Source of the DNA: Candidatus Falkowbacteria bacterium
Lineage (GTDB): Bacteria > Patescibacteriota > Patescibacteriia > Patescibacteriales > UBA12075
DNA: 64,000 bases
NCBI GenBank assembly: GCA_003514005.1
Contig: DOSJ01000004.1
Coordinates: forward strand, 165,533-229,532
Direction of reading: 5' to 3'
Part shown: positions 1-64,000 of the stretch, one piece after another
How positions within the stretch are numbered: the stretch's first letter is position 1
Layout of the letters: each line of letters begins with the position of its first letter
Notes under the pieces: model-generated
Database searches by the model: none
Seen by the model: the letters and a program-made list of their open reading frames with translations, nothing else
What the model was told of the DNA's origin: nothing
Translations under genes and position numbers: made by a program

Positions 1-1
1 G

Positions 2-472
2 GGACTTGCGGCAAAAGTATTCGAAGGCTATGAACCGGTCAAGAAGGTTGAACTGCCATCACCTACGATTCCGCCCGCGATTATTTCTCGGACATTTGAG
101 GTGGAATCTGAGACTGAGCAAACTGACGCAGAAACGGAAAGAATATCTCCGGCAGACAATTTAACCGAGATAATTAATAATTACATGGATGAAAAAGATC
201 CGGATGGTGACGGCTATGTCGGTGTTTTGGATAATTGTCCAAATGTTTCAAATATTGATCAAGCAGACGCCAATCAAAATGGAATCGGCGATGTTTGCGA
301 GGTTGTTGAAGAGCAAATTATTTCTAACGAAGAACAGATTGTTTCGGAAATTGAGCAGGGGGCAGGAGATGATAGTGAAACTGCGAACGACAACATTGAA
401 CCAAGCGAAGACGTAAACACAGAAATAGTCGAAGATGATTACGAAACTGTTGAGGTGGTTGAGATAAAATAA
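2..472 (+). CDS. C-terminal part of a secreted acidic protein with a thrombospondin type-3-like calcium-binding repeat (5-prime end lies outside the window)
   Basis: The frame is open from base 2 to the stop at 470-472. DPDGDGYVGVLDNCPNVSNIDQADANQNGIGDVCE fits the DxDxDG..DNCP..N..Q.D.D.DG.GD.C pattern. The tail is acidic. Confidence 0.6.
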   Translation, partial: GLAAKVFEGYEPVKKVELPSPTIPPAIISRTFEVESETEQTDAETERISPADNLTEIINNYMDEKDPDGDGYVGVLDNCPNVSNIDQADANQNGIGDVCEVVEEQIISNEEQIVSEIEQGAGDDSETANDNIEPSEDVNTEIVEDDYETVEVVEIK

Positions 473-478
473 TTCTTT

Positions 479-612
479 TTGTCATTCCCGCGAAGGCGGG
501 AATCTCGGTTGGAAAAGAATGAAATTTTAAATTAAGGAAAATTAGAATAAAAATATTTTTATAAAAAATTTTTTTATTTAAAACCAAGATTCCCGCCTTC
601 GCGGGAATGGCA
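479..612. repeat. MITE-like inverted-repeat element, family 1 subtype A1 (TTGTCATTCCCGCGAAGGCGGGAATC ... GATTCCCGCCTTCGCGGGAATGGCAA)
   Basis: The ~26-bp terminal arms are reverse complements. Each arm is also a self-hairpin (ATTCCCGC-GAAG-GCGGGAAT). The core is AT-rich. The same termini recur at 6 other sites. Confidence 0.75.
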
Positions 613-646
613 AACTTTAAAATAATCATAAATCATAAATTATCAT

Positions 647-1288
647 ATGCCAGAAGATTTTAAACAAACAGTTAATTTGCGCGAACGGATGTTGGCGGCG
701 CAGAACGGTAGCAAGGAAAATGTTGAGCGAAAAGCTATACCGCCAGTTGCAAAGACTTTGCGTCAATCAAAACCTTCAAATGCAGAGGGGATTGACCGGG
801 TTTATAATGACAGCGAAGATGAAAAAACCGATTTGCATAAAATAACCCGTCCAAGCATGAAATTGAATATTGAACAATTACAAAAACAGATTATCATAGC
901 CTTGGTTTTAATTATGATTATCGCCGGTGCTTATTGGTTGTTTTTTGTCAAAGGGAAAAATCAAGCGATTGTTTCCGGAGATGAAAAAACGGCAAGCTGG
1001 TATTCGATTAAATTGATAAACGGCGAAGTTTATTATGGCGAAATTGCGAATACCGCTTCTGACCCCGTAGTTTTAAAAAATGTCTATTACAACTATGATC
1101 AGATAAACCCCGCCACAGCCGGAACGGAAAAAAAGGAAGAAAGCGCGAGCTTGCGCTTAGTCAAACGCGGCAACGAAGCGCATGGACCGGATGGCAATAT
1201 GGAGATTGTACGGACGCAGGTGGTTTTTATGGAGCCTCTTAAAGAGGATTCGAAGGTGCTTAGGGCTATATTGGATTATGAGAAGTAG
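647..1288 (+). CDS. hypothetical single-pass membrane protein
   Basis: 213-aa ORF with one hydrophobic helix (IIIALVLIMIIAGAYWLFFV). No motif recognised. Confidence 0.5.
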   Translation: MPEDFKQTVNLRERMLAAQNGSKENVERKAIPPVAKTLRQSKPSNAEGIDRVYNDSEDEKTDLHKITRPSMKLNIEQLQKQIIIALVLIMIIAGAYWLFFVKGKNQAIVSGDEKTASWYSIKLINGEVYYGEIANTASDPVVLKNVYYNYDQINPATAGTEKKEESASLRLVKRGNEAHGPDGNMEIVRTQVVFMEPLKEDSKVLRAILDYEK

Positions 1289-1295
1289 CTTTTTA

Positions 1296-1431
1296 AATAA
1301 TCAATAATCAATATTCAATAATCATTGAATAATCAATTTTTAATATACAATAATCAAAATATGGTTTTTAGATTATTGATTATTGAATTATTTGATTATT
1401 GATTGGATATTGAATATTGTTTATTGATTAT
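1296..1431. repeat. intergenic word hairpin (AATAATCAAT / ATTCAATA words against ATTGATTATT / TATTGAAT words)
   Basis: The left tract 1296-1359 is an imperfect reverse complement of the right tract 1371-1431. It overlaps the spurious N-terminus of the 1417 ORF. Confidence 0.7.
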
Positions 1432-1440
1432 TTTTTATTT

Positions 1441-4395
1441 ATGCAAATAATTGCTGAAAAAAAATTAAATGACAACCAAGCGCAAGCCGTGAACCATGTC
1501 ACCGGTCCTGCTTTAATCGTGGCTGGCGCGGGAACAGGGAAAACAACGGTTTTGATTGAGCGATTGCATAATTTGTTTGTAAATAAGCTTGCTCGTCCAG
1601 ACGAGGTTTTGCTTTTGACGTTTACGGAAAAAGGCGCGGGCGAGATGGAGGATCGGGCATTGAAGATATTGCCGATGGGTTATGTGGATTTGTGGATCAA
1701 TACTTTTCATGGATTTACCGAGCGGGTTTTGCGTGAACATGCACTGGATATCGGCCTTAGTCCGTCTTTCAAACTTTTGACTCAGACTGAACAATGGATA
1801 TTGATTAAGAAGAATTTGGATAAATTTGATTTGGATTATTATAAACCGCTTGGCAATCCTAACAAGTTTATTTATGAATTAGTGAAACATTTTTCGCGGT
1901 TGAAGGATGAGAATGTTTCTGCGTTGGAGTATTTAAAATATGTGGAGGGGTTGGTGGCGAATAAAGATGAAGTTAGAAGTAAGAAGTTAGCCGTGCCTGC
2001 CGGCAGGCAGGAAGTAAGAAGTAATGATGATATTCAAGAAATTAAACGTGTTTGTGAGCTTGCTAATGCTTATCATGTTTATAATAATTTGCTTTTAGAG
2101 AATGAGAATTTGGATTTTGGGGATTTGATTTTTTATGCGATTAAACTTTTTAAAGAGCGGCCGAATATTTTGCGGTATTATCAGGATAAATTTAAGTTTA
2201 TTATGGTGGATGAGTTTCAGGATACGAATACGGCGCAATATGAGTTGATTAAAATCTTGGCTGGTAAGAAAGCGAATCTGATGGTTGTGGGCGATGATGA
2301 TCAAGCTATTTATCGTTTTCGTGGCGCGTCTTTGTCGAATATTTTGCAATTCAAAGATGATTATCCGAATGCGGCCGAGATAATCTTGAATGAAAACTAT
2401 CGTTCAGGGCAGAATATTTTGGATAATGCTTACAAATCAATTCAAAACAACAATCCTGACCGTTTGGAAATAAAATTAAAAATAAATAAAAAATTGCAGG
2501 CAAATAAAGCGGAGTCCGGAAACGTGGAGCATATAAATTTTACTGACTATGGATCCGAGTCGGAGTGGATTGCGGAGAAAATAAAAACAAGTCGCGATGC
2601 TAGTGGCTTGAAATGGTCTGATTTTGCGATTCTTGTACGCGCGAATAGCGATGCTGATGCTTATGTAGGAGAACTGACACGCAAAAACATTCCCAATACT
2701 TTTGTGTCACTCAAAGGTTTGTATTTCAAGCCATTGATTTTGGATGTCTTGGCTTTTTTGCGGCTACTCGATAATTATCATGAATCAAGCGCGCTTTTTC
2801 GTGTTTTAAATATGCAAGCATTCGCGATTGATCATGGTGAAATCGTTAATATCAGCCGTTTTGCGCGTAAAAAAATCTGGTCGCTTTATGAAGCGCTAAA
2901 AAATATTGAGGCAGTTCCCGGCCTTTTGCCGGAAAGTTATAAGAGTGCGAATAAATTGGTCGCGTTGATCGGAAAATTTTTGGAAATGGTTAAAAAGGAA
3001 AGCGCAAGCCGTGTTTTTGTAAAATTTATTTATGAATCAGGCATTTTGGTTGGCAAAGACTATGATCGCGATCAGGAATTTTTTTCTTACCTGAATCAAT
3101 TTTATAAAAAAATAACAAAGTTTGAAGAAAACGAGCCGGGCGCGCGTTTGAAGGATTTTTTGGAATACTTCAACATGGAAATCGAGGCGGGCGAGACCGG
3201 TTCACTGCGTTTGGATTTTGGCGACGAAGATACGGTAAAAATTATGACAGTGCATTCTGCCAAGGGACTGGAGTTTGATACGGTATTTTTACCGTGTTTG
3301 GTAGATAAGAAGTTTCCAACCATCAATCGCTCTGAAAAAATTGATATTCCGGAAGCGTTGGTTAAAATCAAAATTGTCGGCGGCAAAGAAGCGCATCTGG
3401 AAGAGGAACGCCGTCTATTTTACGTTGCTTTGACACGCGCTAAACATAATCTATTTTTGACCAGCGCGAAAGATTATGGCGGTAAGCGCGAGAAAAAGCC
3501 ATCGATATTTTTGGAAGAGATCGGTTTGGCCATGAGTCAACACGAAAAGAAAACGCGAACGAGCGAGATTGTTAACGCCCTAAACGATTACGCGAGCGGA
3601 ATTGCTGAAAAGAAATTTAATTTTACGCCTCCGCAAAAATTCTCGTTTTCACAGGTAGAGGCTTTTACTAATTGTCCTTTGCAATACAAATTTAATTTTA
3701 TTTTGAATATTCCGGTTCTACCCAAAGCGGTTTTTATCTTTGGCCGTACTCTACACAATTCTCTCCGCGATTTTTTCTTGCCCTTGATCGTAAATAGTTT
3801 TCAAGCTGGATTATTTGATTCACTGCCAAGTAAAAAGATTAAGCTAGACTACAAAGACTTGGAGAAAGCATACAACTTGCATTGGCAGAATGACAATTAT
3901 GACAGTATAAAAGAGAGAGAAGACTATAAAAAACAGGGCAGGGAAATGTTAAAACTGCTTTTTGCTTATTACGAAAATAATGGCTGGCCGGATGTCGCGT
4001 TTATTGAGAAAAGTTTTTTGGTAAATATCGGCGATTATATTTTTAAGGGCGCGATTGATCGGGTTGATAAATTGGCAGATGGTACATACGAAATTCTGGA
4101 CTATAAAACCGGCAATCCCAAGGAAAAATTATTGTATGATGATAAGCGGCAGTTAATGCTGTATAAAATCGCGCTGGAAGAGGGGATGGGACTGAAAGTA
4201 TCAAGTCTGGCATATTTTTATCTAAAGAACGGTGAGAAAGTCAGCTTTGAATCCAAACCCAAGGACGAAGAAAAACTAAAAGCCGAGTTGTTTGAAAGCA
4301 TCCACGGTATTTGCAAAGGTGAGTTTTTGCCAAAACCTAGTTTGCTTTGTGGATATTGCGATTTTAATCAGATTTGTGAGTTTAGACAGAAATAA
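1441..4395 (+). CDS. UvrD/PcrA-family helicase fused to a C-terminal PD-(D/E)XK Cas4/AddB-like nuclease with a Cys cluster
   Basis: Walker A GAGTGKTT, DEFQDT and TVHSAKGLEF helicase motifs. The C-terminus has CPLQYKF...DRVD...LDYKTG...CGYCDFNQIC. Start moved to ATG 1441 because the earlier codons lie in the repeat. Confidence 0.85.
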   Translation: MQIIAEKKLNDNQAQAVNHVTGPALIVAGAGTGKTTVLIERLHNLFVNKLARPDEVLLLTFTEKGAGEMEDRALKILPMGYVDLWINTFHGFTERVLREHALDIGLSPSFKLLTQTEQWILIKKNLDKFDLDYYKPLGNPNKFIYELVKHFSRLKDENVSALEYLKYVEGLVANKDEVRSKKLAVPAGRQEVRSNDDIQEIKRVCELANAYHVYNNLLLENENLDFGDLIFYAIKLFKERPNILRYYQDKFKFIMVDEFQDTNTAQYELIKILAGKKANLMVVGDDDQAIYRFRGASLSNILQFKDDYPNAAEIILNENYRSGQNILDNAYKSIQNNNPDRLEIKLKINKKLQANKAESGNVEHINFTDYGSESEWIAEKIKTSRDASGLKWSDFAILVRANSDADAYVGELTRKNIPNTFVSLKGLYFKPLILDVLAFLRLLDNYHESSALFRVLNMQAFAIDHGEIVNISRFARKKIWSLYEALKNIEAVPGLLPESYKSANKLVALIGKFLEMVKKESASRVFVKFIYESGILVGKDYDRDQEFFSYLNQFYKKITKFEENEPGARLKDFLEYFNMEIEAGETGSLRLDFGDEDTVKIMTVHSAKGLEFDTVFLPCLVDKKFPTINRSEKIDIPEALVKIKIVGGKEAHLEEERRLFYVALTRAKHNLFLTSAKDYGGKREKKPSIFLEEIGLAMSQHEKKTRTSEIVNALNDYASGIAEKKFNFTPPQKFSFSQVEAFTNCPLQYKFNFILNIPVLPKAVFIFGRTLHNSLRDFFLPLIVNSFQAGLFDSLPSKKIKLDYKDLEKAYNLHWQNDNYDSIKEREDYKKQGREMLKLLFAYYENNGWPDVAFIEKSFLVNIGDYIFKGAIDRVDKLADGTYEILDYKTGNPKEKLLYDDKRQLMLYKIALEEGMGLKVSSLAYFYLKNGEKVSFESKPKDEEKLKAELFESIHGICKGEFLPKPSLLCGYCDFNQICEFRQK
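1969..2022. repeat. in-frame AGAAGT-word insertion with a central 12-bp palindrome CCTGCCGGCAGG, inside the helicase CDS
   Basis: GAAGTTAGAAGTAAGAAGTTAG..CCTGCCGGCAGG..GAAGTAAGAAGT spans 54 bp (18 codons, EVRSKKLAVPAGRQEVRS). The same words build the intergenic hairpins at 4394, 9493 and 32885. Confidence 0.7.
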
Positions 4396-4567
4396 GAAGT
4401 TTGAAGTAAGAAGTTAGAAGTAAGAAGTTTTTAGTGAGAGGTAAAAAGTCTAAAATATGCTAAGCACTTGAAAAATGTTTCTTTTTATACTAAAGTAACA
4501 GATAGTTAAAGTATGAAAAAGATAATTTTTTTTATATTTCTAACTTCTAACTTCTTACTTCTAACTT
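4394..4567. repeat. intergenic word hairpin (AGAAGT words)
   Basis: AAGAAGTTTGAAGTAAGAAGTTAGAAGTAAGAAGT (4394-4428) faces TTCTAACTTCTAACTTCTTACTTCTAACTT (4538-4567). Confidence 0.75.
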
Positions 4568-4572
4568 AAAAC

Positions 4573-4950
4573 ATGTCTTTAAAAAAATACCTAATTTTCA
4601 TGAGTATTGCGACCGTTATCTGTTGGTCTGCCTTTGCTTATGTTATTTTTACGGTTAATCCGGCGATTACTAATTGGATTGGTTTTGGTTTGTTTTATAC
4701 ATCTTTGTTTTTGGCTATTATCGGTACTTCGGCGATTCTTGGTTTTGTTGTTCGTTTTATTGCCTTGAAACAAGAAATTGCTTTTCGTTTGGTAAATGAG
4801 GCTTTTCGGCAGTCATTTTTATTTGCGATATTGATAATCGTAAGTTTGCTACTGTTAAGCCAAGAACTATTTACCTGGTTGAACTTGTTTTTTTTGATTA
4901 TCGGCTTGTCGGTTTTGGAGTTTTTTATGCTTAGCTATAAGAGCAAATAA
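4573..4950 (+). CDS. hypothetical 4-TM membrane protein
   Basis: 125-aa ORF with four hydrophobic segments. Confidence 0.5.
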   Translation: MSLKKYLIFMSIATVICWSAFAYVIFTVNPAITNWIGFGLFYTSLFLAIIGTSAILGFVVRFIALKQEIAFRLVNEAFRQSFLFAILIIVSLLLLSQELFTWLNLFFLIIGLSVLEFFMLSYKSK

Positions 4951-4969
4951 TTTTTTAGTATTTATTTTT

Positions 4970-5118
4970 TTGTCATTCCCGACACTCTTAGCCCCGCAGG
5001 GAAATAATATTAAATGATCGGGAATCTAGGGGTAAAAGATTCAATTATTTATGACAGCAGTGGTTTAATGATAAATTAAGCTTTTACACCTGGATTCCCG
5101 CCTTCGCGGGAATGACAA
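4970..5118. repeat. MITE-like element, family 1 subtype A2 (left arm carries a 35-nt insert CACTC..CCCCGCAGGG..ATTAAATGA)
   Basis: TTGTCATTCCCGA[insert]TCGGGAATC ... GGATTCCCGCCTTCGCGGGAATGACAA. Near-identical copies lie at 6283 and 13890. Confidence 0.75.
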
Positions 5119-5180
5119 GTGGAAGGAAAAATTATTTTTATAAAATGAAATTATGAATTTAATTAAAACATGAATAACAT

Positions 5181-6218
5181 ATGGAAAAAGAATTACAACA
5201 AATTAAAGAAACAATATTGGAAGAGGTTAAAAAAATAAAGGATTCGCAGGTTTTGCGGGATTTGGAGCTTAAATATTTGGGTCGCAAAGGCGAGTTGACT
5301 ACGATATTGCGCGGGCTTACCAAGCTGGATGGCGAGGACAAGAAAAAGGTTGGAGCGCTTGCCAATACTATTAAAAATGAAATTTATACGGTTTTTAAAG
5401 ACCTGAAGTCTTCGATCGAAGAAAAAGGCAGGGAAGAGTTTGTTGATGTAACTTTGCCAGGAAAAAAGAGCGAGCGCGGACACCTGCATCCGATTACTTT
5501 GATTCAGAATGAGTTGGAAGATGTTTTTTCTTCCATGGGATTTATGGTTTTGGATGGACCGGAACTTGAGAGCGAATATTATAATTTTGAGGCTTTGAAC
5601 ATACCCGCGCATCATCCGGCGCGTGATATGCAGGATACTTTTTATATTCAGGGTAATGAAACGGAAAAAGGCGCAGGTGGAAAAAGCGATTTGGTTATGC
5701 GTACACATACTTCGCCGGTGCAGGTGCGGGCGATGCAAAAATACGGCGCTCCTTTGCGCTGTGTCGCACCTGGCCGCGTATATCGCTGTGAGGCGACCGA
5801 TGCCGTGCATGAACATACCTTTGACCAGATGGAAGGACTAATGATTGATGAAAATATTTCTATCAGCAATATGATAGCAGTAATGAAAGAGCTTCTAAAA
5901 GGCGTCTTTGGTAGAGAAATGGAAGTTCGCGTTCGGCCTGGGTATTTTCCTTTTGTTGAGCCCGGCATTGAGCTGGATATCAAATGCACGATTTGCGGCG
6001 GCGCCAAATGCCCAAGCTGTAAGCATTCGGGCTGGCTCGAAATTTTACCAGCCGGCATGGTGCATCCAAATGTTTTAAGGCATGGCGGTATTGATCCTGA
6101 TAAATATTCCGGCTTTGCCTTTGGACTCGGTCTGACCAGGCTTGCCATGATGAAATACGGCATCAACGACATCCGCCTCTTTAACGGCGGCGATTTAAGG
6201 TTTTTAAAACAATTTTAA
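5181..6218 (+). CDS. pheS: phenylalanine--tRNA ligase alpha subunit
   Basis: Class II motifs, including FDQMEGL and GFAFGLGLTRLAMMKYGI. Confidence 0.95.
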   Translation: MEKELQQIKETILEEVKKIKDSQVLRDLELKYLGRKGELTTILRGLTKLDGEDKKKVGALANTIKNEIYTVFKDLKSSIEEKGREEFVDVTLPGKKSERGHLHPITLIQNELEDVFSSMGFMVLDGPELESEYYNFEALNIPAHHPARDMQDTFYIQGNETEKGAGGKSDLVMRTHTSPVQVRAMQKYGAPLRCVAPGRVYRCEATDAVHEHTFDQMEGLMIDENISISNMIAVMKELLKGVFGREMEVRVRPGYFPFVEPGIELDIKCTICGGAKCPSCKHSGWLEILPAGMVHPNVLRHGGIDPDKYSGFAFGLGLTRLAMMKYGINDIRLFNGGDLRFLKQF

Positions 6219-6224
6219 GGCTGA

Positions 6225-6572
6225 GTTAAAAGTAAAAAGTTATAAAGTAAGGTTCTTTAGATAATTTTATGTGTAAAATATTTTGTCATTCCCGACACTC
6301 CATAGCCCCGCAGGGAATAGATATTAAATGATCGGGAATCTCGGTGTTAAATTAATTAAATAAATATGTGATAAAATGGTTTTATAACAAATATGCAGTA
6401 TAAAATACTTTGTTATTGTTAAACCAAGATTCCCGCCTGCGCGGGAATGACAAATAAAAGGAATGTGTTTAAAAATTTACCACAGAAATGTCTAAAGAAC
6501 CTAAAGTAAATATAACAATTACTACATAAAAACTTTTAACTTTATAAATTTTAATACTTTATAACTTTAAAC
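6225..6572. repeat. outer intergenic word hairpin that encloses a family-1 MITE (nested architecture)
   Basis: GTTAAAAGTAAAAAGTTATAAAGTAAGGTTCTTTAGAT (6225-6262) is complementary to ATGTCTAAAGAACCTAAAGTAAATATAAC...CTTTATAACTTTAAAC (6488-6572). The MITE at 6283-6453 sits inside. Confidence 0.65.
6283..6453. repeat. MITE-like element, family 1 subtype A2
   Basis: Same termini and insert as 4970-5118. The right arm is GATTCCCGCCTGCGCGGGAATGACAA. Confidence 0.75.
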
Positions 6573-6579
6573 TAAACAT

Positions 6580-9045
6580 ATGTATCTATCACTAAACTGG
6601 CTAAAAGACTATATAGACCTTCCTAAATCTATCACTCCTGATGAGCTGGGAAATAGATTGACGCTTTCGACTGTTGAGATTGATAGCGTGGAAAAACAGG
6701 AGGAAAAATTTAAGAATATTATGGTTGGAAAAATTTTGGAAGTTAAGGCGCATCCGAATGCCGAGCGTTTGCGGCTTGCGCGCGTTGATATTGGCGCGAA
6801 GGAAGAATGGATTGTTTGCGGTGCGCCGAATATCGAGGCCGGACAGATGGTGCCGGTTGCTTTGGTTGGTGCTGTTTTGCCTAGCGGAGTCGAAATCAAG
6901 CAAGCGGAAATTCGCGGGATTAAATCTTGCGGAATGCTTTGTGCTCCAGACGAAATCGGGCTTGGCGAGGACCATAATGGTATTATGATTTTGGAAAAAG
7001 GCGCGAAAGTCGGACAAAAATTAGCTGAATATCTAAAGATTGATGATGTCTTATTTGAAGTTGACAATAAGTCAATTACAAATCGTCCTGATCTTTGGGG
7101 GCATATCGGTATGGCGCGCGATATCAATGCTTTTTTGGAGATTAAGCCAAAGAAGACTATGACAGATATTTTGGCAGGAAAAAAAGAAGATATTGTTTTG
7201 GAGGATGAGACCGTGAAAATTGATGTGAAAGTTGATAATTTTGAACTATGTCCGCGTTATATGGCAGTCGCGCTCGGCAATATCAAGATTGCTCCGTCGC
7301 CGGCTTGGATGGCAGAGCGCTTGATTGCGGTTGGGGTGCGTCCGATCAACAATATCGTAGACGCAACCAATTATATCATGCTTGACCTGGGCCAACCCTT
7401 GCATGCTTTTGATTTTGAAAATATCGCTTCCGTGAAAAAAGAAAACGGAGGAGAGGGAAAAATACTTGTTCGGACCGCAAAAGCCGATGAGGAGATTGTA
7501 ACGCTTGACGGGCAAACGCGAAAATTGGATAAAGAAATGCTTGTGATAACTGATTCGGAAAAACCGGTCGCGATTGCCGGCGTTATGGGCGGCGCCAATA
7601 GCGAAATTAGTAATGACACAAAAACAATTGTAATCGAATCGGCAAATTTTAATTTTATCTCGATCAGAAAAACATCGACCAAACTTGGCTTGCGTTCCGA
7701 AGCGTCACAGCGCTATGAAAAATCGCTTGATCCGAATTTATGCGAGACATCGCTGGTTCGCGCGGTCAATCTGATAAAAGAAATCTGCCCAGGCGCGCGC
7801 GTTGTGTCCCAGGTGGTTGATGAAGAAAAGTATGCATTGAACCAAGGACCGATCGAGATTGAGCTTGATTGGTTAAATAAAATAATCGGAGAAGACATTG
7901 GCGAAAAGAAAATCAGCGGAATTTTGAGCAGGCTGGGTTTTGGGGTCGAGATTTTAGAAGCTGAAAAGAAAATATTAAAGATAACTATTCCGACTTGGCG
8001 CGCAACCAAGGATATTTCTTTGAAAGAAGATATTGTCGAAGAAGTGGCAAGAATTTTCGGTTATGACAATTTATTACCGCGTATGCCAAAGGTCGCCATG
8101 CATGCTCCGGAAATTAATAAAAATCGCAAATTGGAGCGTGAATTAAAAAAGATTTTAGCCGAAGATTTTGCCTGTGAAGTTTCGAATTATTCTTATGTCG
8201 GCGATGAACAATTAAAAAAACTGGGGATTGATTACGGCAAGCATATCCGCCTGGCTAATCCGATTGCCAATTACCACACCATGCTTCGTCAAAGTCTGGC
8301 GCCGAATCTACTGAGCTCCGTCATAGCTAACCAAGCTCGTCAAGAATCATTTACGCTTTTTGAGATTGGAAATATTTATATCAATATCCCAAGCGGTCCG
8401 AATAAAAATAATACAAGCGAAGAAAAATTGCCTTTTCAAGAAAAACGGCTTGGCATATCTGTAGCCGGGTCAGATATTCTGGAAGAATATAACCAAATGA
8501 AATCTTTAGTTGGAAATTTATTCGCGCATTTTTATTTGGAGGCTGAATATTCCGGAATGGCAGGGGATTTGAACTGGATTGAGGAGAGCATGGCTACGCA
8601 GATTTTGATTTTTGGAGAACAAGTCGGAACAATCTATGCCGTAAATCAAAAAACCAAAAATAAGATCGGCCTGAAAAAGCAGGTCGTGATTGCCGAGATT
8701 GGAATAAATAAATTATTAGATTTGATAAATAAAGCTGGTGAATTAAAATTTAAAGAGTTTGAAAAATTCCCCAAACTAATCCGTGATTTGGCTTTTGTGG
8801 TTAATGAAAAAGTATTGTATAATGATATTAGAAAAGAGATTTTAAGTTTTCATGAGATTATCAAAGAGGTAGAATTGTTTGATGTTTATCAAGGCGATAA
8901 AGTCGGTGCTGGCAACAAAAGTTTGGCTTTTCATATAGCCTACCAAGCAGACAAGACATTGACCGGCGAAGAAGCGGACGCGATTCAAACAGACTTGATT
9001 AAAAAACTAGAAGAGAGATTTGAGGCCAAGGTTAGGGACTATTAA
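6580..9045 (+). CDS. pheT: phenylalanine--tRNA ligase beta subunit
   Basis: N-terminus MYLSLNWLKDYIDL, tRNA-binding domain, B3/4 and B5 regions, and a C-terminal FDX-ACB-like end. 821 aa. Confidence 0.95.
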   Translation: MYLSLNWLKDYIDLPKSITPDELGNRLTLSTVEIDSVEKQEEKFKNIMVGKILEVKAHPNAERLRLARVDIGAKEEWIVCGAPNIEAGQMVPVALVGAVLPSGVEIKQAEIRGIKSCGMLCAPDEIGLGEDHNGIMILEKGAKVGQKLAEYLKIDDVLFEVDNKSITNRPDLWGHIGMARDINAFLEIKPKKTMTDILAGKKEDIVLEDETVKIDVKVDNFELCPRYMAVALGNIKIAPSPAWMAERLIAVGVRPINNIVDATNYIMLDLGQPLHAFDFENIASVKKENGGEGKILVRTAKADEEIVTLDGQTRKLDKEMLVITDSEKPVAIAGVMGGANSEISNDTKTIVIESANFNFISIRKTSTKLGLRSEASQRYEKSLDPNLCETSLVRAVNLIKEICPGARVVSQVVDEEKYALNQGPIEIELDWLNKIIGEDIGEKKISGILSRLGFGVEILEAEKKILKITIPTWRATKDISLKEDIVEEVARIFGYDNLLPRMPKVAMHAPEINKNRKLERELKKILAEDFACEVSNYSYVGDEQLKKLGIDYGKHIRLANPIANYHTMLRQSLAPNLLSSVIANQARQESFTLFEIGNIYINIPSGPNKNNTSEEKLPFQEKRLGISVAGSDILEEYNQMKSLVGNLFAHFYLEAEYSGMAGDLNWIEESMATQILIFGEQVGTIYAVNQKTKNKIGLKKQVVIAEIGINKLLDLINKAGELKFKEFEKFPKLIRDLAFVVNEKVLYNDIRKEILSFHEIIKEVELFDVYQGDKVGAGNKSLAFHIAYQADKTLTGEEADAIQTDLIKKLEERFEAKVRDY

Positions 9046-9069
9046 TTATTGAAATATATTTTTTTCCTC

Positions 9070-9208
9070 TTGTCATTCCCGCGAAGGCGGGAATCTTGGT
9101 GAGAAAAGCAACTCATTATACTAAAAGTTAATGATTTTAAAAACGTTTTTTGTCTAGGAAATTTAAATTATTTTTTAACCAAGATTCCCGCCTTCGCGGG
9201 AATGACAA
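9070..9208. repeat. MITE-like element, family 1 subtype A1
   Basis: TTGTCATTCCCGCGAAGGCGGGAATC ... GATTCCCGCCTTCGCGGGAATGACAA. The ATG at 9202 of the ORF track lies inside the right arm. Confidence 0.75.
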
Positions 9209-9216
9209 AGAATAAT

Positions 9217-16383: not shown

Positions 16384-17886
16384 TTAATTTTCCTTCTCCA
16401 AATTCTCTTTGCCAGAATTACTTATATCCGCATCTTGTCCAAGGATCAAGATGAAATCCGGCTGGATTGGGTTTGCTTCGTTTTTTAGCTCTTTGTCAAT
16501 ATCGGCAACCAACCAATCGGGCAGGCCGTAAGATACGTTCGCGCCGGTCGCTTCTTTTAGGATACTGAGCGAACTGGCTTTTTCGCCGTAGGTAAGATCG
16601 TAAAGCACAGATTTTTGGAAATTTTGCTGGGCGGAATTGCCGATGCGGACAACGATAAATCCGAGCTTTTCGATATCGAGCGCGGTCTTTGATGCGAGAC
16701 CGTTAATCCATGTGCCGTTGCGTACCTCGATAGTGGCGCGTTCGTTTGCTACTTTTGTGGTTACGGCTTCGGGCGCGGAAGAAAAAATATTATTTATGAA
16801 ATACTGGATTTCCGTAAAGTCGCCACTGCGCGGGGAAAGGATATAGGCGCCCATGTCCGAAATCGAATCTGTCAGCAGTCCGTTGGCGCTGTTGTCTAGC
16901 ACCTTGTTGGTGATTTTTGACTTGTCGACGTCGCTGAACATGCTCCACAACTTGATTATTTCCCAGACCTTTAGATTGGTGCTGATATGCTCTTGAAAAT
17001 TCATGATAATATCGGAAATCATTTTCGGTTTTAAAAGATTGCCGGTGTTCAATATCTTGTCTTTCGCGGCCAGGATTATGGCTTGTTGGCGCTTTGCACG
17101 GGCAAAGTCAGATCCTTCGCCGTTTATACCATGGCGTGAACGAGCGAATTTTAGAGCAAGACTGCCGTCCATTGTTTGCAAACCCTTTTCGACGTGCAAA
17201 TGTTCGTATCGTGAATTGTAATTCGGGTCGTCTTCGCGGCCGGATATTGGATAGCGGTAATCATCCAAGGTATTTTCAACCAAAACTTCGATTCCGCCCA
17301 ACTCGTCTATCAGGTTTGTAAACGCTTCAAAATCAACGCGGAAATAATAATCAATTGGAACATTAATGATATCGCCTATTGCTTGACTGACAGCCATACC
17401 GCCTGAACCTTCCTGGTTGTTTTCGGCATAAGCGTTTATGGAATTGATTTTTCGATAACCCATGTTTTCGACCGGTACGGCCATATCGCGGGGAATGGAT
17501 ATCATTGCGACTTTTTTGGTTGATGGTTCCAGGCTTGCCAGAATTATCGTATCTGTCAGATTGCCGCCTTCGTGTTTTTTTCCGCCCATGCCCAAAAGCA
17601 GGATATTGATACGGTCAATGTTTTCGCCTTTCAAATCCCGATCCGCGCTTTCGGCCAGATGTTTTAATTGCTTGATAATCGGTAAATGCGAAAACCAGGA
17701 AGAAGAGCTTTGTTCGGAAACCAAAACTTGGCTTGAAAAAACCGCTAATGATGTAACTATAAATATTAAAGAAAAAATAATTATTTTTAATGCTTTTTTC
17801 GGTTTTTTTGAAGTTGTTTGCGGTTTCTCGAACACCGCCACCTTTGGCTGTTCTTCGTTTAAATTTGTTTTTTCGATATTTTGCAT
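16384..17886 (-). CDS. LytR-CpsA-Psr (LCP) family cell-envelope phosphotransferase with a C-terminal LytR_C domain
   Basis: N-terminal TM helix, INILLLGMGGKKHEGGNLTDTIILASL, a conserved R/D core, and a C-terminal EVRNGT...ILILGQD domain. Confidence 0.85.
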   Translation of the reverse strand: MQNIEKTNLNEEQPKVAVFEKPQTTSKKPKKALKIIIFSLIFIVTSLAVFSSQVLVSEQSSSSWFSHLPIIKQLKHLAESADRDLKGENIDRINILLLGMGGKKHEGGNLTDTIILASLEPSTKKVAMISIPRDMAVPVENMGYRKINSINAYAENNQEGSGGMAVSQAIGDIINVPIDYYFRVDFEAFTNLIDELGGIEVLVENTLDDYRYPISGREDDPNYNSRYEHLHVEKGLQTMDGSLALKFARSRHGINGEGSDFARAKRQQAIILAAKDKILNTGNLLKPKMISDIIMNFQEHISTNLKVWEIIKLWSMFSDVDKSKITNKVLDNSANGLLTDSISDMGAYILSPRSGDFTEIQYFINNIFSSAPEAVTTKVANERATIEVRNGTWINGLASKTALDIEKLGFIVVRIGNSAQQNFQKSVLYDLTYGEKASSLSILKEATGANVSYGLPDWLVADIDKELKNEANPIQPDFILILGQDADISNSGKENLEKEN

Positions 17887-17933
17887 AACTTAAGTATAAA
17901 AATTTAATTTTTTTGTTTAATTTGTTTGTTTTT

Positions 17934-17971
17934 GTTATTTTCGTGTTTTTGGACAGAGACACGAAAATAAC
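17934..17971. repeat. short intergenic hairpin (GTTATTTTCGTGT / ACACGAAAATAAC)
   Basis: A 13-bp perfect inverted repeat with a 12-nt loop. Confidence 0.6.
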
Positions 17972-18184
17972 GAAAATATACGAATTGAACGAAAAAGGTG
18001 CTTTTAGTTAAAAAACTGTTTGAATTACAAAATTTCCCAAATATTTCATTAGGAAAACTGTTTTTAGTATAGCATTCTTCGTAAAAAAAGCAATGCTTGA
18101 TTTTTTTTTGGAATAGTGTTATTCTGATATTATTAGAAATAATAAAATAAGAGATAATATAGCTAATAATCAGGCAATATTTTA

Positions 18185-18781
18185 ATGCCTATTTTCAGTT
18201 TGTTTTCTATTTTTTATAAAACCATGCTTAAGAATTTTTTTACGTTCGTTTTTGAATTAATAAAAATTGTTGTTATTTCACTGGTAATCATTATTCCGAT
18301 CCGATATTTTTTGATCCAGCCATTTTATGTTAAGGGCGCATCCATGGAGCCGAATTTTTTTGATCATGAATATTTGATAATTGATGAAATCACTTATCGT
18401 TTTAATGAGCCACAAAGAGGGGATATTGTCGTTTTTCGTTATCCGCGCAATCCGCAGGAATTTTTTATCAAACGGATGATCGGTTTGCCCGGAGAAACTT
18501 TACAGATTAAAGACGGTGTGGTAACAATATTTAATTCGGAAAAACCGGAAGGATTTACGCTTGACGAAGGCTATTTGCCCGAAGGCCTTAAAACATACGG
18601 TTTGTCTGAAGAAAAGATTACGCTAAGTGCCGACGAATACTATGTTTTGGGAGATAATCGCAATTCCAGCAAAGATTCCCGCAGTTTCGGACCGGTCAAC
18701 CGCACATATATCACCGGACGCGTTTTATTGCGAGGCTGGCCATTTAATCGGATAAAGTTGTTTGAGGCGCCGGCTTATTAA
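18185..18781 (+). CDS. lepB: signal peptidase I
   Basis: GASMEPNF (catalytic Ser box), RGDIVVF, and GDNRNSSKDSR (Lys box region). The start may instead be ATG 18224. Confidence 0.9.
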   Translation: MPIFSLFSIFYKTMLKNFFTFVFELIKIVVISLVIIIPIRYFLIQPFYVKGASMEPNFFDHEYLIIDEITYRFNEPQRGDIVVFRYPRNPQEFFIKRMIGLPGETLQIKDGVVTIFNSEKPEGFTLDEGYLPEGLKTYGLSEEKITLSADEYYVLGDNRNSSKDSRSFGPVNRTYITGRVLLRGWPFNRIKLFEAPAY

Positions 18782-18872
18782 TAATTTTAAATTAATTATC
18801 TTTGATATCGCTTTTTTGTGAGACAGATGCGTTAGTTTAAAAATCATTATTATATATTAAAATACAATAAAT

Positions 18873-20240
18873 ATGCCAAGAATTGCTAAAGAAAAAATAA
18901 ATAAAGAGCCGGTTCGCGCGAAAAAGATCGTTCGATTTTCTCGATTACGGGGAATGAAAGATGTTCTATTCGATGAATATCGTTATTGGGATTTGATCAC
19001 TAAAAAGGCCACGGATTTGGCAGATGTATATGATTTTCGCCGGATTGATACGCCGATTTTGGAAAAACTTGACCTATACGAACGCTCAACCGGATCCGAT
19101 ACCGATGTTGTTTCCAAAGAGATGTATTCTTTTATCGACAAGAGCGAAGAAAAAGTCGCTTTGCGTCCGGAAGCTACGCCGGGAATCGTGCGTTCATATA
19201 TTGAGCACGGTTTATTCAATCAACCCCAGCCGATCAAGACATTTTGGCTCGGTCCTTTGTTCCGGCATGAAAAGCCGCAATCCGGACGAACGCGCCAGCA
19301 CAGCCAGATAAATTTTGACGTATTCGGCGAAGCCGGTCCGATAACCGATGCTCAGCTGATCTTGATTACATATAATTTTTATACCGAATTACAGATAGAC
19401 GTTCAGGTTCAGATAAACAGCATCGGCTGTCCGGATTGCCGCAAGGAATATATCAATAAGCTTACCGAATACTATAAAGAAAGAGGAAAACGTTCAAGGC
19501 TTTGCAATGATTGCAAAAGGCGCTTTGTAAAGAATCCTTTGCGACTTTTGGATTGCAAGGAAAAAGACTGCATCGAAGTGCGTGAAGACGCGCCACAGAT
19601 TGTGGATTTCTTGTGCGAAGGCTGTCGCGAGCATTTTATCAAAGTACTCGAATATTTGGACGAACTTGGCATCTCTTACAATTTGAATCCATTTTTGGTC
19701 AGGGGCCTGGATTATTACACGCGTACGGTGTTTGAGATTGTCGCTGTTGATGACGAGGGCGAAAAAGACGAGAATGGACAACGACGCCAGTCTTCCTTGG
19801 GTGGCGGCGGACGTTATGATAATCTGATCGAGATGCTTGGCGGACGACCGACACCGGCTTGCGGTTTTGGCTTGGGCGTTGAGCGGGCGATTTTGAAGAT
19901 CAAAGAAAAGAATATCCCATTAAAAGAAGATAAAAAAGATTTTATATTTTTGGCGCAATTAGGCGAGCAAGCGCGCCTAAAGGCGGTAACCTTGTTCGAA
20001 GAAATGCGCCGCGCCGGCTATCGCGTCCGCCAAGCCTTTACCAAAGACAGCCTGAAAGCCCAGCTTGAAATCGCTGATCGCATCGGCGCGAAGTACAGCC
20101 TGATCCTCGGACAAAAAGAGCTTTTGGACGGCACGATAATCATCCGCGACATGGAATCCGGCACGCAAGAAGTGATTGACCAGAAGAAGATATATGTTGA
20201 AATCAATAAGCGGTTGGAGATGGATAAGGGGGGTAATTAA
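18873..20240 (+). CDS. hisS: histidine--tRNA ligase (canonical copy)
   Basis: Class II motifs FRHEKPQSGRTRQHSQ and GGGGRYDNL, a Cys-rich insertion domain and an HGTP anticodon-binding domain. Confidence 0.95.
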   Translation: MPRIAKEKINKEPVRAKKIVRFSRLRGMKDVLFDEYRYWDLITKKATDLADVYDFRRIDTPILEKLDLYERSTGSDTDVVSKEMYSFIDKSEEKVALRPEATPGIVRSYIEHGLFNQPQPIKTFWLGPLFRHEKPQSGRTRQHSQINFDVFGEAGPITDAQLILITYNFYTELQIDVQVQINSIGCPDCRKEYINKLTEYYKERGKRSRLCNDCKRRFVKNPLRLLDCKEKDCIEVREDAPQIVDFLCEGCREHFIKVLEYLDELGISYNLNPFLVRGLDYYTRTVFEIVAVDDEGEKDENGQRRQSSLGGGGRYDNLIEMLGGRPTPACGFGLGVERAILKIKEKNIPLKEDKKDFIFLAQLGEQARLKAVTLFEEMRRAGYRVRQAFTKDSLKAQLEIADRIGAKYSLILGQKELLDGTIIIRDMESGTQEVIDQKKIYVEINKRLEMDKGGN

Positions 20241-20266
20241 TTTGAAGTTTGGTTTTTGTAAAATAA

Positions 20267-20327
20267 TTAAGTCCTAATTTCTAAATTATAAATCCAAAAA
20301 ATTATAATTTAGAACTTAGGACTTAGA
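20267..20327. repeat. intergenic word hairpin (TTAGAAAT / ATTTCTAA words)
   Basis: TTAAGTCCTAATTTCTAAATTATAA faces TTATAATTTAGAACTTAGGACTTAG. Confidence 0.7.
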
Positions 20328-20417
20328 AATTAATTATTTTTCTAAATCAAATTTTATAATACTAATTAGTAATTTACTGAAAATAACAGTATTAAATCTA
20401 GAAAGGTAGGTGTTATT

Positions 20418-20654
20418 ATGGTAGAATTTAAAAGAAAGAAAGGCGAAAACTTTGAAAGTTTTTTGCGTCGTTTTAATAAGACTTTGATAAAAAGCCGAAA
20501 ACTGAACGAAGTTCGCAAACGCAAATATATTACCCACAAAAAAAACAAATCCCAACAAAAAGAATATGCTTTGATCAGTCGTCAAATGCGCGAGAAAAAA
20601 GAGTATTTGCGCAAGACCGGGAAATTGAAAGAAGAGACTAAGGGGAGATGGTAG
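20418..20654 (+). CDS. rpsU: 30S ribosomal protein bS21
   Basis: A 78-aa basic protein. E.F..FLRRFNK....S.KL.EVRKRKY fits the S21 pattern. AGGTAGGTG RBS upstream. Confidence 0.85.
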   Translation: MVEFKRKKGENFESFLRRFNKTLIKSRKLNEVRKRKYITHKKNKSQQKEYALISRQMREKKEYLRKTGKLKEETKGRW

Positions 20655-20656
20655 GG

Positions 20657-20725
20657 TAGTTAATTAGGTAATTAGTTAATTAGGTATTAACTATAAACTC
20701 CTAATCACTAATTAACTAATCACTA
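20657..20725. repeat. intergenic word hairpin (TAATTAG words)
   Basis: TAGTTAATTAGGTAATTAGTTAATTAGG faces CCTAATCACTAATTAACTAATCACTA. Confidence 0.7.
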
Positions 20726-20729
20726 ATAT

Positions 20730-21185
20730 ATGTTAAACGAAAAAATAGCTAATGATCTAAAACAAGCGATGATTGCAAAAGACGCGTTTACGCTGTCCGT
20801 TCTTCGCATGCTAAAGACCGCGATTAAAAACAAGATGATTGCGCTAGGAGACGGCGGTAAGAATGAACTCGCGGATGAGCAGATTGTTGAAATCGTGTCG
20901 GCGGAGATAAAAAAACGCAAGGATTCGATTGAGGCTTTTTTGTCCGGCGGACGGCAGGATTTGGCTGACAAAGAAAAGACCGAGATTGAAGTTTTGGCAA
21001 AGTATCAACCCGAGCAGATGAGCGAAGAAGAGCTTAGGAAAATCATTACTGAAACTATTTCCGCTTTGGGACAAGTTACGGCAAATGATTTTGGCAAAAT
21101 AATGGGCGCCTTGATGCCAAAAGTCAAAGGCAAAGCGGACGGCAACTTGGTTAACAAAATAGTCAAAGAAATTTTAGCAAAATAG
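20730..21185 (+). CDS. GatB/YqeY domain-containing protein
   Basis: MLNEKIANDLKQAMIAKD...LSVLRMLKTAIKN... is typical YqeY. 151 aa. Confidence 0.8.
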   Translation: MLNEKIANDLKQAMIAKDAFTLSVLRMLKTAIKNKMIALGDGGKNELADEQIVEIVSAEIKKRKDSIEAFLSGGRQDLADKEKTEIEVLAKYQPEQMSEEELRKIITETISALGQVTANDFGKIMGALMPKVKGKADGNLVNKIVKEILAK

Positions 21186-21200
21186 CTTATATAAAAAAAA

Positions 21201-21240
21201 TCACCTCACCCTTCGCGAAGGGTGGGGTGATTTTTTGTTT
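21201..21240 (+). terminator. intrinsic terminator
   Basis: TCACCTCACCC-TTCGCGAA-GGGTGGGGTGA followed by TTTTTTGTTTTTT. Confidence 0.8.
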
Positions 21241-21363
21241 TTTACAAATTGATTTTACGCAATATATTTTCTTTTTTATGATTCATATGCATTAATTTTA
21301 TTATCTTATTTTAATAATAATCAATGATTTTTTGCTATCTCAACAGAGCCTTGCAATTTAACC

Positions 21364-21530
21364 TTGTATTTTTATAAAAACTAGTGTATATTAATTTTAA
21401 TATGAAATTTTATACAAAAACAACCCAATATAACCATCATATCTACTTGCTTTAAGTAGCAGGGCTTGTTTTTGTGTAATTATATAATATAAGAAAAAAA
21501 ATAAAGCCCTGTGGGGCTTTTTTTGTTTTT
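21364..21530 (+). promoter_or_regulatory. promoter plus attenuator-like leader (17-codon mini-ORF with 1:2, 2:3 and 3:4 alternative pairings and a terminator)
   Basis: TTGTAT-17 nt-TATATT (21364-21392). Mini-ORF at 21402-21455 encodes MKFYTKTTQYNHHIYLL. ACAAAAACAACCC (21414-26) pairs with GGGCTTGTTTTTGT (21462-75). GGGCTT (21462-67) can instead pair with AAGCCC (21504-09). Terminator AAGCCC-TGTG-GGGCTT plus a T-run (21504-21530). Confidence 0.45.
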
Positions 21531-21562
21531 TAATATTATTTAAATTGATATAGCTATTATTA

Positions 21563-22333
21563 ATGTATAAATATATGAAGGTAAAAATATTTAGCGCAGC
21601 CGGCGGAAATTCTACGGCAATTTTATATGATTTGTCATGTTCAAAAATTGATTATGCTTTTTTAAATAGCATAATTCAAAAAGCCTATCCTGAAGTGGAG
21701 CAAGTTGGTTTTTTTGAAAAAGGTGAGAAATATAATCGTTTGCAAATGGCAGGAGGAGAGTTTTGTGGAAACTCAACAAGAAGTTTCGCTTGCCTTTTGA
21801 GTGAGTTGGACTCTGGGAAAAAAGAATTAATATTTGAGGTATCCGGATTTGACAAACCAGTTCGTGCTACTGTTGAGCGTCTTGGAGATGACAGTTTTTA
21901 TTGTTCTGCTGAGTTTGCAGGATTGTCGGGAAATATTTCAAAAAAACAAATTAATGGAAAAGATGTATTTGCGGTTGATCTTGGCGGAATTGTTCATATA
22001 TTGATTGATGAAAAGTTTTTTCCGATTATTGAAAAAACTATCAAAGATGATATGAAAAATATCAAAAATTTACTCGGCGTTGATAGCGAGGCAGTGGGGG
22101 TTATCTGGATTCGTGAAGAAGGTGGTGATGTGTATATTCGTCCGGTTGTATGGGTGAAGAGTATTAATACATGTTTTGACGAAACATCATGTGGTTCCGG
22201 CACGATAGCGGTCGCGCTTTTAAAGAAAAAAAATGTTTCGGTTGTTCAGCCATCTGGAGAAAAAATAAATGTATATTTCAAAGAAAATTCTTTGGTCTTA
22301 TCGTCAAAAATGAAAAAAACGTTTTCACTTTAA
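21563..22333 (+). CDS. DapF-fold PLP-independent two-cysteine racemase/epimerase (substrate unknown)
   Basis: MAGGEFCGNSTRSFA and DETSCGSGTIAVA correspond to the two catalytic-Cys motifs of diaminopimelate-epimerase-like enzymes. N-terminal GGNSTAIL replaces the DapF GLGNDF. Confidence 0.6.
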   Translation: MYKYMKVKIFSAAGGNSTAILYDLSCSKIDYAFLNSIIQKAYPEVEQVGFFEKGEKYNRLQMAGGEFCGNSTRSFACLLSELDSGKKELIFEVSGFDKPVRATVERLGDDSFYCSAEFAGLSGNISKKQINGKDVFAVDLGGIVHILIDEKFFPIIEKTIKDDMKNIKNLLGVDSEAVGVIWIREEGGDVYIRPVVWVKSINTCFDETSCGSGTIAVALLKKKNVSVVQPSGEKINVYFKENSLVLSSKMKKTFSL

Positions 22334-22418
22334 AGAAAGCAACGCGACAATAATAAAAATAATAAATAATTATGATATATGGAATTTAGATTTTGTATTT
22401 TATGATTAATTAAAAAAT

Positions 22419-23105
22419 ATGGATTTAAAAATTGCAAAATATTGCGACCTTAAGAAAACGTCTGTTATTGATAATAACGAGGAATTTGTGATTGTTAATA
22501 AATATGATAGGGACATAAAACAAAAGCATTTTTTTAAAGATATGTTGCAGTATTTTGATGGACAAATCGTGGTTAGAAAAACCGTCGCAAAGAAATTGGC
22601 AAAAGTAAATTTTGAATTAAAAAAATTAAATAAAAATTATACTCTTTTAGTGTCCTATGGATATCGTCTCTTAAAAATTCAAAAAGAATATTTTTCAAAA
22701 GAACTTGAAATTGTGAAAAATGAAAATAAAGGAATATCAAAGGATAAATTATTTGAATTGGTGCACAAAAAAATCGCCGTACCGATAGTAGCAGGACACC
22801 CCACGGGAGGAGCCGTAGATTTGACAATATTTGATACAAAAAACAATATATTGATTGATATGGGTGGAGATATTGCGGATTTTTCAAATAAAAGGGTACC
22901 AACTTTTAATAAATATATTACAAAAATTCAAGAAAAAAATAGAAAGATATTGCTTGAATTGATGTTGCGACAAAATTTTTGTCCTTTTTATGAAGAATGG
23001 TGGCATTTTTCTTACGGTGATAAGGAGTGGGCGTTTTTTTATGAAAAAGAAAATGCGATTTATGAACAATTGGCGATTAAAAAGATTAAAATAAAGCTTA
23101 AATAA
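22419..23105 (+). CDS. D-alanyl-D-alanine dipeptidase family (peptidase M15D, VanX/DdpX-like)
   Basis: SYGYR, HPTGGAVDLTI (HxxGxAxD zinc ligands) and EWWHFSYGD (ExxH). Confidence 0.8.
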   Translation: MDLKIAKYCDLKKTSVIDNNEEFVIVNKYDRDIKQKHFFKDMLQYFDGQIVVRKTVAKKLAKVNFELKKLNKNYTLLVSYGYRLLKIQKEYFSKELEIVKNENKGISKDKLFELVHKKIAVPIVAGHPTGGAVDLTIFDTKNNILIDMGGDIADFSNKRVPTFNKYITKIQEKNRKILLELMLRQNFCPFYEEWWHFSYGDKEWAFFYEKENAIYEQLAIKKIKIKLK

Positions 23106-23122
23106 TTTTTAAGAATAACATT

Positions 23123-24536
23123 ATGATAATTGATAAAGAAAAAAAAGAAACAGTTAAACCAGAGCGTCCTGGTGGGTTTTTGGATTATTTACCAGGTGAT
23201 TTTTTGGCTAGAGAAAAAATGATAAATACTATATCAAGCGTTTTTCGATCTTTTGGATATAATCCTATCGAGACTCCACGAGTAGAATTTTTGAAAACAT
23301 TATCAGGCGAAGAAAGCGATACTGGAAAAAACATTTTTCGGATTTTAAGCAGTAATGATTCTGAGCCATTGGCAATGCCATTTGATCATACAGTCCCTTT
23401 TGCCAGATTGCTTGCGGCTAATCCCTATAATTCAAAAGATAGAAGTGGTATACGATTGCCTTGGCGCAGAATGGTTGTTGGACCAGTATTTCGTGGTGAA
23501 AAACCTCAGGCAGGAAGATATAGACAATTTTATCAATTTGATGCGGATATTGCCGGAACTGATTCAATGATGGCTGACGCAGAAATTGTTGCATTGATTT
23601 TCAATACGCTTTCAGCATTGGGAGTAAAAAAATTTTTGATTCGAATAAATAATAGAAAGATATTAAACGGTTTAGCAGAACTTGTTGAAATAAAAACACG
23701 AGATAAAGTTTCAAAAGAAGACATCACCAAAGAACTAATGAGAATCCTTGATAAGGTTGATAAAATCGGTCTTGAAGGTATAGTCAGCGAATTGCAGAAA
23801 AAACCAGAATCAGATTTTGACCCTGCTCCTTTTTTGTCAAATGAAGCAGTCTTAAAAGTTCGGTCTTATCTTGATATTCAGGGCAGTAATACTGAACGCC
23901 TTAATAAAGCCAAGAATGTTTTTAGTGGAATAAAAATTGCTGAAGAAGGAATAGTAGAGCTTGAAAAAATAATTTCGTTTCTTGCACCCTTGGAAGTACC
24001 AGCAGAATTTGTTAGTATTGATTTTAGTATTGCCAGAGGCTTAGATTATTATACTGGTCCTGTTATGGAAACAATTCTTCTTGACGCCAAGAGATTTGGA
24101 AGTATTTTTAGTGGCGGAAGGAAGATACGATGAGCTTGTAAGACGTTTTACCGGAGAAGCACTACCGGCAGTAGGAGCTTCTGTTGGCGTAGACAGAATG
24201 TTTGCAGCTTTGAATCATTTAGGACTTATTGATAACAAAAATCAGTCAGTAGCAGACGTGCTAGTACTTCGACTCGCGACCGATAAAGATGAAAAATATC
24301 TTGAAATAGCAAATATTATTAGAAAAAGTGGCAAGAATGTTGAGGTTTGTCTTTTTTCAGATACTACTTTTAAAAATCAATTTAGTTTTGCCCTTGGAAG
24401 TGGAGTCAGATATGTTGTGATTTGCGGGGAGGATGAGTTTGCAAAAAGTGAAATTGCAGTCAAGGATATGCAAAAAAGAATACAAGAAACTATTCCTTAT
24501 AATAAAATTGAAGAGTATTTTGATTGTTTGGAATAA
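23123..24536 (+). pseudogene. second, divergent histidyl-tRNA synthetase paralogue interrupted by a 1-nt frameshift
   Basis: ORFs 23123-24133 and 24081-24536 are the catalytic and anticodon-binding parts. Deleting one A at 24118/24119 (GGCGGAAGGAAGATAC) restores SGGGRYDELV, the HisRS motif-3 region. Confidence 0.8.
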
Positions 24537-24679
24537 TTGATTTTTATGTAAGTTTGTGAACATTTGAATTTTTCGATATCGATGTTTGGAATAAAAATGA
24601 ATAACGAAAAAATAGATTATTAGTATATTTTTAAAACTGTAAAATATATTATTTGCGATTTTTATTATTAAAAATTGTT

Positions 24680-24708
24680 TTGACAAAACACATATTTTTC
24701 TTTAATAT
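24680..24708 (+). promoter_or_regulatory. sigma70-like promoter (TTGACA-17 nt-TAATAT) for tyrS
   Basis: Hexamers at 24680-24685 and 24703-24708. Confidence 0.55.
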
Positions 24709-24739
24709 TATAGTATATTTAATTCTAAATAAAATTTTT

Positions 24740-25936
24740 ATGCAAAATGTAATAGTAAACAAAAATCAAATTGACGAAGTACTGGACCGCGGAGTCGAGC
24801 ATATTTTTCCTGACAGAGAATCCCTTCGAAAAGTGTTAATGTCCGGCAAGCGCATTCGGCTTTATTGCGGCTTTGATCCTTCTGCACCTTCTTTGCATAT
24901 CGGCAATGCGATTGCTTTGAATAAATTATCGCAATTTCAGGCTTTGGGGCATGATGTGATTTTTTTGATCGGTGATTTTACCGGAATGATCGGTGATCCG
25001 ACTGACAAAACGTCAACACGCCAGAAGTTGACTCGCGAGCAGGTGAATGAGAATGCGCAGATGTATAAAAAACAGGCCAGCGCATACCTTGATTTTTCCG
25101 GTGATAATCCTGCGCAAATCCGCCGTAATTCTGAATGGTCAGATCCGATTACTTTCAAAGATTTAATCGAGATTTCTTCGAACTTCACAGTTCAACAGAT
25201 GATACAACGAGATATGTTTCAGGCGAGACTAAAAGAAGAAAAACCGATTTATCTGCACGAATTTTTGTATCCTTTGGCGCAGGGCTATGATTCTGTCGGC
25301 ATGGATGTTGACCTGGAGGTAGGAGGAAACGACCAAATGTTTAATATGATGGCCGGCCGGCATCTTATGAAAGCCATCAAGGGTAAAGAAAAATTTGTTA
25401 TGACCCTAAAACTTTTGGCAGACGAGAGCGGAAAGAAGATGGGTAAGACCGAAGGCAATGCCGTGTTTTTGGATCAGACTCCGCAAAATATTTTCGGCTC
25501 GGTCATGGCTTGGACAGACGGCCTTATTGCCCTCGGGTTTGAGCTCGCGACTAAGGTATCAATGGAAAAAGTAGCAGAAGTGAAAAAGCGTTTGGCTGAT
25601 GGCGAGAATCCGCGCAATCTAAAGATGGAATTGGCCAAAGAGATGGTTTGTCTTGTGCACGGTGAAGTGGCCGCACAAGAAGCTGAAGAATATTTTGTAA
25701 AAACATTCAGCAAGAAAGAAGTTCCGGACGAAATGATAGAATTAAAACCCACTGCTTATGACTTGTTATCGATTTTGGTGGAAAGCAAATGCGTAACAAG
25801 TAAAACTGATGCCCGCCGCGTTGTTTCGCAGAATGGCGTAAAGGTGAATCAGGAAACAGCTAGCGATGTTAATGCGGTGCTTAAGCCGGGTGACGTGATT
25901 CAGAAAGGGAAGACGTTTTTTTTGAGGGTAAAGTAA
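24740..25936 (+). CDS. tyrS: tyrosine--tRNA ligase
   Basis: GFDPSAPSLHIGN (HIGH), KMGKT (KMSKS) and a C-terminal S4 domain. Start moved to ATG 24740 because the upstream ORF extension is AT-rich promoter sequence. Confidence 0.9.
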   Translation: MQNVIVNKNQIDEVLDRGVEHIFPDRESLRKVLMSGKRIRLYCGFDPSAPSLHIGNAIALNKLSQFQALGHDVIFLIGDFTGMIGDPTDKTSTRQKLTREQVNENAQMYKKQASAYLDFSGDNPAQIRRNSEWSDPITFKDLIEISSNFTVQQMIQRDMFQARLKEEKPIYLHEFLYPLAQGYDSVGMDVDLEVGGNDQMFNMMAGRHLMKAIKGKEKFVMTLKLLADESGKKMGKTEGNAVFLDQTPQNIFGSVMAWTDGLIALGFELATKVSMEKVAEVKKRLADGENPRNLKMELAKEMVCLVHGEVAAQEAEEYFVKTFSKKEVPDEMIELKPTAYDLLSILVESKCVTSKTDARRVVSQNGVKVNQETASDVNAVLKPGDVIQKGKTFFLRVK

Positions 25937-25960
25937 AAACTTAAAATTAACTTTGTTTAT

Positions 25961-26488
25961 ATGAAAATCGAAACAATTAAAACCAAAAGATTGGTTCTGC
26001 GTCCTTATCGTATGTCTGACGCGGAAATAGCAACAAAAAATCTTTGTAATAAAAAAATTTCTCGTTGGCTTTCTTCTTTGCCAAGTCCTTATCGCATAGA
26101 AGATGCGAATAATTGGATTGGAAAAATGATTGAAGAGCGTAAAAAGAAAGAGCCGCAAACAATCGCTTATGTAATAGAATATGAGAAAAAAATGATTGGC
26201 GCAATCGGTTTGCATGGAATTGTGTTTGGTCACAAGGCTGAACTGGGTTATTGGTTGTCTGAAGAATTTTGGGGAAAGGGTGTAATGTCAGAAGCAGTAA
26301 CGGCACTAGTAAGTTATGCATTTCGTCGTTTGCGATTACGTCGCATACAGGCGGGGACTTTTGTTGGTAATTCGGGCAGTGAAGGTGTATTAAAAAAATG
26401 TGGGTTTCAACACGAGGGATTGATTCGTAATGATGTGAAGAAAAATAATCGTTTTGTGGATTGTAATATTTTTTCTAGAATAAAATAA
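25961..26488 (+). CDS. GNAT family N-acetyltransferase (RimJ/RimL-like)
   Basis: LVLRPYRMSD..., the IGAIGLH... core and a WGKGVMSEAV acetyl-CoA loop. Confidence 0.8.
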   Translation: MKIETIKTKRLVLRPYRMSDAEIATKNLCNKKISRWLSSLPSPYRIEDANNWIGKMIEERKKKEPQTIAYVIEYEKKMIGAIGLHGIVFGHKAELGYWLSEEFWGKGVMSEAVTALVSYAFRRLRLRRIQAGTFVGNSGSEGVLKKCGFQHEGLIRNDVKKNNRFVDCNIFSRIK

Positions 26489-26498
26489 GAAATATTTT

Positions 26499-27279
26499 GT
26501 GCCAAAAATAATCGCGATCGGCGGCGGTGAGATTGGGCGGGCGGGGTATCCGATTGAAACTACCGCGATTGACAAAGAAATAATCAGATTGAGTGGGAAG
26601 AAAAATCCGCTTGAGTGGGAAGAAAAATCCGCGCTTGCTTTTTTTGCTGACAGCGAGCTCTGATTCCAAGGGTTATTTTGCGGATGTGTCCAGGCATTTT
26701 GGCGATAGGCTGGGATGCGAGGTGTCTGCTCTTTATCTTTTAAAAAATAAATATTCGCAAAAGCAGATAGAGAAAATAATTTTAAGTGCTGATATAATTT
26801 ATGTGGGTGGGGGAAATACTTTGAAAATGATGACAGCTTGGCGCAAGTATGGTGTTGATAAAATTCTTCACAAAGCCTGGAAAAAAGGAGTAATAATATC
26901 AGGTGTAAGTGCTGGTTCTATTTGCTGGTTTAAATATGGCAATTCTGATTCGCGTAAGTTTAAAAATAAGGACGCGGGTATGATAAAAGTGAGCGGACTT
27001 GGCTTTATAAATGCTTTGCACTGTCCACATTATAATATTGAGCCGGGACGAAAAGAAAGCTTGAAAAAAATAATGAAAAAAACACAAGGTATCGCGATTG
27101 CTTTGGATAATTGCTGTGCTTTGGAGATTGTCGATGACAAATATCGAATTATTACATCACGAAAAAATGCTAAGGCGTATAAAGTTTATTGGAGGGGTGA
27201 TTGTTTTTATGAGTTGCCTATTAAAGAAATAAATGAATTTCAAGATATTAGTGAATTGCTAAGAAAAAATATAAAGTAA
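26499..27279 (+). pseudogene. peptidase S51 (dipeptidase E family) disrupted by a 22-bp tandem duplication
   Basis: GTG 26499 gives VPKIIAIGGGEIGRAG...IIRLSGKKNP, then the frame breaks. Removing one copy of TTGAGTGGGAAGAAAAATCCGC fuses it to ...RLLFLLTASSDS...GGGNT...GVSAGS. Confidence 0.8.
26589..26632. repeat. perfect 22-bp tandem duplication (2 copies)
   Basis: TTGAGTGGGAAGAAAAATCCGC at 26589-26610 and again at 26611-26632. Confidence 0.95.
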
Positions 27280-27319
27280 AAAATCTAAGCACATTAACTA
27301 ACTTATAATTATAAAATCT

Positions 27320-27721
27320 ATGTTTTTAATTGAATGGAAAAGTGATTACAGTGTTGGTGTCCAGGAATTGGATGACCAGCATAAAAAAATGTTTGTTTTG
27401 ATTAATCAGTTTTATGAATTGATGAAAGAAACAAAGGATATTAAGAATATTGAAAAAATGTTGGGCGAGTTGTCGGACTATGGAAAATATCATTTGGAAA
27501 CCGAAGAAAAATTGTTTGCGGAATACGGTTATCCTGAAAAAGAAGATCATCAAAAAATTCATGATGCTTATCGGGCGAAGATCGGGGAATTTTTGCAGAA
27601 AAAAGATGATGCCTTGTTATCATTTGAAATTATTGATTTTTTGGAAGATTGGTGGCTTGGGCATATTGCATCGACTGATAAAAAATACCAAAAGTTTTTT
27701 AATGAAAAAGGATTGGAATAA
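27320..27721 (+). CDS. bacteriohemerythrin-like protein
   Basis: IEWKSDYSVGVQELDDQHKK..., with H/E/D iron-ligand spacing along four helices. 133 aa. Confidence 0.8.
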   Translation: MFLIEWKSDYSVGVQELDDQHKKMFVLINQFYELMKETKDIKNIEKMLGELSDYGKYHLETEEKLFAEYGYPEKEDHQKIHDAYRAKIGEFLQKKDDALLSFEIIDFLEDWWLGHIASTDKKYQKFFNEKGLE

Positions 27722-27733
27722 GTTGGATTTTAA

Positions 27734-29875
<2,142 letters not shown>

Positions 29876-29889
29876 TTTTTATTCACGGC

Positions 29890-30010
29890 GTAAATCTTTA
29901 GTGGTTCTTATTTTTCCTCCTGCGGAACTCGCGTCCACCGTGTGGTAGTCCAGTCATTGTTTAGGCTCGGACAGTCCTCGGAGTAAAAATAAGAATCACT
30001 AAAGATTTAC
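29890..30010. repeat. 31-bp-stem hairpin with a 59-nt GC-rich core between ligA and gatC
   Basis: GTAAATCTTTAGTGGTTCTTATTTTTCCTCC (29890-29920) pairs 29/31 with GGAGTAAAAATAAGAATCACTAAAGATTTAC (29980-30010). Confidence 0.7.
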
Positions 30011-30045
30011 TTGATAAAAAAGTAGTAATAAATCTAATTAGTAAC

Positions 30046-30336
30046 ATGGAACTATCAAAAGAACAAATACAACATATTGCTACTCTGGCACGACTGGAAT
30101 TGACCGATGAAGAGCTGGAAAAATATGGCGGACAATTGTCTGCTGTTTTGGGGTATATTGAGCAGCTGCAGGAAGTAGATACTGACGGAATCGAACCGAC
30201 GGCGCAGGTGACTGGTTTGGAAAATTCTTGGCGCGAGGATGTTGTGCGGGTTTGGGATGACGGAGAAAGATTGTCGGCGATTAATCTGGCGCCAGAGGTG
30301 GATGATGGACAGGTGAAGGTTAGGAGAGTTTTGTGA
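30046..30336 (+). CDS. gatC: Asp/Glu-tRNA amidotransferase subunit C
   Basis: IQHIATLARLELTDEELEKYGGQLSAVLGYIEQLQEVDT. Confidence 0.9.
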   Translation: MELSKEQIQHIATLARLELTDEELEKYGGQLSAVLGYIEQLQEVDTDGIEPTAQVTGLENSWREDVVRVWDDGERLSAINLAPEVDDGQVKVRRVL

Positions 30337-30381
30337 TTTTCGATTTTCGAATGTCGATTGTCGAATTAGTAATTATCTTTT

Positions 30382-30495
30382 TTGTCATTTCGTAGCGAAG
30401 CGGAGAAATCTCTTAACCGTGAATATGCCATAGATAAGGGATTTCTACATTCACAGAGTTTATCCCGTTTTACGGGGCTCATTGCGAAATGACAA
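30382..30495. repeat. MITE-like element, family 1 subtype B (TTGTCATTTCG...CGAAATGACAA)
   Basis: Shares the TTTTTTGTCAT / ATGACAAAA termini and the arm-hairpin layout (ATTTC..GAAAT) with subtype A. The internal sequence differs. Confidence 0.6.
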
Positions 30496-30542
30496 AAAAT
30501 TGTTTATTTTTCCTATTAATCACGGGAAAAATCAAATAAAAT

Positions 30543-32012
30543 ATGGATTTAAATAAATTTACAATAAAACAAGCACAAGAAAAACTTGAGGCGGGTGAGA
30601 TTACTTCTGTTGATTTGACTCGGGCTTGTTTGGAGCGGATTGGGGCTATTGATGATAGAATCAAGGCTTGTTTGACTGTGTGTGAGAATGAGGCAATATG
30701 TGCGGCGAAGGAGGCAGATTTGCGGCGGAAGAATGGTGAGATTGGGGCGCTTTTGGGTATTCCGTATTTGGCAAAAGATAATATTATGACGCGGGGAGTG
30801 CGGACTACGGCTTCTTCAAAAATTTTGGAAAATTATATTGCGCCTTATGATGCGACAATTATCAAGAAATTAAAATCAGCGGGTGCGGTTTTGCTAGGCA
30901 AGACCAATCTGGATGAATTTGCGCATGGCGCTTCGACAGAGAATAGTGCGTTTGGTCCGTCACACAATCCTTGGGATTTGTCGCGCGTACCGGGCGGTTC
31001 TTCGGGTGGTTCGGCTGCGGCAGTGGCTGCTGACATGTGTTTGTTTGCGCTTGGTACGGATACGGGCGGTTCGATTCGTTGTCCTGCCAGTTTTTGCGGA
31101 ATTAGCGGATGCAAACCAACCTATGGTTTGGCATCGCGGTTTGGTTTAATCGCTATGACATCGTCAACCGATGTTCCTGGGCCATTGACCAAAACCGTGG
31201 AGGATGCGGAAATTGTTTTGCGGGTGATTGCAGGAGTGGATGGGAACGATGCGACGACGGTGGATGCACACAGGGATAGATCGCGACCTGTCCATGCCGC
31301 GGATGTCCAAACGACGATGACAGGTAAAAAAATTGGTATCCCCAAAGAATATTTTGGTGAAGGTTTGGAGGCAGGCGTTAAAAAATTGGTGATGGAAGCC
31401 GTGGAATATTATAAAAAACAAGGCGCGGAAATAATTGATGTTAGTTTACCACACAGTAAATATGGTGTTGGTGTCTATTATATTATTACCCCTTCGGAGC
31501 TAAGCTCCAATCTAGCGCGTCATGATGGAATCCGTTATGGTTTTAGCGACAACAGTGGCAATGATTTACTTAGTATATATAAGAATAGCCGCGGTAAAGG
31601 TTTTGGTCCGGAAGCAAAAAGAAGAATTATGCTTGGCACCTATGCTTTGTCTGCCGGATATTTTGACGCATATTATTTAAAGGCGCAAAGAGTGCGTACG
31701 ATTATCAAAAATGAGCTTGATCAGGTTTTGGAAAAAGTTGATTGCATAATTACACCGACCAGTCCGCATGTTGCCTTTAAAATCGGCGAACAGTCAAATG
31801 ACCCTTTGAAAATGTATTTGGAAGATGTTTATGTCACCGGTGCGTCTTTGGCCGGTCTACCTGCTATGTCTATTCCGGTTGGATTTGACAATGGCCTACC
31901 GGTTGGAATGCAATTGATTGGCAAGCGTTTTGCCGAGGATACGCTTTTTGCGATGGGTCGGGCATATCAAGACGGAACGGATTTTCATAAGCGGAGAGCG
32001 GAGATTTTATAA
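30543..32012 (+). CDS. gatA: Glu-tRNA(Gln) amidotransferase subunit A
   Basis: Amidase signature GGSSGGSAAAVAA and GTDTGGSIR. Confidence 0.95.
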   Translation: MDLNKFTIKQAQEKLEAGEITSVDLTRACLERIGAIDDRIKACLTVCENEAICAAKEADLRRKNGEIGALLGIPYLAKDNIMTRGVRTTASSKILENYIAPYDATIIKKLKSAGAVLLGKTNLDEFAHGASTENSAFGPSHNPWDLSRVPGGSSGGSAAAVAADMCLFALGTDTGGSIRCPASFCGISGCKPTYGLASRFGLIAMTSSTDVPGPLTKTVEDAEIVLRVIAGVDGNDATTVDAHRDRSRPVHAADVQTTMTGKKIGIPKEYFGEGLEAGVKKLVMEAVEYYKKQGAEIIDVSLPHSKYGVGVYYIITPSELSSNLARHDGIRYGFSDNSGNDLLSIYKNSRGKGFGPEAKRRIMLGTYALSAGYFDAYYLKAQRVRTIIKNELDQVLEKVDCIITPTSPHVAFKIGEQSNDPLKMYLEDVYVTGASLAGLPAMSIPVGFDNGLPVGMQLIGKRFAEDTLFAMGRAYQDGTDFHKRRAEIL

Positions 32013-32101
32013 ATTTTTAAATTACAATTACTAATGTCTAAATTTTTATTTGTTTTTATATTTAGAAATTAGACATTATAATTTAGAAATTATTTTTTAG
32101 T

Positions 32102-32860
32102 ATGCAAAATTTTAGCAAATTATCAAAAATTTTAATTTTTGTTTCTATCGTTTTTATTTGTGCAATCGCATCATATTTTGTATTCATTGGACAAAAAAAA
32201 GCAACGCTAAATTCGAATGAGAAAAATATTATTAAAAAAGACGCGGCAGAAGAATTGTTAGACAGCAATGCCGAGGCTTTGAAAAAAGCCGAGAATACAA
32301 ATGATGGATTAGTGCGAAAGATTGATGATACGGACCATATACTGGGAGATATCAACGCGCCGGTGCAGATAATTATTTATGACGATTTTGACAATGAATT
32401 CAGCGCTGATTATTATAAAACTATCAAACAGACGATTGAGGCATATGGTGAAAAGATTGTTGTAGCTTATCGGCATTTTCCAATGCGTTCTCATGCGAAT
32501 GCCAATGTCGCCACGCAAGCCTCGGAATGCGCGGGAGAGCAGGGTAAGTTTTGGGAAATGGTTGAGCTTCTTTTTACGGCAAGATCAGCAGACAAGCTGA
32601 ATGAAGACACGATCAATTCCAATGTCGTAGAATTACAGCTGGATAAGGCAAAGTTTGACGCTTGTTTGACGGATCAGAAAATATCAGATAAGATTCAAGC
32701 GTCCCTTACGCAGGCTGACAATATCAACGTTACCGGCGCACCGACAACCTTTATCAATTCCGTTCCCTACCCCGGCGCCATGCCGTTTGAAGATTTTACA
32801 GACAGCTCGGGGATTGAGAGGAGGGGGTTGGCTAGTATAATTAAAGAGTTGATAAAATAA
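32102..32860 (+). CDS. DsbA-like thioredoxin-fold protein lacking the CxxC active site
   Basis: The family pattern is GD.NAPV.I..Y.DF[CPFC]... ECAGEQGKFWEM ... GAPTTFIN. The CxxC position reads NEFS (DDFDNEFSADY). N-terminal TM anchor. Confidence 0.7.
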   Translation: MQNFSKLSKILIFVSIVFICAIASYFVFIGQKKATLNSNEKNIIKKDAAEELLDSNAEALKKAENTNDGLVRKIDDTDHILGDINAPVQIIIYDDFDNEFSADYYKTIKQTIEAYGEKIVVAYRHFPMRSHANANVATQASECAGEQGKFWEMVELLFTARSADKLNEDTINSNVVELQLDKAKFDACLTDQKISDKIQASLTQADNINVTGAPTTFINSVPYPGAMPFEDFTDSSGIERRGLASIIKELIK

Positions 32861-32884
32861 GCTAAAATGAATTAGTAATATATT

Positions 32885-32973
32885 GAAGTAAAAAGTAGGA
32901 AGTAAGAAGTTAGAAGTAAGAAATAATAATTAATCACATTTTTTCTTACTTCTAACTTCTTACTTCTAACTTT
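32885..32973. repeat. intergenic word hairpin (AGAAGT words) abutting tRNA-Ser
   Basis: GAAGTAAAAAGTAGGAAGTAAGAAGTTAGAAGTAAGAAA faces TTTCTTACTTCTAACTTCTTACTTCTAACTTTT. Confidence 0.75.
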
Positions 32974-32976
32974 TTA

Positions 32977-33063
32977 GGAGAGTTCACCTAGAGGCCTATG
33001 GTACTCGCTTGGAAAGCGAGCGGGTGAAAGCCCACGAGAGTTCGAATCTCTCACTCTCCGCCA
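32977..33063 (+). tRNA. tRNA-Ser (anticodon GGA) with encoded CCA
   Basis: Acceptor GGAGAGT/ACTCTCC, anticodon arm CTCGC-TTGGAAA-GCGAG, long variable arm CGGGTGAAAGCCCAC, T arm GAGAG-TTCGAAT-CTCTC, then G-CCA. Confidence 0.9.
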
Positions 33064-33339
33064 GATTTCCAACTTTGAACCAAAGTGTTTGCAATGCTTT
33101 TGATTCTTTATCGGAACTTTGCGAAGATCCGATCTTGAAAATTTGCATGTTTATAAGAACAGCAAAGACTGGCGTCCATATCGACGTCAGTTTTTGGTTA
33201 CTGGCGACAAAACCTTCAAACCAAGATTTATTATTAGTGAAATCCAAAAATGTGCATTGACTAAATTTTTGCTAAGCTAGAGAAGGTCTGGACATAAAAT
33301 AATTAAGCTATAATGATGAAAAATAAAATGCCCATTAAT

Positions 33340-34572
33340 TCAGCTGTTCTCAGTATTTTTCATCTTCAACAAAAACGTTAATCCTGCAAGGATAATTATA
33401 ACCATCATCGCCAAAGCAAGCTGATAACGCATTGAGTCCAAGTTAAAAAGTCCAGAAGAAATAGCCCCCCAAATAAGAGATCCTATTATAACTGACGCGC
33501 GTTCAATGATATTGAAATACGAAAAACCCAAATTCTGATTTTTATCCGTAACCAGATTAGCCATTACTGCGCGCGAAACAGTCAAAGCGCCACCAATAAG
33601 CAAACCACCGACAATCACTAAGAATACGAAATAATAAAGACTAAACATTATTGCCATTACCGGTAATAATATAATCCAACTTATCAGTATTGAAATAAGA
33701 GTTATTCTCCCGCCGAATCGGTCGGCTAACCGACCAAAGATAAAACTGCCCATGACCGAAGTTATGATAACCATCATGACTGCATACGTTTTTATATTGT
33801 CCCCGATACTCCAAACCTTTTCTAAAATAATTGGTGAGTTGTTTATCACCGTGAGAATGGCTCCGTTGAATAAAATGAAAGAAATCATGAACATTAAAAT
33901 GTTGTGATCCTGGAAAATGCTTGTTGCCTTGCGTATATGGAACTTTTTCGGGCATAAATCCAATGCCTTATGTTGCGGTTCTTGAAAAAATATTAACATT
34001 GGCATGGAAAATATAAAGAAAGCGACAATTGCCGGAATAATTGTTTCAACCCGGCTCAATCCGCCAAATAAATTTATTTTCCCGATTGCGAACGGCATGG
34101 CTAATAACAATCCTGCAATATTTCCTATAAAATTTCCGACAAAGCCGATACCTGAAATTCTACCACGATTTTCTGATGAAGAAAAAGTATTAATTAACGG
34201 CGTATAAAAAGAAAAAGATAGCGCGAAAAAATATTGGCCGATGGTGAAAAATATGAGAGCTAAAATAACAGAATTATTCTGGGCAAAGTAAGCGGTGAAG
34301 ATATAGAAAAAAATGATAGCCAAGGTGGTTGTCCGCAGGCCGGAAATGTTTTTCCATCTTTCGTCCAGCTTTATGCCGACAAACGGAGCAGTTAGGAACA
34401 GTAAAATGGATGAAGCAACAAAACATAGATTAAACCAGATATCCGAAATATTTTTGTCAACCACTACCCACTGACTGAAATATAAAAAAAAAGTAATATA
34501 AATAAATGAGTTGGCAAAATCATACAAAGCCCATAGAAAAATATTTTTGCGCATAGTTTTTTGATTTAGCAA
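33340..34572 (-). CDS. MFS transporter (UMF1/Atg22-like)
   Basis: 410 aa with ~12 hydrophobic helices and a FGRLADRFGGR loop motif. Confidence 0.75.
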   Translation of the reverse strand: MLNQKTMRKNIFLWALYDFANSFIYITFFLYFSQWVVVDKNISDIWFNLCFVASSILLFLTAPFVGIKLDERWKNISGLRTTTLAIIFFYIFTAYFAQNNSVILALIFFTIGQYFFALSFSFYTPLINTFSSSENRGRISGIGFVGNFIGNIAGLLLAMPFAIGKINLFGGLSRVETIIPAIVAFFIFSMPMLIFFQEPQHKALDLCPKKFHIRKATSIFQDHNILMFMISFILFNGAILTVINNSPIILEKVWSIGDNIKTYAVMMVIITSVMGSFIFGRLADRFGGRITLISILISWIILLPVMAIMFSLYYFVFLVIVGGLLIGGALTVSRAVMANLVTDKNQNLGFSYFNIIERASVIIGSLIWGAISSGLFNLDSMRYQLALAMMVIIILAGLTFLLKMKNTENS

Positions 34573-34641
34573 TGTATTGAAATTTATGTTATAATAATAC
34601 CATAATTTTCGATTTAAAAAAATCGGGTAATTTATGAAAAT

Positions 34642-35460
34642 ATGGATTCGTATCTACTAGATGAGTATCGTTGCGACGGTTGTGGTAAATTGATCATCAA
34701 AGGCATTCTGCTTAAAAGTTATGAGGAATTCAAATGTGGCCGTTGCGGTAAGATGGTTCATTTTAACGGCATGGCCAATGAAGATAAGTCTGATCGATAT
34801 CTTTTACTCACAGATGGCTCCGGGGTAATTATTAACGCCAGCCCATCGATCAAAAACATCCTTGGTTTTTCTCTAAATGAAGTTGTCGGAAAAAATATTA
34901 GTGCGTTATATCCAACTGAAAAAGAAGCAAGCGCAGATAAAATATTGTCATCAAAAATAGAACATTTTAAATATTTTCGGTTAGACACTATTCATAAAGC
35001 CAAGGACAATGCTTACATTCCCGTTATCATTTATTTCAAGTTTTTTCAAAAAAATGGCGAGGGTTATATTTTAAGATTTGCAGATAAAATCGTTATGTCT
35101 GATGAGTCTCTTGAGGCGTATAATGAATTTGACTACCAAAATCATTGTGATCTTATTATAGAGCAAGATTTACATGGTAATGTTCTGTACGCAGATGGCG
35201 GAGTAGAAAAATTTTATGGCTACAGACCTGAAGAAATTGTAGGCAGGAATGTTTTGGAATTTTGTACGAAAGAGGAAGTTGGCTGGCGAGGCAACAATTT
35301 AAAAGCCTTATTTCATAAGCGACAATCGTATAGAATTCCGTATTTTAGGGCAAAGCACAAAAATGGTAATTTTTTGGACTGTGAATGTACTGCCTCTCCT
35401 TTTTATGACGATTTGGGAGAACTAGTGGGGTATAAGCAAATATGCTGGATGAAACATTAA
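34642..35460 (+). CDS. Com-like zinc-ribbon plus tandem PAS domain protein with no output domain
   Basis: CDGCGK...KCGRCGK ribbon at the N-terminus, and two PAS-like blocks (GFSLNEVVGKNISALYP ; YGYRPEEIVGRNVLEF). Confidence 0.65.
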   Translation: MDSYLLDEYRCDGCGKLIIKGILLKSYEEFKCGRCGKMVHFNGMANEDKSDRYLLLTDGSGVIINASPSIKNILGFSLNEVVGKNISALYPTEKEASADKILSSKIEHFKYFRLDTIHKAKDNAYIPVIIYFKFFQKNGEGYILRFADKIVMSDESLEAYNEFDYQNHCDLIIEQDLHGNVLYADGGVEKFYGYRPEEIVGRNVLEFCTKEEVGWRGNNLKALFHKRQSYRIPYFRAKHKNGNFLDCECTASPFYDDLGELVGYKQICWMKH

Positions 35461-35485
35461 AAGTTATTCACACCTTTCTCTTCCA

Positions 35486-35514
35486 TTGACATAAAAAATC
35501 TGGTATTATATAAA
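35486..35514 (+). promoter_or_regulatory. sigma70-like promoter (TTGACA-17 nt-TATAAA) for the fibre operon
   Basis: Hexamers at 35486-35491 and 35509-35514. Confidence 0.5.
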
Positions 35515-35597
35515 TATATAAATTAAATAAACAAAATAGCGGCTCAAGCAGCCCATAGCCTTTTTAGGTTTTGGGCTGTTTTTTTAGAGAAAAAAAT

Positions 35598-38500
35598 ATG
35601 ATTACCATTACTCTAAGGACAAAACAAATATTAATTTTGATTGTAGTTTTGGCGCTTGTTTTGTCTGCGTTTCCGGCACGCATAACTTATGCTGCTGGAG
35701 TTATGTATTTGCCTGGTGAAACTATATCGCCAGCTTGCGGGCCGACAGAAAGCGGTTGCGGTGTGCGTGCATCTGTTTACACTGCCGATACTATGACTGA
35801 CGGTGCGCTTCTCTTTGCTACATCATCGACATGGTCGTTGCTGTCCGCTGGTGCGGATGGCCAAGTTTTAAAGTTATCCGGTGGGTTGCCTTCATGGGGC
35901 AACGATGATGGCGGCACGAGCTATACAGCCGGTTCAGGACTTTCTCTCGGTGGTTCAATTTTTTCTTTGGATCGGACGGCAACCGGTACTTGGAGCGGAC
36001 TTCAAACTTTTGGTGGCGGAATTTCTTTGGGGGGCAATACATACACTAATCTTGCTGGTACTGGTCTTAGTTTTTCCGGCGGTGCTTTATCAACAGCCCT
36101 TGGAATCACGATTGAATCATCAGAAATTACCGATGAGACTATCGTGTCTGGAGATATCGCTGACGGCACAATAACTTTTGGAAAAATCGCTTCCAATAGT
36201 TGCGGCGCCAATGAAATCATGAAATGGAACGGCTCGGCTTGGGCTTGTTCCACAGATAATAATAATACTTACACCGCTAACACTGGCTTGACTCTTTCTT
36301 CCGGCGCTTTTTCTTTGGATATAAATGGATTATCGGCAATAAGTTCAGTTGATGCTACTGACACTCTCGCCGTCTATACTGCAAGCGGTCTGAAAAAAAT
36401 CACTCGCAGTGATATGTTTAGTGATGTTTTGGGAGCGATGAATTATCGCGGGACTTGGAATGCAACCACGAATTATCCTGATTTATCATCGTATTGTGTT
36501 TCAGGCACCAAGGGGCATTATTATGTTGTTGGAACAAGCGGAACAACAAACTTAAGCGGTATTGCAAGTTGGTCAGTTAATGACTGGGCGGTATGTAATG
36601 GTACAGCTTGGGAAAAAGTGCAGACAACCAACGCTGTCACAAGTGTTTTTGGACGTACGGGTGCGGTTATCGCCTCGGGCGGGGATTATAATGCTTCGCA
36701 AATTACAAATTCTGCAAGCGGAAATATCGCGGCAATAACAGTTCAAAATGCGCTCAATGAATTAGATAATGAAAAATTATCTACTACTCTAAACAGTGGT
36801 TTAATATTTATTGGAAATAGTTCTAATCAAGCTACTGGGATTGCTCTTTCAGGAGATGCAACTATAAATAATGCAGGTGTTATAACCATTGGCGCTGATA
36901 AAGTAACTTTGGGAACTGATACCATGGGCAATTATGTAGCAACTCTGGCTGATAGTGGAGCGGGACTTTTTACAATAGCTAATTCTGGAATGGAAAATGC
37001 AGGAGTAACGCTCTCTTTAGTAGATGATATTTTAAATTTTACAAAATTTGCGGATGCCCTGACATTAGATAATAGCACCAGCATCACTCTTGGCGGAAAT
37101 GATTTAACGACTGCTATTACGAGTACGGGTTTACCAAAATTTATCAGAACAGCTGCTGGGCAATGGATGAATTTTGCTGATGGTACGGATAGTTTTGGAA
37201 TTTATAATATTTCAGGTACTCCCGAAGCATTAATTGCAGCCGACAAAGGTTCTTTGGCAGTAGATACAAACAGCGGCGCTCTTTACATTAAAACTACAGA
37301 TTCTCTCAATACTGGTTGGTCGGCTTTTGGTTTGGCAAGTTCCGGTATTACTTCTCTCAATGGCCTAACTGGATCAACCCAAACTTTTGCTACGAGCACG
37401 AGCGGAACAGATTTTGCTATAACATCTGATGGGACTACTCACACCTTTAGTATTCCTGACGCATCTGCCACCGCTAGAGGACTTATTACTACAGGAACCC
37501 AAGCTATTGTCGGAGCTAAAACTTTAACTTCAAATTTAACGCTATCAGGGTCTGCGGCGAACATAGTTCTTGGTTCTAATTATCTCTCTGGCGATGGCGA
37601 TGATGAAGGTATTTATATTAATTCTTCAGGCAACATCGGCATCGGAACCACTATAACTACAAGCAAACTTACGATTAAAACTACAACCACGGGAGATGGC
37701 ATCCAACTTTATGGTGACGGTAACACCTCGCCATTTTTTAAGATTGGATCAAATTCAAACTACTCGGCAAATGCACGTAACTATGGTTTTGCGGTAGACC
37801 GTGGTCTTTGGGGGGACTTTAGTATATTCCAATCAAGCGTCGCGCAGGGTGATCCATATACCACTGGTACTGCGGTGCTCACTATTAATAAAGATGGTCA
37901 CTTCAGCGTCGGCGCCAGTACTATCGCGGGCACCCTCGGTTTGACAGGAGATTTGGCAGTGAATACGGATAAATTTAATATCAATGCCACTTCTGGAAAC
38001 ACCACAGTAGGAGGTACATTGACCGCTCAGGGCGCGGTGGCCTACAAAAAAGGCTCTGATTTTTCCACGACCGAAACATCAATAAATGTAGATTTTGGAA
38101 ACACTTCCCTTGTTCGTCTCACCGGCGCGAGCGCTCAGACAATCGATACGATTGCAGGTGGTACCGATGGAAAGGTTTTGACTATTGTTAATGCCGGAGC
38201 CAACTCCGCAACAATTAAAGATAGCTCGACAGCTTCTGGTACGGTGGCCAACAAAATCTATACCGGAACGGGTGCTGATATGACTTTGGCGGCAGATGCA
38301 TCACTCCTTCTCATTTATGATTCTGGCGCATCGCGTTGGAGAGTAGTTGGAGGGTCAGGAAGTGGAGGTTTGGGGGGAAGCTCCATTCAAACAATTTCTT
38401 CTACCGGGAATATTTCTGGTTGGGGTTATACAGTTAAAGCTGATGGAACCTCGGCATCATTCACGACAACTCTCCCAACCGCTTCGGGAAATTCTGGAAA

Positions 38501-41441
38501 ATTAATTGAAATCGTGAAAACCGATAATACAGCTAATGCGCTTTCCATTTCTCCGTATGGAAGTGAAACAATTAATGGATCAACTAATAAAATTTATCTT
38601 TATTCGCAAGGTGATTCGGTCGTTATTCGTTCCGACGGTTCAAATTCCTATATCGTTTCCGACAATCGTTCGAGCGTGGGGCAGAGTAAGGGGTATATGT
38701 TCCTTGTTGGTGGCATATCTTCCGTAAGTAACGGCACACAACTTGCTTATACAACAGTGCGTGGAAGCTACGGCACCGATATTGCTCAAAGTGGCAATGG
38801 TGTGCTTTTAAAGGCAGGTAAAACCTATAAATTAACGGCATCCGTTTCGATTTCGAACAGTGCTAATGCTCAGTTAGGTATAGAATTTTACAACACTACA
38901 GCAGGCGTTACTATCTCTTCATCCGGCAACAATGCGTTGAAGCTCGCTTCTAATGCGAGTAATAACTACTCGGATGCGGGGGATCTGAGCGCGGTATTTA
39001 CTCCGACGGTTGATTCTGTTGTCGTTATTCGTGCTATCAATTCAACAGCGGGTGTCAATGCTTCTGCGGACAACTTTGATATCGAAGTTATCTCTACTTC
39101 CCAGAATGTGGTGAATACGGTGGAGTATATTTACGCCAAGAATTCTGCCGGACAAACACTTACGGGAGGGAGCCCACTTACCTTTAATACAACTGTTTCC
39201 GGCAACATCAACAAAAGTAACAACAATACTTTTACCCTCAAAGCTGGGAAAACTTATCGTCTTGAAGGTACGGTTGGTGCTTCGACCGCAAATGCCACTG
39301 CTGTTTTCTTCCAGTGGCGCGATACGACAAATAACACCTACATTGGTAATGTAGCTTCCCGAATACCAGCCGCACATGCTTCTACAGCAGGAGAAGAAAG
39401 TGGTAATGCGATTGCTATATATACACCAACTACCGATGTTACGGTTCAACTTTGGTCGCATACCACACAAGGAAATTTATGGGGTCAAGGCGCGACCGAT
39501 AATGCCGATCAATATTCTTGGATTCAGATCACTCAAATCGGCTCAACGGCTTCGACCGGCGTGGCTTTGAACTCGCTTATTGCCGCCACGGCTTCGGGTG
39601 CGCTGGATAATACAAATTACGGACAGACATGGGATTGGAGTACTGCCACTACACAAACAGGTCTCACTATGACCGGCAACGCGCTTACGACTGGCGGGCT
39701 TTTGAGTCTCACCTCCAGCAATGCTTCTCTGAACTCGACCAATGGCCTTCTCTATGTGGCCAACACCGGTGCCTCGACGAACGGAATCGTCGCTCGCATT
39801 CAATCTAATTCTACTGTCGGATCGGGACTGACAGTTTTGGCAAACGGCCATGTTGGTATCGGCACAACGACACCGATAGCGGCGTTGCATGTATACGGGA
39901 CAGATAAGCAAATAATGATCGATAGGTCTACCGCCACCTCGACAAGATATGGACAACTGCTTTTTGCAGACGGAGGAATCGAAAATTGGTCAATTGGACA
40001 AAGAGTGGGCGATCAAAAATTCCATATTTACAAAACTTTGGCGACAGCGGGAGAGGTATTGACGATTGATACTTCCGGCAACATCGGCATCGGGACGACG
40101 AGTCCTGGAACGACATTAGACGTAAATGGCACCGGACGTTTTGTTTCGCCAGATGTTGGTACGACAGGAGGAATTGTACTTCGCGATAATGTAAGTAATG
40201 ACGGGAATTATCTTCAATTCGTGAATAATGCCGGTACTTCCCAATATTCTTATATCCAGGGATTAAGTTCTGGCGGATTGGCATTTATGGGTGGAAACGT
40301 CGGAATCGGTACCACTGACCCATCATTTGCACTTTCAGTTACGGATGCTGCTAACAGTGAATATGTCACTCAACTAATTAACACAGGCACTACCCCTCAT
40401 GGCATGCAAATCCAACTCACTTCCGCCGTCAGTGGCAGTATTTTTAATGGATTTTTTAATTTTTCAAATTTAATTGGATCAATTACTTACAATGGGACTG
40501 GAGTAAATTATAATCAAACTTCTGACGAAAGGCTCAAGGAAAACATAGTTGACACACACTTCGGTGTTCTTGATTTGATGAAAGTTAATGTCCGTGATTT
40601 TGAATATAAAAATGATTCAAATGGTCAAACTCTAAATGGTTTTATTGCCCAAGAATTACAGAAAATTTATCCTGATGCGGTTACCGTTGGTACTGACGAG
40701 GTTGATGATAATGGTAACTTAATTCATCCGTGGATGGTTGATTATGGTCGATTAACCCCGCTTATTGTCAAATCTATTCAAGACCAACAGACGCAAATTG
40801 AAGCTCTCAAGACAGGTATGGCGGTATCTATGGAAGGATTAGATGGTTTGGTTTTGTCTGGTGGCCTCACAATTGCCGGCGAAGTGGATATGGGTAAAGA
40901 CACAGTTGGTGAGGCAGTTATAAAAGCTGGCGATACTTCTGTGTTAGTTGTCTTTGAAAATAAATATACTAATCAACCAGTTATTACAATTACTAAAATG
41001 ACTGCCGGTGTCTTGTCTGACTACTATGTTAGCGATATAACTGTAAAAGGGTTCAAGATTAACATTGACCCGGCGCAAACCGATAAAGATATTTATTTTA
41101 GTTGGCATGCTTTTGGTTCAAATAGTGGAGTCAGATTATTTAGTGATGGGTTAAAAGAAAATATTGAAGCTATTGATCCGGATGTAACAACTTCGCCGGA
41201 AGTAACGACAGAAGCTCCTCCTGTTCAATCTGGTGATAATCCTATAGTAGGTGATAGCTCTCCAGTGGAGCCAGAAAATCCAGAAATGCCAGCGGATACA
41301 GAGGAATCTATTGAACCGGAAAACCCAGTTGAGTTTGAAACACTTGTGACGCCGGTTGTAGAAAATAATGCCCCAACTGAACCGGAAGCTCCCGCCGAAC
41401 AATCTATCGAACCGGTTACAAGTGAAGATGTGTCGCAATAA
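35598..41441 (+). CDS. giant (~1947 aa) tail-fibre-like surface protein with a peptidase S74 intramolecular chaperone domain, an H-type lectin domain and an acidic P/E-rich tail
   Basis: N-terminal signal/TM. Repeated G(N/H)(I/V)GIGTT.P...L.V fibre motifs. S74 signature TSDERLKENIVD...GFIAQELQKIYPDAV...VDYGRL (Ser codon at 40521). Then VVFENKYTNQPVITIT...VKGFKINI...FSWHAFG. Start moved to ATG 35598. Confidence 0.85.
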   Translation: MITITLRTKQILILIVVLALVLSAFPARITYAAGVMYLPGETISPACGPTESGCGVRASVYTADTMTDGALLFATSSTWSLLSAGADGQVLKLSGGLPSWGNDDGGTSYTAGSGLSLGGSIFSLDRTATGTWSGLQTFGGGISLGGNTYTNLAGTGLSFSGGALSTALGITIESSEITDETIVSGDIADGTITFGKIASNSCGANEIMKWNGSAWACSTDNNNTYTANTGLTLSSGAFSLDINGLSAISSVDATDTLAVYTASGLKKITRSDMFSDVLGAMNYRGTWNATTNYPDLSSYCVSGTKGHYYVVGTSGTTNLSGIASWSVNDWAVCNGTAWEKVQTTNAVTSVFGRTGAVIASGGDYNASQITNSASGNIAAITVQNALNELDNEKLSTTLNSGLIFIGNSSNQATGIALSGDATINNAGVITIGADKVTLGTDTMGNYVATLADSGAGLFTIANSGMENAGVTLSLVDDILNFTKFADALTLDNSTSITLGGNDLTTAITSTGLPKFIRTAAGQWMNFADGTDSFGIYNISGTPEALIAADKGSLAVDTNSGALYIKTTDSLNTGWSAFGLASSGITSLNGLTGSTQTFATSTSGTDFAITSDGTTHTFSIPDASATARGLITTGTQAIVGAKTLTSNLTLSGSAANIVLGSNYLSGDGDDEGIYINSSGNIGIGTTITTSKLTIKTTTTGDGIQLYGDGNTSPFFKIGSNSNYSANARNYGFAVDRGLWGDFSIFQSSVAQGDPYTTGTAVLTINKDGHFSVGASTIAGTLGLTGDLAVNTDKFNINATSGNTTVGGTLTAQGAVAYKKGSDFSTTETSINVDFGNTSLVRLTGASAQTIDTIAGGTDGKVLTIVNAGANSATIKDSSTASGTVANKIYTGTGADMTLAADASLLLIYDSGASRWRVVGGSGSGGLGGSSIQTISSTGNISGWGYTVKADGTSASFTTTLPTASGNSGKLIEIVKTDNTANALSISPYGSETINGSTNKIYLYSQGDSVVIRSDGSNSYIVSDNRSSVGQSKGYMFLVGGISSVSNGTQLAYTTVRGSYGTDIAQSGNGVLLKAGKTYKLTASVSISNSANAQLGIEFYNTTAGVTISSSGNNALKLASNASNNYSDAGDLSAVFTPTVDSVVVIRAINSTAGVNASADNFDIEVISTSQNVVNTVEYIYAKNSAGQTLTGGSPLTFNTTVSGNINKSNNNTFTLKAGKTYRLEGTVGASTANATAVFFQWRDTTNNTYIGNVASRIPAAHASTAGEESGNAIAIYTPTTDVTVQLWSHTTQGNLWGQGATDNADQYSWIQITQIGSTASTGVALNSLIAATASGALDNTNYGQTWDWSTATTQTGLTMTGNALTTGGLLSLTSSNASLNSTNGLLYVANTGASTNGIVARIQSNSTVGSGLTVLANGHVGIGTTTPIAALHVYGTDKQIMIDRSTATSTRYGQLLFADGGIENWSIGQRVGDQKFHIYKTLATAGEVLTIDTSGNIGIGTTSPGTTLDVNGTGRFVSPDVGTTGGIVLRDNVSNDGNYLQFVNNAGTSQYSYIQGLSSGGLAFMGGNVGIGTTDPSFALSVTDAANSEYVTQLINTGTTPHGMQIQLTSAVSGSIFNGFFNFSNLIGSITYNGTGVNYNQTSDERLKENIVDTHFGVLDLMKVNVRDFEYKNDSNGQTLNGFIAQELQKIYPDAVTVGTDEVDDNGNLIHPWMVDYGRLTPLIVKSIQDQQTQIEALKTGMAVSMEGLDGLVLSGGLTIAGEVDMGKDTVGEAVIKAGDTSVLVVFENKYTNQPVITITKMTAGVLSDYYVSDITVKGFKINIDPAQTDKDIYFSWHAFGSNSGVRLFSDGLKENIEAIDPDVTTSPEVTTEAPPVQSGDNPIVGDSSPVEPENPEMPADTEESIEPENPVEFETLVTPVVENNAPTEPEAPAEQSIEPVTSEDVSQ

Positions 41442-41485
41442 TTATAAGATTTAAAATATAAAAAATAATAATAAATATTAAATTT

Positions 41486-42223
41486 ATGTTTAAAAAAATA
41501 AATAATACTGAGGCAATGTCAGGAGTCAATAGAATAAATATTCTAAAACGAATTGGGCTCAAGCGGTGGCTAATTATATTGGTGGTATTAGTGGCAATAG
41601 GTGGAGTAGCCTCATCTGTTTACTATTTTAATAAGTATAAAACTCTTAAAGCCAATCCTAATTCAGAAGCGCAAAAAGAAACCGAAATTTTAGTAGCTTC
41701 CTTGGGACGACTGATGGAATTACCAGTCGATGAAACTCCGACTATCGCGACTATTGCTGATAAGGAAAAACTAAAAGACCAGCCATTTTTTGCTAAGACG
41801 GAAAATGGTGACAAGCTTCTTGCCTATACCAAGGCCATGCAGGCAATTCTTTTCCGTCCGTCTACTAATAAAATTATCAATGTTGCGCCGATAGTAATTG
41901 ATCAACAAGGGGGAGTAAATGAAAATACGCCAGTCTCACAAAAACCGGCAGATCTGAAAATCGCTTATTATAACGGCACTGAAATTGTTGATTTGTCGGA
42001 ACAAGCAGAAAAATTAATAAAATCTACTTACCCAAATTATCAAACTGATGCTCTTGCCAATGCCACAAAAAAAGACTATAAAGAAACCTTGGTGATTGAT
42101 TTGTCATACACGCACAGTCAAGAAGCTGAGGATATCGCCAAATTGCTTAGTGGCAAAGTTTCTTCTTTACCTGAAGGAGAAAATAGGTCGGATGCTGATA
42201 TCCTAGTAATTTTAGGTAAATAA
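41486..42223 (+). CDS. membrane-anchored LytR_C domain protein
   Basis: One TM helix (WLIILVVLVAIGGVASSVYYF). The C-terminal KIAYYNGTEIVDLSEQAEKLI...ADILVILGK resembles the LytR_C domain of the 16384 protein. Confidence 0.6.
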   Translation: MFKKINNTEAMSGVNRINILKRIGLKRWLIILVVLVAIGGVASSVYYFNKYKTLKANPNSEAQKETEILVASLGRLMELPVDETPTIATIADKEKLKDQPFFAKTENGDKLLAYTKAMQAILFRPSTNKIINVAPIVIDQQGGVNENTPVSQKPADLKIAYYNGTEIVDLSEQAEKLIKSTYPNYQTDALANATKKDYKETLVIDLSYTHSQEAEDIAKLLSGKVSSLPEGENRSDADILVILGK

Positions 42224-42228
42224 TTTTT

Positions 42229-43602
42229 ATGAGACGACGTCTTTCAATATTTTTTTTAATTTTATGCGGGACATTTTTGTCTTTTTCTTCGGCGTTATCT
42301 GGCACAATTTTGAGTTCGTATAAGTATGCTTGGGGTAATAATGTAGGTTATATAAATTTTGAAAATGTTGTCGTTGACGACAGCGCGTTATCTGGTTATG
42401 CTTGGTCAAAAAATAGCGGTTGGATAAAATTTAATCCCGCACAAGGCGGGGTTTTAAATAATAACGGAGATCTTTCGGGTTATGCTTGGGGTGAACAATT
42501 GGGTTGGATAGATTTTGATAATGTTTTCATAAATACTGCCACAGGTAAATTTTCCGGTACCGCTACTGGCACATTGGTTGGTACGATTAATTTTGACTGT
42601 CCAAATTATTGCGATGTCCGTACTGACTGGCACCCTGTTTGTCCTACAGTCGACAATGCCGCTACTTACAACGCATATCCGACTTGCGGTCCAGCAACTT
42701 GTGTTAGCGGGTACAATGTTTCTGTGGGCGTTTGTGTTGCCAGCGGGGGTGGCGGTGGAAGTGGTGGAAATCCAACTCCAACTCCAACACCAGAACCAAC
42801 ACCAGAAGTTGAAACGCATAACAATGATTTAGAAATTAATCCCGAACAATCAGGACGTTATGCCAAAGATACCAGTAATGGTCAGATTGTCTTGGAAGTG
42901 CCGGCTGACAATGTACCCAGTCGAACAACTTTTTATATCAATGCAGAACCCTTATCGTTTGAAAATGAGAGCTTAGTCTTACCGGATATACAACTTATTG
43001 GTTCGGTTTTTTATAATGTTTTTGCCAAGGATCAAAACGGCAATTATGTCCGTTCTTTTGTTTCCTTGCTAACTATTACACTTCCTGTGCCTGTAAATCT
43101 CCAGAAAGCGCGCAATCTTGCTGTTTATTGGCTTAACGAAGTTAATAATCAATGGGTATTGATCCCAGAGGCAGTATTTGCTAAAAATCAAGTAACTTTT
43201 CAAGTAAACCACTTAACAAAATTCGCAATTTTTGGAAATATTGAAGAAGAAACGACACTGGATAATACAAAAGCTACCGAAATGAAACCAAAGCCTTCAT
43301 TACCTCTTCCCGAAGATGTGAAGCCGTCGGAAAATTTGTCGGCAGAAAATAATGAACAAGATGATTCTTTTACTAATCGAGCTGTTAAAGAGACCGAAGA
43401 TATTATTAACTCTTTAGTTCCTGGTTTTCTAAATTCGGACAATAAAGATGATCCTAATATCAAAAAAAATCAAACAGAAGGTAAGGATTTTGAAATAGTG
43501 AAAAATGCCGATATGATTTTTTGGATTTTTTGGTTTGTTATAATAATTTTGCTTTTCATTTTGTTGGTCAAAAAGAGAAAAGCGAAAGATAAAAATAAGT
43601 AA
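42229..43602 (+). CDS. type I membrane-anchored surface protein with LSGYAW..GWI.F repeats
   Basis: Signal peptide, three (L)SGYAW(S/G)...GWI(K/D)F repeats, a GGGGGSGGNPTPTPTPEPTPE linker, and a C-terminal TM helix with KKRKAKDKNK stop-transfer. Confidence 0.6.
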   Translation: MRRRLSIFFLILCGTFLSFSSALSGTILSSYKYAWGNNVGYINFENVVVDDSALSGYAWSKNSGWIKFNPAQGGVLNNNGDLSGYAWGEQLGWIDFDNVFINTATGKFSGTATGTLVGTINFDCPNYCDVRTDWHPVCPTVDNAATYNAYPTCGPATCVSGYNVSVGVCVASGGGGGSGGNPTPTPTPEPTPEVETHNNDLEINPEQSGRYAKDTSNGQIVLEVPADNVPSRTTFYINAEPLSFENESLVLPDIQLIGSVFYNVFAKDQNGNYVRSFVSLLTITLPVPVNLQKARNLAVYWLNEVNNQWVLIPEAVFAKNQVTFQVNHLTKFAIFGNIEEETTLDNTKATEMKPKPSLPLPEDVKPSENLSAENNEQDDSFTNRAVKETEDIINSLVPGFLNSDNKDDPNIKKNQTEGKDFEIVKNADMIFWIFWFVIIILLFILLVKKRKAKDKNK

Positions 43603-43627
43603 AATTTATAAAATAATCATTAGCAAG

Positions 43628-43657
43628 AAACAGCTTGAAAACAAGCTGTTTTTGTTT
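43628..43657 (+). terminator. intrinsic terminator of the fibre operon
   Basis: AAACAGCTTG-AAAA-CAAGCTGTTT followed by TTGTTTT. Confidence 0.8.
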
Positions 43658-43726
43658 TATATTTAATGATATAATTAGTTTAATATCGTGTTTTCCGGTA
43701 AGATGATTTTTTATGTATTTTGATTT

Positions 43727-44890
43727 ATGAAATTATTAATTTGTACGCAAAAAGTAGATAAAAATGACGATCTTTTGGGGTTTTTTCATGCTTGGATCGC
43801 GGAGTTTGCGCAGAATTGCGAAGGCGTTACCGTGGTTTGTTTGTTTCGGGGAGAGGTGGATTTGCCTGAGAATGTTAGGGTTTTGTCGTTGGGAAAAGAA
43901 AGTGGGGATTTTCGATTTTCGATTTTCGATTTTCGATTTATTTTAAAATTTAAATATTTAATTAATTTTTTTAAATATATTTGGCAGGAGCGGAAGAATT
44001 ATGATACTGTGTTTGTGCATATGAATTCGATTTATGTTTTGCTTGGGGGATTGTTTTGGAAGGCGTGGGGAAAAAAGATTGGGCTTTGGTATGCGCATGG
44101 GCATGCGCCTTGGCAGCTCTTGGTTGCGGAAAAAATGGTTGATGTTGTGTTTACGTCTACGGCGAGCGGATGTAGGTTGAAGTCTGGGAAGATTCGGATT
44201 GTGGGGCAGGGAATAGACGTTGGAAATTTCCGATTTCCGATTTCCGATTTCCGATTTAGGGAAATACAAAAATCGAAAATCGAAAACCCGAAAAGTCCCG
44301 TTTGGACATCGGGTCCTTTACGGGATCGAAAATCGAAAATATCCCTGATTACTGTCGGCAGAATTTCGCCTGTAAAAAATCTTGAAACTTTGATTAATGC
44401 TGTTGAATTATTGGTAAAAAAGGGGATTGATGTTAAGCTGGATATTGTTGGGGCTATTGGATTAGTGGAACAGAAAGCATATTATGACTTTTTGTCGAAA
44501 ATGATAAATGAGAAAGGCTTGGCGAAAAATATTCAATTTGTCGGCTCTGTGCCGAATAAAGATATTGTTGAGTATTTGCAAGCGGCTGATATCTTTGTCA
44601 GCGCCAGTCAGACCGGCAGTTTGGACAAAACTTTTCTCGAGGCAATGGCCTGCGGTTTACCTGTAATCGGCTGTAATGTGGCGTTGGATGCTGTTTTGGG
44701 AGAATATAAAGATAGGCTATTTTATAGTGCGGGAGATTATTTGGCCTTGAGCGATAAAATCGAGAACGTGCTTGGTTTAAGCGAAGCAGAGTATGCGAAG
44801 ATGGCGGAGGATTTAAGAGGGGTGGTGGTGAGGGAGCATGGGTTGGGTGAGTTTGTGAAGAAAATTTTAAAAATATCCAATACTCAATAA
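43727..44890 (+). CDS. GT4-family glycosyltransferase carrying two in-frame repeat insertions
   Basis: The C-terminal half has ...ITVGRISPVKNL...ASQTGSLDKTFLEAMACGLPVIG (the E(x7)E region). Confidence 0.8.
   Translation: MKLLICTQKVDKNDDLLGFFHAWIAEFAQNCEGVTVVCLFRGEVDLPENVRVLSLGKESGDFRFSIFDFRFILKFKYLINFFKYIWQERKNYDTVFVHMNSIYVLLGGLFWKAWGKKIGLWYAHGHAPWQLLVAEKMVDVVFTSTASGCRLKSGKIRIVGQGIDVGNFRFPISDFRFREIQKSKIENPKSPVWTSGPLRDRKSKISLITVGRISPVKNLETLINAVELLVKKGIDVKLDIVGAIGLVEQKAYYDFLSKMINEKGLAKNIQFVGSVPNKDIVEYLQAADIFVSASQTGSLDKTFLEAMACGLPVIGCNVALDAVLGEYKDRLFYSAGDYLALSDKIENVLGLSEAEYAKMAEDLRGVVVREHGLGEFVKKILKISNTQ
43907..43939. repeat. (GATTTTC)n word tract in frame inside the GT4 gene
   Basis: GATTTTCGATTTTCGATTTTCGATTTTCGATTT encodes DFRFSIFDFRF. 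Confidence 0.8.
44225..44340. repeat. composite TTCCGATT / AATCGAAA palindromic word block plus a GC hairpin, in frame inside the GT4 gene
   Basis: (ATTTCCG)x4 ... AAAATCGAAAATCGAAAA ... CCCGAAAAGTCCCG-TTTGGACAT-CGGGTCCTTTACGGG ... ATCGAAAATCGAAAAT. It encodes [38 protein letters not shown] in the inter-domain linker. Confidence 0.8.
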
Positions 44891-44975
44891 TCAATATCCA
44901 ATAAATATCAAAGTATATAATATTCAATTTTTGGATTGATTATTTTATATTGAATGGATATTGAGTATTGAATAT
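44878..44975. repeat. ATTCAATA-word hairpin, copy 1 of a ~100-bp direct repeat pair flanking the asnB-like gene
   Basis: Roughly 85% identical by eye to 46851-46950. Shared core: AATATTCAATTTTTGGATTG..TATTTTATATTGAATGGATATTG.GTATTGA. Confidence 0.75.
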
Positions 44976-44982
44976 TAATAAT

Positions 44983-46839
44983 ATGTGTGGCATAAACGGT
45001 TTTAATTTTAAAGACGAAGCCCTAATCAATAAAATGGTTCGGGCTACTCGCCATCGCGGTCCGGATGATAGCGGGGTTTTTTGTGATGAGAATATTTCAC
45101 TTGGGCATAATCGTTTGGCGATAATTGATTTGTCGCCGGCCGGGCATCAGCCGATGTTGAGCAGAGACAAGCGTTATGCGATTGTTTTTAACGGTGAGCT
45201 GTATAATTTTCAAGAGATTAGAAAAGACCTCGAAAAGAAAGGGCGAAAATTTGTTTCCAGATCAGATACCGAGGTGATACTCGCTGCATTTATCGAATAC
45301 GGTCCGGAGTGTTTGCAAAAATTTAACGGGATATTTGCTTTTGCGATTTGGGACAAGGCAAAACAAGAGCTGTTTGCCGCGCGCGATCAGTTTGGCGTAA
45401 AGCCGTTTTTTTATTTTTGGGATAACCAGCGTTTTATTTTTTCTTCTGAGATAAAAGGGATTCTTGAACACAAGATTGAAAAAAACATTAATCAAAATGC
45501 CTTGAATTGCTATTTTTGTTTGCTGTATACACTTGGTCCGGATACTATTTGGCAGAATATTTCGAAGCTACTACCTGGTCATTATTTGGTATTAAATAAA
45601 ACCGGATTGAATTTAAAAAAATATTGGAGCATACAGCTCGGCCAAGCGATCAGCGACCGGGAGGAGGCGAAAGCAAGGATAAAAGAACTGCTTCGGGCTT
45701 CTGTTAAGCGGCAGATGATTGCCGATGTGGAGGTGGGCATGTTCCTTTCCGGTGGACTGGACTCAACCATTGTCTTGGGATTAATGAAAGAATTGACAGA
45801 AAAAAAAATCAAGACTTTTAGCGTCGGCTTTGCGGTCAGCGCTGATCAGGATGAAAAATTTAATCAAGACGCGATTTTGGCAAAACGGACTTCCGCGTTT
45901 TATGGCACCGAGCATCATGAAATATATTTGAATGAGCAAGACATGATTGCGAATTTGGAAAATATGGTTTCTGCTATGGATGAACTTGTGTATAGCCCCA
46001 CGCAGGTCGCGAATCTGCTTTTGGCGCGCCTGGCAAAACAAAAAGTAAAGGTTGTTTTAGGAGGCGATGGCGGGGATGAACTTTTTGGCGGCTATACTCG
46101 GTATTACTACTATAACCTGATCGAAAAATGGCGGCGCTTGCCCAGGATTTTTAGAAATAATATCGGTATGAAAAACCTGTTTGCGCTCGCGCGGAAAAGC
46201 GATATGTATGGGCGTTTGAATATGGATGATTTTTCCGCATTTTGGTCATTTATGGCGCAAAAAGAGGATTTATTAACGCGGATAATCCGGCCGGAGATTA
46301 ATGATTTGGCAGGAGCGCAAAATTATGTTAAAAATAAGTCAGGCTTAGAAACATTCGGTCCGGGGTTACCTTTGAGCGAAAAGATGATGCAGGCGGATAT
46401 GCGGACTTGGCTCGTTGAATATTCTTTGGCTCGGACCGACAAGATTACGATGGCGGCTGGTTTGGAAGAGCGAGTACCGATTTTAGACATTGATCTGGCG
46501 CAGATGGCTGTGAATATTCCGACAAAATACAAAATCAATTCCCGCAATCAAGGTAAATTGATTTTGAAAGAAGCGATGCGAGAATATATTCCTGATTTTA
46601 TTTACAACAAACAAAAAACCGGCTGGTTCGTGCCAATGGCCAAATGGCTGCGCGCGGGACTAAAAGATACGGCATACGATATTTTGTCAGATTCGTATAA
46701 CCAAGGAAGGACAAGCCAGTATCTGGATTTAGCGGAAGCGCGGAAGATTTTGGACGATCATGTTTCTGGTCGCAAATATGCGCTTAATACGATTTGGTCA
46801 GTGATAAATTTTCAAGTTTGGTTTAGGAGATTTTATTAA
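44983..46839 (+). CDS. asparagine synthase (glutamine-hydrolysing) family amidotransferase
   Basis: MCGINGF N-terminal nucleophile Cys (start moved to ATG 44983) and an SGGLDS PP-loop. Confidence 0.9.
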   Translation: MCGINGFNFKDEALINKMVRATRHRGPDDSGVFCDENISLGHNRLAIIDLSPAGHQPMLSRDKRYAIVFNGELYNFQEIRKDLEKKGRKFVSRSDTEVILAAFIEYGPECLQKFNGIFAFAIWDKAKQELFAARDQFGVKPFFYFWDNQRFIFSSEIKGILEHKIEKNINQNALNCYFCLLYTLGPDTIWQNISKLLPGHYLVLNKTGLNLKKYWSIQLGQAISDREEAKARIKELLRASVKRQMIADVEVGMFLSGGLDSTIVLGLMKELTEKKIKTFSVGFAVSADQDEKFNQDAILAKRTSAFYGTEHHEIYLNEQDMIANLENMVSAMDELVYSPTQVANLLLARLAKQKVKVVLGGDGGDELFGGYTRYYYYNLIEKWRRLPRIFRNNIGMKNLFALARKSDMYGRLNMDDFSAFWSFMAQKEDLLTRIIRPEINDLAGAQNYVKNKSGLETFGPGLPLSEKMMQADMRTWLVEYSLARTDKITMAAGLEERVPILDIDLAQMAVNIPTKYKINSRNQGKLILKEAMREYIPDFIYNKQKTGWFVPMAKWLRAGLKDTAYDILSDSYNQGRTSQYLDLAEARKILDDHVSGRKYALNTIWSVINFQVWFRRFY

Positions 46840-46850
46840 TATACAATTTT

Positions 46851-46950
46851 CAATACTCAATATTCAATGAATATCCAAGTATTTAATATTCAATTTTTGG
46901 ATTGGCTATATTTTATATTGAATGGATATTGTGTATTGATTATTGAATAT
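46851..46950. repeat. ATTCAATA-word hairpin, copy 2 of the direct repeat pair flanking the asnB-like gene
   Basis: See 44878-44975. Confidence 0.75.
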
Positions 46951-46961
46951 TATATTCTTGT

Positions 46962-47687
46962 ATGCAAACAGAAGATGTAAAAAATAAATATAACGCGGAT
47001 ATTGTAAATAAGTTTAACAACAAGTACGAGCAAGAACGTTGGTTTAAGAATGATATTCAGAAGGCCGGGTATGATATGACTTTATCTGCAATAAAAACGC
47101 ATGCCTTGGTAAAACTATACCAAAGCTGTTTTGAGCTTGGTCCCGGGCATGGTACTTGGACAAAGGAATTGTTTGGGTATCAGCCGGGCGCGGATTATAC
47201 GCTTTTGGATATATCGAGCGCGATGCTTGGTTTGGTTAAGGATAGATTTAAGGGAAACAGTAATTTTAATTTTATTGAAAGTGATTTTTTGCAGTTTACA
47301 ACAGAAAAAAAATTTGATTTTTTCTTTTCGTCTCGTGTAATCGAGTATATTCCGGAAAAATCGCTTATGGTCAAAAAAATTGCGAGCCTTATCCAGTCTG
47401 GTGGCAGGGGATTTATAATTACAAAAACTCCAAAGTATTTGCGAAAAAAAATTATGGGTATTGCGGTGCCGGAATTCCACAGCGGGCAGATTGCGCCCGG
47501 TGAGCTCGCAAAATTATTAAAAGAAAATGATTGTCAGAATATCAAAATTTTTCCGGTAACACTAAGCTGGCCGTTTTGGCGCTCGGCGAAAATGAATTTG
47601 TTGTTGTATAAGTATTTTGGAAATAAAGGTTTGAATTTTGTCAGCGAATTTTTTAGCGAGTCTTATTGTGTTTGTTTTGAAAAATAA
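46962..47687 (+). CDS. class I SAM-dependent methyltransferase
   Basis: Motif I: FELGPGHGTW. Motif II/III spacing: LLDIS...FDFFFSSRVIEY. Confidence 0.75.
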   Translation: MQTEDVKNKYNADIVNKFNNKYEQERWFKNDIQKAGYDMTLSAIKTHALVKLYQSCFELGPGHGTWTKELFGYQPGADYTLLDISSAMLGLVKDRFKGNSNFNFIESDFLQFTTEKKFDFFFSSRVIEYIPEKSLMVKKIASLIQSGGRGFIITKTPKYLRKKIMGIAVPEFHSGQIAPGELAKLLKENDCQNIKIFPVTLSWPFWRSAKMNLLLYKYFGNKGLNFVSEFFSESYCVCFEK

Positions 47688-47693
47688 TGCTTG

Positions 47694-47785
47694 GCAGGGA
47701 TTTATAAGATTTATAAGATTTTTTAGAAAGGTATTATATCTTATTCCTATTATAAAAAAATCATATAAATCTTATAAATTCCTGC
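47694..47785. repeat. intergenic word hairpin (TTATAAGAT words)
   Basis: GCAGGGATTTATAAGATTTATAAGATT faces AATCATATAAATCTTATAAATTCCTGC. Confidence 0.75.
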
Positions 47786-47794
47786 AAATTTTTT

Positions 47795-48394
47795 ATGTTT
47801 ATTGAAATATATGGCTTGCCCGGTTCAGGAAAAACTACTTTAGCAAAACGGCTGGTTGCGGAAAAGAATTATATGATAATCAAAATTCGCACAAAATACG
47901 AACTGTTTTGGTATAATTTTTTGTTTTTGATAAAGCATCCGTACCGATTTTTTCTTTTGTTTTTTTATATTATAAAATATTCGGATAATTGGAAGATTTT
48001 TTATTATAAACTGATGAATGCTTTTTTACACTATAACGCAAAATATCAGAAGGCTTTGAAATATGAAAATGCGATTGTTGATCAAGGCTATTTTTTGAAT
48101 GCTTTCGCGTTGTTTGACAATCCGGTTTCCGAGATTGAAATAAAAAAATATTTTGAGCTGGTTTTAAGGCCTGACTTGTTAGTTATTTTAGACATTCCTT
48201 TTGATTTAAGTTTGGAGCGAACCAAAGCACGCGGCTATTTTGCGCGGGAGGATTTTGGGGAAGAGTATAAGAAAAAATGGCAAAAGGCGGTTAATGAAAA
48301 TAATAGTTTGTTTTTAGAAATCATAAAACAAATAAGAGTTGATTATAAAATAATAAACGAAAAAAATTATTCCAATTTTGATGATTTGACATAA
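47795..48394 (+). CDS. P-loop kinase-like protein (dNK/thymidylate-kinase fold)
   Basis: IYGLPGSGKTTLAKRL Walker A, and a later DQG...LDIP...ERTKARG lid-like region. Confidence 0.6.
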   Translation: MFIEIYGLPGSGKTTLAKRLVAEKNYMIIKIRTKYELFWYNFLFLIKHPYRFFLLFFYIIKYSDNWKIFYYKLMNAFLHYNAKYQKALKYENAIVDQGYFLNAFALFDNPVSEIEIKKYFELVLRPDLLVILDIPFDLSLERTKARGYFAREDFGEEYKKKWQKAVNENNSLFLEIIKQIRVDYKIINEKNYSNFDDLT

Positions 48395-48440
48395 AATAAC
48401 ATATACGTTATATTTTAGTTATAAATAATTATTGAAAAAT

Positions 48441-48731
48441 ATGACTAATTTTCAAGATTTTAAAAATAAGGTTTTAAAAAATAAAGAAATAAAACGTTTT
48501 TATGATGAACTCGGACCGGAGTTTGAATTAATTCACCAGCTGATAGAAAAACGCATCAAAGCCGGATTGACGCAGACGGAACTAGCGCAGAAAATAGGCA
48601 CAAAACAATCTGCAATATCAAGGTTGGAACGGGGCGATTATAATCCCAGTGTAGCTTTTTTAAGAAAAGTAGCGGAAGCGCTTGGTTCTGAATTACGTAT
48701 TTCATTGCCAGGGTCTCGTTCAAGAAATTGA
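48441..48731 (+). CDS. XRE-family helix-turn-helix protein (HigA/antitoxin-like size)
   Basis: GLTQTELAQKIGTKQSAISRLERGDYNPS. Start moved to ATG 48441. Confidence 0.8.
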   Translation: MTNFQDFKNKVLKNKEIKRFYDELGPEFELIHQLIEKRIKAGLTQTELAQKIGTKQSAISRLERGDYNPSVAFLRKVAEALGSELRISLPGSRSRN

Positions 48732-48733
48732 CT

Positions 48734-49903
48734 ATGAAAATAATTTATATAGTTAACGCCCGCATTCCTACGGAAAAAGCGCATGGGTATCAGATTACCA
48801 AGATGTGCGAAGAGTTTGCTTTGGCCGGAGCCGAAGTCGAGCTTTGGGTGCCGACGCGGAAAAATAATATTCTTGGCAATGCTTTTTCGTTTTATGGCAT
48901 AAAAGAAAATTTTCGGATCAGATATGTAAAATGTTTTGATTTTATCCGTTTTGACCGCCTGCTTTTGCGAAAATCAGTGTACTTGCAAAGCTTGTGGTTT
49001 TTTATCAAACTAGCCTTTGAAAAAGCGGATAAAGATGTTATTATTTATACAAGGAATCCAGAGTTGGTCTGGCTTTTTAATTTGCGTGGGTTTATGACCG
49101 CTTATGAATGCCATGACTGGTTTGGCAAGAAAAAAGGAATTGCCCTATGGCTTTTGCGCAGATGTGACCGGATAATAGTTACAAATAATTTCATCAAGCA
49201 GGAATTTATCAAAAACGGTTTTGCGCAAACTATTTTGGTCGCACCCAATGGCGTGAATTTGGAAATTTTTAATATTGATATTGAAAAAGAGAAAGCCTTG
49301 CAAAAGCTAAGCCTGGAGCAAGAACTGGGAGAAAAGATTCGCGATCAGAAAATATTACTGTACACCGGTTCGTTCCGGACAATGGGGACTGACAAGGGGA
49401 TTGCGGAAATTTTAGAGTCTTTGAAAATTTTGAATCGTCCTGAAGTTTTTTTTCTGGCTGTCGGGGGCAATGAAAAAGATATTGCCTATTACGAGAGTTT
49501 GGCAAAAGAAATCGGCGTGTCTGACAAATGTAAATTTATCGGCCGGCGTACGCAAACCGAGTTGGCGCTTTGGCAAAAAATATCCGATATATTATTGATG
49601 CCGTTTCCAGATAAGGCGCATTATCGTTATTTTATGACACCGCTTAAGATTTTTGAATATATGGCCAGCGGTCGGCCGATTATTGCTTCGGATTTGCCGA
49701 GTATACGCGAGATATTAAATAATGAAAATGCGTTTTTTTGTAAGGCAGGAGATACAAATGATTTGAGCAGGAATATTGATTTTGTTTTAAATAATCCGGT
49801 TGAGACGGATAAAAAAGCGGTAAAGGCAAAGAAAGATGTGTTTCGATATACTTGGGAAAAAAGAGTAAAAGAAATTAATTGTTTGTTGTCAAAATTATCA
49901 TAA
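48734..49903 (+). CDS. GT4-family glycosyltransferase
   Basis: MKIIYIVNARIPTEKAHGYQI... at the N-terminus and ...LKIFEYMASGRPIIASD at the C-terminus. Confidence 0.8.
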   Translation: MKIIYIVNARIPTEKAHGYQITKMCEEFALAGAEVELWVPTRKNNILGNAFSFYGIKENFRIRYVKCFDFIRFDRLLLRKSVYLQSLWFFIKLAFEKADKDVIIYTRNPELVWLFNLRGFMTAYECHDWFGKKKGIALWLLRRCDRIIVTNNFIKQEFIKNGFAQTILVAPNGVNLEIFNIDIEKEKALQKLSLEQELGEKIRDQKILLYTGSFRTMGTDKGIAEILESLKILNRPEVFFLAVGGNEKDIAYYESLAKEIGVSDKCKFIGRRTQTELALWQKISDILLMPFPDKAHYRYFMTPLKIFEYMASGRPIIASDLPSIREILNNENAFFCKAGDTNDLSRNIDFVLNNPVETDKKAVKAKKDVFRYTWEKRVKEINCLLSKLS

Positions 49904-49908
49904 AAAAA

Positions 49909-49950
49909 TTAAAATAAAAGTCCTCATATTATTTTAATAATACAAGGACT
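49909..49950 (-). terminator. hairpin plus T-run terminator for the minus-strand gene 49962-50858
   Basis: AGTCCT/AGGACT stem at 49919-49950. The minus strand reads TTTATTTT after the stem. Confidence 0.45.
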
Positions 49951-49961
49951 AAAAAATGTCT

Positions 49962-50858
49962 TTAGTTTAATTCGTTTTGCCAGATGTTTTTTATCCAGAA
50001 ATTTAATATTTCTTTTTGACTATTTATGAAATCCGTAATGTCGTTAACGTCAACATTGTTGTCATTGTTAAAATCCGCAGAAAAATATGGCATTACCGAT
50101 ACGATGTTATTTGTTGGTACATTATTTACATCACAAACATAAGTGATCTCTAAATATGGGTCCTGTGATGTCCCAGCAGTTTCAGATGTTGACCAATATA
50201 AGATATTTGCGTAGCTTGAAGAATTTGCAGTAATAGGATGATCTAATGCGTCGTGTCCTTCTCTCAAGCCAAGTTTTGTAATACCCTCAGCATTTATCCA
50301 ACTGATTCCAGTGTCATTAAGTATAAATGCTTGGTATCTGTCCGTCCCCATATTGCTTATATCAACTCTTAAGCCACCTTCAGTCGGATTATTTACGGAA
50401 CCACATTGATCAAAATCGTCATTTGACAAAGAAGTTGTATTCGCCTGTGTTGTTTGCACAATAGTTATCCAATCTTCCCCATCGTTGTCTAGGTCATAGA
50501 TATACCATGTATAAATTTGAAGTTTTGCAGAAATTATCATAGCCCCAGTTGGAATATCAGAGGTGTCTATTGGAAGAAAAGACCTTCCAATTCCCCATTT
50601 TGTTGATACATTATACCATTGTGACCATACATGAGATTCGTCGCTTGTGTAATCTGTCGATGTACTTTGAGTGTTGTCATGGGAGTAGTCCCAGTTAGTC
50701 GGACTATTTGTGTTATAATCTTCTCGCATGCAGTATCCATCACCTGAACCTGCGTAAAATTTTTGTACTACCACTACATTCTCTGCGTTTGCAAAGTTTG
50801 CCCGAAGGATGATTGTCAAAAAACAAACTAAAACGGTAAATAAGTACATTTTTTTCAT
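49962..50858 (-). CDS. secreted hypothetical protein with a dockerin/EF-hand-like C-terminal DxNxDxxVD motif
   Basis: Signal peptide MKKMYLFTVLVCFLTIILRANFANA, and a C-terminal FSADFNNDNNVDVNDITDFIN. Confidence 0.5.
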   Translation of the reverse strand: MKKMYLFTVLVCFLTIILRANFANAENVVVVQKFYAGSGDGYCMREDYNTNSPTNWDYSHDNTQSTSTDYTSDESHVWSQWYNVSTKWGIGRSFLPIDTSDIPTGAMIISAKLQIYTWYIYDLDNDGEDWITIVQTTQANTTSLSNDDFDQCGSVNNPTEGGLRVDISNMGTDRYQAFILNDTGISWINAEGITKLGLREGHDALDHPITANSSSYANILYWSTSETAGTSQDPYLEITYVCDVNNVPTNNIVSVMPYFSADFNNDNNVDVNDITDFINSQKEILNFWIKNIWQNELN

Positions 50859-51039
50859 TTTTAAGGCTCCTTTTTATTTTGTTGAAAGAACACACCATAA
50901 ACATGTAATCAAATATTAATTTAGAACTAATATTTTGTCAATATATAGCATATACTAAAATTTAACTATTTATATTGTGAATAAATGATATTTTAAGTTA
51001 TTATATTTATAATAGAATATAAATATTTATGAGAAATTA

Positions 51040-53148
51040 ATGAAAATAAATAAATTATCTATAATCATTCCGGTTTTTAATGAAGAGAAGACGATTGAGG
51101 CTATTTTGGATCGGATTGAAAAATCAAAAATCAGAACTGATATTGAAAAAGAAATCATTATTATTGATGATGGTTCGACTGACGGAACGCGCGACATATT
51201 ACAGGGGTATGCGGATAAATATCGGATAGTATTTCAGGAAAAAAACCAAGGCAAGGGCGCTGCTGTTCGTACCGGCTTTGCGATTGCCAGCGGTGATTAT
51301 GCCATTGTGCAGGACGCGGATTTGGAATATAATCCTGACGATATTCAGGGTTTGATAGAAAAGGCAGAGCAGACGGATGCCAAGATTGTTTTTGGTTCGC
51401 GGGTTTTGGGACTAGATAAACGTGAAGAAACTCCGGGTATATTTTATTATCTGGGCGGGCATTTTTTGTCTTGGCTGACCAATTTTTTGTATGGCGCGCA
51501 TATTACCGATGAACCGACTTGCTACAAGATGTTTAGCCGCGAAGTTTTGGCAAACATAAAACTGGAATGCGACGGTTTTGAGTTTTGTCCGGAAGTAACG
51601 GCAAAGGCGCTGAAGGCCGGATATGAAATCGCGGAAGCGCCGATCAGCTACAAGACCAGGACCAAAAAAGAAGGAAAGAAGATAAAGCTGTTTCGCGACG
51701 GTTGGTTGGCAATCTGGACATTGCTTAAATATCGTTTTAATGACAAACGCGCGCTTTTCGGTTTTGTAAAATTGTATAAATGGTGGCTTGTTCTTATTGC
51801 CGCCTATTTGCTTGTCAGAGTCGTTTTGTTTGGCGGGCTTTGGGGCGCCAGCGCGAACGGCTGGGAAAACTTTTACAATCAGGCGCAATCCGGGCATGCC
51901 GTACTTTTAGCCAATTGGCATGAGCCTTGCGATTGGCATCCGCCTTTGTATTATTTTTTTACAACTGTTTTTCTTTTGATGTTCAAGTCCGCCTGGCCGG
52001 TATATCTGGCACAGATGATTTTGGCCTTGGCCGGAGTTTATTTGATATATAAAATCGGGAAATTATTTTTTTCGCCGCGCGTGGCGTTTATCGCCACTTT
52101 TATTGCCGCAATCGAACCGTATTCAGCTTGGCACAATTTTCTTTTGACAGCTGAATCTTTGTCCGCGTTTTTTCTACTTTTGGGAATCTATTACTTCTTT
52201 CGCTTTTTTCAAAACAGTAAAACCGTGTTTTTGCTTGGCGCGGCCATAATCTTTGGGTTTGCGACTTTGACGCGCTTGAATACATTATATCTGCCTCAGG
52301 CGCTGAGCTTGGGAATTTTGTCGATTTATTTTATCCGTCGTCCGTTTGGATTACCGTATTTTTCCGGTTTGAAGTTTAAAAATATTTTGCTGGTTGTTTT
52401 GCTTTTTAATGCCGTATATTTTGCGGTTCTTTTTCCTTGGCAAATGCGCAACAAAATCGTTTACGGCAAATACACGATTGCTAATGTGCTTATGACAAAT
52501 GTTTTCCATTATAATTATCCGACCGCCATGTTTATCAAAGACAATATTTCCTACGATGAGGCTAATAATTTGATTCGGCAGAAAGCGGAAAATGATTTAG
52601 GAAAAAATGTTGGCGATCAAGGGGATTGCAGTTTGTTTAGCAAAGACGAGTTGGTGAAACAATTTGATTATTATAAAAAAGAATCCGGAAAATACATGAA
52701 AGAGAATTTTTGGCAGTATACACGCGTGCACTTGATCCGTACTGCCCCGTTTTTTCTTGATTCAGGATATTTGAATCTGATCCAGGAGTTTACCGGCGTT
52801 TATGCCAAACCGGATATTACCGGAAGTCTTATGACCGGAAATTTCAAAGCGGTTTTTGATTATCTGAAAAATTTTAATTTTTCGCTTTTGGCTTATCTGT
52901 TCGGTTTGGCGTTTTGGGGAATATGTTCGCTTTCGGTTTTTGGCGGAATCATTTATACTTATTTCAAAGACCGGAACAAGTTGTTATTTTTCCTTTTATC
53001 TGCCGGCGTAATCATCTACTCTGCCTTGCTTTGCTCGCCCTTTGTTTTAGCCCGTTATCGTTTACCGGTTTATGTTTTCTTTTTGGTGCCGTTTGTGTAT
53101 ATGATTGGAGAGGTTTTGATAAAAATAAAAAAAAGATTTTTTAATTAA
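51040..53148 (+). CDS. GT2 (polyprenyl-phosphate glycosyltransferase-like) fused to an ArnT/PMT-like polytopic glycosyltransferase domain
   Basis: LSIIIPVFNEE...IIIDDGSTDGT...VQDADLEY, followed by ~12 TM helices. Confidence 0.8.
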   Translation: MKINKLSIIIPVFNEEKTIEAILDRIEKSKIRTDIEKEIIIIDDGSTDGTRDILQGYADKYRIVFQEKNQGKGAAVRTGFAIASGDYAIVQDADLEYNPDDIQGLIEKAEQTDAKIVFGSRVLGLDKREETPGIFYYLGGHFLSWLTNFLYGAHITDEPTCYKMFSREVLANIKLECDGFEFCPEVTAKALKAGYEIAEAPISYKTRTKKEGKKIKLFRDGWLAIWTLLKYRFNDKRALFGFVKLYKWWLVLIAAYLLVRVVLFGGLWGASANGWENFYNQAQSGHAVLLANWHEPCDWHPPLYYFFTTVFLLMFKSAWPVYLAQMILALAGVYLIYKIGKLFFSPRVAFIATFIAAIEPYSAWHNFLLTAESLSAFFLLLGIYYFFRFFQNSKTVFLLGAAIIFGFATLTRLNTLYLPQALSLGILSIYFIRRPFGLPYFSGLKFKNILLVVLLFNAVYFAVLFPWQMRNKIVYGKYTIANVLMTNVFHYNYPTAMFIKDNISYDEANNLIRQKAENDLGKNVGDQGDCSLFSKDELVKQFDYYKKESGKYMKENFWQYTRVHLIRTAPFFLDSGYLNLIQEFTGVYAKPDITGSLMTGNFKAVFDYLKNFNFSLLAYLFGLAFWGICSLSVFGGIIYTYFKDRNKLLFFLLSAGVIIYSALLCSPFVLARYRLPVYVFFLVPFVYMIGEVLIKIKKRFFN

Positions 53149-53180
53149 TTTTGTGTGTGAAAATAAAAATTATCTCTTTT

Positions 53181-53340
53181 TTGTCATCTCGAACCGCAGT
53201 GAGAGATCTATAATACAAGAATAATAAAAAATCAAGCTATATAAAGAGTCGAGAATTAAAATCTATTTATAGAAATACACATGGTAAATTATTCACATAT
53301 TATAGATCTCTCCGCTCGCTTCGCTCGGTCGAGATGACAA
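53181..53340. repeat. MITE-like element, family 1 subtype C (TTGTCATCTCG...CGAGATGACAA)
   Basis: Arms TTGTCATCTCGAACCGCAGTGAGAGATCTATAAT and ATTATAGATCTCTCCGCTCGCTTCGCTCGGTCGAGATGACAA. Same termini as subtypes A and B. Confidence 0.65.
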
Positions 53341-53378
53341 AAAAGTATGTTTAATGAGAATTAAGAAACGATAAAAAA

Positions 53379-54824
53379 ATGAATTTGCCTCTACAAAAAA
53401 ATAAAACTGACATCCTTTTCGTTAATCCTCCTGTTTCCCAGGAGGAGCGTTATGGCGTGAAATTCAAAGCAGGCGGGCAGACACTGCAGACCGGTTTGGC
53501 TGTTTTGGCTGCGATTACGCGCGACAATGGTTATGCGACGCGGATATTGGACGCGACCGCGCTTTCGATGAGTTATGATGAAACAGTTGAGAAAATCATT
53601 GAGATAGATCCGCGTTATATTGGGATTACAGCAGTAACGATTTCAATTTTTAATGCGGTTGAAATTATTAAACGTTTGAAAGCAAACGGTGTCGAGGCGA
53701 AAATATTTTTGGGCGGTCCGCACATTACAGCCGCGCCCAAAGAAACTTTTGAAAAATTTCCGGAAATAGAGATTGGCGCGATCGGCGAGGGAGATATTAC
53801 TATTTTGGAATTGATTGAGGCTTGTGATAAAAATCTGGATCTTGGCAATGTCAAAGGTCTGGTATTCCGCAAAGGTAGCGAGATAATTATAACACCACCG
53901 CGTGAGCCATTTATGGATTTGGATTCATTGCCTCTGCCGGCCTGGGACTTGTTTCCGGATATTGCAAAGTATTATTATCCGCCTGCGCATACTGTCCGCC
54001 GTTTGCCAGCGACCGTCTTGATTACTTCGCGCGGTTGTCCTGGGCTTTGCACGTATTGCGACAACAAAGTATTCGGCCGCAGACTGCGTTGTTATAGTGC
54101 GGATTATGTAATCCGCATGATTAAACATTTGCAAAAAGAATATGGCATGCGCGAAATCCAGTTTCGGGATGATAATTTTTTGGTTTTTCGTGAACGCTTA
54201 AAAGAGCTGTGCAATCGAATGATTGCCGAGAAAATGGATATTGTTTGGAGCTGTGCCGGACGGGTGGATATGATCAACAAAGAGACATTGGACCTGATGA
54301 AAAAAGCCGGCTGTTGGCAGATCTGGTACGGGATCGAATCGGGTAGTCAAAAAGTTTTGAACGCGATCAAGAAAAATACGAGTCCGGAAAAGATTCGGCG
54401 TGCAATTACTTTAACAAAGGCGGCCGGAATATCGCCGTGCGGATTTTTTATGATCGGCATGCCGACCGAGACCGAGGAGGATATAAAGGAAACGATTGAT
54501 TTGCTTTTGGAATTGCCTTTGGATGAATTTCACATGACGCATCTAACACCTTTGCCCGGTTCGGAAATACATGCAACGGCTTTTCAGTTTGGCGAGTTTG
54601 AAGACAATTGGAAAAAGATGAGTAATTGGTCAACGATTTTTGTGCCGCATGGTTTGAGTAAGGAAAAGCTGACATATTATTCTAATCTTGCTTTCAAGAA
54701 ATTTTATTTTCGGCCAAGAATTATTTGGCAGTATTTATTGAAAATAAGAACACCGCGACATGCGTTGGTATATTTTAAAGCATTTTTGGCTTTGGTTTCT
54801 TATGTGACACAGAAGAAGCGATGA
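53379..54824 (+). CDS. B12-binding domain radical SAM enzyme
   Basis: An N-terminal Rossmann-like cobalamin-binding region, followed by SRGCPGLCTYCDN (CxxxCxxC). Confidence 0.85.
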   Translation: MNLPLQKNKTDILFVNPPVSQEERYGVKFKAGGQTLQTGLAVLAAITRDNGYATRILDATALSMSYDETVEKIIEIDPRYIGITAVTISIFNAVEIIKRLKANGVEAKIFLGGPHITAAPKETFEKFPEIEIGAIGEGDITILELIEACDKNLDLGNVKGLVFRKGSEIIITPPREPFMDLDSLPLPAWDLFPDIAKYYYPPAHTVRRLPATVLITSRGCPGLCTYCDNKVFGRRLRCYSADYVIRMIKHLQKEYGMREIQFRDDNFLVFRERLKELCNRMIAEKMDIVWSCAGRVDMINKETLDLMKKAGCWQIWYGIESGSQKVLNAIKKNTSPEKIRRAITLTKAAGISPCGFFMIGMPTETEEDIKETIDLLLELPLDEFHMTHLTPLPGSEIHATAFQFGEFEDNWKKMSNWSTIFVPHGLSKEKLTYYSNLAFKKFYFRPRIIWQYLLKIRTPRHALVYFKAFLALVSYVTQKKR

Positions 54825-54906
54825 TTCGCGTGAGCTGTTGATCAAAAAATAAAACATTGTTATAGTTTAAATATAAAAATAGATATATTAACATGTTTTT
54901 ATAAGT

Positions 54907-55073
54907 TATTTACGTTCGCTTTTGGCAGATTTTTGTTTTTTACTCCATGCGGCAAATCTGTGCATTTTTTAAATAATTATGAATATTAATAAATATATTG
55001 AATAATTATTTAAAAAATTGCTACGATTTCCGAATTACGTGAAAAACAAAAATCAGCCAAAAGCTAGTTGAAT
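54907..55073. repeat. 167-bp hairpin element, copy A of a direct repeat pair
   Basis: About 90% identical by eye to 56871-57038. Internally palindromic (CGCTTTTGGCAGATTTTTGTTTTTTAC ... GTGAAAAACAAAAATCAGCCAAAAGC). Confidence 0.85.
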
Positions 55074-55108
55074 ATCGTTATAGAAATTTTTGAAAACTAT
55101 TTAAATAT

Positions 55109-55204
55109 AAATATTTATCCGAAATAAGGTTAAATTCCTTTGCTGTCCCGCAACTGTAAAGTCTGTTTGATGAAACAGAACAAGCCAGGTCGCGTTAAAT
55201 ATTT
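55109..55204 (+). promoter_or_regulatory. cobalamin riboswitch aptamer (compact form)
   Basis: GGTTAAATTCC (55128-38), GCTGTCCCGCAACTGTAAA (55142-60), hairpin CTGTTT-GATG-AAACAG (55163-78), B12-box-like AAGCCAGG (55182-89), and P1 candidates AAATATTTA (55109-17) / TAAATATTT (55196-204). Confidence 0.75.
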
Positions 55205-55286
55205 TGTAATAATAAATAACACAAAACTTTTCGTGGAATTGAGAGTTTGTGAAACAGGCGGTCTTTTGATTGCTATGTTTTTCCTC

Positions 55287-55311
55287 TCTCCATGCGAATG
55301 GAGATTTTTTT
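55287..55311 (+). terminator. riboswitch expression platform: terminator hairpin that also sequesters the RBS
   Basis: TCTCCAT-GCGA-ATGGAGA followed by TTTTTTT. The GGAGA in the 3-prime strand lies 8 nt before ATG 55312. Upstream GAGAG (55242-46) could compete for CTCTC. Confidence 0.7.
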
Positions 55312-56862
55312 ATGACAAAAAACAAAATCAAGAATGGAATAAAATTATTTTTGCTCTTTGCGCTTGTCTGTCCTTTGTTTGCGACAGCCGGAATCAGTGA
55401 AGCAAGAACTTACCTGGAAACTTTAACGCCTGACCCTTGGATTACGCAGGCGCTGATCGCGTCCGGCAAGACTAACGTTGCGCTAGATCATTTAAAAAGC
55501 GTATTCGGCACATTGGCGACCGATTATGCCAAAACTATTTTAGCGATAGCGGCGGCAGGGGAAAGCCCCGCAACCTTTGGAAATATTGATTATGTCGCGA
55601 AACTAAAAACATATTTGAATAACGACCAGATAGGTGACGCAGGTCTTTTGAATGATGATATGTGGGCGATTCTTGCCCTGGGTTCTGTTGGTAAAGGTAC
55701 TGCGAATGAAGCGCAAAAAGCCAAGGCATATATTATCGCGAACCAGAATACCGATGGCGGCTGGGGCTATGCCAAGGGTGGAGAGAGTGATACTAATGAT
55801 ACGGCTGCCGGGATAATCGCACTACGCGAAGCGGGTGTATCTGCGAACGATGTCGCAATTACAAAAGCTTTGGCTTACCTCAAGTCTGTCCAAAACAATG
55901 ACGGCGGTTTTGGCTGGTCCGGCGGATCCGATTCGGACTCCGGTTCCGATGCTTGGGTGATTATCGCTTTGCATAAGCTGGGAATCAGTCCGGCAACTTG
56001 GGCCAAAGACGCTAAAACCCCGCTGTCGCATCTGCAAACGCTGCAAGATACGGATGGCGGATTTTGGTGGGTAAATCAAGGTACTTCTGAATTTAATAAC
56101 AAAGCCATGACGCCCTATGCCGTGATCGCCTTGGCTGGCAAAAGTTTTCCGATCGCTCGTTTCGGCGGAATTGAAAGCGGGTATCATATCCGGATTGAAG
56201 GAGGCAACAGTACAATCTGCAATACGCGCGTTGAAGGCATAAAAGCGTTGGATTTGATAAAAAATGCGGCAACAAAATGTAATTTTACTTACAGCATAAA
56301 AGACACGACCTTTGGCCCGTATTTGGAACAAATCAATAATGAAATAGCTGCCGGAGCGGACGGTTGGATCTATTTGATTAATAATGAATCACCCGCAGTT
56401 GGCATGGCCGACTATATCTTGAAAACCAATGATGACGTTCTGGTATATTTTGGGCAATGGGGGATTTTGCCGGAAAGAATCAAAAACGGTAGTGTTTCAA
56501 ATTCCGTAGGATTAAAAGTTGAAATTGACTCGGCCGGACCGGATGTTGCCGGTGCGTCATTGATATTTACTGTCAGCCCGGATAATCTGGATTTTGGAAA
56601 GATCAAAGCCGGAACTTCAAAAAAACAAACATTAATATTAAAAAACGAAGGTACGGTTGACCTTAGGCTAAGCGCCAGTGTTGATGGTGATATTGTGTTC
56701 AAAGATTATTTGAAATTGGCAAGCAGTACTTGGGGGACATATTCGCAAGAACTTGCGCACGATAATAATAGTAATTTAGAAGCGGAACTTGATATTCCTT
56801 CAACATTTAAAAATTCGGGCGTAAAGAATGGGAGTCTGATTATTTGGGCAAGTCCGAAGTAA
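55312..56862 (+). CDS. secreted transcobalamin-like protein: alpha/alpha-toroid (prenyltransferase-type repeats) + DUF4430-like beta domain + Ig-like domain
   Basis: Signal peptide KLFLLFALVCPLFATAG. Repeats NQNTDGGWGY, VQNNDGGFGW, LQDTDGGFWW. Then ...GADGWIYLINNESPAVGMADYILKTNDDVLVYF. Then LDFGKIKAGTSKKQTLILKNEG. Start set at ATG 55312 after the riboswitch terminator. Confidence 0.75.
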   Translation: MTKNKIKNGIKLFLLFALVCPLFATAGISEARTYLETLTPDPWITQALIASGKTNVALDHLKSVFGTLATDYAKTILAIAAAGESPATFGNIDYVAKLKTYLNNDQIGDAGLLNDDMWAILALGSVGKGTANEAQKAKAYIIANQNTDGGWGYAKGGESDTNDTAAGIIALREAGVSANDVAITKALAYLKSVQNNDGGFGWSGGSDSDSGSDAWVIIALHKLGISPATWAKDAKTPLSHLQTLQDTDGGFWWVNQGTSEFNNKAMTPYAVIALAGKSFPIARFGGIESGYHIRIEGGNSTICNTRVEGIKALDLIKNAATKCNFTYSIKDTTFGPYLEQINNEIAAGADGWIYLINNESPAVGMADYILKTNDDVLVYFGQWGILPERIKNGSVSNSVGLKVEIDSAGPDVAGASLIFTVSPDNLDFGKIKAGTSKKQTLILKNEGTVDLRLSASVDGDIVFKDYLKLASSTWGTYSQELAHDNNSNLEAELDIPSTFKNSGVKNGSLIIWASPK

Positions 56863-56870
56863 TTTTTTTG

Positions 56871-57038
56871 TATTTCACATTCGCTCTTGGCTGATTTTTG
56901 TTTTTTACTCCATGCGGCAAATCTGTGCGTTTTTTAAATAATTATGAATATTAATAAAAATATTGAATAATTATTTAAAAAATCGCTACGATTTCCGAAT
57001 TACGTAAAAAATAAAAATCAGCCAAGAGCCAGTTAGGC
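56871..57038. repeat. 168-bp hairpin element, copy B of the direct repeat pair
   Basis: See 54907-55073. It shares the left terminus TATTTCACATTCG with the family-2 copy at 59984. Confidence 0.85.
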
Positions 57039-57082
57039 ATAACCAGTGAGTAAATTGAAAAATCAAAAAATATAAACGCAGT

Positions 57083-64000: not shown

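Follow-up and report, generated by a model that had tools for sequence, protein, structure and literature searches.

Spacer-filling hairpins of AT-rich heptamer words on a Candidatus Falkowbacteria contig and their possible mutational origin

The spacer between pheS and pheT on this Candidatus Falkowbacteria contig, bordered by the pheS stop codon (6216-6218) and the pheT ATG (6580), carries nested inverted repeats, and the same gap measures only 9 nt in one relative; the locus raises the question of what these structures are and how they arise. We addressed this in the 64-kb stretch of DNA presented here (the window, whose coordinates are used throughout) and in 289 spacers of 80 relatives. 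The preliminary description had seen at 6225-6572 a hairpin enclosing a complete family-1 MITE, and this was borne out, with the MITE, 171 nt long, nested inside an inner and an outer stem (no strand is assigned to features, here or below, unless one is given):

6218-6248: outer 5' arm of AAAGT(A/T)AA-type words, beginning on the final base of the pheS stop (TRF 6224-6250, period 7)
6539-6573: outer 3' arm of AACTTTAT words, ending 6 nt 5' of the pheT ATG at 6580 (TRF 6531-6573)
6250-6277: 5' arm of the inner stem, paired with 6476-6502 over 25 bp
6476-6502: 3' arm of the inner stem, partner of 6250-6277
6283-6453: copy of MITE family 1 nested in the hairpin, with ends TTGTCATTCCCG...CGGGAATGACAA

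The inner stem's left arm shows homology to the sequence that flanks another MITE copy on its left (13861-13889), 6254-6351 corresponding to 13861-13959 (86%).

Word hairpins and other palindromes of the window

Long inverted tracts were present wherever the preliminary description had named one. Besides the pheS-pheT structure, the hairpins and arrays of short repeated words (word hairpins) at gene boundaries are as follows:

1295-1433: AATAATC/GATTATT arrays filling the spacer between a stop at 1288 and a start at 1441
4397-4567: AGAAGT(A/T) arrays around an interior of 107 nt, their arms lying 1 nt past a stop and 5 nt short of an ATG
9491-9540: AGAAGTA heptamer array beginning within the stop codon of a 99-aa ORF
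12097-12298, minus strand: dprA-topA word hairpin of ATTACAA/ATTACAAAT, 53 bp (z=-14.9), its stem covering the stop of dprA as well as the ATG and 2-3 further codons of topA
16314-16380: TTAGAAAT-family hairpin immediately 3' of the LytR-gene stop
20245-20354: TTAGAAAT-family hairpin immediately 3' of the hisS stop
20651-20731: word hairpin of TAGGTAAT/CTAATCA with its end on a start codon (20730)
32012-32091: TTAGAAAT-family hairpin in the spacer between gatA and a dsbA-like gene, followed by a T-run (relatives have only 28-36 nt)
32889-32976: AGAAGTA word hairpin with 39-nt arms, 92% complementary, stopping 1 nt short of tRNA-Ser (32977)
44879-44976: AATAATC/ATTCAATA hairpin whose 5' arm codes for the last 4 codons and the stop of a glycosyltransferase
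46837-46952: second AATAATC/ATTCAATA copy, across an asnB-like gene from the first and 87% identical to it, loop included
47691-47788: GATTTATAA word hairpin, period 9, with T6 and then an ATG at its 3' side

Whole-spacer folds were scored with RNAfold as z-scores against dinucleotide shuffles for spacers of at least 40 nt and taken as significant at z<-3; by this measure 22 of the 38 window spacers were significant (lowest value -14.9, spacer 12112-12291), compared to 7/39 spacers of unrelated genomes and to none among 39 coding segments of matching length. These hairpins do exist, and they lie far above chance level. To say that almost every gene boundary carries one was an overstatement, as a significant fold stands at 22 of the 46 boundaries and a word hairpin at ~11, and the intergenic regions are not systematically built in this way, many boundaries being without a word hairpin. 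The 22 folded boundaries comprise ~11 word hairpins, ~8 MITEs or other palindromic elements and ~3 ordinary terminators, and, over all 46, any boundary that has no word hairpin has a MITE, another palindromic element, an ordinary terminator or just a tiny spacer; terminators of the ordinary kind, with a GC stem and a T-run, lie at 43603, 21186 and 49904. On the same contig, no hairpins were found in the 10 kb downstream of the window, where spacers are 4-25 nt, and canonical terminators are in use in the 9 kb upstream.

The long stems first noted (25-40 bp) measure 20-56 bp, with a G+C pair fraction of 0.03-0.27 and loops or interiors of up to 290 nt. Placement between co-directional as well as convergent genes was confirmed and extends to one divergent spacer (a 42-bp AT-rich hairpin at 17909-17996), and the arms do overlap or abut both stop and start codons, the median distance for the word hairpins being ~1 nt to the stop and ~8 nt to the start.

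Each locus had been thought to have a word of its own; this was incorrect, as AATAATC/ATTCAATA, AGAAGTA and TTAGAAAT recur at 3-4 loci each. The 64 kb hold at least six unrelated, mostly AT-rich words, with no G-tracts, and the repeat families of the window have 2-5 copies of 70-90% identity. Members of the AGAAGTA family have arms in common but not interiors. Stem arms are 81-95% complementary in register, and shifting them by 7 nt lowers complementarity in all hairpins except that of ligA (0.90 vs 0.91); the arms are in-register mirror copies. Neither target-site duplications nor defined termini common to family members were found for the word hairpins. The TTAGAAAT core occurs at four window loci and in another species (L011), in every case directly 3' of a stop codon, and this spread of word families over several loci and into L011 would be fitted better by dispersal or a shared function than by slippage arising independently at each. 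The two 87%-identical copies flanking the inserted asnB-like gene likewise look like a product of copying or mobility.

Other palindromes of the window, namely the TTGTCATTCCCG family (family 1, with fixed terminal inverted repeats in five copies), a 147-nt element and the element at 53176-53345, are ordinary MITE/REPIN-type members:

478-614: MITE family 1, short subfamily, with a 9-bp direct repeat TAAAATAAT on both sides
4970-5118: MITE family 1 copy upstream of pheS
9070-9208: MITE family 1 copy downstream of pheT
13890-14042: MITE family 1 copy in the pth-dprA spacer
54918-55064: copy 1 of the 147-nt palindromic dispersed element, which is not a word hairpin
56883-57029: copy 2 of the 147-nt element (83-85% identity, with one compensatory T:A to C:G change)
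53176-53345: further MITE-like element, with ends TTTGTCATCTCGA...TCGAGATGACAAA

Flanking direct repeats were absent at the TTGTCATTCCCG-family copies other than 478-614, and the empty sites in relatives were unalignable. The identity between the two 147-nt copies extends over 214 nt. Nesting of MITEs in flanking stems reached p<=0.02 in 4/17 copies across loci, in a test that is suggestive only and whose offset limit missed the pheS-pheT copy. Proteins encoded in the window gave no Pfam match to a transposase, integrase or RAYT, and with 20 kb of flanks included (about 84 kb in all) there was still no transposase or RAYT.

Heptamer periodicity, coding copies and orthologous sites

Unit lengths do not vary at random between 6 and 9 nt; period 7 (and 14) dominates. 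The lag-7 self-match was 158 nt in the window spacers vs 0.8 in shuffles, and 772 nt vs 6.7 in the spacers of the relatives, the lags above background over the two sets being 7, 14 and, more weakly, 8-9 (in the relatives, 8 and 14 alone besides 7). Tandem head-to-tail arrays were confirmed by TRF in the window, and its output held no regularly spaced repeat of ~36 nt or other long period, on which ground TIGR or CRISPR-like arrays were rejected. Heptamer-array density was much alike in the three orientations, at 0.66 per kb in co-directional spacers, 0.47 in convergent and 0.42 in divergent ones.

Heptamer arrays also stand in frame within genes:

28042-28103, plus strand: ATTTCCG/CGGAAAT heptamer palindrome in ligA, an insertion just 5' of the KxDG active-site motif
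43907-43939, plus strand: (GATTTTC)x4.7 array in a glycosyltransferase gene, the orthologous site in two relatives having other heptamers
44226-44340, plus strand: (ATTTCCG)x4.6 and inverted (AAAATCG) arrays forming an in-frame hairpin in the same glycosyltransferase gene, relatives having a single array only

The ligA stretch is an insertion relative to solved LigA structures, and its site is a length-variable hot spot among 60 Patescibacteria LigA proteins. At one orthologous coding site the three species compared have GATTTTC, CAATTTT and GGAATCA, and at a second AAAATCG, AAATCTA-AAATCAC and AAATTCA. As the relatives have a single array where the window has a hairpin, and the heptamers differ, these copies appear to have evolved in situ, with an inverted copy added.

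The genes that flank the hairpins include housekeeping genes (pheST, topA, dprA, ligA, gatCA and hisS) whose synteny is kept across the 80 relatives, and a PheT scan of genome contigs gave no more than seven loci, among which L004 served as a useful relative. When orthologous spacers were compared, as the preliminary description had proposed, the hairpin property and the 7-nt period were found to recur and the word never, and many relatives had no spacer. At the dprA-topA junction, compared in about 60 relatives, 21 have gaps of -4 to 35 nt and many others have flush hairpins, with one word per lineage (AAGTGAC, AAAAGTT, GAGTCCA, CTCAAAA, AAAGTCN, AATTTTG and more); in one relative the tandem array lacks an inverted partner. 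The ligA-gatC-gatA-dsbA spacers measure 170, 206 and 89 nt in the window vs 12-46 nt in relatives (with the exception of the 184-nt gatC-gatA spacer of L013), and the dsbA-like gene is followed by a hairpin and then tRNA-Ser in all three species, each with its own word. Spacers are unalignable at a TopA identity of 84% and at a PheS identity of 93%, while the flanking codons are identical; we found gain, loss and replacement between relatives together with word turnover at orthologous sites, and spacer turnover is, to judge from these comparisons, rapid. Three same-species assemblies of the contig are identical over 7 kb; between species, arrays differ in length as well as in word.

Two further points concern this comparison. 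That so many lineages have a hairpin at dprA-topA could mean selection at that junction and would speak against mutation alone, and full replacement of a spacer at 93% protein identity would be easier by insertion and deletion of ready-made elements than by slippage in gradual steps.

By orientation, z<-3 was reached in 64% of the relatives' convergent spacers, in 43% of the co-directional and in 18% of the divergent ones, so that there is some link to gene 3' ends or an avoidance of promoter regions. For AT-rich stems in the relatives the median distance is 5 nt to the stop and 15 nt to the start. The hairpins are not orientation-neutral in this sample, which is a point against a mutational account.

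Candidate origins of the word hairpins

Among the candidates listed in the preliminary description, a slippage/fold-back process is favoured by the comparative data. We think it probable, by a modest measure, that the word hairpins are fast-turnover filler generated by heptamer slippage and template switching, with nested MITEs, and that they are tolerated, some being put to new use as hairpins at 3' ends; what we infer is the mutational steps themselves and the neutrality of their products. In favour of this reading are the specific period of 7, the in-frame copies in essential genes, the word turnover at orthologous sites, the rapid turnover of spacers, the in-register mirror arms, an array density much alike in all orientations, the lack of a functional signature in T-runs, loop promoters or stem mismatches, the lack of a transposase in the stretch covered, and published precedent for heptamer slippage and for template-switch hairpins. 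Replication slippage would make and homogenise tandem 7-nt arrays, often seeded at or in a stop codon, and an intrastrand or interstrand template switch (fold-back copying) would rewrite the array in inverted orientation, so that the arms would be in-register mirror copies. As ancestral spacers measured just 0-35 nt, the new hairpin would make up the entire spacer, flush with stop and start. Conventional MITEs (the TTGTCATTCCCG family and others) would insert into or beside such hairpins, which would give the nested structure at 6218-6573. Selection would act as a filter only: in spacers nearly any word would survive, and within genes the survivors would be in-frame arrays at permissive surface loops, of words that are stop-free in all frames, as are their complements (ATTTTCG/CGAAAAT, ATTTCCG/CGGAAAT). 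Some of the 3'-end hairpins are probably reused as transcript-end structures. It also seems somewhat likelier than its contrary that hairpin filler of this kind is typical of the whole Patescibacteria (Parcubacteria/Falkowbacteria-like) clade, with no designed intergenic architecture.

A substantial but rather unlikely alternative is that the word hairpins are selected RNA structures of operon mRNAs, with a role in translational coupling or bypass, or in RNase III cutting that separates and stabilises cistrons. In the coupling version the stem would juxtapose the upstream stop and the downstream start, and a terminating ribosome would melt the stem base and re-initiate. Any sequence would suffice for such roles, so the hairpin property alone would be conserved, and the return of a hairpin with unrelated words at dprA-topA agrees with this. 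So does the scarcity of Shine-Dalgarno sites (an SD-like motif in 1/48 genes), as well as the position of the arms flush with stop and start codons, although flush ends are equally expected for a hairpin growing in a ~5-nt spacer. The hairpins stand where relatives have overlapping or adjacent, presumably coupled genes (dprA-topA, ligA-gatC-gatA, pheS-pheT); however, many close relatives thrive with 0-12 nt spacers. Few loops hold promoters, so that both arms would be expected to be co-transcribed, and the hairpins offer the near-perfect intercistronic duplex of at least ~20 bp on which RNase III depends, which is a structural prerequisite only; no rnc gene was found in the window. Depletion in divergent spacers also suits an RNA-level role, but a 42-bp AT-rich hairpin does lie in a divergent spacer, a word hairpin precedes a tRNA gene, and like structures occur within coding sequences, where such a role is impossible. 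Finally, a sense-strand bias of G-U over A-C pairs, as a sign of selection at the RNA level, was not significant (17 G:T vs 10 A:C mismatches) and is confounded by G>C skew.

It is unlikely that the word hairpins are instead non-autonomous mobile elements of a MITE- or REPIN-like kind, mobilised in trans by a transposase gene lying elsewhere in the genome and targeted to sites just after stops or to existing palindromes. In three families the likeness goes beyond the repeat unit (the ATTCAATA pair, the 147-nt element, the TTAGAAAT core), presence and absence differ at orthologous sites, spacers are replaced wholesale at 93% protein identity, and genuine MITEs coexist with the hairpins and nest in them. 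However, most families have arms or words in common and not interiors, each lineage has its own word at one junction, the word hairpins lack target-site duplications, and a transposase is absent from the 64 kb and 20 kb of flanks. The orthologous in-frame arrays with different words, and a single array facing a hairpin at the same codon position, argue for local evolution, and to our knowledge a 7-nt periodicity has no role in transposase recognition, which also counts against mobility.

We find it very unlikely that the structures are AT-rich intrinsic terminators or protectors of mRNA 3' ends whose stems are long owing to the AT-rich genome. The fold gradient from convergent through co-directional to divergent spacers would fit such a role, as would the hairpin followed by tRNA-Ser after the dsbA-like gene in three species and the T-run after two of the three TTAGAAAT-family hairpins of the window whose 3' arm is clear, and after the L011 copy. 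Nevertheless, most word hairpins of the window have no T-run, and the earlier remark that they often lack T-runs and are not simply intrinsic terminators held good, given AT-rich 20-56 bp stems and loops of 100-290 nt; stems even extend into the next start codon. In the relatives there was no sense-strand excess of T-runs, 6 or more T among the following 8 nt being counted at 5/51 hairpins and likewise at 5/51 in the mirrored control, and a consensus terminator scan was not enriched (28 vs 22.2 expected). Ordinary terminators with a GC-rich stem and a T-run exist on the contig (including 43622-43656 and 21195-21236), and the hairpin sites are compact operons in relatives. Canonical terminators were therefore rejected for the word hairpins on stem composition, the missing T-run excess, the unenriched scan and the presence of true terminators elsewhere on the contig.

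That the arrays are protein-binding sites (for a translational regulator, a nucleoid protein or DNA uptake) or cruciform signals for replication or recombination is hardly credible: arrays do lie directly 5' of start codons in an SD-less genome, like TAACTGA (PMC4679880), and two copies of one hairpin stand on either side of a gene that relatives lack, but a single sequence-specific binder or uptake signal is incompatible with the six or more unrelated words of the 64 kb and with a site whose word differs in every lineage, arrays also lie within coding regions, and no candidate protein was identified.

Several narrower candidates were rejected. A promoter-in-loop insulator is at odds with a sigma-70-like sense match of at least 10/12 in only 2/15 long loops; integron attC sites or cassette arrays are at odds with the housekeeping genes, the conserved synteny and the lack of an integrase in the window; and a single uptake-signal-like word is at odds with the many words. 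As for REP/REPIN sequences with a RAYT, the window showed no single conserved unit and no match to a Y1 transposase.

Comparison with known repeat systems

The preliminary description regarded this organisation as not described before; that cannot be upheld, since heptanucleotide long SSRs (PMC4679880) and inverted heptamer pairs of Xanthomonas (PMC4692102) are published. According to Mrazek 2007, as cited in PMC4679880, heptanucleotides are the dominant class of long SSRs in repeat-rich bacteria, and the heptamer excess has been ascribed to polymerase slippage (Mrazek 2007, as cited in PMC4679880; PMC4692102). For the TAACTGA repeats of Beggiatoaceae, binding of a translational regulator has been proposed (PMC4679880). 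Our arrays resemble such long SSRs and STRRs in having 7-nt tandem units as the main long period, in being mostly intergenic, patchy across phyla and variable between relatives; they differ in having many AT-rich words per genome as opposed to one to three G-rich ones, and in occurring mostly as inverted pairs that span stop to start and also lie in frame in housekeeping genes. STRR repeats are reportedly found in heterocystous cyanobacteria (Mazel 1990). We found no report of such heptamer repeats in the Patescibacteria literature searched.

In Xanthomonas, each genome has 70-75 sites at which GGGAATC arrays on opposite strands could form a stem-loop or cruciform (Rehm et al. 2015, PMC4692102); the single or paired type is mostly kept between species and length and sequence vary (PMC4692102). 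The likeness lies in two arrays of one unit close together on opposite strands; however, the Xanthomonas word is single, G-rich and G-quadruplex-capable, whereas our words are AT-rich and varied and change from one lineage to the next. The arms here also border directly on coding sequences, and MITEs lie nested within hairpins. The heptamer-repeat biology is known, and the AT-rich, multi-word, spacer-filling inverted form is a new variant.

Template switching is known to create and maintain perfect hairpins (Monttinen and Loytynoja 2022, PMC8794818): the error places a reverse-complement copy beside its template and so makes a perfect stem in one step, the arms being re-homogenised later; the described cases are short stems in eukaryotic and bacterial genes, those for rRNA among them (PMC8794818). 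Mirror arms and apparent compensatory changes would follow from it without selection. The structures described here differ in being 25-56 bp stems of microsatellite-like arrays across a genome's spacers, a form for which the mechanism is not known to have been described and to which we extend it by inference.

With MITEs and REPINs (e.g., Correia elements) the word hairpins have in common that they are short dispersed intergenic hairpin repeats with nested elements, and REP doublets are mobilised by RAYT transposases (PMC3116915). They are unlike them in having no fixed termini or detected target duplication, few copies per family and arms of low-complexity 7-nt repeats whose word changes at orthologous sites. 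Palindromic DNA is here tolerated in frame at surface-exposed sites of essential genes (ligA, glycosyltransferase), which resembles Rickettsia palindromic elements (RPEs) as a functional analogy only. RPEs, which reportedly lie in frame in protein genes (Ogata 2000), are defined sequence families of 100-150 bp, whereas the inserts here are heptamer arrays of 60-115 nt evolving in place, in an unrelated lineage, the comparison with RPEs being by description only.

Two further parallels are the intercistronic RNase III hairpins in early mRNA of phage T7 and, separately, termination-reinitiation coupling. The window hairpins are like these in being long duplexes between co-directional cistrons with a stop and a start at the stem base, a likeness that is structural only, and unlike them in being evolutionarily optional and found outside operons and within genes as well. 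A quite unlikely further reading is that, in Patescibacteria without SD-led initiation, sequence-agnostic intercistronic hairpins are a selected device for re-initiation across 100-350 nt of inserted DNA or for RNase III separation, with slippage and template switching as the generator by which stems would be remade over and over from new words. Re-initiation across the hairpin would be a bacterial analogue of ribosome shunting, and such a device would account for both the hairpin-only recurrence at dprA-topA and the arms flush with both codons; if real, it would be a new route to translational coupling or cistron separation in non-SD bacteria.

If slippage and template switching are indeed the source of the hairpins, the clade would be a natural laboratory for the de novo origin of hairpins, its streamlined genomes of ~1 Mb would still be gaining non-coding DNA, and such DNA would enter protein loops to give new peptide segments. 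There are practical consequences as well. As stop and start codons lie within the arms, gene callers would extend or truncate ORFs in the arrays, and hairpin-rich spacers can pass for miRNA or sRNA matches. In the window, two tRNAs were the only Rfam matches at gathering thresholds, while matches of the hairpins at E<0.1 to models of plant miRNA precursors fall far short of the threshold and reflect generic hairpin similarity.

Hairpins and heptanucleotide words in the spacers

When each window spacer 40 nt or longer, taken with 10 nt of flanking sequence, was folded with RNAfold and scored (z) against 60 dinucleotide-preserving shuffles, 22 of the 38 gave z < -3 and many fell below -6, the strongest fold (z = -14.9) being that of the spacer at 12112-12291. 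As controls, none of 39 length-matched coding segments had z < -3 (median 0), and spacers of unrelated genomes did so in 7 of 39 cases, mostly between convergent pairs. The observation of hairpins is real, and strongly so, yet narrower than in the preliminary description: tandem arrays with an inverted copy were found at every site where word tracts with an inverted partner had been reported, but the claim of hairpins at almost every boundary does not hold. A significant fold is present at 22 of 46 gene boundaries, and ~11 of these have word hairpins (spacer hairpins whose arms are arrays of a short, mostly 7-nt word and its inverted copy). The significantly folding boundaries also comprise ~8 with MITEs or other palindromic dispersed elements, among them five family-1 MITE copies, a 147-nt palindromic element (two window copies, 83-85% identity) and a MITE at 53176-53345, and ~3 with ordinary terminators made of a GC stem and T-run. 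Between the 147-nt element and a gene at 55270-56862 (prenyltransferase-like and DUF4430 domains) lies a cobalamin riboswitch candidate (55076-55211, + strand; E = 3.9e-4), which at 31.2 bits scores just under the gathering cutoff of 31.5; it is probably a genuine B12 riboswitch overlooked by gathering-threshold annotation.

The interval originally flagged, 6225-6572, is the spacer between pheS and pheT, and is a three-layer nest:

6218-6248/6539-6573: outer stem, beginning on the pheS stop codon and ending 6 nt before the pheT ATG
6250-6277/6476-6502: inner stem
6283-6453: family-1 MITE of 171 nt, with ends TTGTCATTCCCG...CGGGAATGACAA

Four further copies of this MITE family are present in the window. 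An all-against-all spacer comparison revealed that the words, at first taken to be locus-specific, fall instead into families:

1295, 44879, 46837: AATAATC/ATTCAATA
4397, 9491, 32889: AGAAGTA
16314, 20245, 32012, 58006: TTAGAAAT

Nor is word length arbitrary, as lag 7 (self-match at an offset of 7 nt) dominates spacer self-similarity in the window (158 nt vs 0.8 nt in shuffles), followed by lag 14 and minor signals at lags 8-9, all remaining lags being zero. The in-register complementarity of the arms is 0.81-0.95 and drops after a 7-nt shift in all hairpins except that in ligA (0.90 vs 0.91), so unit variants follow one another in mirrored order in the two arms, which are true mirror copies. 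A separate short dispersed sequence with the core GGCCGAAAATAAATAAT / CTTCGACATATTTTATA occurs at 14055-14098, 16262-16332 and 60140-60210 (75-90% identical).

Gene setting and comparison with relatives

The window lies inside the 244-kb metagenome scaffold ANAN16-1 scaffold_114 (also GCA_003453605.1 and GCA_003508365.1); its proteins have their nearest matches in Patescibacteria proteins of Parcubacteria/Falkowbacteria type, and 86% of it is coding, with a housekeeping content (pheS, pheT, topA, dprA, pth, engA, hisS, tyrS, ligA, gatC, gatA and glycosylation genes). A Shine-Dalgarno-like motif precedes only 1 of its 48 genes. On the same scaffold, the first 10 kb past the downstream end of the window form an operon that has spacers of 4-25 nt and lacks hairpins, and the 9 kb on the upstream side show textbook terminators and AAGGAG ribosome-binding sites. 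Just upstream of the window (contig locus L015, 2255-5598), small genes lacking Pfam hits are clustered; they have AAGGAG sites, TTGACA-type promoters and classic GC-rich terminators, and may constitute an island of foreign or phage origin or else a highly expressed set with other signals. Within the window, an intact hisS (18873-20240) neighbours a second HisS-like gene split into two overlapping ORFs, 23123-24133 (catalytic core) and 24081-24536 (anticodon-binding domain), which could represent a pseudogene broken by a frameshift, programmed frameshifting or a HisZ-like paralogue; a 1956-aa protein (35571-41441), whose sole clear domain is Peptidase_S74 (an intramolecular chaperone like those of endosialidases and tail spikes), could be a large surface protein or a fibre of phage origin.

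Scanning metagenomes with TopA gave 80 loci (84-53% identity), most of which keep dprA-topA synteny. The dprA-topA spacer is bimodal in length, -4 to 35 nt in 21 relatives and 39-656 nt in ~30, 18 of the latter having z < -3. Hairpins here are flush between stop and ATG and use 7-nt words that differ in each lineage:

window: ATTACAA
relatives: AAGTGAC, AAAAGTT, GAGTCCA, CTCAAAA, AAAGTCN, AAATCAN, CGTTCTAAT, AATTTTG
one relative: TTTCTAAT with nested GC palindromes
one relative: a tandem CAATTTA array without a partner

As to whether orthologous spacers conserve the word or only the hairpin, the word was never conserved; only hairpin formation and a period of 7 nt recur, and the hairpin is optional. 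Across 289 spacers of the TopA loci, lag 7 again stood out by itself (772 nt vs 6.7) and 128 (44%) had z < -3; a clear heptamer array was found in only 28, and word hairpins are therefore one part of a general hairpin richness. The spacers of ligA-gatC-gatA-dsbA, 12-46 nt in three relatives except for a 184-nt gatC-gatA spacer in one (L013), are 170, 206 and 89 nt in the window, each with a hairpin.

Spacer turnover is very fast. From LytR to topA, the relative with the nearest TopA (84%) is collinear with the window, its genes having 73-80% nucleotide identity, and over that region none of its spacers aligns with those of the window; between dprA and topA it has another hairpin around a different MITE. 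In a contig with 93%-identical PheS, the last pheS codons are identical and are followed by total divergence into another hairpin and MITE. Downstream of pheS, an 81% relative has a hairpin with an ACATGCA array and a MITE; in a 75% relative the pheS-pheT gap is 9 nt. Upstream of pheS in the 93% relative (L096, 100-215) is a near-perfect palindrome of ~90 nt with TATATCCGCG / CGCGGATATA words, where the window holds a family-1 MITE, a further case of complete replacement between very close relatives.

Three species have a dsbA-like gene, then a hairpin, then at once tRNA-Ser (window 32889-33063; L011 9631-9800; L013 5272-5450), with the words AGAAGTA (window), TTTCTAAAT and ACAAGCA-like; the 3' arm in the window stops 1 nt short of the tRNA. 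An asparagine-synthase-like (asnB-like) gene (44968-46839) is inserted between glycosyltransferase and methyltransferase genes and bracketed by two direct hairpin copies (44879-44976 and 46837-46952, 87% identical); this junction is a 7-nt gap in L011 and holds a different gene in L013, which hints that hairpins may act as recombination or insertion points. A non-coding block at 13717-13806 is 89% identical to L016 4149-4236, between flanking genes of 73-80% identity in a spacer that otherwise does not align. The block has a stem fold (CTGTCTAAGAG...CTCCTAGACAG) beside a terminator-like hairpin (13820-13841), carries AAGGAGG and then an ATG-initiated short ORF on its minus strand, had no family match in an Rfam search, and could be an unannotated sRNA or small protein gene.

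In-frame copies in ligA and a glycosyltransferase gene

Rickettsia is known to carry palindromic DNA in frame. Two window genes, encoding LigA and a glycosyltransferase, hold in-frame heptamer arrays and heptamer palindromes:

28042-28103, + strand: ligA palindrome ATTTCCG/CGGAAAT in perfect register, its peptide immediately preceding the KxDG active-site motif
glycosyltransferase site 1: heptamers GATTTTC, CAATTTT and GGAATCA in three species
glycosyltransferase site 2, window: ATTTCCG and inverted AAAATCG
glycosyltransferase site 2, relatives: AAATCTA/AAATCAC in one, AAATTCA x5 in the other

The ligA peptide is an insertion when aligned with solved LigA structures, and at exactly this position 60 Patescibacteria LigA homologues vary in length, with in-frame inserts of 0-45 aa in the loop before the KxDG adenylation motif; this loop appears to be a Patescibacteria hot spot for in-frame repeat insertions. 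The inserts include PPLLNRRGG, SLKLRGAS...FAKAARG and KKLEVRSK, which resemble palindromes or pieces of MITEs in translation; KKLEVRSK matches the AGAAGTT word, and peptides such as PPLLNRRGG, judged from the peptide alone, may be read as translated GC-rich palindromes. In the glycosyltransferase gene the arrays lie at two sites, and two relatives (proteins 68-70% identical) have other heptamers at the same sites, site 2 being a single array without an inverted partner in both. Read directly from the sequences, words in coding regions are stop-free in three frames on both strands, whereas the intergenic words AATAATC, AGAAGTA, TTAGAAA and TTGTAAT (complement of ATTACAA) include stop codons; several window genes terminate at the first in-frame stop within an array.

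Origin and possible roles of the hairpins

With moderate confidence, we consider the hairpins best explained mutationally, by heptamer slippage, template switching and MITE insertion, with selection as a filter. Replication slippage would generate and homogenise heptanucleotide arrays, a template switch would then copy an array in inverted orientation, and the new hairpin would take up the whole spacer because ancestral spacers would have been only a few nucleotides long. MITEs would later insert within or beside the palindromes, and selection would filter the products, some 3'-end hairpins probably having been co-opted. Wholesale spacer replacement so fast casts some doubt on this account, as does the orientation gradient of significant folds in the relatives (convergent 64% > co-directional 43% > divergent 18%), which points to some link with the 3' ends of genes. 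That the hairpins are selected for an RNA role in operons without Shine-Dalgarno sites, either coupling translation across the stem or allowing RNase III processing, is possible though unlikely. In the relatives, the median distance of AT-rich stems is 5 nt to the stop and 15 nt to the start that follows. Sense-strand mismatches (G:T vs A:C, 17 vs 10) show no significant bias. The density of heptamer arrays is about the same whether spacers are co-directional, convergent or divergent. Further doubt about the mutational account comes from word families that recur at several loci and are shared with another species, and from the two near-identical hairpin copies flanking the asnB-like gene. That word hairpins are themselves mobile is improbable. 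Transposase, integrase and RAYT domains were not found in the window or its 20 kb of flanks. It is very unlikely that they are AT-rich terminators, there being no excess of T-runs after hairpins in the relatives' co-directional spacers (5/51, vs a preceding A-run in 5/51), and scarcely credible that they are protein-binding or DNA-level signals. Of 15 long loops, only 2 gave a good sense-direction sigma-70-like promoter match.

Tandem repeats of heptamers have already been described as a class (LSSR, STRR). Heptamers are cited as the favoured unit of long SSRs, with polymerase slippage as an idea (Mrazek 2007, via PMC4679880 and PMC4692102), and template switching has been shown to create and maintain perfect hairpins elsewhere (PMC8794818). 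Xanthomonas genomes have 70-75 sites with inverted heptamer-array pairs able to form stem-loops, conserved in type and variable in sequence between species (PMC4692102), and in Beggiatoaceae TAACTGA repeats immediately precede start codons (PMC4679880). Full-text literature searches found no comparable repeats in the host clade. The repeats described here differ from known heptamer repeats in host clade, in their many AT-rich words with lineage-specific turnover, in lying flush from stop to start in a genome that lacks Shine-Dalgarno sites, in occurring both between genes and in frame within them, and in being nested with MITEs.

Hairpins and MITEs at 478-614, 9070-9208, 17911-17993 and 32908-32971 gave Rfam hits far below gathering scores (E down to 1e-6) to models of miRNA precursors (plant and animal) and of sRNAs (Wolbachia and Francisella), which is likely to produce false ncRNA annotations in genomes of this kind.

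What the first reader, a model, noticed from the sequence alone, without database searches (positions are those of the whole stretch)
21563..24536. Operon pairing a DapF-fold racemase and a VanX-like D,D-dipeptidase with a second histidyl-tRNA synthetase paralogue
Three co-directional, closely spaced genes follow their own promoter and leader. The first is a two-cysteine PLP-independent racemase/epimerase (EFCGNSTRS and ETSCGSGT motifs). The second is an M15D D-Ala-D-Ala-dipeptidase-type enzyme (HxxGxAxD, EWWH). The third is a full-length but divergent HisRS, with catalytic core, GGGRYD motif and HGTP anticodon-binding domain. A canonical hisS already exists at 18873. From memory, the racemase N-terminal GGN(S)T and EFCGN(S)T motifs resemble the histidine-racemase branch of the DapF fold (CntK/HisR-type) more than true DapF; that needs an HMM or tree check. 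If it holds, the cluster links histidine racemisation, histidine activation and D-amino-acid dipeptide hydrolysis. That would be a candidate pathway for making or recycling a D-His (or other D-amino-acid) envelope component, or an aaRS-paralogue-based ligase system. This is hypothesis only.
Basis: inference. Interest (0 to 1): 0.65.

Follow-up and report, generated by a model that had tools for sequence, protein, structure and literature searches.

The report
Histidine-starvation operon: racemase, dipeptidase, broken HisRS
A candidate-phylum bacterium carries a three-gene operon (a histidine racemase, a VanX-like D-dipeptidase and a second, now frameshifted, histidyl-tRNA synthetase) behind a histidine-sensing leader; the same gene set recurs, sometimes fused, in dozens of other tiny-genome bacteria and most likely recycles D-histidine into usable L-histidine.

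Summary
Window 21563-24536 holds three co-directional genes. The first is a two-cysteine racemase that matches the histidine racemases HisR and CntK, not DapF, by sequence model, solved-structure sequence search and predicted fold. The second is a VanX-like M15 zinc peptidase with all catalytic residues. The third is a second HisRS of a different lineage from the canonical hisS at 18873.

HisRS2 is cut in motif 3 by a 4-nt tandem duplication (GGAA GGAA, 24116-24123). The truncated product is on 15 contigs, with source names from at least three samples. Otherwise the gene is pristine.

The trio is strongly syntenic. In 80 species-level loci carrying the racemase, the M15 gene lies within 5 kb in 52 and a HisRS in 32. 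M15-racemase, racemase-M15, racemase-GNAT and racemase-HisRS fusions occur. Relatives add HisG, histidine ammonia-lyase, tRNA-His and a histidine repressor.

New here: a leader peptide with tandem His codons plus a terminator and antiterminator precedes the operon, and similar leaders precede many relatives. Expression should therefore rise when His-tRNA charging falls.

The best reading is salvage of D-histidine or a D-His amide into L-His for translation. It is not envelope D-His synthesis, and not an aaRS-derived ligase. I found no description of the cluster in the papers I could search.

The parts
21195..21236 (+). Intrinsic terminator ending the upstream YqeY-like gene; it marks the operon's 5' boundary
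   Evidence: 19-bp stem followed by a T-run; read directly from the sequence.
21241..21268 (+). Promoter-like site (TTTACA, 16 nt, TATATT)
   Evidence: Consensus scan, 10 of 12 matches. A consensus match only, not tested.
21402..21455 (+). Leader peptide ORF MKFYTKTTQYNHHIYLL*, with tandem His codons at 21435-21440
   Evidence: Comparable His-run leaders precede the racemase or HisG gene in L057, L060, L069, L078, L065, L081, L092, L093, L083, L087, L004 and others. Enrichment over control upstream regions: p=2.4e-6.
21410..21478 (+). Attenuator hairpin 1:2. The 5' arm lies inside the leader ORF; the 3' arm is GGGCUUGUUUUUGUG
   Evidence: Minimum-free-energy fold, -20.6 kcal/mol. The whole leader has z=-5.1 against shuffles.
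21460..21511 (+). Antiterminator 2:3: CAGGGCUU (21460-21467) pairs with AAGCCCUG (21504-21511)
   Evidence: It forms in a constrained fold when a ribosome footprint is placed over the His codons, and it excludes the terminator.
21503..21530 (+). Intrinsic terminator 3:4 (AAAGCCC-UGUG-GGGCUUU followed by a U-run), 33 nt before the racemase start
21563..22333 (+). Cofactor-independent two-cysteine racemase of the HisR/CntK (histidine racemase) branch; alternative start at 21575
   Evidence: NCBIfam: HisR 8e-22, CntK 2e-16, DapF 0.0067. PDB sequence search finds only HisR and CntK. AF2 model pLDDT 94.5; Foldseek ranks HisR TM 0.82, CntK 0.74, DapF 0.63-0.68. Precomputed Pfam PF26317 CntK_N.
22419..23105 (+). 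VanX-like M15 zinc peptidase, cytoplasmic, with the catalytic set intact
   Evidence: PF01427 6e-16. VanX 1r44 by sequence 1.6e-6, with equivalents of R71, H116, D123, E181 and H184 aligned. Best fold match is VanX at E 8e-11; LdcB, VanY and VanXY are at 3.5e-5 or worse. A subfamily of about 730 proteins, many apparently on the same contigs as racemase homologues, judged by matching contig lengths.
23123..24133 (+). HisRS2, N-terminal 336 codons (catalytic core up to motif 3), ending at a premature UGA
   Evidence: The identical truncated product is recorded on 15 contigs.
24116..24123 (+). Frameshift lesion: GGAA GGAA tandem duplication inside motif 3 (ancestral AGT GGC GGA AGA TAC GAT = SGGRYD)
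   Evidence: Homologues read SGG-RY[DN] or GGG-RYD. No intact allele is in the protein collection.
24111..24536 (+). HisRS2 C-terminal part in the +1 frame (rest of motif 3 and the HGTP anticodon-binding domain)
   Evidence: PF03129 1.3e-9; TIGR00442 positions 282-405. Called as a separate 141-aa gene in public records.
18873..20240 (+). Canonical bacterial-type hisS (context: it presumably supplies HisRS activity now)
   Evidence: TIGR00442 433 bits. Only 26% identical to HisRS2.

Best explanation
This is a histidine-limitation-induced salvage operon.

Regulation. Transcription starts near 21270 and runs into a classical his-type attenuator. When His-tRNA is plentiful, the ribosome finishes the 17-codon leader, covers region 2, and the terminator at 21503-21520 forms. 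When charged tRNA-His is scarce, the ribosome stalls at the two His codons. Region 2 then pairs with the 5' arm of the terminator, and transcription continues into the three genes.

Enzymes. The VanX-like M15 peptidase is inferred to release D-histidine from a D-amino-acid dipeptide or a similar amide in the cytoplasm. The HisR/CntK-type racemase converts D-His to L-His. The type-2 HisRS captures L-His on tRNA-His.

State in this genome. The third step has been knocked out by a recent 4-nt duplication. The canonical hisS 2.9 kb upstream presumably takes over, leaving a working two-gene module (dipeptidase and racemase).

Shown by the tools: gene identities and intact active sites; conserved synteny and fusions; the leader, terminator and antiterminator architecture and its recurrence in relatives; the frameshift.

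Inferred: the substrate of the M15 enzyme, histidine as the racemase's substrate, the D-to-L direction of flux, and that attenuation works in vivo.
For: 1. Racemase identity. All 25 family members sampled hit the HisR and CntK models better than DapF. Every residue proposed to bind histidine in HisR (N18, E49, E65, C67, G68, N69, E206, C209, S211; PMC11602996) has an invariant counterpart here (N16, E46, E66, C68, G69, N70, E207, C210, S212). The fold ranks HisR, then CntK, then DapF, then PhzF, then ProR.

2. Functional coupling. Within 5 kb of the racemase, 80 species-level loci carry M15 in 52, a HisRS in 32 and a small GNAT in 34. Fusions exist as M15-racemase (L019, L033, L036), racemase-M15 (L035), racemase-GNAT (many loci) and racemase-HisRS (L057).

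3. Histidine theme. HisG (12 loci), histidine ammonia-lyase (8) and hisZ/hisIE lie nearby. So does a YerC/YecD TrpR-family regulator (13 loci; TIGR02531 9e-27). That family is the histidine repressor validated in PMC9413887. A tRNA-His gene lies directly after the HisRS in at least 7 loci.

4. Regulation. His-run leader peptides with terminators precede the racemase or HisG-racemase operons. They occur in 14 of 84 such regions against 22 of 749 control upstream regions (Fisher p=2.4e-6). HHH runs occur in 6 of 84 against 6 of 749 (p=5e-4). Constrained folding of the window leader reproduces terminator and antiterminator switching.

5. HisRS2 is an ordinary HisRS. It scores 336.6 bits on TIGR00442 against a cut-off of 286.75. 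It is 66% identical to Desulfonema HisRS. It shows no deviation at 118 conserved columns.
Against: - No enzyme has been assayed. The M15 substrate is a guess, and no abundant natural source of D-His dipeptides is known.
- The window leader has only two His codons, where classical his leaders have more.
- The GNAT that is most tightly linked to the racemase in relatives (often fused) has no clear role in simple salvage. It is absent from this window.
- Histidine ammonia-lyase next to the racemase in some loci would destroy the product. In L083 and L087 it is behind its own terminator and upstream gap, but in L025 it lies 4 nt upstream of the racemase.
- HisG occurs in lineages generally regarded as histidine auxotrophs (background knowledge, not tested here), and this is unexplained.
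- Racemases are reversible, so the direction of flux is inferred only from regulation.
Confidence: 0.45

Rival explanations
1. D-histidine defence rather than nutrition. Exogenous D-His, for example released by neighbouring bacteria, lowers tRNA-His charging and could be misused by D-Ala-D-Ala ligase. The resulting ribosome stalling turns on the operon. The racemase then removes D-His, the M15 enzyme hydrolyses aberrant D-Ala-D-His, the GNAT acetylates D-His, and an extra HisRS restores charging.
For: The gene set and the attenuator are the same as in the main explanation. This reading gives the GNAT a role; D-amino-acid N-acetylation as detoxification is known from yeast (my own knowledge). 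It also gives roles to the adjacent ammonia-lyase and to an additional HisRS. VanX-type enzymes act on D,D-dipeptides.
Against: There is no evidence here that D-His is toxic or present in these habitats. This reading needs more assumptions than salvage. The minimal clusters contain only the racemase and M15.
Confidence: 0.2
2. Biosynthetic D-His supply. The racemase makes D-His for an envelope component, a non-canonical D-amino-acid signal or an opine-type metallophore, and the M15 enzyme edits the D-Ala-D-Ala pool as VanX does.
For: CntK makes D-His for staphylopine (PMC11602996). The racemase, D,D-dipeptidase and adenylate-forming enzyme resemble VanT, VanXY and VanC in outline (my own knowledge).
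Against: No CntL, CntM, Ddl-type ligase, Mur or Fem gene appeared among the neighbours I inspected in the related loci. Induction when histidine is scarce is the opposite of what a pathway that drains L-His would need. The racemase is fused to a tRNA-charging HisRS in L057.
Confidence: 0.12
3. Stereo-inversion through an N-acyl intermediate, analogous to the Geobacillus D-to-L pathway. A GNAT acylates D-His, the racemase acts on N-acyl-His, and a metallohydrolase (M15 or M20) releases L-His irreversibly. The window would hold a reduced version lacking the GNAT.
For: The GNAT, racemase and hydrolase are adjacent or fused in every pairwise order. M20 replaces or accompanies M15 in L093, L083, L078 and L082. 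The precedent pathway is cited in PMC12006748.
Against: The residues that bind the free alpha-amino group in HisR (Asn and Glu) are invariant here, which argues for free histidine as the substrate. Roughly a dozen loci, and this window, lack the GNAT yet keep the racemase and M15. VanX-type enzymes release a C-terminal D-residue, not an L-residue.
Confidence: 0.1
4. HisRS2 is a neofunctionalised aaRS paralogue: an amino-acid ligase or a D-His-activating enzyme.
For: It is a second HisRS beside a histidine racemase. aaRS paralogues acting as ligases exist (my own knowledge). Related clusters do contain a different HisRS-like protein that lacks the anticodon-binding domain.
Against: HisRS2 passes the hisS equivalog cut-off. 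It is 60-66% identical to Desulfobacterales HisRS, one of which (Desulfonema) sits in a housekeeping-type setting. It keeps all 118 conserved columns and the anticodon-binding domain. In relatives it is followed by tRNA-His. In this genome it is frameshifted.
Confidence: 0.03

Closest known systems
HisR (Fusobacterium nucleatum) and CntK (Staphylococcus aureus), cofactor-independent histidine racemases
   Same: DapF-like two-domain fold, two catalytic cysteines and the acidic residues proposed to bind the imidazole. These are the best sequence-model, PDB and fold matches.
   Different: Only about 22% identical (HisR) and 18-19% (CntK) over the fold alignment, and far below both NCBIfam equivalog cut-offs (78 against 400; 60 against 300). 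The genomic context is different: no cntL or cntM, and none of the neighbours reported for Fusobacterium hisR. Instead there are M15, GNAT, HisRS and HisG genes under histidine control.
VanX / DdpX D-Ala-D-Ala dipeptidases (M15D)
   Same: Zinc ligands, catalytic Glu and Arg, cytoplasmic location, and VanX as the best fold match.
   Different: 21% identity, TM 0.61-0.68, and below the VanX equivalog cut-off (54 against 320). It is not in a van or ddp cluster. It co-varies with, and is sometimes fused to, a histidine racemase, so a different and probably His-containing substrate is expected.
Leader-peptide attenuators of his operons (Enterobacteria; candidates in Firmicutes, PMC9413887)
   Same: A short ORF with consecutive His codons, overlapping 1:2, 2:3 and 3:4 pairings, and an intrinsic terminator just before the first gene.
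   Different: It controls a racemase and peptidase operon rather than the biosynthetic pathway. It has only 2 His codons here (2-4 in the relatives examined). It occurs in Patescibacteria; my literature searches did not cover attenuators in that group, so I cannot say whether this has been reported before.
Geobacillus kaustophilus pathway for irreversible D- to L-amino-acid conversion (Sakai et al. 2006, cited in PMC12006748)
   Same: The larger clusters in relatives combine a GNAT acyltransferase, a racemase and a metallohydrolase. The purpose would also be to turn D- into L-amino acids.
   Different: [quoted passage not shown] The window operon has no GNAT. Details of the Geobacillus enzymes are from my own knowledge.
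Type-2 (eukaryote/Bacteroidetes/Desulfobacterales-like) histidyl-tRNA synthetases
   Same: HisRS2 groups with 3net, 6nhi and human HARS ahead of E. coli-type HisRS. It is 66% identical to Desulfonema magnum HisRS.
   Different: It is interrupted by a 4-nt duplication in this genome, and it is embedded in a racemase operon.

Membership tests
HisR/CntK-type histidine racemase | DapF-like pseudo-symmetric two-domain fold | tested here: met
   AF2 model pLDDT 94.5. Foldseek: HisR 9cr6 TM 0.82 (E 2e-19), CntK 6jis TM 0.74.
HisR/CntK-type histidine racemase | Two catalytic cysteines in xxCGN and SCGSG contexts | tested here: met
   C68 and C210 align with HisR C67 and C209 and are invariant in 25 homologues.
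HisR/CntK-type histidine racemase | Acidic residues proposed to bind the imidazole (HisR E49, E65, E206), in a pocket reported for HisR to contain no basic residues | tested here: met
   E46, E66 and E207 are present and invariant. The residue roles in HisR are themselves proposals. Whether this protein's pocket lacks basic residues was not examined.
HisR/CntK-type histidine racemase | Score above the curated equivalog cut-off (NF052224 400 bits; NF033599 300 bits) | tested here: not met
   78.2 and 60.3 bits. This is a separate clade of the same superfamily branch.
HisR/CntK-type histidine racemase | Racemisation of histidine in vitro | not testable with these tools
   Requires an enzyme assay.
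Diaminopimelate epimerase DapF | TIGR00652 score of at least 114.65 bits | tested here: not met
   15.9 bits, E 0.0067. No DapF chain at E up to 1 in the PDB sequence search. DapF folds rank below HisR and CntK.
VanX-type M15D D,D-dipeptidase | Zn ligands His-Asp-His plus catalytic Glu and Arg | tested here: met
   GHPTGGAVD, EEWWH and YGYR align with VanX H116, D123, E181, H184 and R71 and are invariant in 25 homologues.
VanX-type M15D D,D-dipeptidase | Pfam PF01427 gathering score | tested here: met
   59.2 bits against 27.
VanX-type M15D D,D-dipeptidase | VanX or DdpX equivalog score (NF033115 320 bits; NF007557 176 bits) | tested here: not met
   54.3 and 43.8 bits.
VanX-type M15D D,D-dipeptidase | Hydrolysis of D-Ala-D-Ala | not testable with these tools
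   Requires an enzyme assay.
Histidine-tRNA ligase (hisS) | TIGR00442 score of at least 286.75 bits, with class II motifs and the HGTP anticodon-binding domain | tested here: met
PF03129 is present. No deviation at 118 conserved columns.
Histidine-tRNA ligase (hisS) | Uninterrupted reading frame | tested here: not met
   A GGAA duplication at 24116-24123 splits the gene. The truncated product is on 15 contigs, and no intact allele is on record.
his-type leader-peptide transcription attenuator | Short leader ORF with consecutive His codons | tested here: met
   21402-21455, codons NHH; only two His codons. Leaders in relatives carry HH to HHHH.
his-type leader-peptide transcription attenuator | Intrinsic terminator and a mutually exclusive antiterminator placed so that stalling selects the antiterminator | tested here: met
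   Unconstrained and constrained folds. This is an in-silico result only.
his-type leader-peptide transcription attenuator | Derepression on histidine starvation in vivo | not testable with these tools
   Requires a reporter or transcript assay.
Van-type cell-wall remodelling cluster (racemase + D-Ala-D-X ligase + D,D-peptidase) | A D-Ala-D-X ligase of the Ddl/VanA/VanC family in the cluster | tested here: not met
   None in the window operon. None appeared among the neighbours I inspected in the related loci: the recurring ORF families, the cluster families, and the Pfam calls on L070.
CntKLM opine-metallophore cluster | CntL and CntM (opine dehydrogenase) genes beside the racemase | tested here: not met
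   Absent from the window operon and from the neighbourhoods examined.

The most novel reading that the evidence does not exclude
The racemase and M15 pair, together with the GNAT, HisRS-tRNA-His, HisG and histidine-repressor genes that travel with it, would be a previously unrecognised pathway. It is histidine-starvation-induced and lets ultra-small, amino-acid-auxotrophic bacteria (Patescibacteria and reduced gut Clostridia) turn D-histidine or a D-His-containing amide into L-His for translation. That would be a new physiological role for histidine racemases, distinct from metallophore synthesis. It would also define a new substrate class for VanX-like peptidases.
Probability: 0.4. Interest if true: 0.72.

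Novelty: new variant of a known kind. Interest (0 to 1): 0.62.

Why it matters
- Only two cofactor-independent histidine racemases have been characterised, and a biological role is known for one of them (CntK, in staphylopine synthesis). The role of HisR in Fusobacterium is still open (PMC11602996).
- This family of more than 1,000 proteins, mostly labelled 'diaminopimelate epimerase' or 'hypothetical', comes with a clear regulatory and genomic context pointing to histidine supply. That gives a directly testable function.
- It suggests that candidate-phylum bacteria, which cannot make amino acids, exploit D-amino-acid pools.
- It extends his-type leader-peptide attenuation to Patescibacteria.
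- It corrects likely mis-annotations: DapF and D-Ala-D-Ala dipeptidase calls would wrongly be read as cell-wall functions in metabolic reconstructions of these organisms.

Tried and rejected
- T-box, riboswitch or known His leader in the window leader or in nine related loci: Rfam found only tRNAs and sub-threshold noise.
- Operator of the Firmicutes histidine repressor (cacTTTAnnnnnnTAAAgtg) in the window: two matches with 3 mismatches, neither near the operon, and fewer than chance expectation.
- Anti-phage defence models (PADLOC): no match.
- DapF identity: rejected.
- The window's own GNAT at 25961-26488 as the missing cluster GNAT: unrelated to the cluster GNAT family.
- Programmed +1 frameshift or transcriptional slippage at the HisRS2 break: no slippery run or known recoding signal. 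The lesion is a simple GGAA tandem duplication and orthologues are uninterrupted. Not excluded, but unlikely. A functional split enzyme is also unlikely, because the cut lies in ATP-binding motif 3.
- My first repair, deleting one base to give GGGRYD (470 aa), was superseded by the four-base deletion (SGGRYD, 469 aa) after comparison with homologues.
- Exact-sequence searches for an intact allele: nothing in the protein collection. Neither allele was found in the JGI metagenome contigs, which is uninformative.
- Literature searches for this gene combination found nothing.


Full report
**Source and layout**

The window matches Candidatus Falkowbacteria bacterium GW2011_GWC2_38_22 at 100%. This is a candidate-phylum (Patescibacteria) genome from groundwater. 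The region lies among housekeeping genes: pheT, topA, dprA, der, a LytR-family gene, lepB, hisS, a YqeY-like gene, then the trio, then tyrS, a GNAT, an S51 peptidase, a hemerythrin, ligA and gatA.

The three genes are co-directional. Gaps are 85 nt between the racemase and M15, and 17 nt between M15 and HisRS2.

**Racemase (21563/21575-22333)**

NCBIfam ranks Fusobacterium histidine racemase HisR first (8e-22) and CntK second (2e-16). DapF reaches only 0.0067 and 15.9 bits, against a cut-off of 114.65. The same ranking holds for all 25 homologues sampled.

The only solved structures found by sequence are HisR (9cr1, 9cr6) and CntK (6jis, 6jiw, 6l4l).

A confident AlphaFold model (pLDDT 94.5) superposes best on HisR (TM 0.82). 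CntK follows (0.74), then DapF (0.63-0.68), then PhzF-like proteins, then proline and hydroxyproline epimerases.

The residues that the HisR paper proposes for binding the alpha-amino group, the carboxylate and the imidazole all have invariant counterparts here.

The protein is nevertheless far below both equivalog cut-offs. It is a separate clade of the histidine-racemase branch. That clade has more than 1,100 members in the protein collection, which sources mostly label 'diaminopimelate epimerase' or 'hypothetical'.

**M15 peptidase (22419-23105)**

It passes the Pfam D-Ala-D-Ala dipeptidase model. It aligns with VanX through all five catalytic and metal residues. VanX is by far its best fold match: E 8e-11, against 3.5e-5 or worse for LdcB, VanY and VanXY.

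It is only 21% identical to VanX, however, and far below the VanX and DdpX equivalog scores.

Its subfamily has about 730 members. Many of them appear to share contigs with racemase homologues, judged by matching contig lengths in the two hit tables.

**HisRS2 (23123-24536)**

It belongs to the eukaryote/Bacteroidetes-like HisRS type. Its best PDB matches are 3net, 6nhi and human HARS, well ahead of E. coli-type enzymes.

It is 26% identical to the window's canonical hisS. It is 64% identical to the intact orthologues in L083 and L085, and 66% identical to Desulfonema magnum HisRS. The Desulfonema gene sits beside gatB, dnaK, grpE and tilS. Another close homologue follows hisB, hisC and hisD.

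The gene is broken by a tandem GGAA duplication in motif 3. Homologues read SGGRY[DN] or GGGRYD at this point. Once repaired, the protein passes the hisS equivalog cut-off. It deviates at none of the 118 columns that are at least 97% conserved among its 122 closest homologues.

The truncated 336-aa product is recorded on 15 contigs from NCBI, JGI, ENA and Logan, with source names from three samples (GWC2, GWE1, GWF2). No intact allele is on record.

The lesion is therefore real, apparently fixed in this population, and recent. No tRNA-His gene lies in the window. In relatives, by contrast, one directly follows the HisRS.

**Synteny**

A scan of one genome per species returned 580 racemase loci, of which I examined the best 80. 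Going by the record titles, they come from Saccharibacteria, many other Patescibacteria lineages, reduced gut and rumen Clostridia, and a few records labelled otherwise.

Counts within 5 kb of the racemase, out of 80 loci:

| Neighbour | Loci |
|---|---|
| M15 peptidase | 52 |
| Small GNAT | 34 |
| HisRS | 32 |
| YerC/YecD TrpR-family regulator | 13 |
| HisG | 12 |
| Histidine ammonia-lyase | 8 |

Stop-free fusions join M15 to the racemase in both orders. They also join the racemase to the GNAT and, in L057, the racemase to a complete HisRS.

The closest relatives of the window racemase (48-57% identity) show these arrangements:
- regulator, racemase, M15, HisRS2, tRNA-His (L085 and L086; the same gene order as the window, with HisRS2 intact);
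- HisG, racemase, GNAT, M15, M20, HAL, HisRS2, tRNA-His (L083);
- HisG, racemase, GNAT, M15, HAL (L087);
- HisG, racemase, GNAT (L092);
- racemase, GNAT, M20 (L093).

In Clostridium sp. CAG:440 the racemase-GNAT fusion sits between hisZ-hisG and hisIE-HisRS-M15.

**Regulation (new)**

Between a promoter-like site (21241-21268) and the racemase start lie three elements. The first is a 17-codon ORF, MKFYTKTTQYNHHIYLL. The second is a hairpin whose 5' arm lies inside that ORF. The third is an intrinsic terminator at 21503-21520. The 3' arm of the first hairpin (CAGGGCUU) is complementary to the 5' arm of the terminator (AAGCCCUG).

Constrained folding gave three outcomes:
- with no ribosome, hairpin 1:2 and the terminator both form;
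- with a footprint over the His codons, the 2:3 antiterminator forms and the terminator is lost;
- with a footprint at the stop codon, the terminator forms.

This is the classical logic of biosynthetic attenuators.

Leaders with HH to HHHH runs, each followed by a GC-rich hairpin and a T-run, precede the racemase or the HisG-racemase operon in many loci from both Patescibacteria and Clostridia. Among them are five of the window's nearest relatives.

Compared with the upstream regions of other long ORFs in the same loci, the enrichment is 14 of 84 against 22 of 749 (p=2.4e-6). For HHH runs it is 6 of 84 against 6 of 749 (p=5e-4).

Independently, the TrpR-like neighbour belongs to the YerC/YecD family. 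That family is the histidine-responsive repressor described in PMC9413887.

Two unrelated histidine-sensing devices therefore guard the same gene set. Both switch it on when histidine is short.

**Interpretation**

Four facts frame the interpretation:
- a hydrolase and a racemase recur together and fuse in both orders, so they act on consecutive intermediates;
- the hydrolase must act first, because it can only release an amino acid;
- the racemase is built like a free-histidine racemase;
- the next gene charges L-His onto tRNA, and the whole set is induced by poor tRNA-His charging.

The simplest scheme is this: a D-His-containing amide is hydrolysed to D-His, D-His is racemised to L-His, and L-His is loaded onto tRNA-His. 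I put this at about 0.45.

A defence variant uses the same enzymes to clear exogenous D-His. An N-acyl stereo-inversion variant follows the Geobacillus precedent. Both remain open, mainly because the GNAT's role is unexplained.

Two readings fit poorly. The first is production of D-His for the envelope or for a metallophore: no ligase or Cnt partner was seen among the neighbours inspected, and the regulation runs the wrong way. The second is a ligase role for HisRS2, which looks in every respect like an orthodox HisRS.

In this genome HisRS2 is most likely a very young pseudogene, made dispensable by the canonical hisS 2.9 kb upstream.

**Limits**

- No biochemistry was done.
- Only the 80 best loci were examined, with up to 8 kb of flank on each side.
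- Several MAG taxonomic labels are doubtful.
- I could not test whether other cluster-bearing genomes have a second hisS.
- The attenuator is supported by structure prediction and comparative recurrence, not by experiment.
- Statements about D-amino-acid N-acetylation, broad-spectrum racemases and the enzyme types of the Geobacillus pathway rest on my own knowledge.

Noticed in passing
L010 341-2737; L083 2388-4767; L087 5932-8308; L070 27-1692: A 360-aa membrane protein with no Pfam or NCBIfam match is paired with a HisRS-like protein (about 430 aa) that lacks the anticodon-binding domain. The pair recurs next to the racemase cluster in Saccharibacteria, relatives of the window organism and a Clostridium MAG. 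In L010 a tRNA-His gene follows it.
   Followed up: partly
L070 1711-3922: In Clostridium sp. CAG:440 a PanC-like ligase and a PurD-like ATP-grasp enzyme sit between the anticodon-less HisRS-like gene and a full HisRS, hisZ, hisG, the racemase-GNAT fusion, hisIE, a second HisRS and M15. This hints at a larger histidine-centred pathway.
   Followed up: no
L015, L017, L018, L022, L024, L011, L012, L020 (HisG within about 0.3 kb of the racemase): Long-form HisG (ATP phosphoribosyltransferase; the L083 representative passes TIGR00070) lies beside the racemase in Saccharibacteria and other Patescibacteria. These groups are generally regarded as histidine auxotrophs (background knowledge). What HisG does there is unexplained.
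   Followed up: partly
L057 7950-10118; L074 5217-7328: L057 encodes a single 723-aa racemase-HisRS fusion. L074 encodes a HisRS with an unassigned N-terminal extension of about 290 aa, just upstream of a racemase-GNAT fusion.
   Followed up: partly
L083 13658-13733; L085 8823-8898; L013, L016, L025, L026, L030: A tRNA-His(GTG) gene sits directly downstream of the cluster HisRS in at least seven loci. The window has lost this arrangement: tyrS follows HisRS2, and there is no tRNA-His in the 64 kb.
   Followed up: yes
window 18873-20240 (about aa 185-255 of hisS): The canonical HisRS carries four Cys pairs (CPDC, CNDC, CKEKDC, CEGC) in its insertion domain, which suggests a zinc-binding module.
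   Followed up: no
(P0004, P0007, P0133, P0137, P0141, P0146): Among the closest homologues of both the racemase (49-57%) and HisRS2 (64-66%) are several proteins labelled Desulfobacterales or Desulfobacteraceae, as close as the Patescibacteria hits apart from one HisRS2 homologue at 75%. This points to horizontal transfer between these groups or to mis-binned contigs.
   Followed up: no
L021 7123-8744: Two tandem copies of the racemase follow a histidine ammonia-lyase gene.
   Followed up: no
window 35571-41441: A 1,956-aa ORF whose only Pfam match is a Peptidase_S74 (endosialidase chaperone) domain near the C-terminus. This domain is typical of phage tail-fibre-like or large surface proteins.
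   Followed up: no
L083 10380-10405 and 12085-12115; L087 3935-3965: Intrinsic terminators separate the M15/M20 genes from the histidine ammonia-lyase gene, and that gene from the HisRS. The ammonia-lyase is therefore probably not co-transcribed with the attenuator-controlled unit in those loci.
   Followed up: partly

Follow-up and report, generated by a model that had tools for sequence, protein, structure and literature searches.

Heptanucleotide repeats translated within a glycosyltransferase gene of Candidatus Falkowbacteria: a candidate stochastic switch in Patescibacteria

Why would a bacterium carry, inside the reading frame of a glycosyltransferase gene, tandem repeats of a unit of seven nucleotides, i.e. 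a length that is not divisible by three? The question is raised by a stretch of 64 kb of DNA (64,000 nucleotides, hereafter the window) from Candidatus Falkowbacteria, an ultra-small groundwater bacterium of the Parcubacteria group, within Patescibacteria. Switches that work by slippage are familiar from the glycosyltransferase genes of other bacteria. The contingency loci of Haemophilus, Neisseria and Campylobacter contain tetranucleotide or homopolymeric simple-sequence repeats (SSRs) in such genes, which are turned on and off by frameshifts that result from slipped-strand mispairing. For Patescibacteria, our full-text library search turned up nothing that connects them with SSRs or with phase variation. 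Here, we argue that the locus probably works as a stochastic on/off switch, a kind of switch that has yet to be described in these bacteria.

The gene (43727-44890, forward strand) encodes a protein of 387 aa, which an earlier note on this DNA had taken for a glycosyltransferase of family GT4. The open reading frame, Pfam, the AlphaFold (AF2) model and Foldseek all agree with this assignment and indicate an enzyme of the retaining type with a GT-B fold. The product matches the Pfam profile Glycos_transf_1 at 4.9e-28 (98.3 bits for a cut-off of 26.4) and the profile Glyco_trans_1_4 with 86.2 bits (cut-off 27). The model, which has a mean pLDDT of 91.8 with 117 homologues in the alignment, contains the two Rossmann-like domains typical of GT-B and resembles the solved structures of BshA, MshA, sucrose-phosphate synthase (SPS), HepE and PimA (TM 0.72-0.77, E down to 7e-19). 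The invariant columns are R212, K217, D300, K301 and E305. The sequence is also identical to that of P0121, a GW2011 protein of Candidatus Falkowbacteria that appears by name in GW2011_GWC2_38_22, GWE1_38_31 and GWF2_38_1205. Downstream of it, on the same strand (44968-53148), Pfam and the gene table of L086 reveal a neighbourhood of the glycosylation type, with an AsnB-like amidotransferase, a methyltransferase, a P-loop kinase-like protein, another GT4 and a fusion of GT2 with PMT_2; the surroundings also hold membrane proteins and a giant protein with a Peptidase_S74 domain. Such neighbours would fit a role of the GT4 in the making of an envelope glycan, and it is this gene context that points to the role and to a target at the cell surface.

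All the repeat elements previously pointed out in this gene are present at their places, on the forward strand and in frame within the ORF. The tract at the first site (site 1, 43907-43939, TRF score 66) is a perfect (GATTTTC)4.7 encoding residues D61 to F71, DFRFSIFDFRF, and is polymorphic in unit number, as described below. The second site (site 2) opens with a perfect (ATTTCCG)4.6 (44226-44257, TRF score 64), at the start of an enlarged inter-domain linker that comprises residues ~165-204. Then come three elements: (AAAATCG)2.6 (44269-44286, AAAATCGAAAATCGAAAA), an inverted partner of the site-1 tract and, at one mismatch per unit, also of the site-2 tract (inverted repeats I3-I7); a GC-rich element of 38 nt nested between heptamer tracts (44287-44324, CCCGAAAAGTCCCG...CGGGTCCTTTACGGG), which has a single copy in the window; and (ATCGAAA)2.3 (44325-44340, ATCGAAAATCGAAAAT), again an inverted partner, whose complementarity to the units of site 1 is 100% (inverted repeats I10-I12). 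The repeat 14-mers have 9 and 8 matches, where 0.27 and 0.07 are expected by chance. The two tandem tracts, both of them perfect SSRs inside an ORF whose unit is no multiple of three in length, are the longest perfect period-7 runs of the window (33 and 32 nt), all others having at most 20 nt.

The repeats are translated. Among species-level genomes of Patescibacteria we mapped 81 loci orthologous to this one, and three further loci were added. In its basal state the gene has 21 nt at the first site and 57-72 nt at the second; expansions are seen in about 35 loci at site 1 and in nine at site 2. Throughout the 81 loci the lengths of the inserts are multiples of three and the inserts are free of stop codons, a pattern expected only if the ribosome reads them, and hence we conclude that they are translated. 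In the structural model, the two repeat blocks are the only segments with low pLDDT (residues 61-70, with pLDDT ~58, and residues 171-200, with pLDDT 42-59). This bears out the view that the repeats add peptide to loops or linkers of the protein. The earlier note had placed both blocks in the linker between the two domains. This is right for the second block, which replaces the short linker of the basal state by one of 138 nt, whereas the first block belongs to the N-terminal domain, where it forms a loop between the strand of residues 50-54 and the helix of residues 69-87. About 18 of the orthologous loci also seemed to have an insertion of ~550 bp near the 5' end, but in L043 there was no insertion: tblastn had matched the neighbouring gene, a paralogous GT4.

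The most direct evidence on switching comes from a natural allele. The best database match to the GT4 is a protein (P0001) that is the same but called from Met99 only, and which is encoded by a contig of 244 kb (ENA ERZ27254731, contig k141_287961). The alignment of this contig with positions 34014-54890 of the window has 20,877 columns, no substitution and one gap. This gap is exactly one missing GATTTTC unit at site 1 (43907-43913; L085/L086), which leaves 3.7 units, while some eight other heptamer tracts in the alignment are unchanged. The loss splits the gene into one ORF of 70 aa and another of 289 aa. A change in unit number that is not a multiple of three nucleotides, which had been proposed as the test of the locus, is therefore found between assemblies that are otherwise identical, with one instance at site 1. 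Simulated changes behave likewise: adding or removing one or two units leads to products of 70-77 aa at site 1 and of 172-211 aa at site 2, and three units more or less keep the frame at either tract. Length changes of one or two units in these tracts thus toggle the frame and truncate the product. Before this allele came to light, one might have read the data as speaking against phase variation, since the essential ligA shares the repeat family and the identical protein of 387 aa is found on at least 24 contigs. The minus-one-unit allele behind P0001 overturned that reading.

The off state seems to be rare. Exact-protein look-up recovered the intact GT4 in 26 assembly blocks, 18 of which have contigs in the range of 0.2-1 Mb, and its split form in one; for the exact LigA protein of the window the figures are 33 blocks and 19 in that range. 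The ratio of on to off is thus ~26:1 among long-contig assembly blocks, with the assemblies being non-independent samples. Site 2 shows no variation in unit number in the available assemblies. A virtual-repair test of 99 tracts from 82 genomes recovered L086, our positive control, and no other off allele. The protein clusters of ten tract-bearing orthologues contained no unit-number variants among close relatives, their members differing in length only by the choice of start codon, and the all-against-all comparison of the orthologous loci revealed no further tract polymorphism. Scans of metagenome contigs for the GC-rich element, and for the flanks of site 1 with a variable gap, gave no match. 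The tracts are short, with four to five units, and their switching rates may be low. Of the phase variation suggested earlier, one part therefore stands, namely a natural frameshift that turns the gene off; a reversible and adaptive switch is not established by one off allele facing some 26 on, with none other among the 99 tracts.

Strong period-7 tracts are found in this gene in 23 of the 81 genomes. Among the 39 period-7 tracts of the orthologues, 35 are at site 1 or site 2, and any other period accounts for only one to three tracts. The units vary from genome to genome (e.g. GTTATGC, CAATTTT, AAATTCA, AGACAGT or AGGAATC), and in the neighbour-joining tree of the orthologues expanded and basal states are interleaved among clades. 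The sister lineage L001 is informative in this respect. Its site-1 tract has the same length as ours, but the unit is changed in every copy, (CAGATTT) instead of (TCGATTT), which implies that the tract has shrunk and grown repeatedly.

These tracts are also concentrated in GT4 genes at large. We analysed 462 explicit ORFs (429 kb) from the flanks of the orthologous loci, with the GT4-like class defined by HMM. GT4-like ORFs represent 39% of the ORF nucleotides and contain 26 period-7 tracts, in 20 distinct genes, against two tracts in all the other ORFs (binomial P = 3.6e-9), and these two are both A-rich sequences of low complexity. The tracts of the GT4-like ORFs often lie immediately 3' of the GDGPE motif. 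Tracts with periods of 6, 9 and 12 show no bias towards GT4 in the same ORFs (P = 0.82, 0.44 and 0.21). The repeats are thus found preferentially in a class of genes whose products, judging from their context, would act at the surface or envelope. Neither the spread of the heptamer tracts across the phylum nor their specificity for GT4 genes figured in the earlier note.

Heptamers are not restricted to this gene. The window has 19-27 period-7 tracts; the count of 19 compares with 0-3 for the other periods between 4 and 13. For the most part they form the arms of long palindromes that lie between genes, just 3' of stop codons, and they belong to several families of units. Units of the type GATTT(T/C)C occur at four loci of the window, with different tract lengths and arrangements. 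One of these copies is intergenic (30335-30366, forward strand, by sequence match): two GATTTTC units followed by GAATGTC and GATTGTC, immediately after the stop codon of gatC. Another is within a gene. An imperfect palindrome of 67 nt with ATTTTCG/ATTTCCG arms (28040-28106, forward strand) lies, as seen from sequence and translation, in frame in the gene of the NAD-dependent DNA ligase LigA, just 5' of the KxDG motif. This insert has a DNA fold z of -5.3. The closest LigA homologues (P0123-P0125, 73-62% identity) lack it, which indicates that the insertion is recent, and it is probably inert rather than a switch. The same family of repeats is therefore carried by an essential gene and by intergenic palindromes, and the presence of heptamers does not by itself imply a switch. 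That the family occurs in frame in ligA and throughout the intergenic regions is not remarked upon in the earlier note.

These observations suggest a very different explanation of the GT4 repeats. They might be tolerated junk, produced by a repeat-generating or mobile process that acts on the whole genome and surviving where it falls in harmless loops, the minus-one-unit allele being an ordinary loss of function in a dispensable gene. We take this seriously, as a possibility that is real but falls short of convincing us. It accounts well for the insert of LigA and for the intergenic palindromes: heptamers are everywhere in the window and mostly outside genes, and the ligA copy is a recent in-frame insertion. 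In-frame selfish palindromes have precedents in the Rickettsia palindromic elements (RPEs, PMC10969869), and the GC-rich element, which recurs in a distant genome but is read there in another frame, shows a behaviour at the level of DNA. The heavy dominance of on alleles and the lack of another off allele in our searches are also in line with it. What junk leaves unexplained is the distribution of the tracts within ORFs. They are nearly exclusive to GT4-like genes, whereas other dispensable genes of the same clusters have none and other periods show no bias; within the window the GT4 tracts are the longest and the only perfect ones; and the same two loops keep their tracts in 23 of 81 genomes in spite of the turnover of the units.

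Two further explanations fare worse. The repeats could act as RNA or DNA, e.g. as hairpins of the mRNA that pause the ribosome at a domain boundary, attenuate transcription internally or stabilise the messenger, or as a binding site for a protein, with the peptide being incidental. Site 2 and the LigA insert are both at domain boundaries, and stable folds are formed by the composite of site 2 as well as by the palindrome of LigA. The predicted energy of the composite is -42 kcal/mol as RNA and -25 kcal/mol as DNA, the latter with z = -2.0. The element of 38 nt recurs in L030 (3520-3557), at the equivalent site of a GT4 with 47% identity, where 33 of the 38 nucleotides are the same but are read in a different frame. 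It is thus conserved as DNA and not as peptide, and the insert is not kept as protein sequence in this distant homologue. The earlier note had called this element a GC-rich hairpin; it is GC-rich indeed, but it folds only weakly better than its shuffles (z = -2.2), and its conservation in sequence is more striking than its structure. A function in RNA or DNA must also face the fact that site 1 has no local hairpin (fold z = -1.3), that many inserts of the orthologues are direct repeats only, and that units and structures vary between genomes. Searching the window against Rfam gave no family over the repeats, with two tRNAs as the only hits, and the sequence contains no T-run 3' of the hairpins. 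A long-range pairing between sites 1 and 2, which is present in the window, was also considered as a functional idea and abandoned, as it is not kept in L001 or L002. All in all, we find a role as RNA or DNA improbable. We think much the same of the remaining explanation, by which the one-unit difference would be an error of assembly or consensus and the tracts would be stable. Naturally, the allele is a single observation from one contig of the MEGAHIT style, and all other assemblies agree with the window. Yet, with 33 nt the tract falls well below the length of the final k-mer (141) and of the reads, which makes the collapse of the repeat by the assembler unlikely; in addition, the change is of exactly one unit, and the other 20,870 nucleotides of the alignment are free of error. 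The difference is more likely to be a real allele than an artefact, and we regard an error as very unlikely.

We therefore return to the reading in which the two tracts are a contingency locus, i.e. a maintained stochastic on/off switch of a glycan of the cell envelope, to which we give about an even chance of being right. The heptamer SSRs are located where the fold tolerates disordered peptide, in a loop of the N-terminal domain and in the inter-domain linker. In the common allele both tracts are read through and translated. Slippage of one or two units during replication would shift the frame, as 7 is not divisible by 3, and a stop codon within a few codons would turn the gene off. A change of three units would keep the frame and the on state, with a loop longer or shorter by 7 aa. 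The tracts may have been seeded from the heptamer-armed palindromes of the genome itself, and the palindromic setting of site 2 may promote mispairing. More tentatively, one might speculate that selection throughout the phylum keeps tracts of 7 nt in permissive loops of GT4 enzymes as contingency loci of Patescibacteria (the Candidate Phyla Radiation), ultra-small episymbionts poor in regulators, where the random switching of envelope glycans would hedge against phages or hosts and where units turn over while sites persist. This broader proposal is possible, but we would not lean on it.

How does the locus compare with known systems? SSRs are said to be concentrated in glycosyltransferase genes in a survey of H. 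influenzae, and the enrichment in GT4-like genes observed here is of the same kind as in the loci of Haemophilus, Neisseria and Campylobacter. Contrary to these loci, the unit is of 7 nt, tracts are short, and one pair of loops serves again and again throughout a phylum, each time with other units; also, our bacteria are free-living or episymbiotic inhabitants of groundwater, whereas theirs are host-adapted pathogens. Cyanobacteria reportedly have abundant tandem heptamer repeats (STRR) within which small dispersed repeats are nested (Elhai et al. 2008). The likeness would be double, with abundant heptanucleotide units and a small GC-rich element nested in heptamer tracts, although the phylum is another one; to our knowledge, their description includes neither GT4 specificity nor frameshift alleles.

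The closest known analogue is the switch of neuO, the capsule O-acetyltransferase gene of prophage CUS-3 in E. coli K1. The coding heptanucleotide repeat of neuO is translated, and the on state requires a repeat count that is a multiple of three, which shows that a translated repeat of this kind can work as a switch (PMC13001214). Both systems have a tandem repeat of 7 nt in the coding sequence of an enzyme that modifies surface glycans, this role being suggested by context for the GT4, and in both slippage by lengths that are not multiples of three turns the gene off. The differences are in the architecture and in the bias. neuO has 3-53 units at its 5' end and is off in 65.6% of genomes (PMC13001214), whereas the GT4 of our patescibacterial host has two tracts, with 4.6-4.7 units, in loops internal to a GT-B fold, amid palindromic repeats, and its alleles are strongly biased towards on. 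The in-ORF tandem repeats of Borgs provide another comparison (PMC9879509). They also evolve fast, are specific to each genome and add disordered peptide, but all their units are divisible by three, whereas with a unit of seven each single-unit step breaks the frame; the maintenance of such a unit within ORFs is thus unusual. As for the RPEs of Rickettsia, they are palindromic DNA found in frame in unrelated genes and translated as extra peptide exposed at the surface (PMC10969869). In-frame inserts in unrelated genes that are absent from close orthologues are found here as well, both in LigA and in the GT4 relative to its basal states, and the LigA insert fits the RPE picture best. Yet, RPEs have ~100-150 bp and a conserved consensus, whereas we found no common consensus element of such a size for the heptamer family of the window, which has variable units of 7 nt and perfect tracts that are polymorphic in length. 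The resemblance to RPEs and to the cyanobacterial heptamers hence concerns the wider family of repeats and not the switch.

Much of the diversity of bacteria is made up of Patescibacteria, which live on other cells to which they are attached, have tiny genomes poor in regulators, and are almost entirely uncultured. If the proposed switch is real, the slippage of repeats in a glycosyltransferase gene would offer them a cheap means of bet-hedging, by mechanisms that have been documented so far mainly in host-adapted pathogens. There is also a practical side to these tracts. Heptamer tracts cause genes to be called as split or as pseudogenes in metagenome-assembled genomes, P0001, the GT4 called from Met99, being an example, and once translated these repeats resemble odd linkers of low complexity.

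A GC-rich element of 38 nt is common to the enlarged inter-domain linker of the focal GT4 glycosyltransferase gene (window 44287-44324) and its orthologue at L030 (3520-3557), one of the Patescibacteria loci holding orthologues of this gene. The two copies are identical at 33 of 38 nt and occupy the same linker site in proteins that are only 47% identical, and they are read in different frames. The window holds a single copy, and the element was not found in the other 82 loci. It may have arisen by transfer, by conversion, or as a tiny mobile element targeting heptamer tracts.

Such tracts recur in other genomes, where GT4 paralogues adjoining the focal gene carry them at one recurrent position, directly after the GDGPE motif (L078 1045-2646; L034 1745; L038 1959; L063 902-993; L031 996; L009 2102). 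Their translations are 7-residue repeats, e.g. NLKSQISNLKLE and NYKLQITNYKL, which look like an amphipathic helix. At L030, the focal GT4 gene and the next gene, GtrA-like, each end within an (AGAATTA)n tract (4176-4241, 9.4 units, and 4658-4688, 4.4 units, respectively), and their products share the C-terminal peptide LRIKN because both terminate inside these repeats. L034, whose contig was assigned by binning to a Saccharibacteria MAG, has a perfect (AAACCCT)6.7 at 5640-5686. AAACCCT is the plant-type telomere unit; either this is one more heptamer tract, or the contig is chimeric or a contaminant. Among database matches to the focal protein, P0108, a relative of 505 aa, has a PDDEXK_3 (PF13366) domain besides its glycosyltransferase domains.

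Within the window, heptamer repeats also enter an essential gene. LigA, the NAD-dependent DNA ligase (27737-29875), contains a heptamer palindrome of 67 nt (28040-28106) that is in frame and is translated as peptide in the stretch joining domain Ia to the adenylation domain. This insert is missing from the closest LigA homologues. A (GAAGTTA)3 tract lies in the HhH region of the same gene (29423-29456). Two long hairpins occupy the spaces between ligA, gatC and gatA. The one at 29890-30010 has a perfect 26-bp stem enclosing a GC-rich core (fold z = -7.7 relative to shuffled sequence), the other lies at 30383-30495 (z = -5.4), and neither has a credible match in Rfam.

Long palindromes with tandem-heptamer arms were also observed in almost all longer intergenic regions of the window (1291-1442, 4396-4572, 9488-9620, 12111-12285, 20272-20332, 32886-32976, 44872-44979 and 46842-46955). 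Their arms belong to several unit families (AATAATC, GAAGTNA, ATTACAA, TTAGAAA) and frequently adjoin the flanking stop or start codons directly. The predicted fold of 12100-12295 has a stem of ~50 bp and -74 kcal/mol. These palindromes may act as terminators or mRNA stabilisers, or may be mobile elements. Tandem repeats of longer units are found at the start of ORF 26593-27279 (22 nt, 2.6 copies, 26575-26632) and within the GT2/PMT_2 gene (26 nt, 2.7 copies, 52880-52949).

Follow-up and report, generated by a model that had tools for sequence, protein, structure and literature searches.

Two long palindromic repeats, probably lineage-restricted elements, in adjacent spacers of a putative B12-uptake operon of Candidatus Falkowbacteria

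The 64,000-nucleotide stretch of Candidatus Falkowbacteria DNA analysed here (the window) carries on its plus strand a putative cobalamin-uptake operon, the first gene of which (gene 1; 55312–56862) is preceded by a cobalamin riboswitch aptamer (55076–55211, plus strand). The aptamer matches RF00174 with 31.2 bits (E 1.5e-5), just under the gathering score of 31.5, and is not listed in a scan at the gathering threshold; cobalamin riboswitches scoring above threshold lie at the same position in four relatives (L003, L007, L009 and L012). The riboswitch and leader are 95–99% conserved at the nucleotide level in the closest sibling (L002), the conserved stretch beginning at about 55110. An expression platform (55287–55311, plus strand) follows, in which a terminator-like hairpin (55287–55304) and a T-run overlie gene 1's ribosome-binding site, GGAG. 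The gene 1 protein is secreted and combines an alpha/alpha toroid with DUF4430 and Ig-like domains; it is a putative extracellular B12 binder. Its preliminary description as transcobalamin-like agrees with this domain architecture, but a sequence search of the PDB returned exclusively toroids of the squalene-cyclase type. Downstream lies g2 (57083–57565, plus strand), which encodes 160 aa and whose place directly after gene 1 is ancestral among relatives; upstream is a B12-binding radical-SAM gene (53379–54824, plus strand), a 95% (amino acid) ortholog of which precedes the riboswitch in L002.

Two copies of a direct repeat occupy the spacers on either side of the riboswitch and gene 1. A repeat finder reports them as one two-copy family of 172 nt (copy A, 54898–55069; copy B, 56863–57034; both plus strand) with 91% ungapped identity and a spacing of 1965 nt, and blastn aligns 54907–55069 with 56871–57034 at 93.3% over 164 nt (E 7.6e-67), essentially the same intervals as those first described (54907–55073 and 56871–57038, about 90% identical by eye, in the same orientation). 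Copy A lies between the radical-SAM gene and the riboswitch. Copy B fills the spacer between gene 1 and g2, with its hairpin core (56883–57029) 21 nt past the gene 1 stop codon and 54 nt before g2. The preliminary description was also borne out in that gene 1 is the sole gene between the repeats and copy B separates it from the downstream genes. A sigma-70-like promoter match (TTGATC-17-TATAGT, TG-extended; 54838–54866, plus strand) stands upstream of copy A, which would make copy A part of the operon's 5′ leader if the promoter is real; the number of promoter-like sites does not exceed the shuffle expectation, and we therefore regard this match as weak.

Each copy is, as had been proposed, a long imperfect hairpin. 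Both fold into a 147-nt structure with an AT-rich stem of about 60 bp (core of copy A, 54918–55064), and copy B has an uninterrupted basal stem of 26 bp. The predicted RNA minimum free energies are −60.6 kcal/mol (A) and −66.6 kcal/mol (B), compared with about −25 ± 3.6 kcal/mol for dinucleotide shuffles (z of −9.9 and −11.6, respectively; 0/200 shuffles as good). Within the hairpin the copies differ at eight positions, and all 59 of the 59 pairs of A's fold are retained in B (P = 7e-4, or 1.4e-4 when only Watson–Crick pairs are counted). Two of the changes are doubly compensatory (C-G in place of T-A at 54921/55061, G-C in place of A-T at 54964/55019), although the reverse test, placing B's fold on A, gives a weaker compensatory signal (P = 0.075). 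Such changes can also be produced mechanically in DNA palindromes through template switching. The sense-strand hairpin of the repeat is more stable than its complement by 4 kcal/mol, and we considered this G·U asymmetry as a sign of RNA-level selection; since hairpins between minus-strand genes also favour the plus strand, the excess is not RNA-specific, and the strand asymmetry of hairpin stability is compositional.

The repeat appears to be narrowly distributed. Only the two copies, 2 kb apart, are present in the window and in approximately 83 kb of its source scaffold, and copy B is found again in a strain of 99.8% identity (L005), whose contig breaks inside it. An exact 20-mer from the repeat core matched nothing in the GTDB representative genomes or the JGI metagenomes; a gapped pattern built on the terminal repeats returned 19 metagenome loci, all of them unrelated palindromes with only the required 12-mers in common, and IMG/VR gave no match to the repeat pattern besides one chance 17-mer match. 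A candidate third member at 59998–60166 was rejected, as its resemblance to copy B is confined to the 14-nt left flank (GTATTTCACATTCG) and its hairpin body is unrelated. The Rfam scan of both repeats found no known RNA family, with only microRNA-type noise at E > 1, and the 147-nt unit contains no open reading frame. No target-site duplication is recognisable at either copy, whether around the hairpin or around the whole stretch of homology; one may have been lost through erosion.

Comparison with relatives places the genes before the repeats. The riboswitch, gene 1 and a g2 homolog directly follow one another in L003 (70% at the amino-acid level), L007 (47%), L009 (42%) and L012 (34%), where the spacer between gene 1 and g2 measures 4–70 nt as against 220 nt here, and none of these four has a long inverted repeat at the operon. 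The closest sibling, L002 (79%), has an identical gene order with palindromes unrelated to A/B at both sites: an unrelated palindrome with 49-nt arms at the site of copy A, and a GTCATTCCC-type element directly after gene 1. In L006 (75%) the sequence following gene 1 is unrelated to copy B. The A/B repeats are absent from both sites in all six of these relatives and present in L005. For deep synteny a contig search was used, in which the relatives among the matches listed all stood at 48% identity or below. Because relatives keep the order of riboswitch, gene 1 and g2 without the A/B repeats, these three form an ancestral contiguous unit, and the repeats were inserted secondarily.

The two copies are also far from the only long hairpins in this DNA. 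The 64 kb contain no fewer than 18 inverted repeats whose arms reach or exceed 30 nt, and about 13 of the 43 spacers in the window reach an MFE per nucleotide of −0.27 or lower, compared with about four weak hairpins of this kind in about 54 kb of relatives. Hairpins of many different sequences also lie between housekeeping genes, and one site is inside ligA, where a 62-nt palindrome sits in frame. A second palindrome family, defined by GTCATTCCC termini, has five copies, and three of these (4968–5120, 6281–6455 and 9068–9210, together spanning 4968–9210) provide an internal control: they bracket exactly pheS (5181–6218) and exactly pheT (6580–9045). With hairpins in about one third of the spacers and GTCATTCCC elements around pheS and pheT, the bracketing of a single gene is here a by-product.

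Taken together, the data are best explained, with a probability of roughly two in three, by A and B being two lineage-restricted palindromic elements of a Correia- or MITE-like kind, secondarily present in neighbouring spacers of a B12-uptake operon that is itself ancestral. Their build, at about 165 nt, is that of Correia, MITE and ERIC elements. The copies would have been placed into these two consecutive spacers by local transposition, duplication or gene conversion, and the enclosure of the riboswitch and gene 1 would result from the occupation of neighbouring spacers rather than mark the boundary of a mobile cassette. We found no relevant description of palindromic elements in CPR/Patescibacteria in the literature searched, and the closest parallels come from other bacteria. 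The Correia elements of Neisseria (CREE/nemis) have a length of 104–108 or 153–157 bp and 26-bp inverted repeats, lie in intergenic spacers, both 5′ of genes and within operons, occupy sites in one strain that are empty in another, and form RNA hairpins when co-transcribed, the transcripts being bound or cleaved by RNase III (PMC2649163). A and B resemble them in being non-coding and about 150 bp long, and the basal stem of copy B is likewise 26 bp; they differ in lacking any sequence relationship, a recognisable TA or other target-site duplication and evidence of an IHF site, and in number, with two copies seen here and over 100 in each Neisseria genome. Like MITEs, A and B are a small non-coding unit with terminal inverted repeats (a hairpin of 147 nt closed by a 26-bp terminal stem) and occupy sites that are empty at the orthologous positions in relatives. 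Dispersal across the genome is a further defining trait of MITEs, and for A/B the approximately 83 kb covered contains two copies, with none in public collections. The palindromic elements of Rickettsia (RPE) offer a further likeness, in that they invaded a small-genome lineage and some lie in frame in genes (compare the ligA palindrome); A and B, in contrast, are intergenic and show no sequence relationship to them.

At the RNA level, each copy, once transcribed, would form a very stable hairpin without a U-tract, most likely an RNase III substrate and/or a barrier to 3′ exonucleases. The 26-bp basal stem of copy B fits the length of an RNase III substrate (at least about 20 bp of uninterrupted double-stranded RNA). 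With copy B in place, the gene 1 mRNA would then have a stability separate from that of the transporter genes that follow. Copy A would either form a cap at the 3′ terminus of the message from the gene upstream or belong to a 5′ leader. REP/BIME units provide a precedent: within operons (malE–malF) their hairpins protect upstream mRNA from 3′ exonucleases and set differential expression. Copy B shares with REP/BIME and ERIC/IRU sequences its position as an intergenic palindrome directly after a binding-protein gene within a transport operon. REP units, however, are about 35 nt long (range about 20–40), highly multicopy and linked to RAYT transposases, whereas the A/B unit is 147–172 nt in two copies and no RAYT (Y1 transposase) was found in the 83 kb. 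The preliminary description had offered as its alternative that the hairpins serve as processing or insulator sites within the operon; this has some support in the compensatory upkeep of the stem and in the position of copy B between two genes ancestrally transcribed together. It is plausible that the hairpins affect RNA, as an RNase III site or as an mRNA stabiliser. They are not simple terminators, since they have no U-tract. A stable hairpin soon after a stop codon is reminiscent of a Rho-independent terminator, but here the stem is AT-rich and extends over about 60 bp, the 3′ flanks of the two copies (tagttgaatatcg and cagttaggcataa) contain no T-run on either strand, and a terminator scan calls neither copy.

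Such an effect raises the question of whether the hairpins are regulatory RNA selected by the host, with RNase III-type processing giving a stable monocistronic message for an abundant extracellular B12 binder, insulated from the upstream gene and the transporter genes, much as a REP does behind malE or Correia elements do in mtrCDE. This we consider unlikely, although it is the best of the alternatives. The stem is kept through compensatory substitutions, the two genes that copy B separates were ancestrally co-transcribed, no U-tract follows the hairpins, a promoter-like site precedes copy A, and L002 too has long hairpins, of other sequence, at both sites. On the other hand, more distant relatives run the same operon without hairpins and the strand asymmetry is compositional. 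Diverse hairpins moreover fill about one third of the spacers, including those between housekeeping genes, and occur inside ligA, so the hairpins around gene 1 need no locus-specific selection. A broader version, less probable again, treats A, as part of the 5′ leader, and B, behind the stop codon, as a selected two-ended RNA module and adds RecA-mediated, reversible loss or amplification of the riboswitch and gene 1. If true, it would mean that RNase III-type processing yields a hairpin-capped, long-lived monocistronic mRNA for a secreted B12 binder, that B12 scavenging varies in copy number in a streamlined CPR symbiont, and that a CPR genome has undergone an undescribed, massive expansion of long palindromes, some of which were domesticated.

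The preliminary description had itself read the arrangement chiefly as a cassette of about 1.96 kb acquired, duplicated or excised by recombination between the repeats. Such a cassette would have arrived through Campbell-type integration via a repeat copy, or would be excised or amplified by homologous recombination between the direct repeats. The geometry invites this reading, as the copies stand in direct orientation and agree at about 92% of positions, including unbroken identical runs of 36, 29, 24 and 21 nt, and enclose exactly one regulatory-plus-coding unit. Identity blocks of 36–21 nt are in principle long enough for RecA-dependent recombination. Synteny contradicts it, however: the enclosed unit is ancestral in relatives that have no repeats, and the comparison with L002, in which the unit is retained in place with other palindromes at both sites, speaks against it in the same way. 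Gene 1, g2 and the radical-SAM gene are each found on 24 long contigs in a single shared neighbourhood, and no deletion or other cassette variant was found among the 24 assemblies, the neighbourhood of gene 1 being uniform. Neither integrase, transposase nor RAYT was found among the scanned genes of the window or its flanks (approximately 83 kb, excepting a few short open reading frames). Since same-family repeats flanking one gene are routine here, pheS and pheT being bracketed in identical geometry, a cassette-like arrangement is in itself no evidence of mobility. Acquisition of the riboswitch and gene 1 as a cassette is largely refuted, and recombination of the unit in any of these forms appears very improbable.

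A more specific form of the cassette idea, which takes the repeats for a CALIN-like pair of integron-type attC sites bounding an integron gene cassette, has scarcely any probability left. The likeness lies in imperfect, directly oriented palindromes around a single open reading frame and in a GTTRRRY core at the aligned 3′ boundary of both copies (GTTGAAT in A, GTTAGGC in B), where the A/B homology ends after ...AGTT and divergence starts after G|TT, as at cassette junctions. This core is, however, short and degenerate, with a chance of about 1/256 that both copies match given the shared GTT. No 5′ inverse core RYYYAAC is present to pair with it: an AAC motif is lacking from the left flanks (agttatttacgttc and ttgtatttcacattc), and the stem terminates in GC...GC within the core site. 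The hairpin of 147 nt exceeds the usual attC length of 57–141 nt, there are only two sites and no array, and neither a tyrosine recombinase in about 83 kb nor an attI was found. The supposed cassette, finally, comes with a riboswitch of its own and has an ancestral position, unlike an acquired, variable unit, and we rejected attC membership on these grounds. Least probable of all is an assembly artefact: short-read metagenome assemblies can misplace repeats, and one related contig, that of L005, has a chimeric 5′ end and a break within copy B, but about 8% of positions differ between the copies, their flanks are distinct, and the arrangement recurs on 24 contigs drawn from several assemblies, NCBI GCA_003453605.1 among them.

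Secondary insertion of two related palindromic elements remains our preferred reading, and its main value is one of caution, same-family repeats around single genes being commonplace in this genome, as pheS and pheT illustrate. For a lineage of Patescibacteria whose genome is small and streamlined, the load is considerable, with long palindromes making up about one third of the window's non-coding DNA. Here a palindrome has landed in a conserved, riboswitch-controlled B12-uptake operon, where it could shift the expression of the binder relative to that of the transporter.

A repeat search recovers copies A and B, the direct-repeat hairpins upstream of the riboswitch and in the spacer between gene 1 and the next gene downstream, g2 (57083–57565), as a single two-copy direct family in the window (54898–55069 and 56863–57034; 172 nt, 91% ungapped identity, spacing 1965). 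Blastn aligns them at 93.3% identity over 164 nt (E 7.6e-67), with no third copy within the 64-kb window; the pair noted in the preliminary description is thus real. Its account of each copy as a long imperfect hairpin (cores 54918–55064 in A, 56883–57029 in B) is likewise borne out: the RNA minimum free energies are −60.6 (A) and −66.6 (B) kcal/mol, where shuffled sequences give about −25 (z −9.9 and −11.6); the minus strand folds as well (−63.5).

The eight differences between A and B within the hairpin support maintenance of the stem, as judged from the two sequences. Half of them combine into compensatory double changes at 54921/55061 (T-A to C-G) and 54964/55019 (A-T to G-C), two more retain pairing through G·U, one abolishes a mismatch, and the last adjoins the apical loop, leaving the apical stem merely one pair shorter. 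All 59 pairs of A's fold are kept in B (P = 7e-4, from 100,000 randomisations of where these substitutions fall), and in the reverse test 59 of the 61 pairs of B's fold are kept in A (P = 0.075). Alternatively, template-switch correction in DNA palindromes could give the compensatory pattern. The sense-strand fold is more stable by 4 kcal/mol; since hairpins between minus-strand genes show a like plus-strand advantage, this effect is compositional and we rejected it as an informative signal.

A and B enclose, as had been described, only a riboswitch and one gene: a cobalamin-riboswitch match (RF00174; 55076–55211; 31.2 bits, below the gathering score of 31.5, and not listed in a gathering-threshold scan), its terminator-like hairpin over the ribosome-binding site (55287–55304), and gene 1 (55312–56862; signal peptide, alpha/alpha toroid, DUF4430 and Ig-like domain). 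The domain architecture fits the earlier label 'transcobalamin-like', but sequence matches in the PDB are only to squalene-cyclase-type toroids, so that the label derives from architecture. Homologs of gene 1 are common across Patescibacteria, including Falkowbacteria, Buchananbacteria and Parcubacteria. The 9-mer CTCCATGCG lies in an unpaired internal loop of both repeats (54944–54952 in A, 56909–56917 in B) and recurs at 55288–55296, matching exactly the anti-RBS strand of the expression-platform hairpin (TCTCCATGCGAATGGAGA); base-pairing of the repeat loops with the ribosome-binding site of gene 1 is conceivable in principle, although this may be coincidence.

We classify A and B as palindromic intergenic repeat elements, a known kind, in a CPR lineage unusually rich in them. 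The window contains at least 18 short-looped inverted repeats whose arms reach 30 nt or more. About 13 of its 43 spacers fold at −0.27 kcal/mol per nt or below, and the listed hairpins add up to about 2.5 kb, which is roughly one third of the non-coding sequence. Relatives at 34–70% identity have almost no such long spacer hairpins; only about 4 weak examples were found in about 54 kb, so the load is specific to this lineage. The literature searched yielded no description of such a load in CPR/Patescibacteria. The long hairpins, present in about a third of spacers, are mutually unrelated in sequence and often made of short internal quasi-repeats (for example 1295–1433, 12100–12296, 17909–17996, 20240–20360, 29890–30010, 32889–32976, 44879–44976, 47691–47788, 53190–53323 and 59998–60166). 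The 14-mer GTATTTCACATTCG occurs exactly twice (56870–56883 and 59983–59996, the latter within the 3′ end of ORF 59355–60020), each time abutting the left edge of a long hairpin, namely copy B and the unrelated 59998–60166; this may be a chance match (blastn E about 0.1) or reflect a common insertion-site or remnant motif. Within ligA (NAD-dependent DNA ligase, 27737–29875), an in-frame 62-nt near-perfect palindrome (28042–28103) built of GATTTCC/GGAAATC repeats encodes 22 residues just 5′ of the KxDG adenylation motif, a placement that recalls Rickettsia palindromic elements.

A family of MITE-like palindromes whose TTTGTCATTCCCGCG...CGCGGGAATGACAA termini are conserved while the cores vary has five copies, all in the first 14 kb (476–616, 4968–5120, 6281–6455, 9068–9210 and 13888–14044); related termini occur at 30380–30497 and 53178–53345, and the family is also found at both contig ends of L002, the closest sibling locus. 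Direct-orientation copies flank exactly pheS (5181–6218) and exactly pheT (6580–9045), indicating that single-gene bracketing is a routine by-product of palindromes in consecutive spacers. Elsewhere in the window, two HisRS-family genes lie 3 kb apart (18873–20240 and 23123–24133), the second of which (336 aa, without an anticodon-binding domain) may be HisZ-like or a paralogous regulatory subunit. The only recognisable domain of a giant ORF (35571–41441; 1956 aa) lies at its C terminus: Peptidase_S74 (endosialidase chaperone), which is characteristic of phage tail-fibre-like or surface proteins.

A and B resemble Correia/ERIC-type MITEs in being about 150 nt long, non-coding, intergenic and present or absent between relatives, with a 26-bp terminal stem; Correia elements measure 104–108 or 153–157 bp, have 26-bp inverted repeats and, once transcribed, are targets of RNase III binding or cleavage (PMC2649163). 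Of the features that define MITEs, a target-site duplication is recognisable at neither copy, and no copy besides A and B turned up in about 83 kb of scaffold, in related loci totalling about 1 Mb, or in GTDB representative genomes, JGI metagenomes and IMG/VR. Local duplication or gene conversion between adjacent spacers is therefore as likely an origin as transposition. AT-rich metagenome contigs from a terminal-repeat pattern search (L103 9115–9522, L098 and L108) carry tandem TTGGCTGATTTT / AAAATCAGCCAA iterons in inverted arrays; internally unrelated to A/B, they were rejected as relatives.

The proposal that the repeats delimit a mobile cassette is not supported, since riboswitch, gene 1 and g2 are contiguous in relatives lacking A/B. 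An above-threshold cobalamin riboswitch lies directly 5′ of the gene 1 homolog in L003 (70% amino acid identity), L007 (47%), L009 (Saccharibacteria, 42%) and L012 (34%); gene 1 is followed there after 4–70 nt by the g2 homolog and usually then a DUF6580 gene. That spacer holds no long inverted repeat in any of the four, whereas in the window it spans 220 nt and is occupied by copy B. L002 (gene 1 79%, upstream B12-binding radical-SAM gene 95% at the amino acid level) keeps the order radical-SAM gene, riboswitch, gene 1, with riboswitch and leader 95–99% identical to the window (radical-SAM gene 53379–54824); rather than the unit being absent beside a single remaining repeat, it is retained with other palindromes, an unrelated one with 49-nt arms at copy A's place (L002 1513–1628) and a GTCATTCCCGCG-type element at the contig end, 13 nt past the gene 1 stop. 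Sequence 3′ of the gene 1 homolog is unrelated to the window in L006 (75%), and copy B is present in the 99.8%-identical strain L005, whose contig breaks inside it. The unit is thus, on comparative sequence grounds, ancestral and not an acquired cassette, and the repeats are later, lineage-specific additions. Divergence from L002 is mosaic (55110–56882 against L002 1657–3447): identity over the riboswitch, the leader and the 5′-most 500 nt of gene 1 is 82–99% per 100-nt window (mostly 87–99%), falls to 62–76% over the last 1 kb of that gene, and is 89% for the radical-SAM gene, a pattern suggestive either of recombination inside the C-terminal two thirds of the putative secreted B12-binder or of diversifying selection on that part.

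The window sequence also occurs in groundwater metagenome ENA ERZ28564009 scaffold_114 (244 kb) and NCBI GCA_003453605.1. For each of gene 1, g2 and the radical-SAM gene, several assemblies together yielded 24 long contigs, on which the gene neighbourhood is identical throughout, and no cassette-lacking variant was seen in this coarse test, which compares contigs rather than reads and collapses similar places. No integrase, transposase or RAYT was found among the scanned window genes (all but a few short ORFs) or in 10-kb flanks. The identity blocks shared by A and B (36, 29, 24 and 21 nt) could in principle permit rare homologous deletion or amplification; nothing observed points to either. 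A/B homology stops right after ...AGTT, where GTTGAAT or GTTAGGC follows, both fitting the attC core GTTRRRY; we rejected the copies as attC sites because both lack the partner inverse core RYYYAAC, they are oversize and without IntI, and the 'cassette' is ancestral.

The alternative put forward in the preliminary description, hairpin function at the RNA level, is plausible. Neither copy has a U-run, and both were therefore rejected as classical terminators. Copy B, if transcribed, would form an RNA duplex of about 60 bp lying 21 nt past the gene 1 stop, within an ancestrally co-transcribed pair, and we infer RNase III cleavage and/or a 3′-exonuclease block as its most likely effect. Copy A would act similarly on its upstream gene or, if a weak promoter-like site at 54838–54866 is real, would belong to the 5′ leader and precede the riboswitch. 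The REP after malE raises expression of the upstream gene relative to downstream genes; by analogy, cleavage or block at copy B is predicted to shift expression in favour of the secreted binder over the genes downstream.
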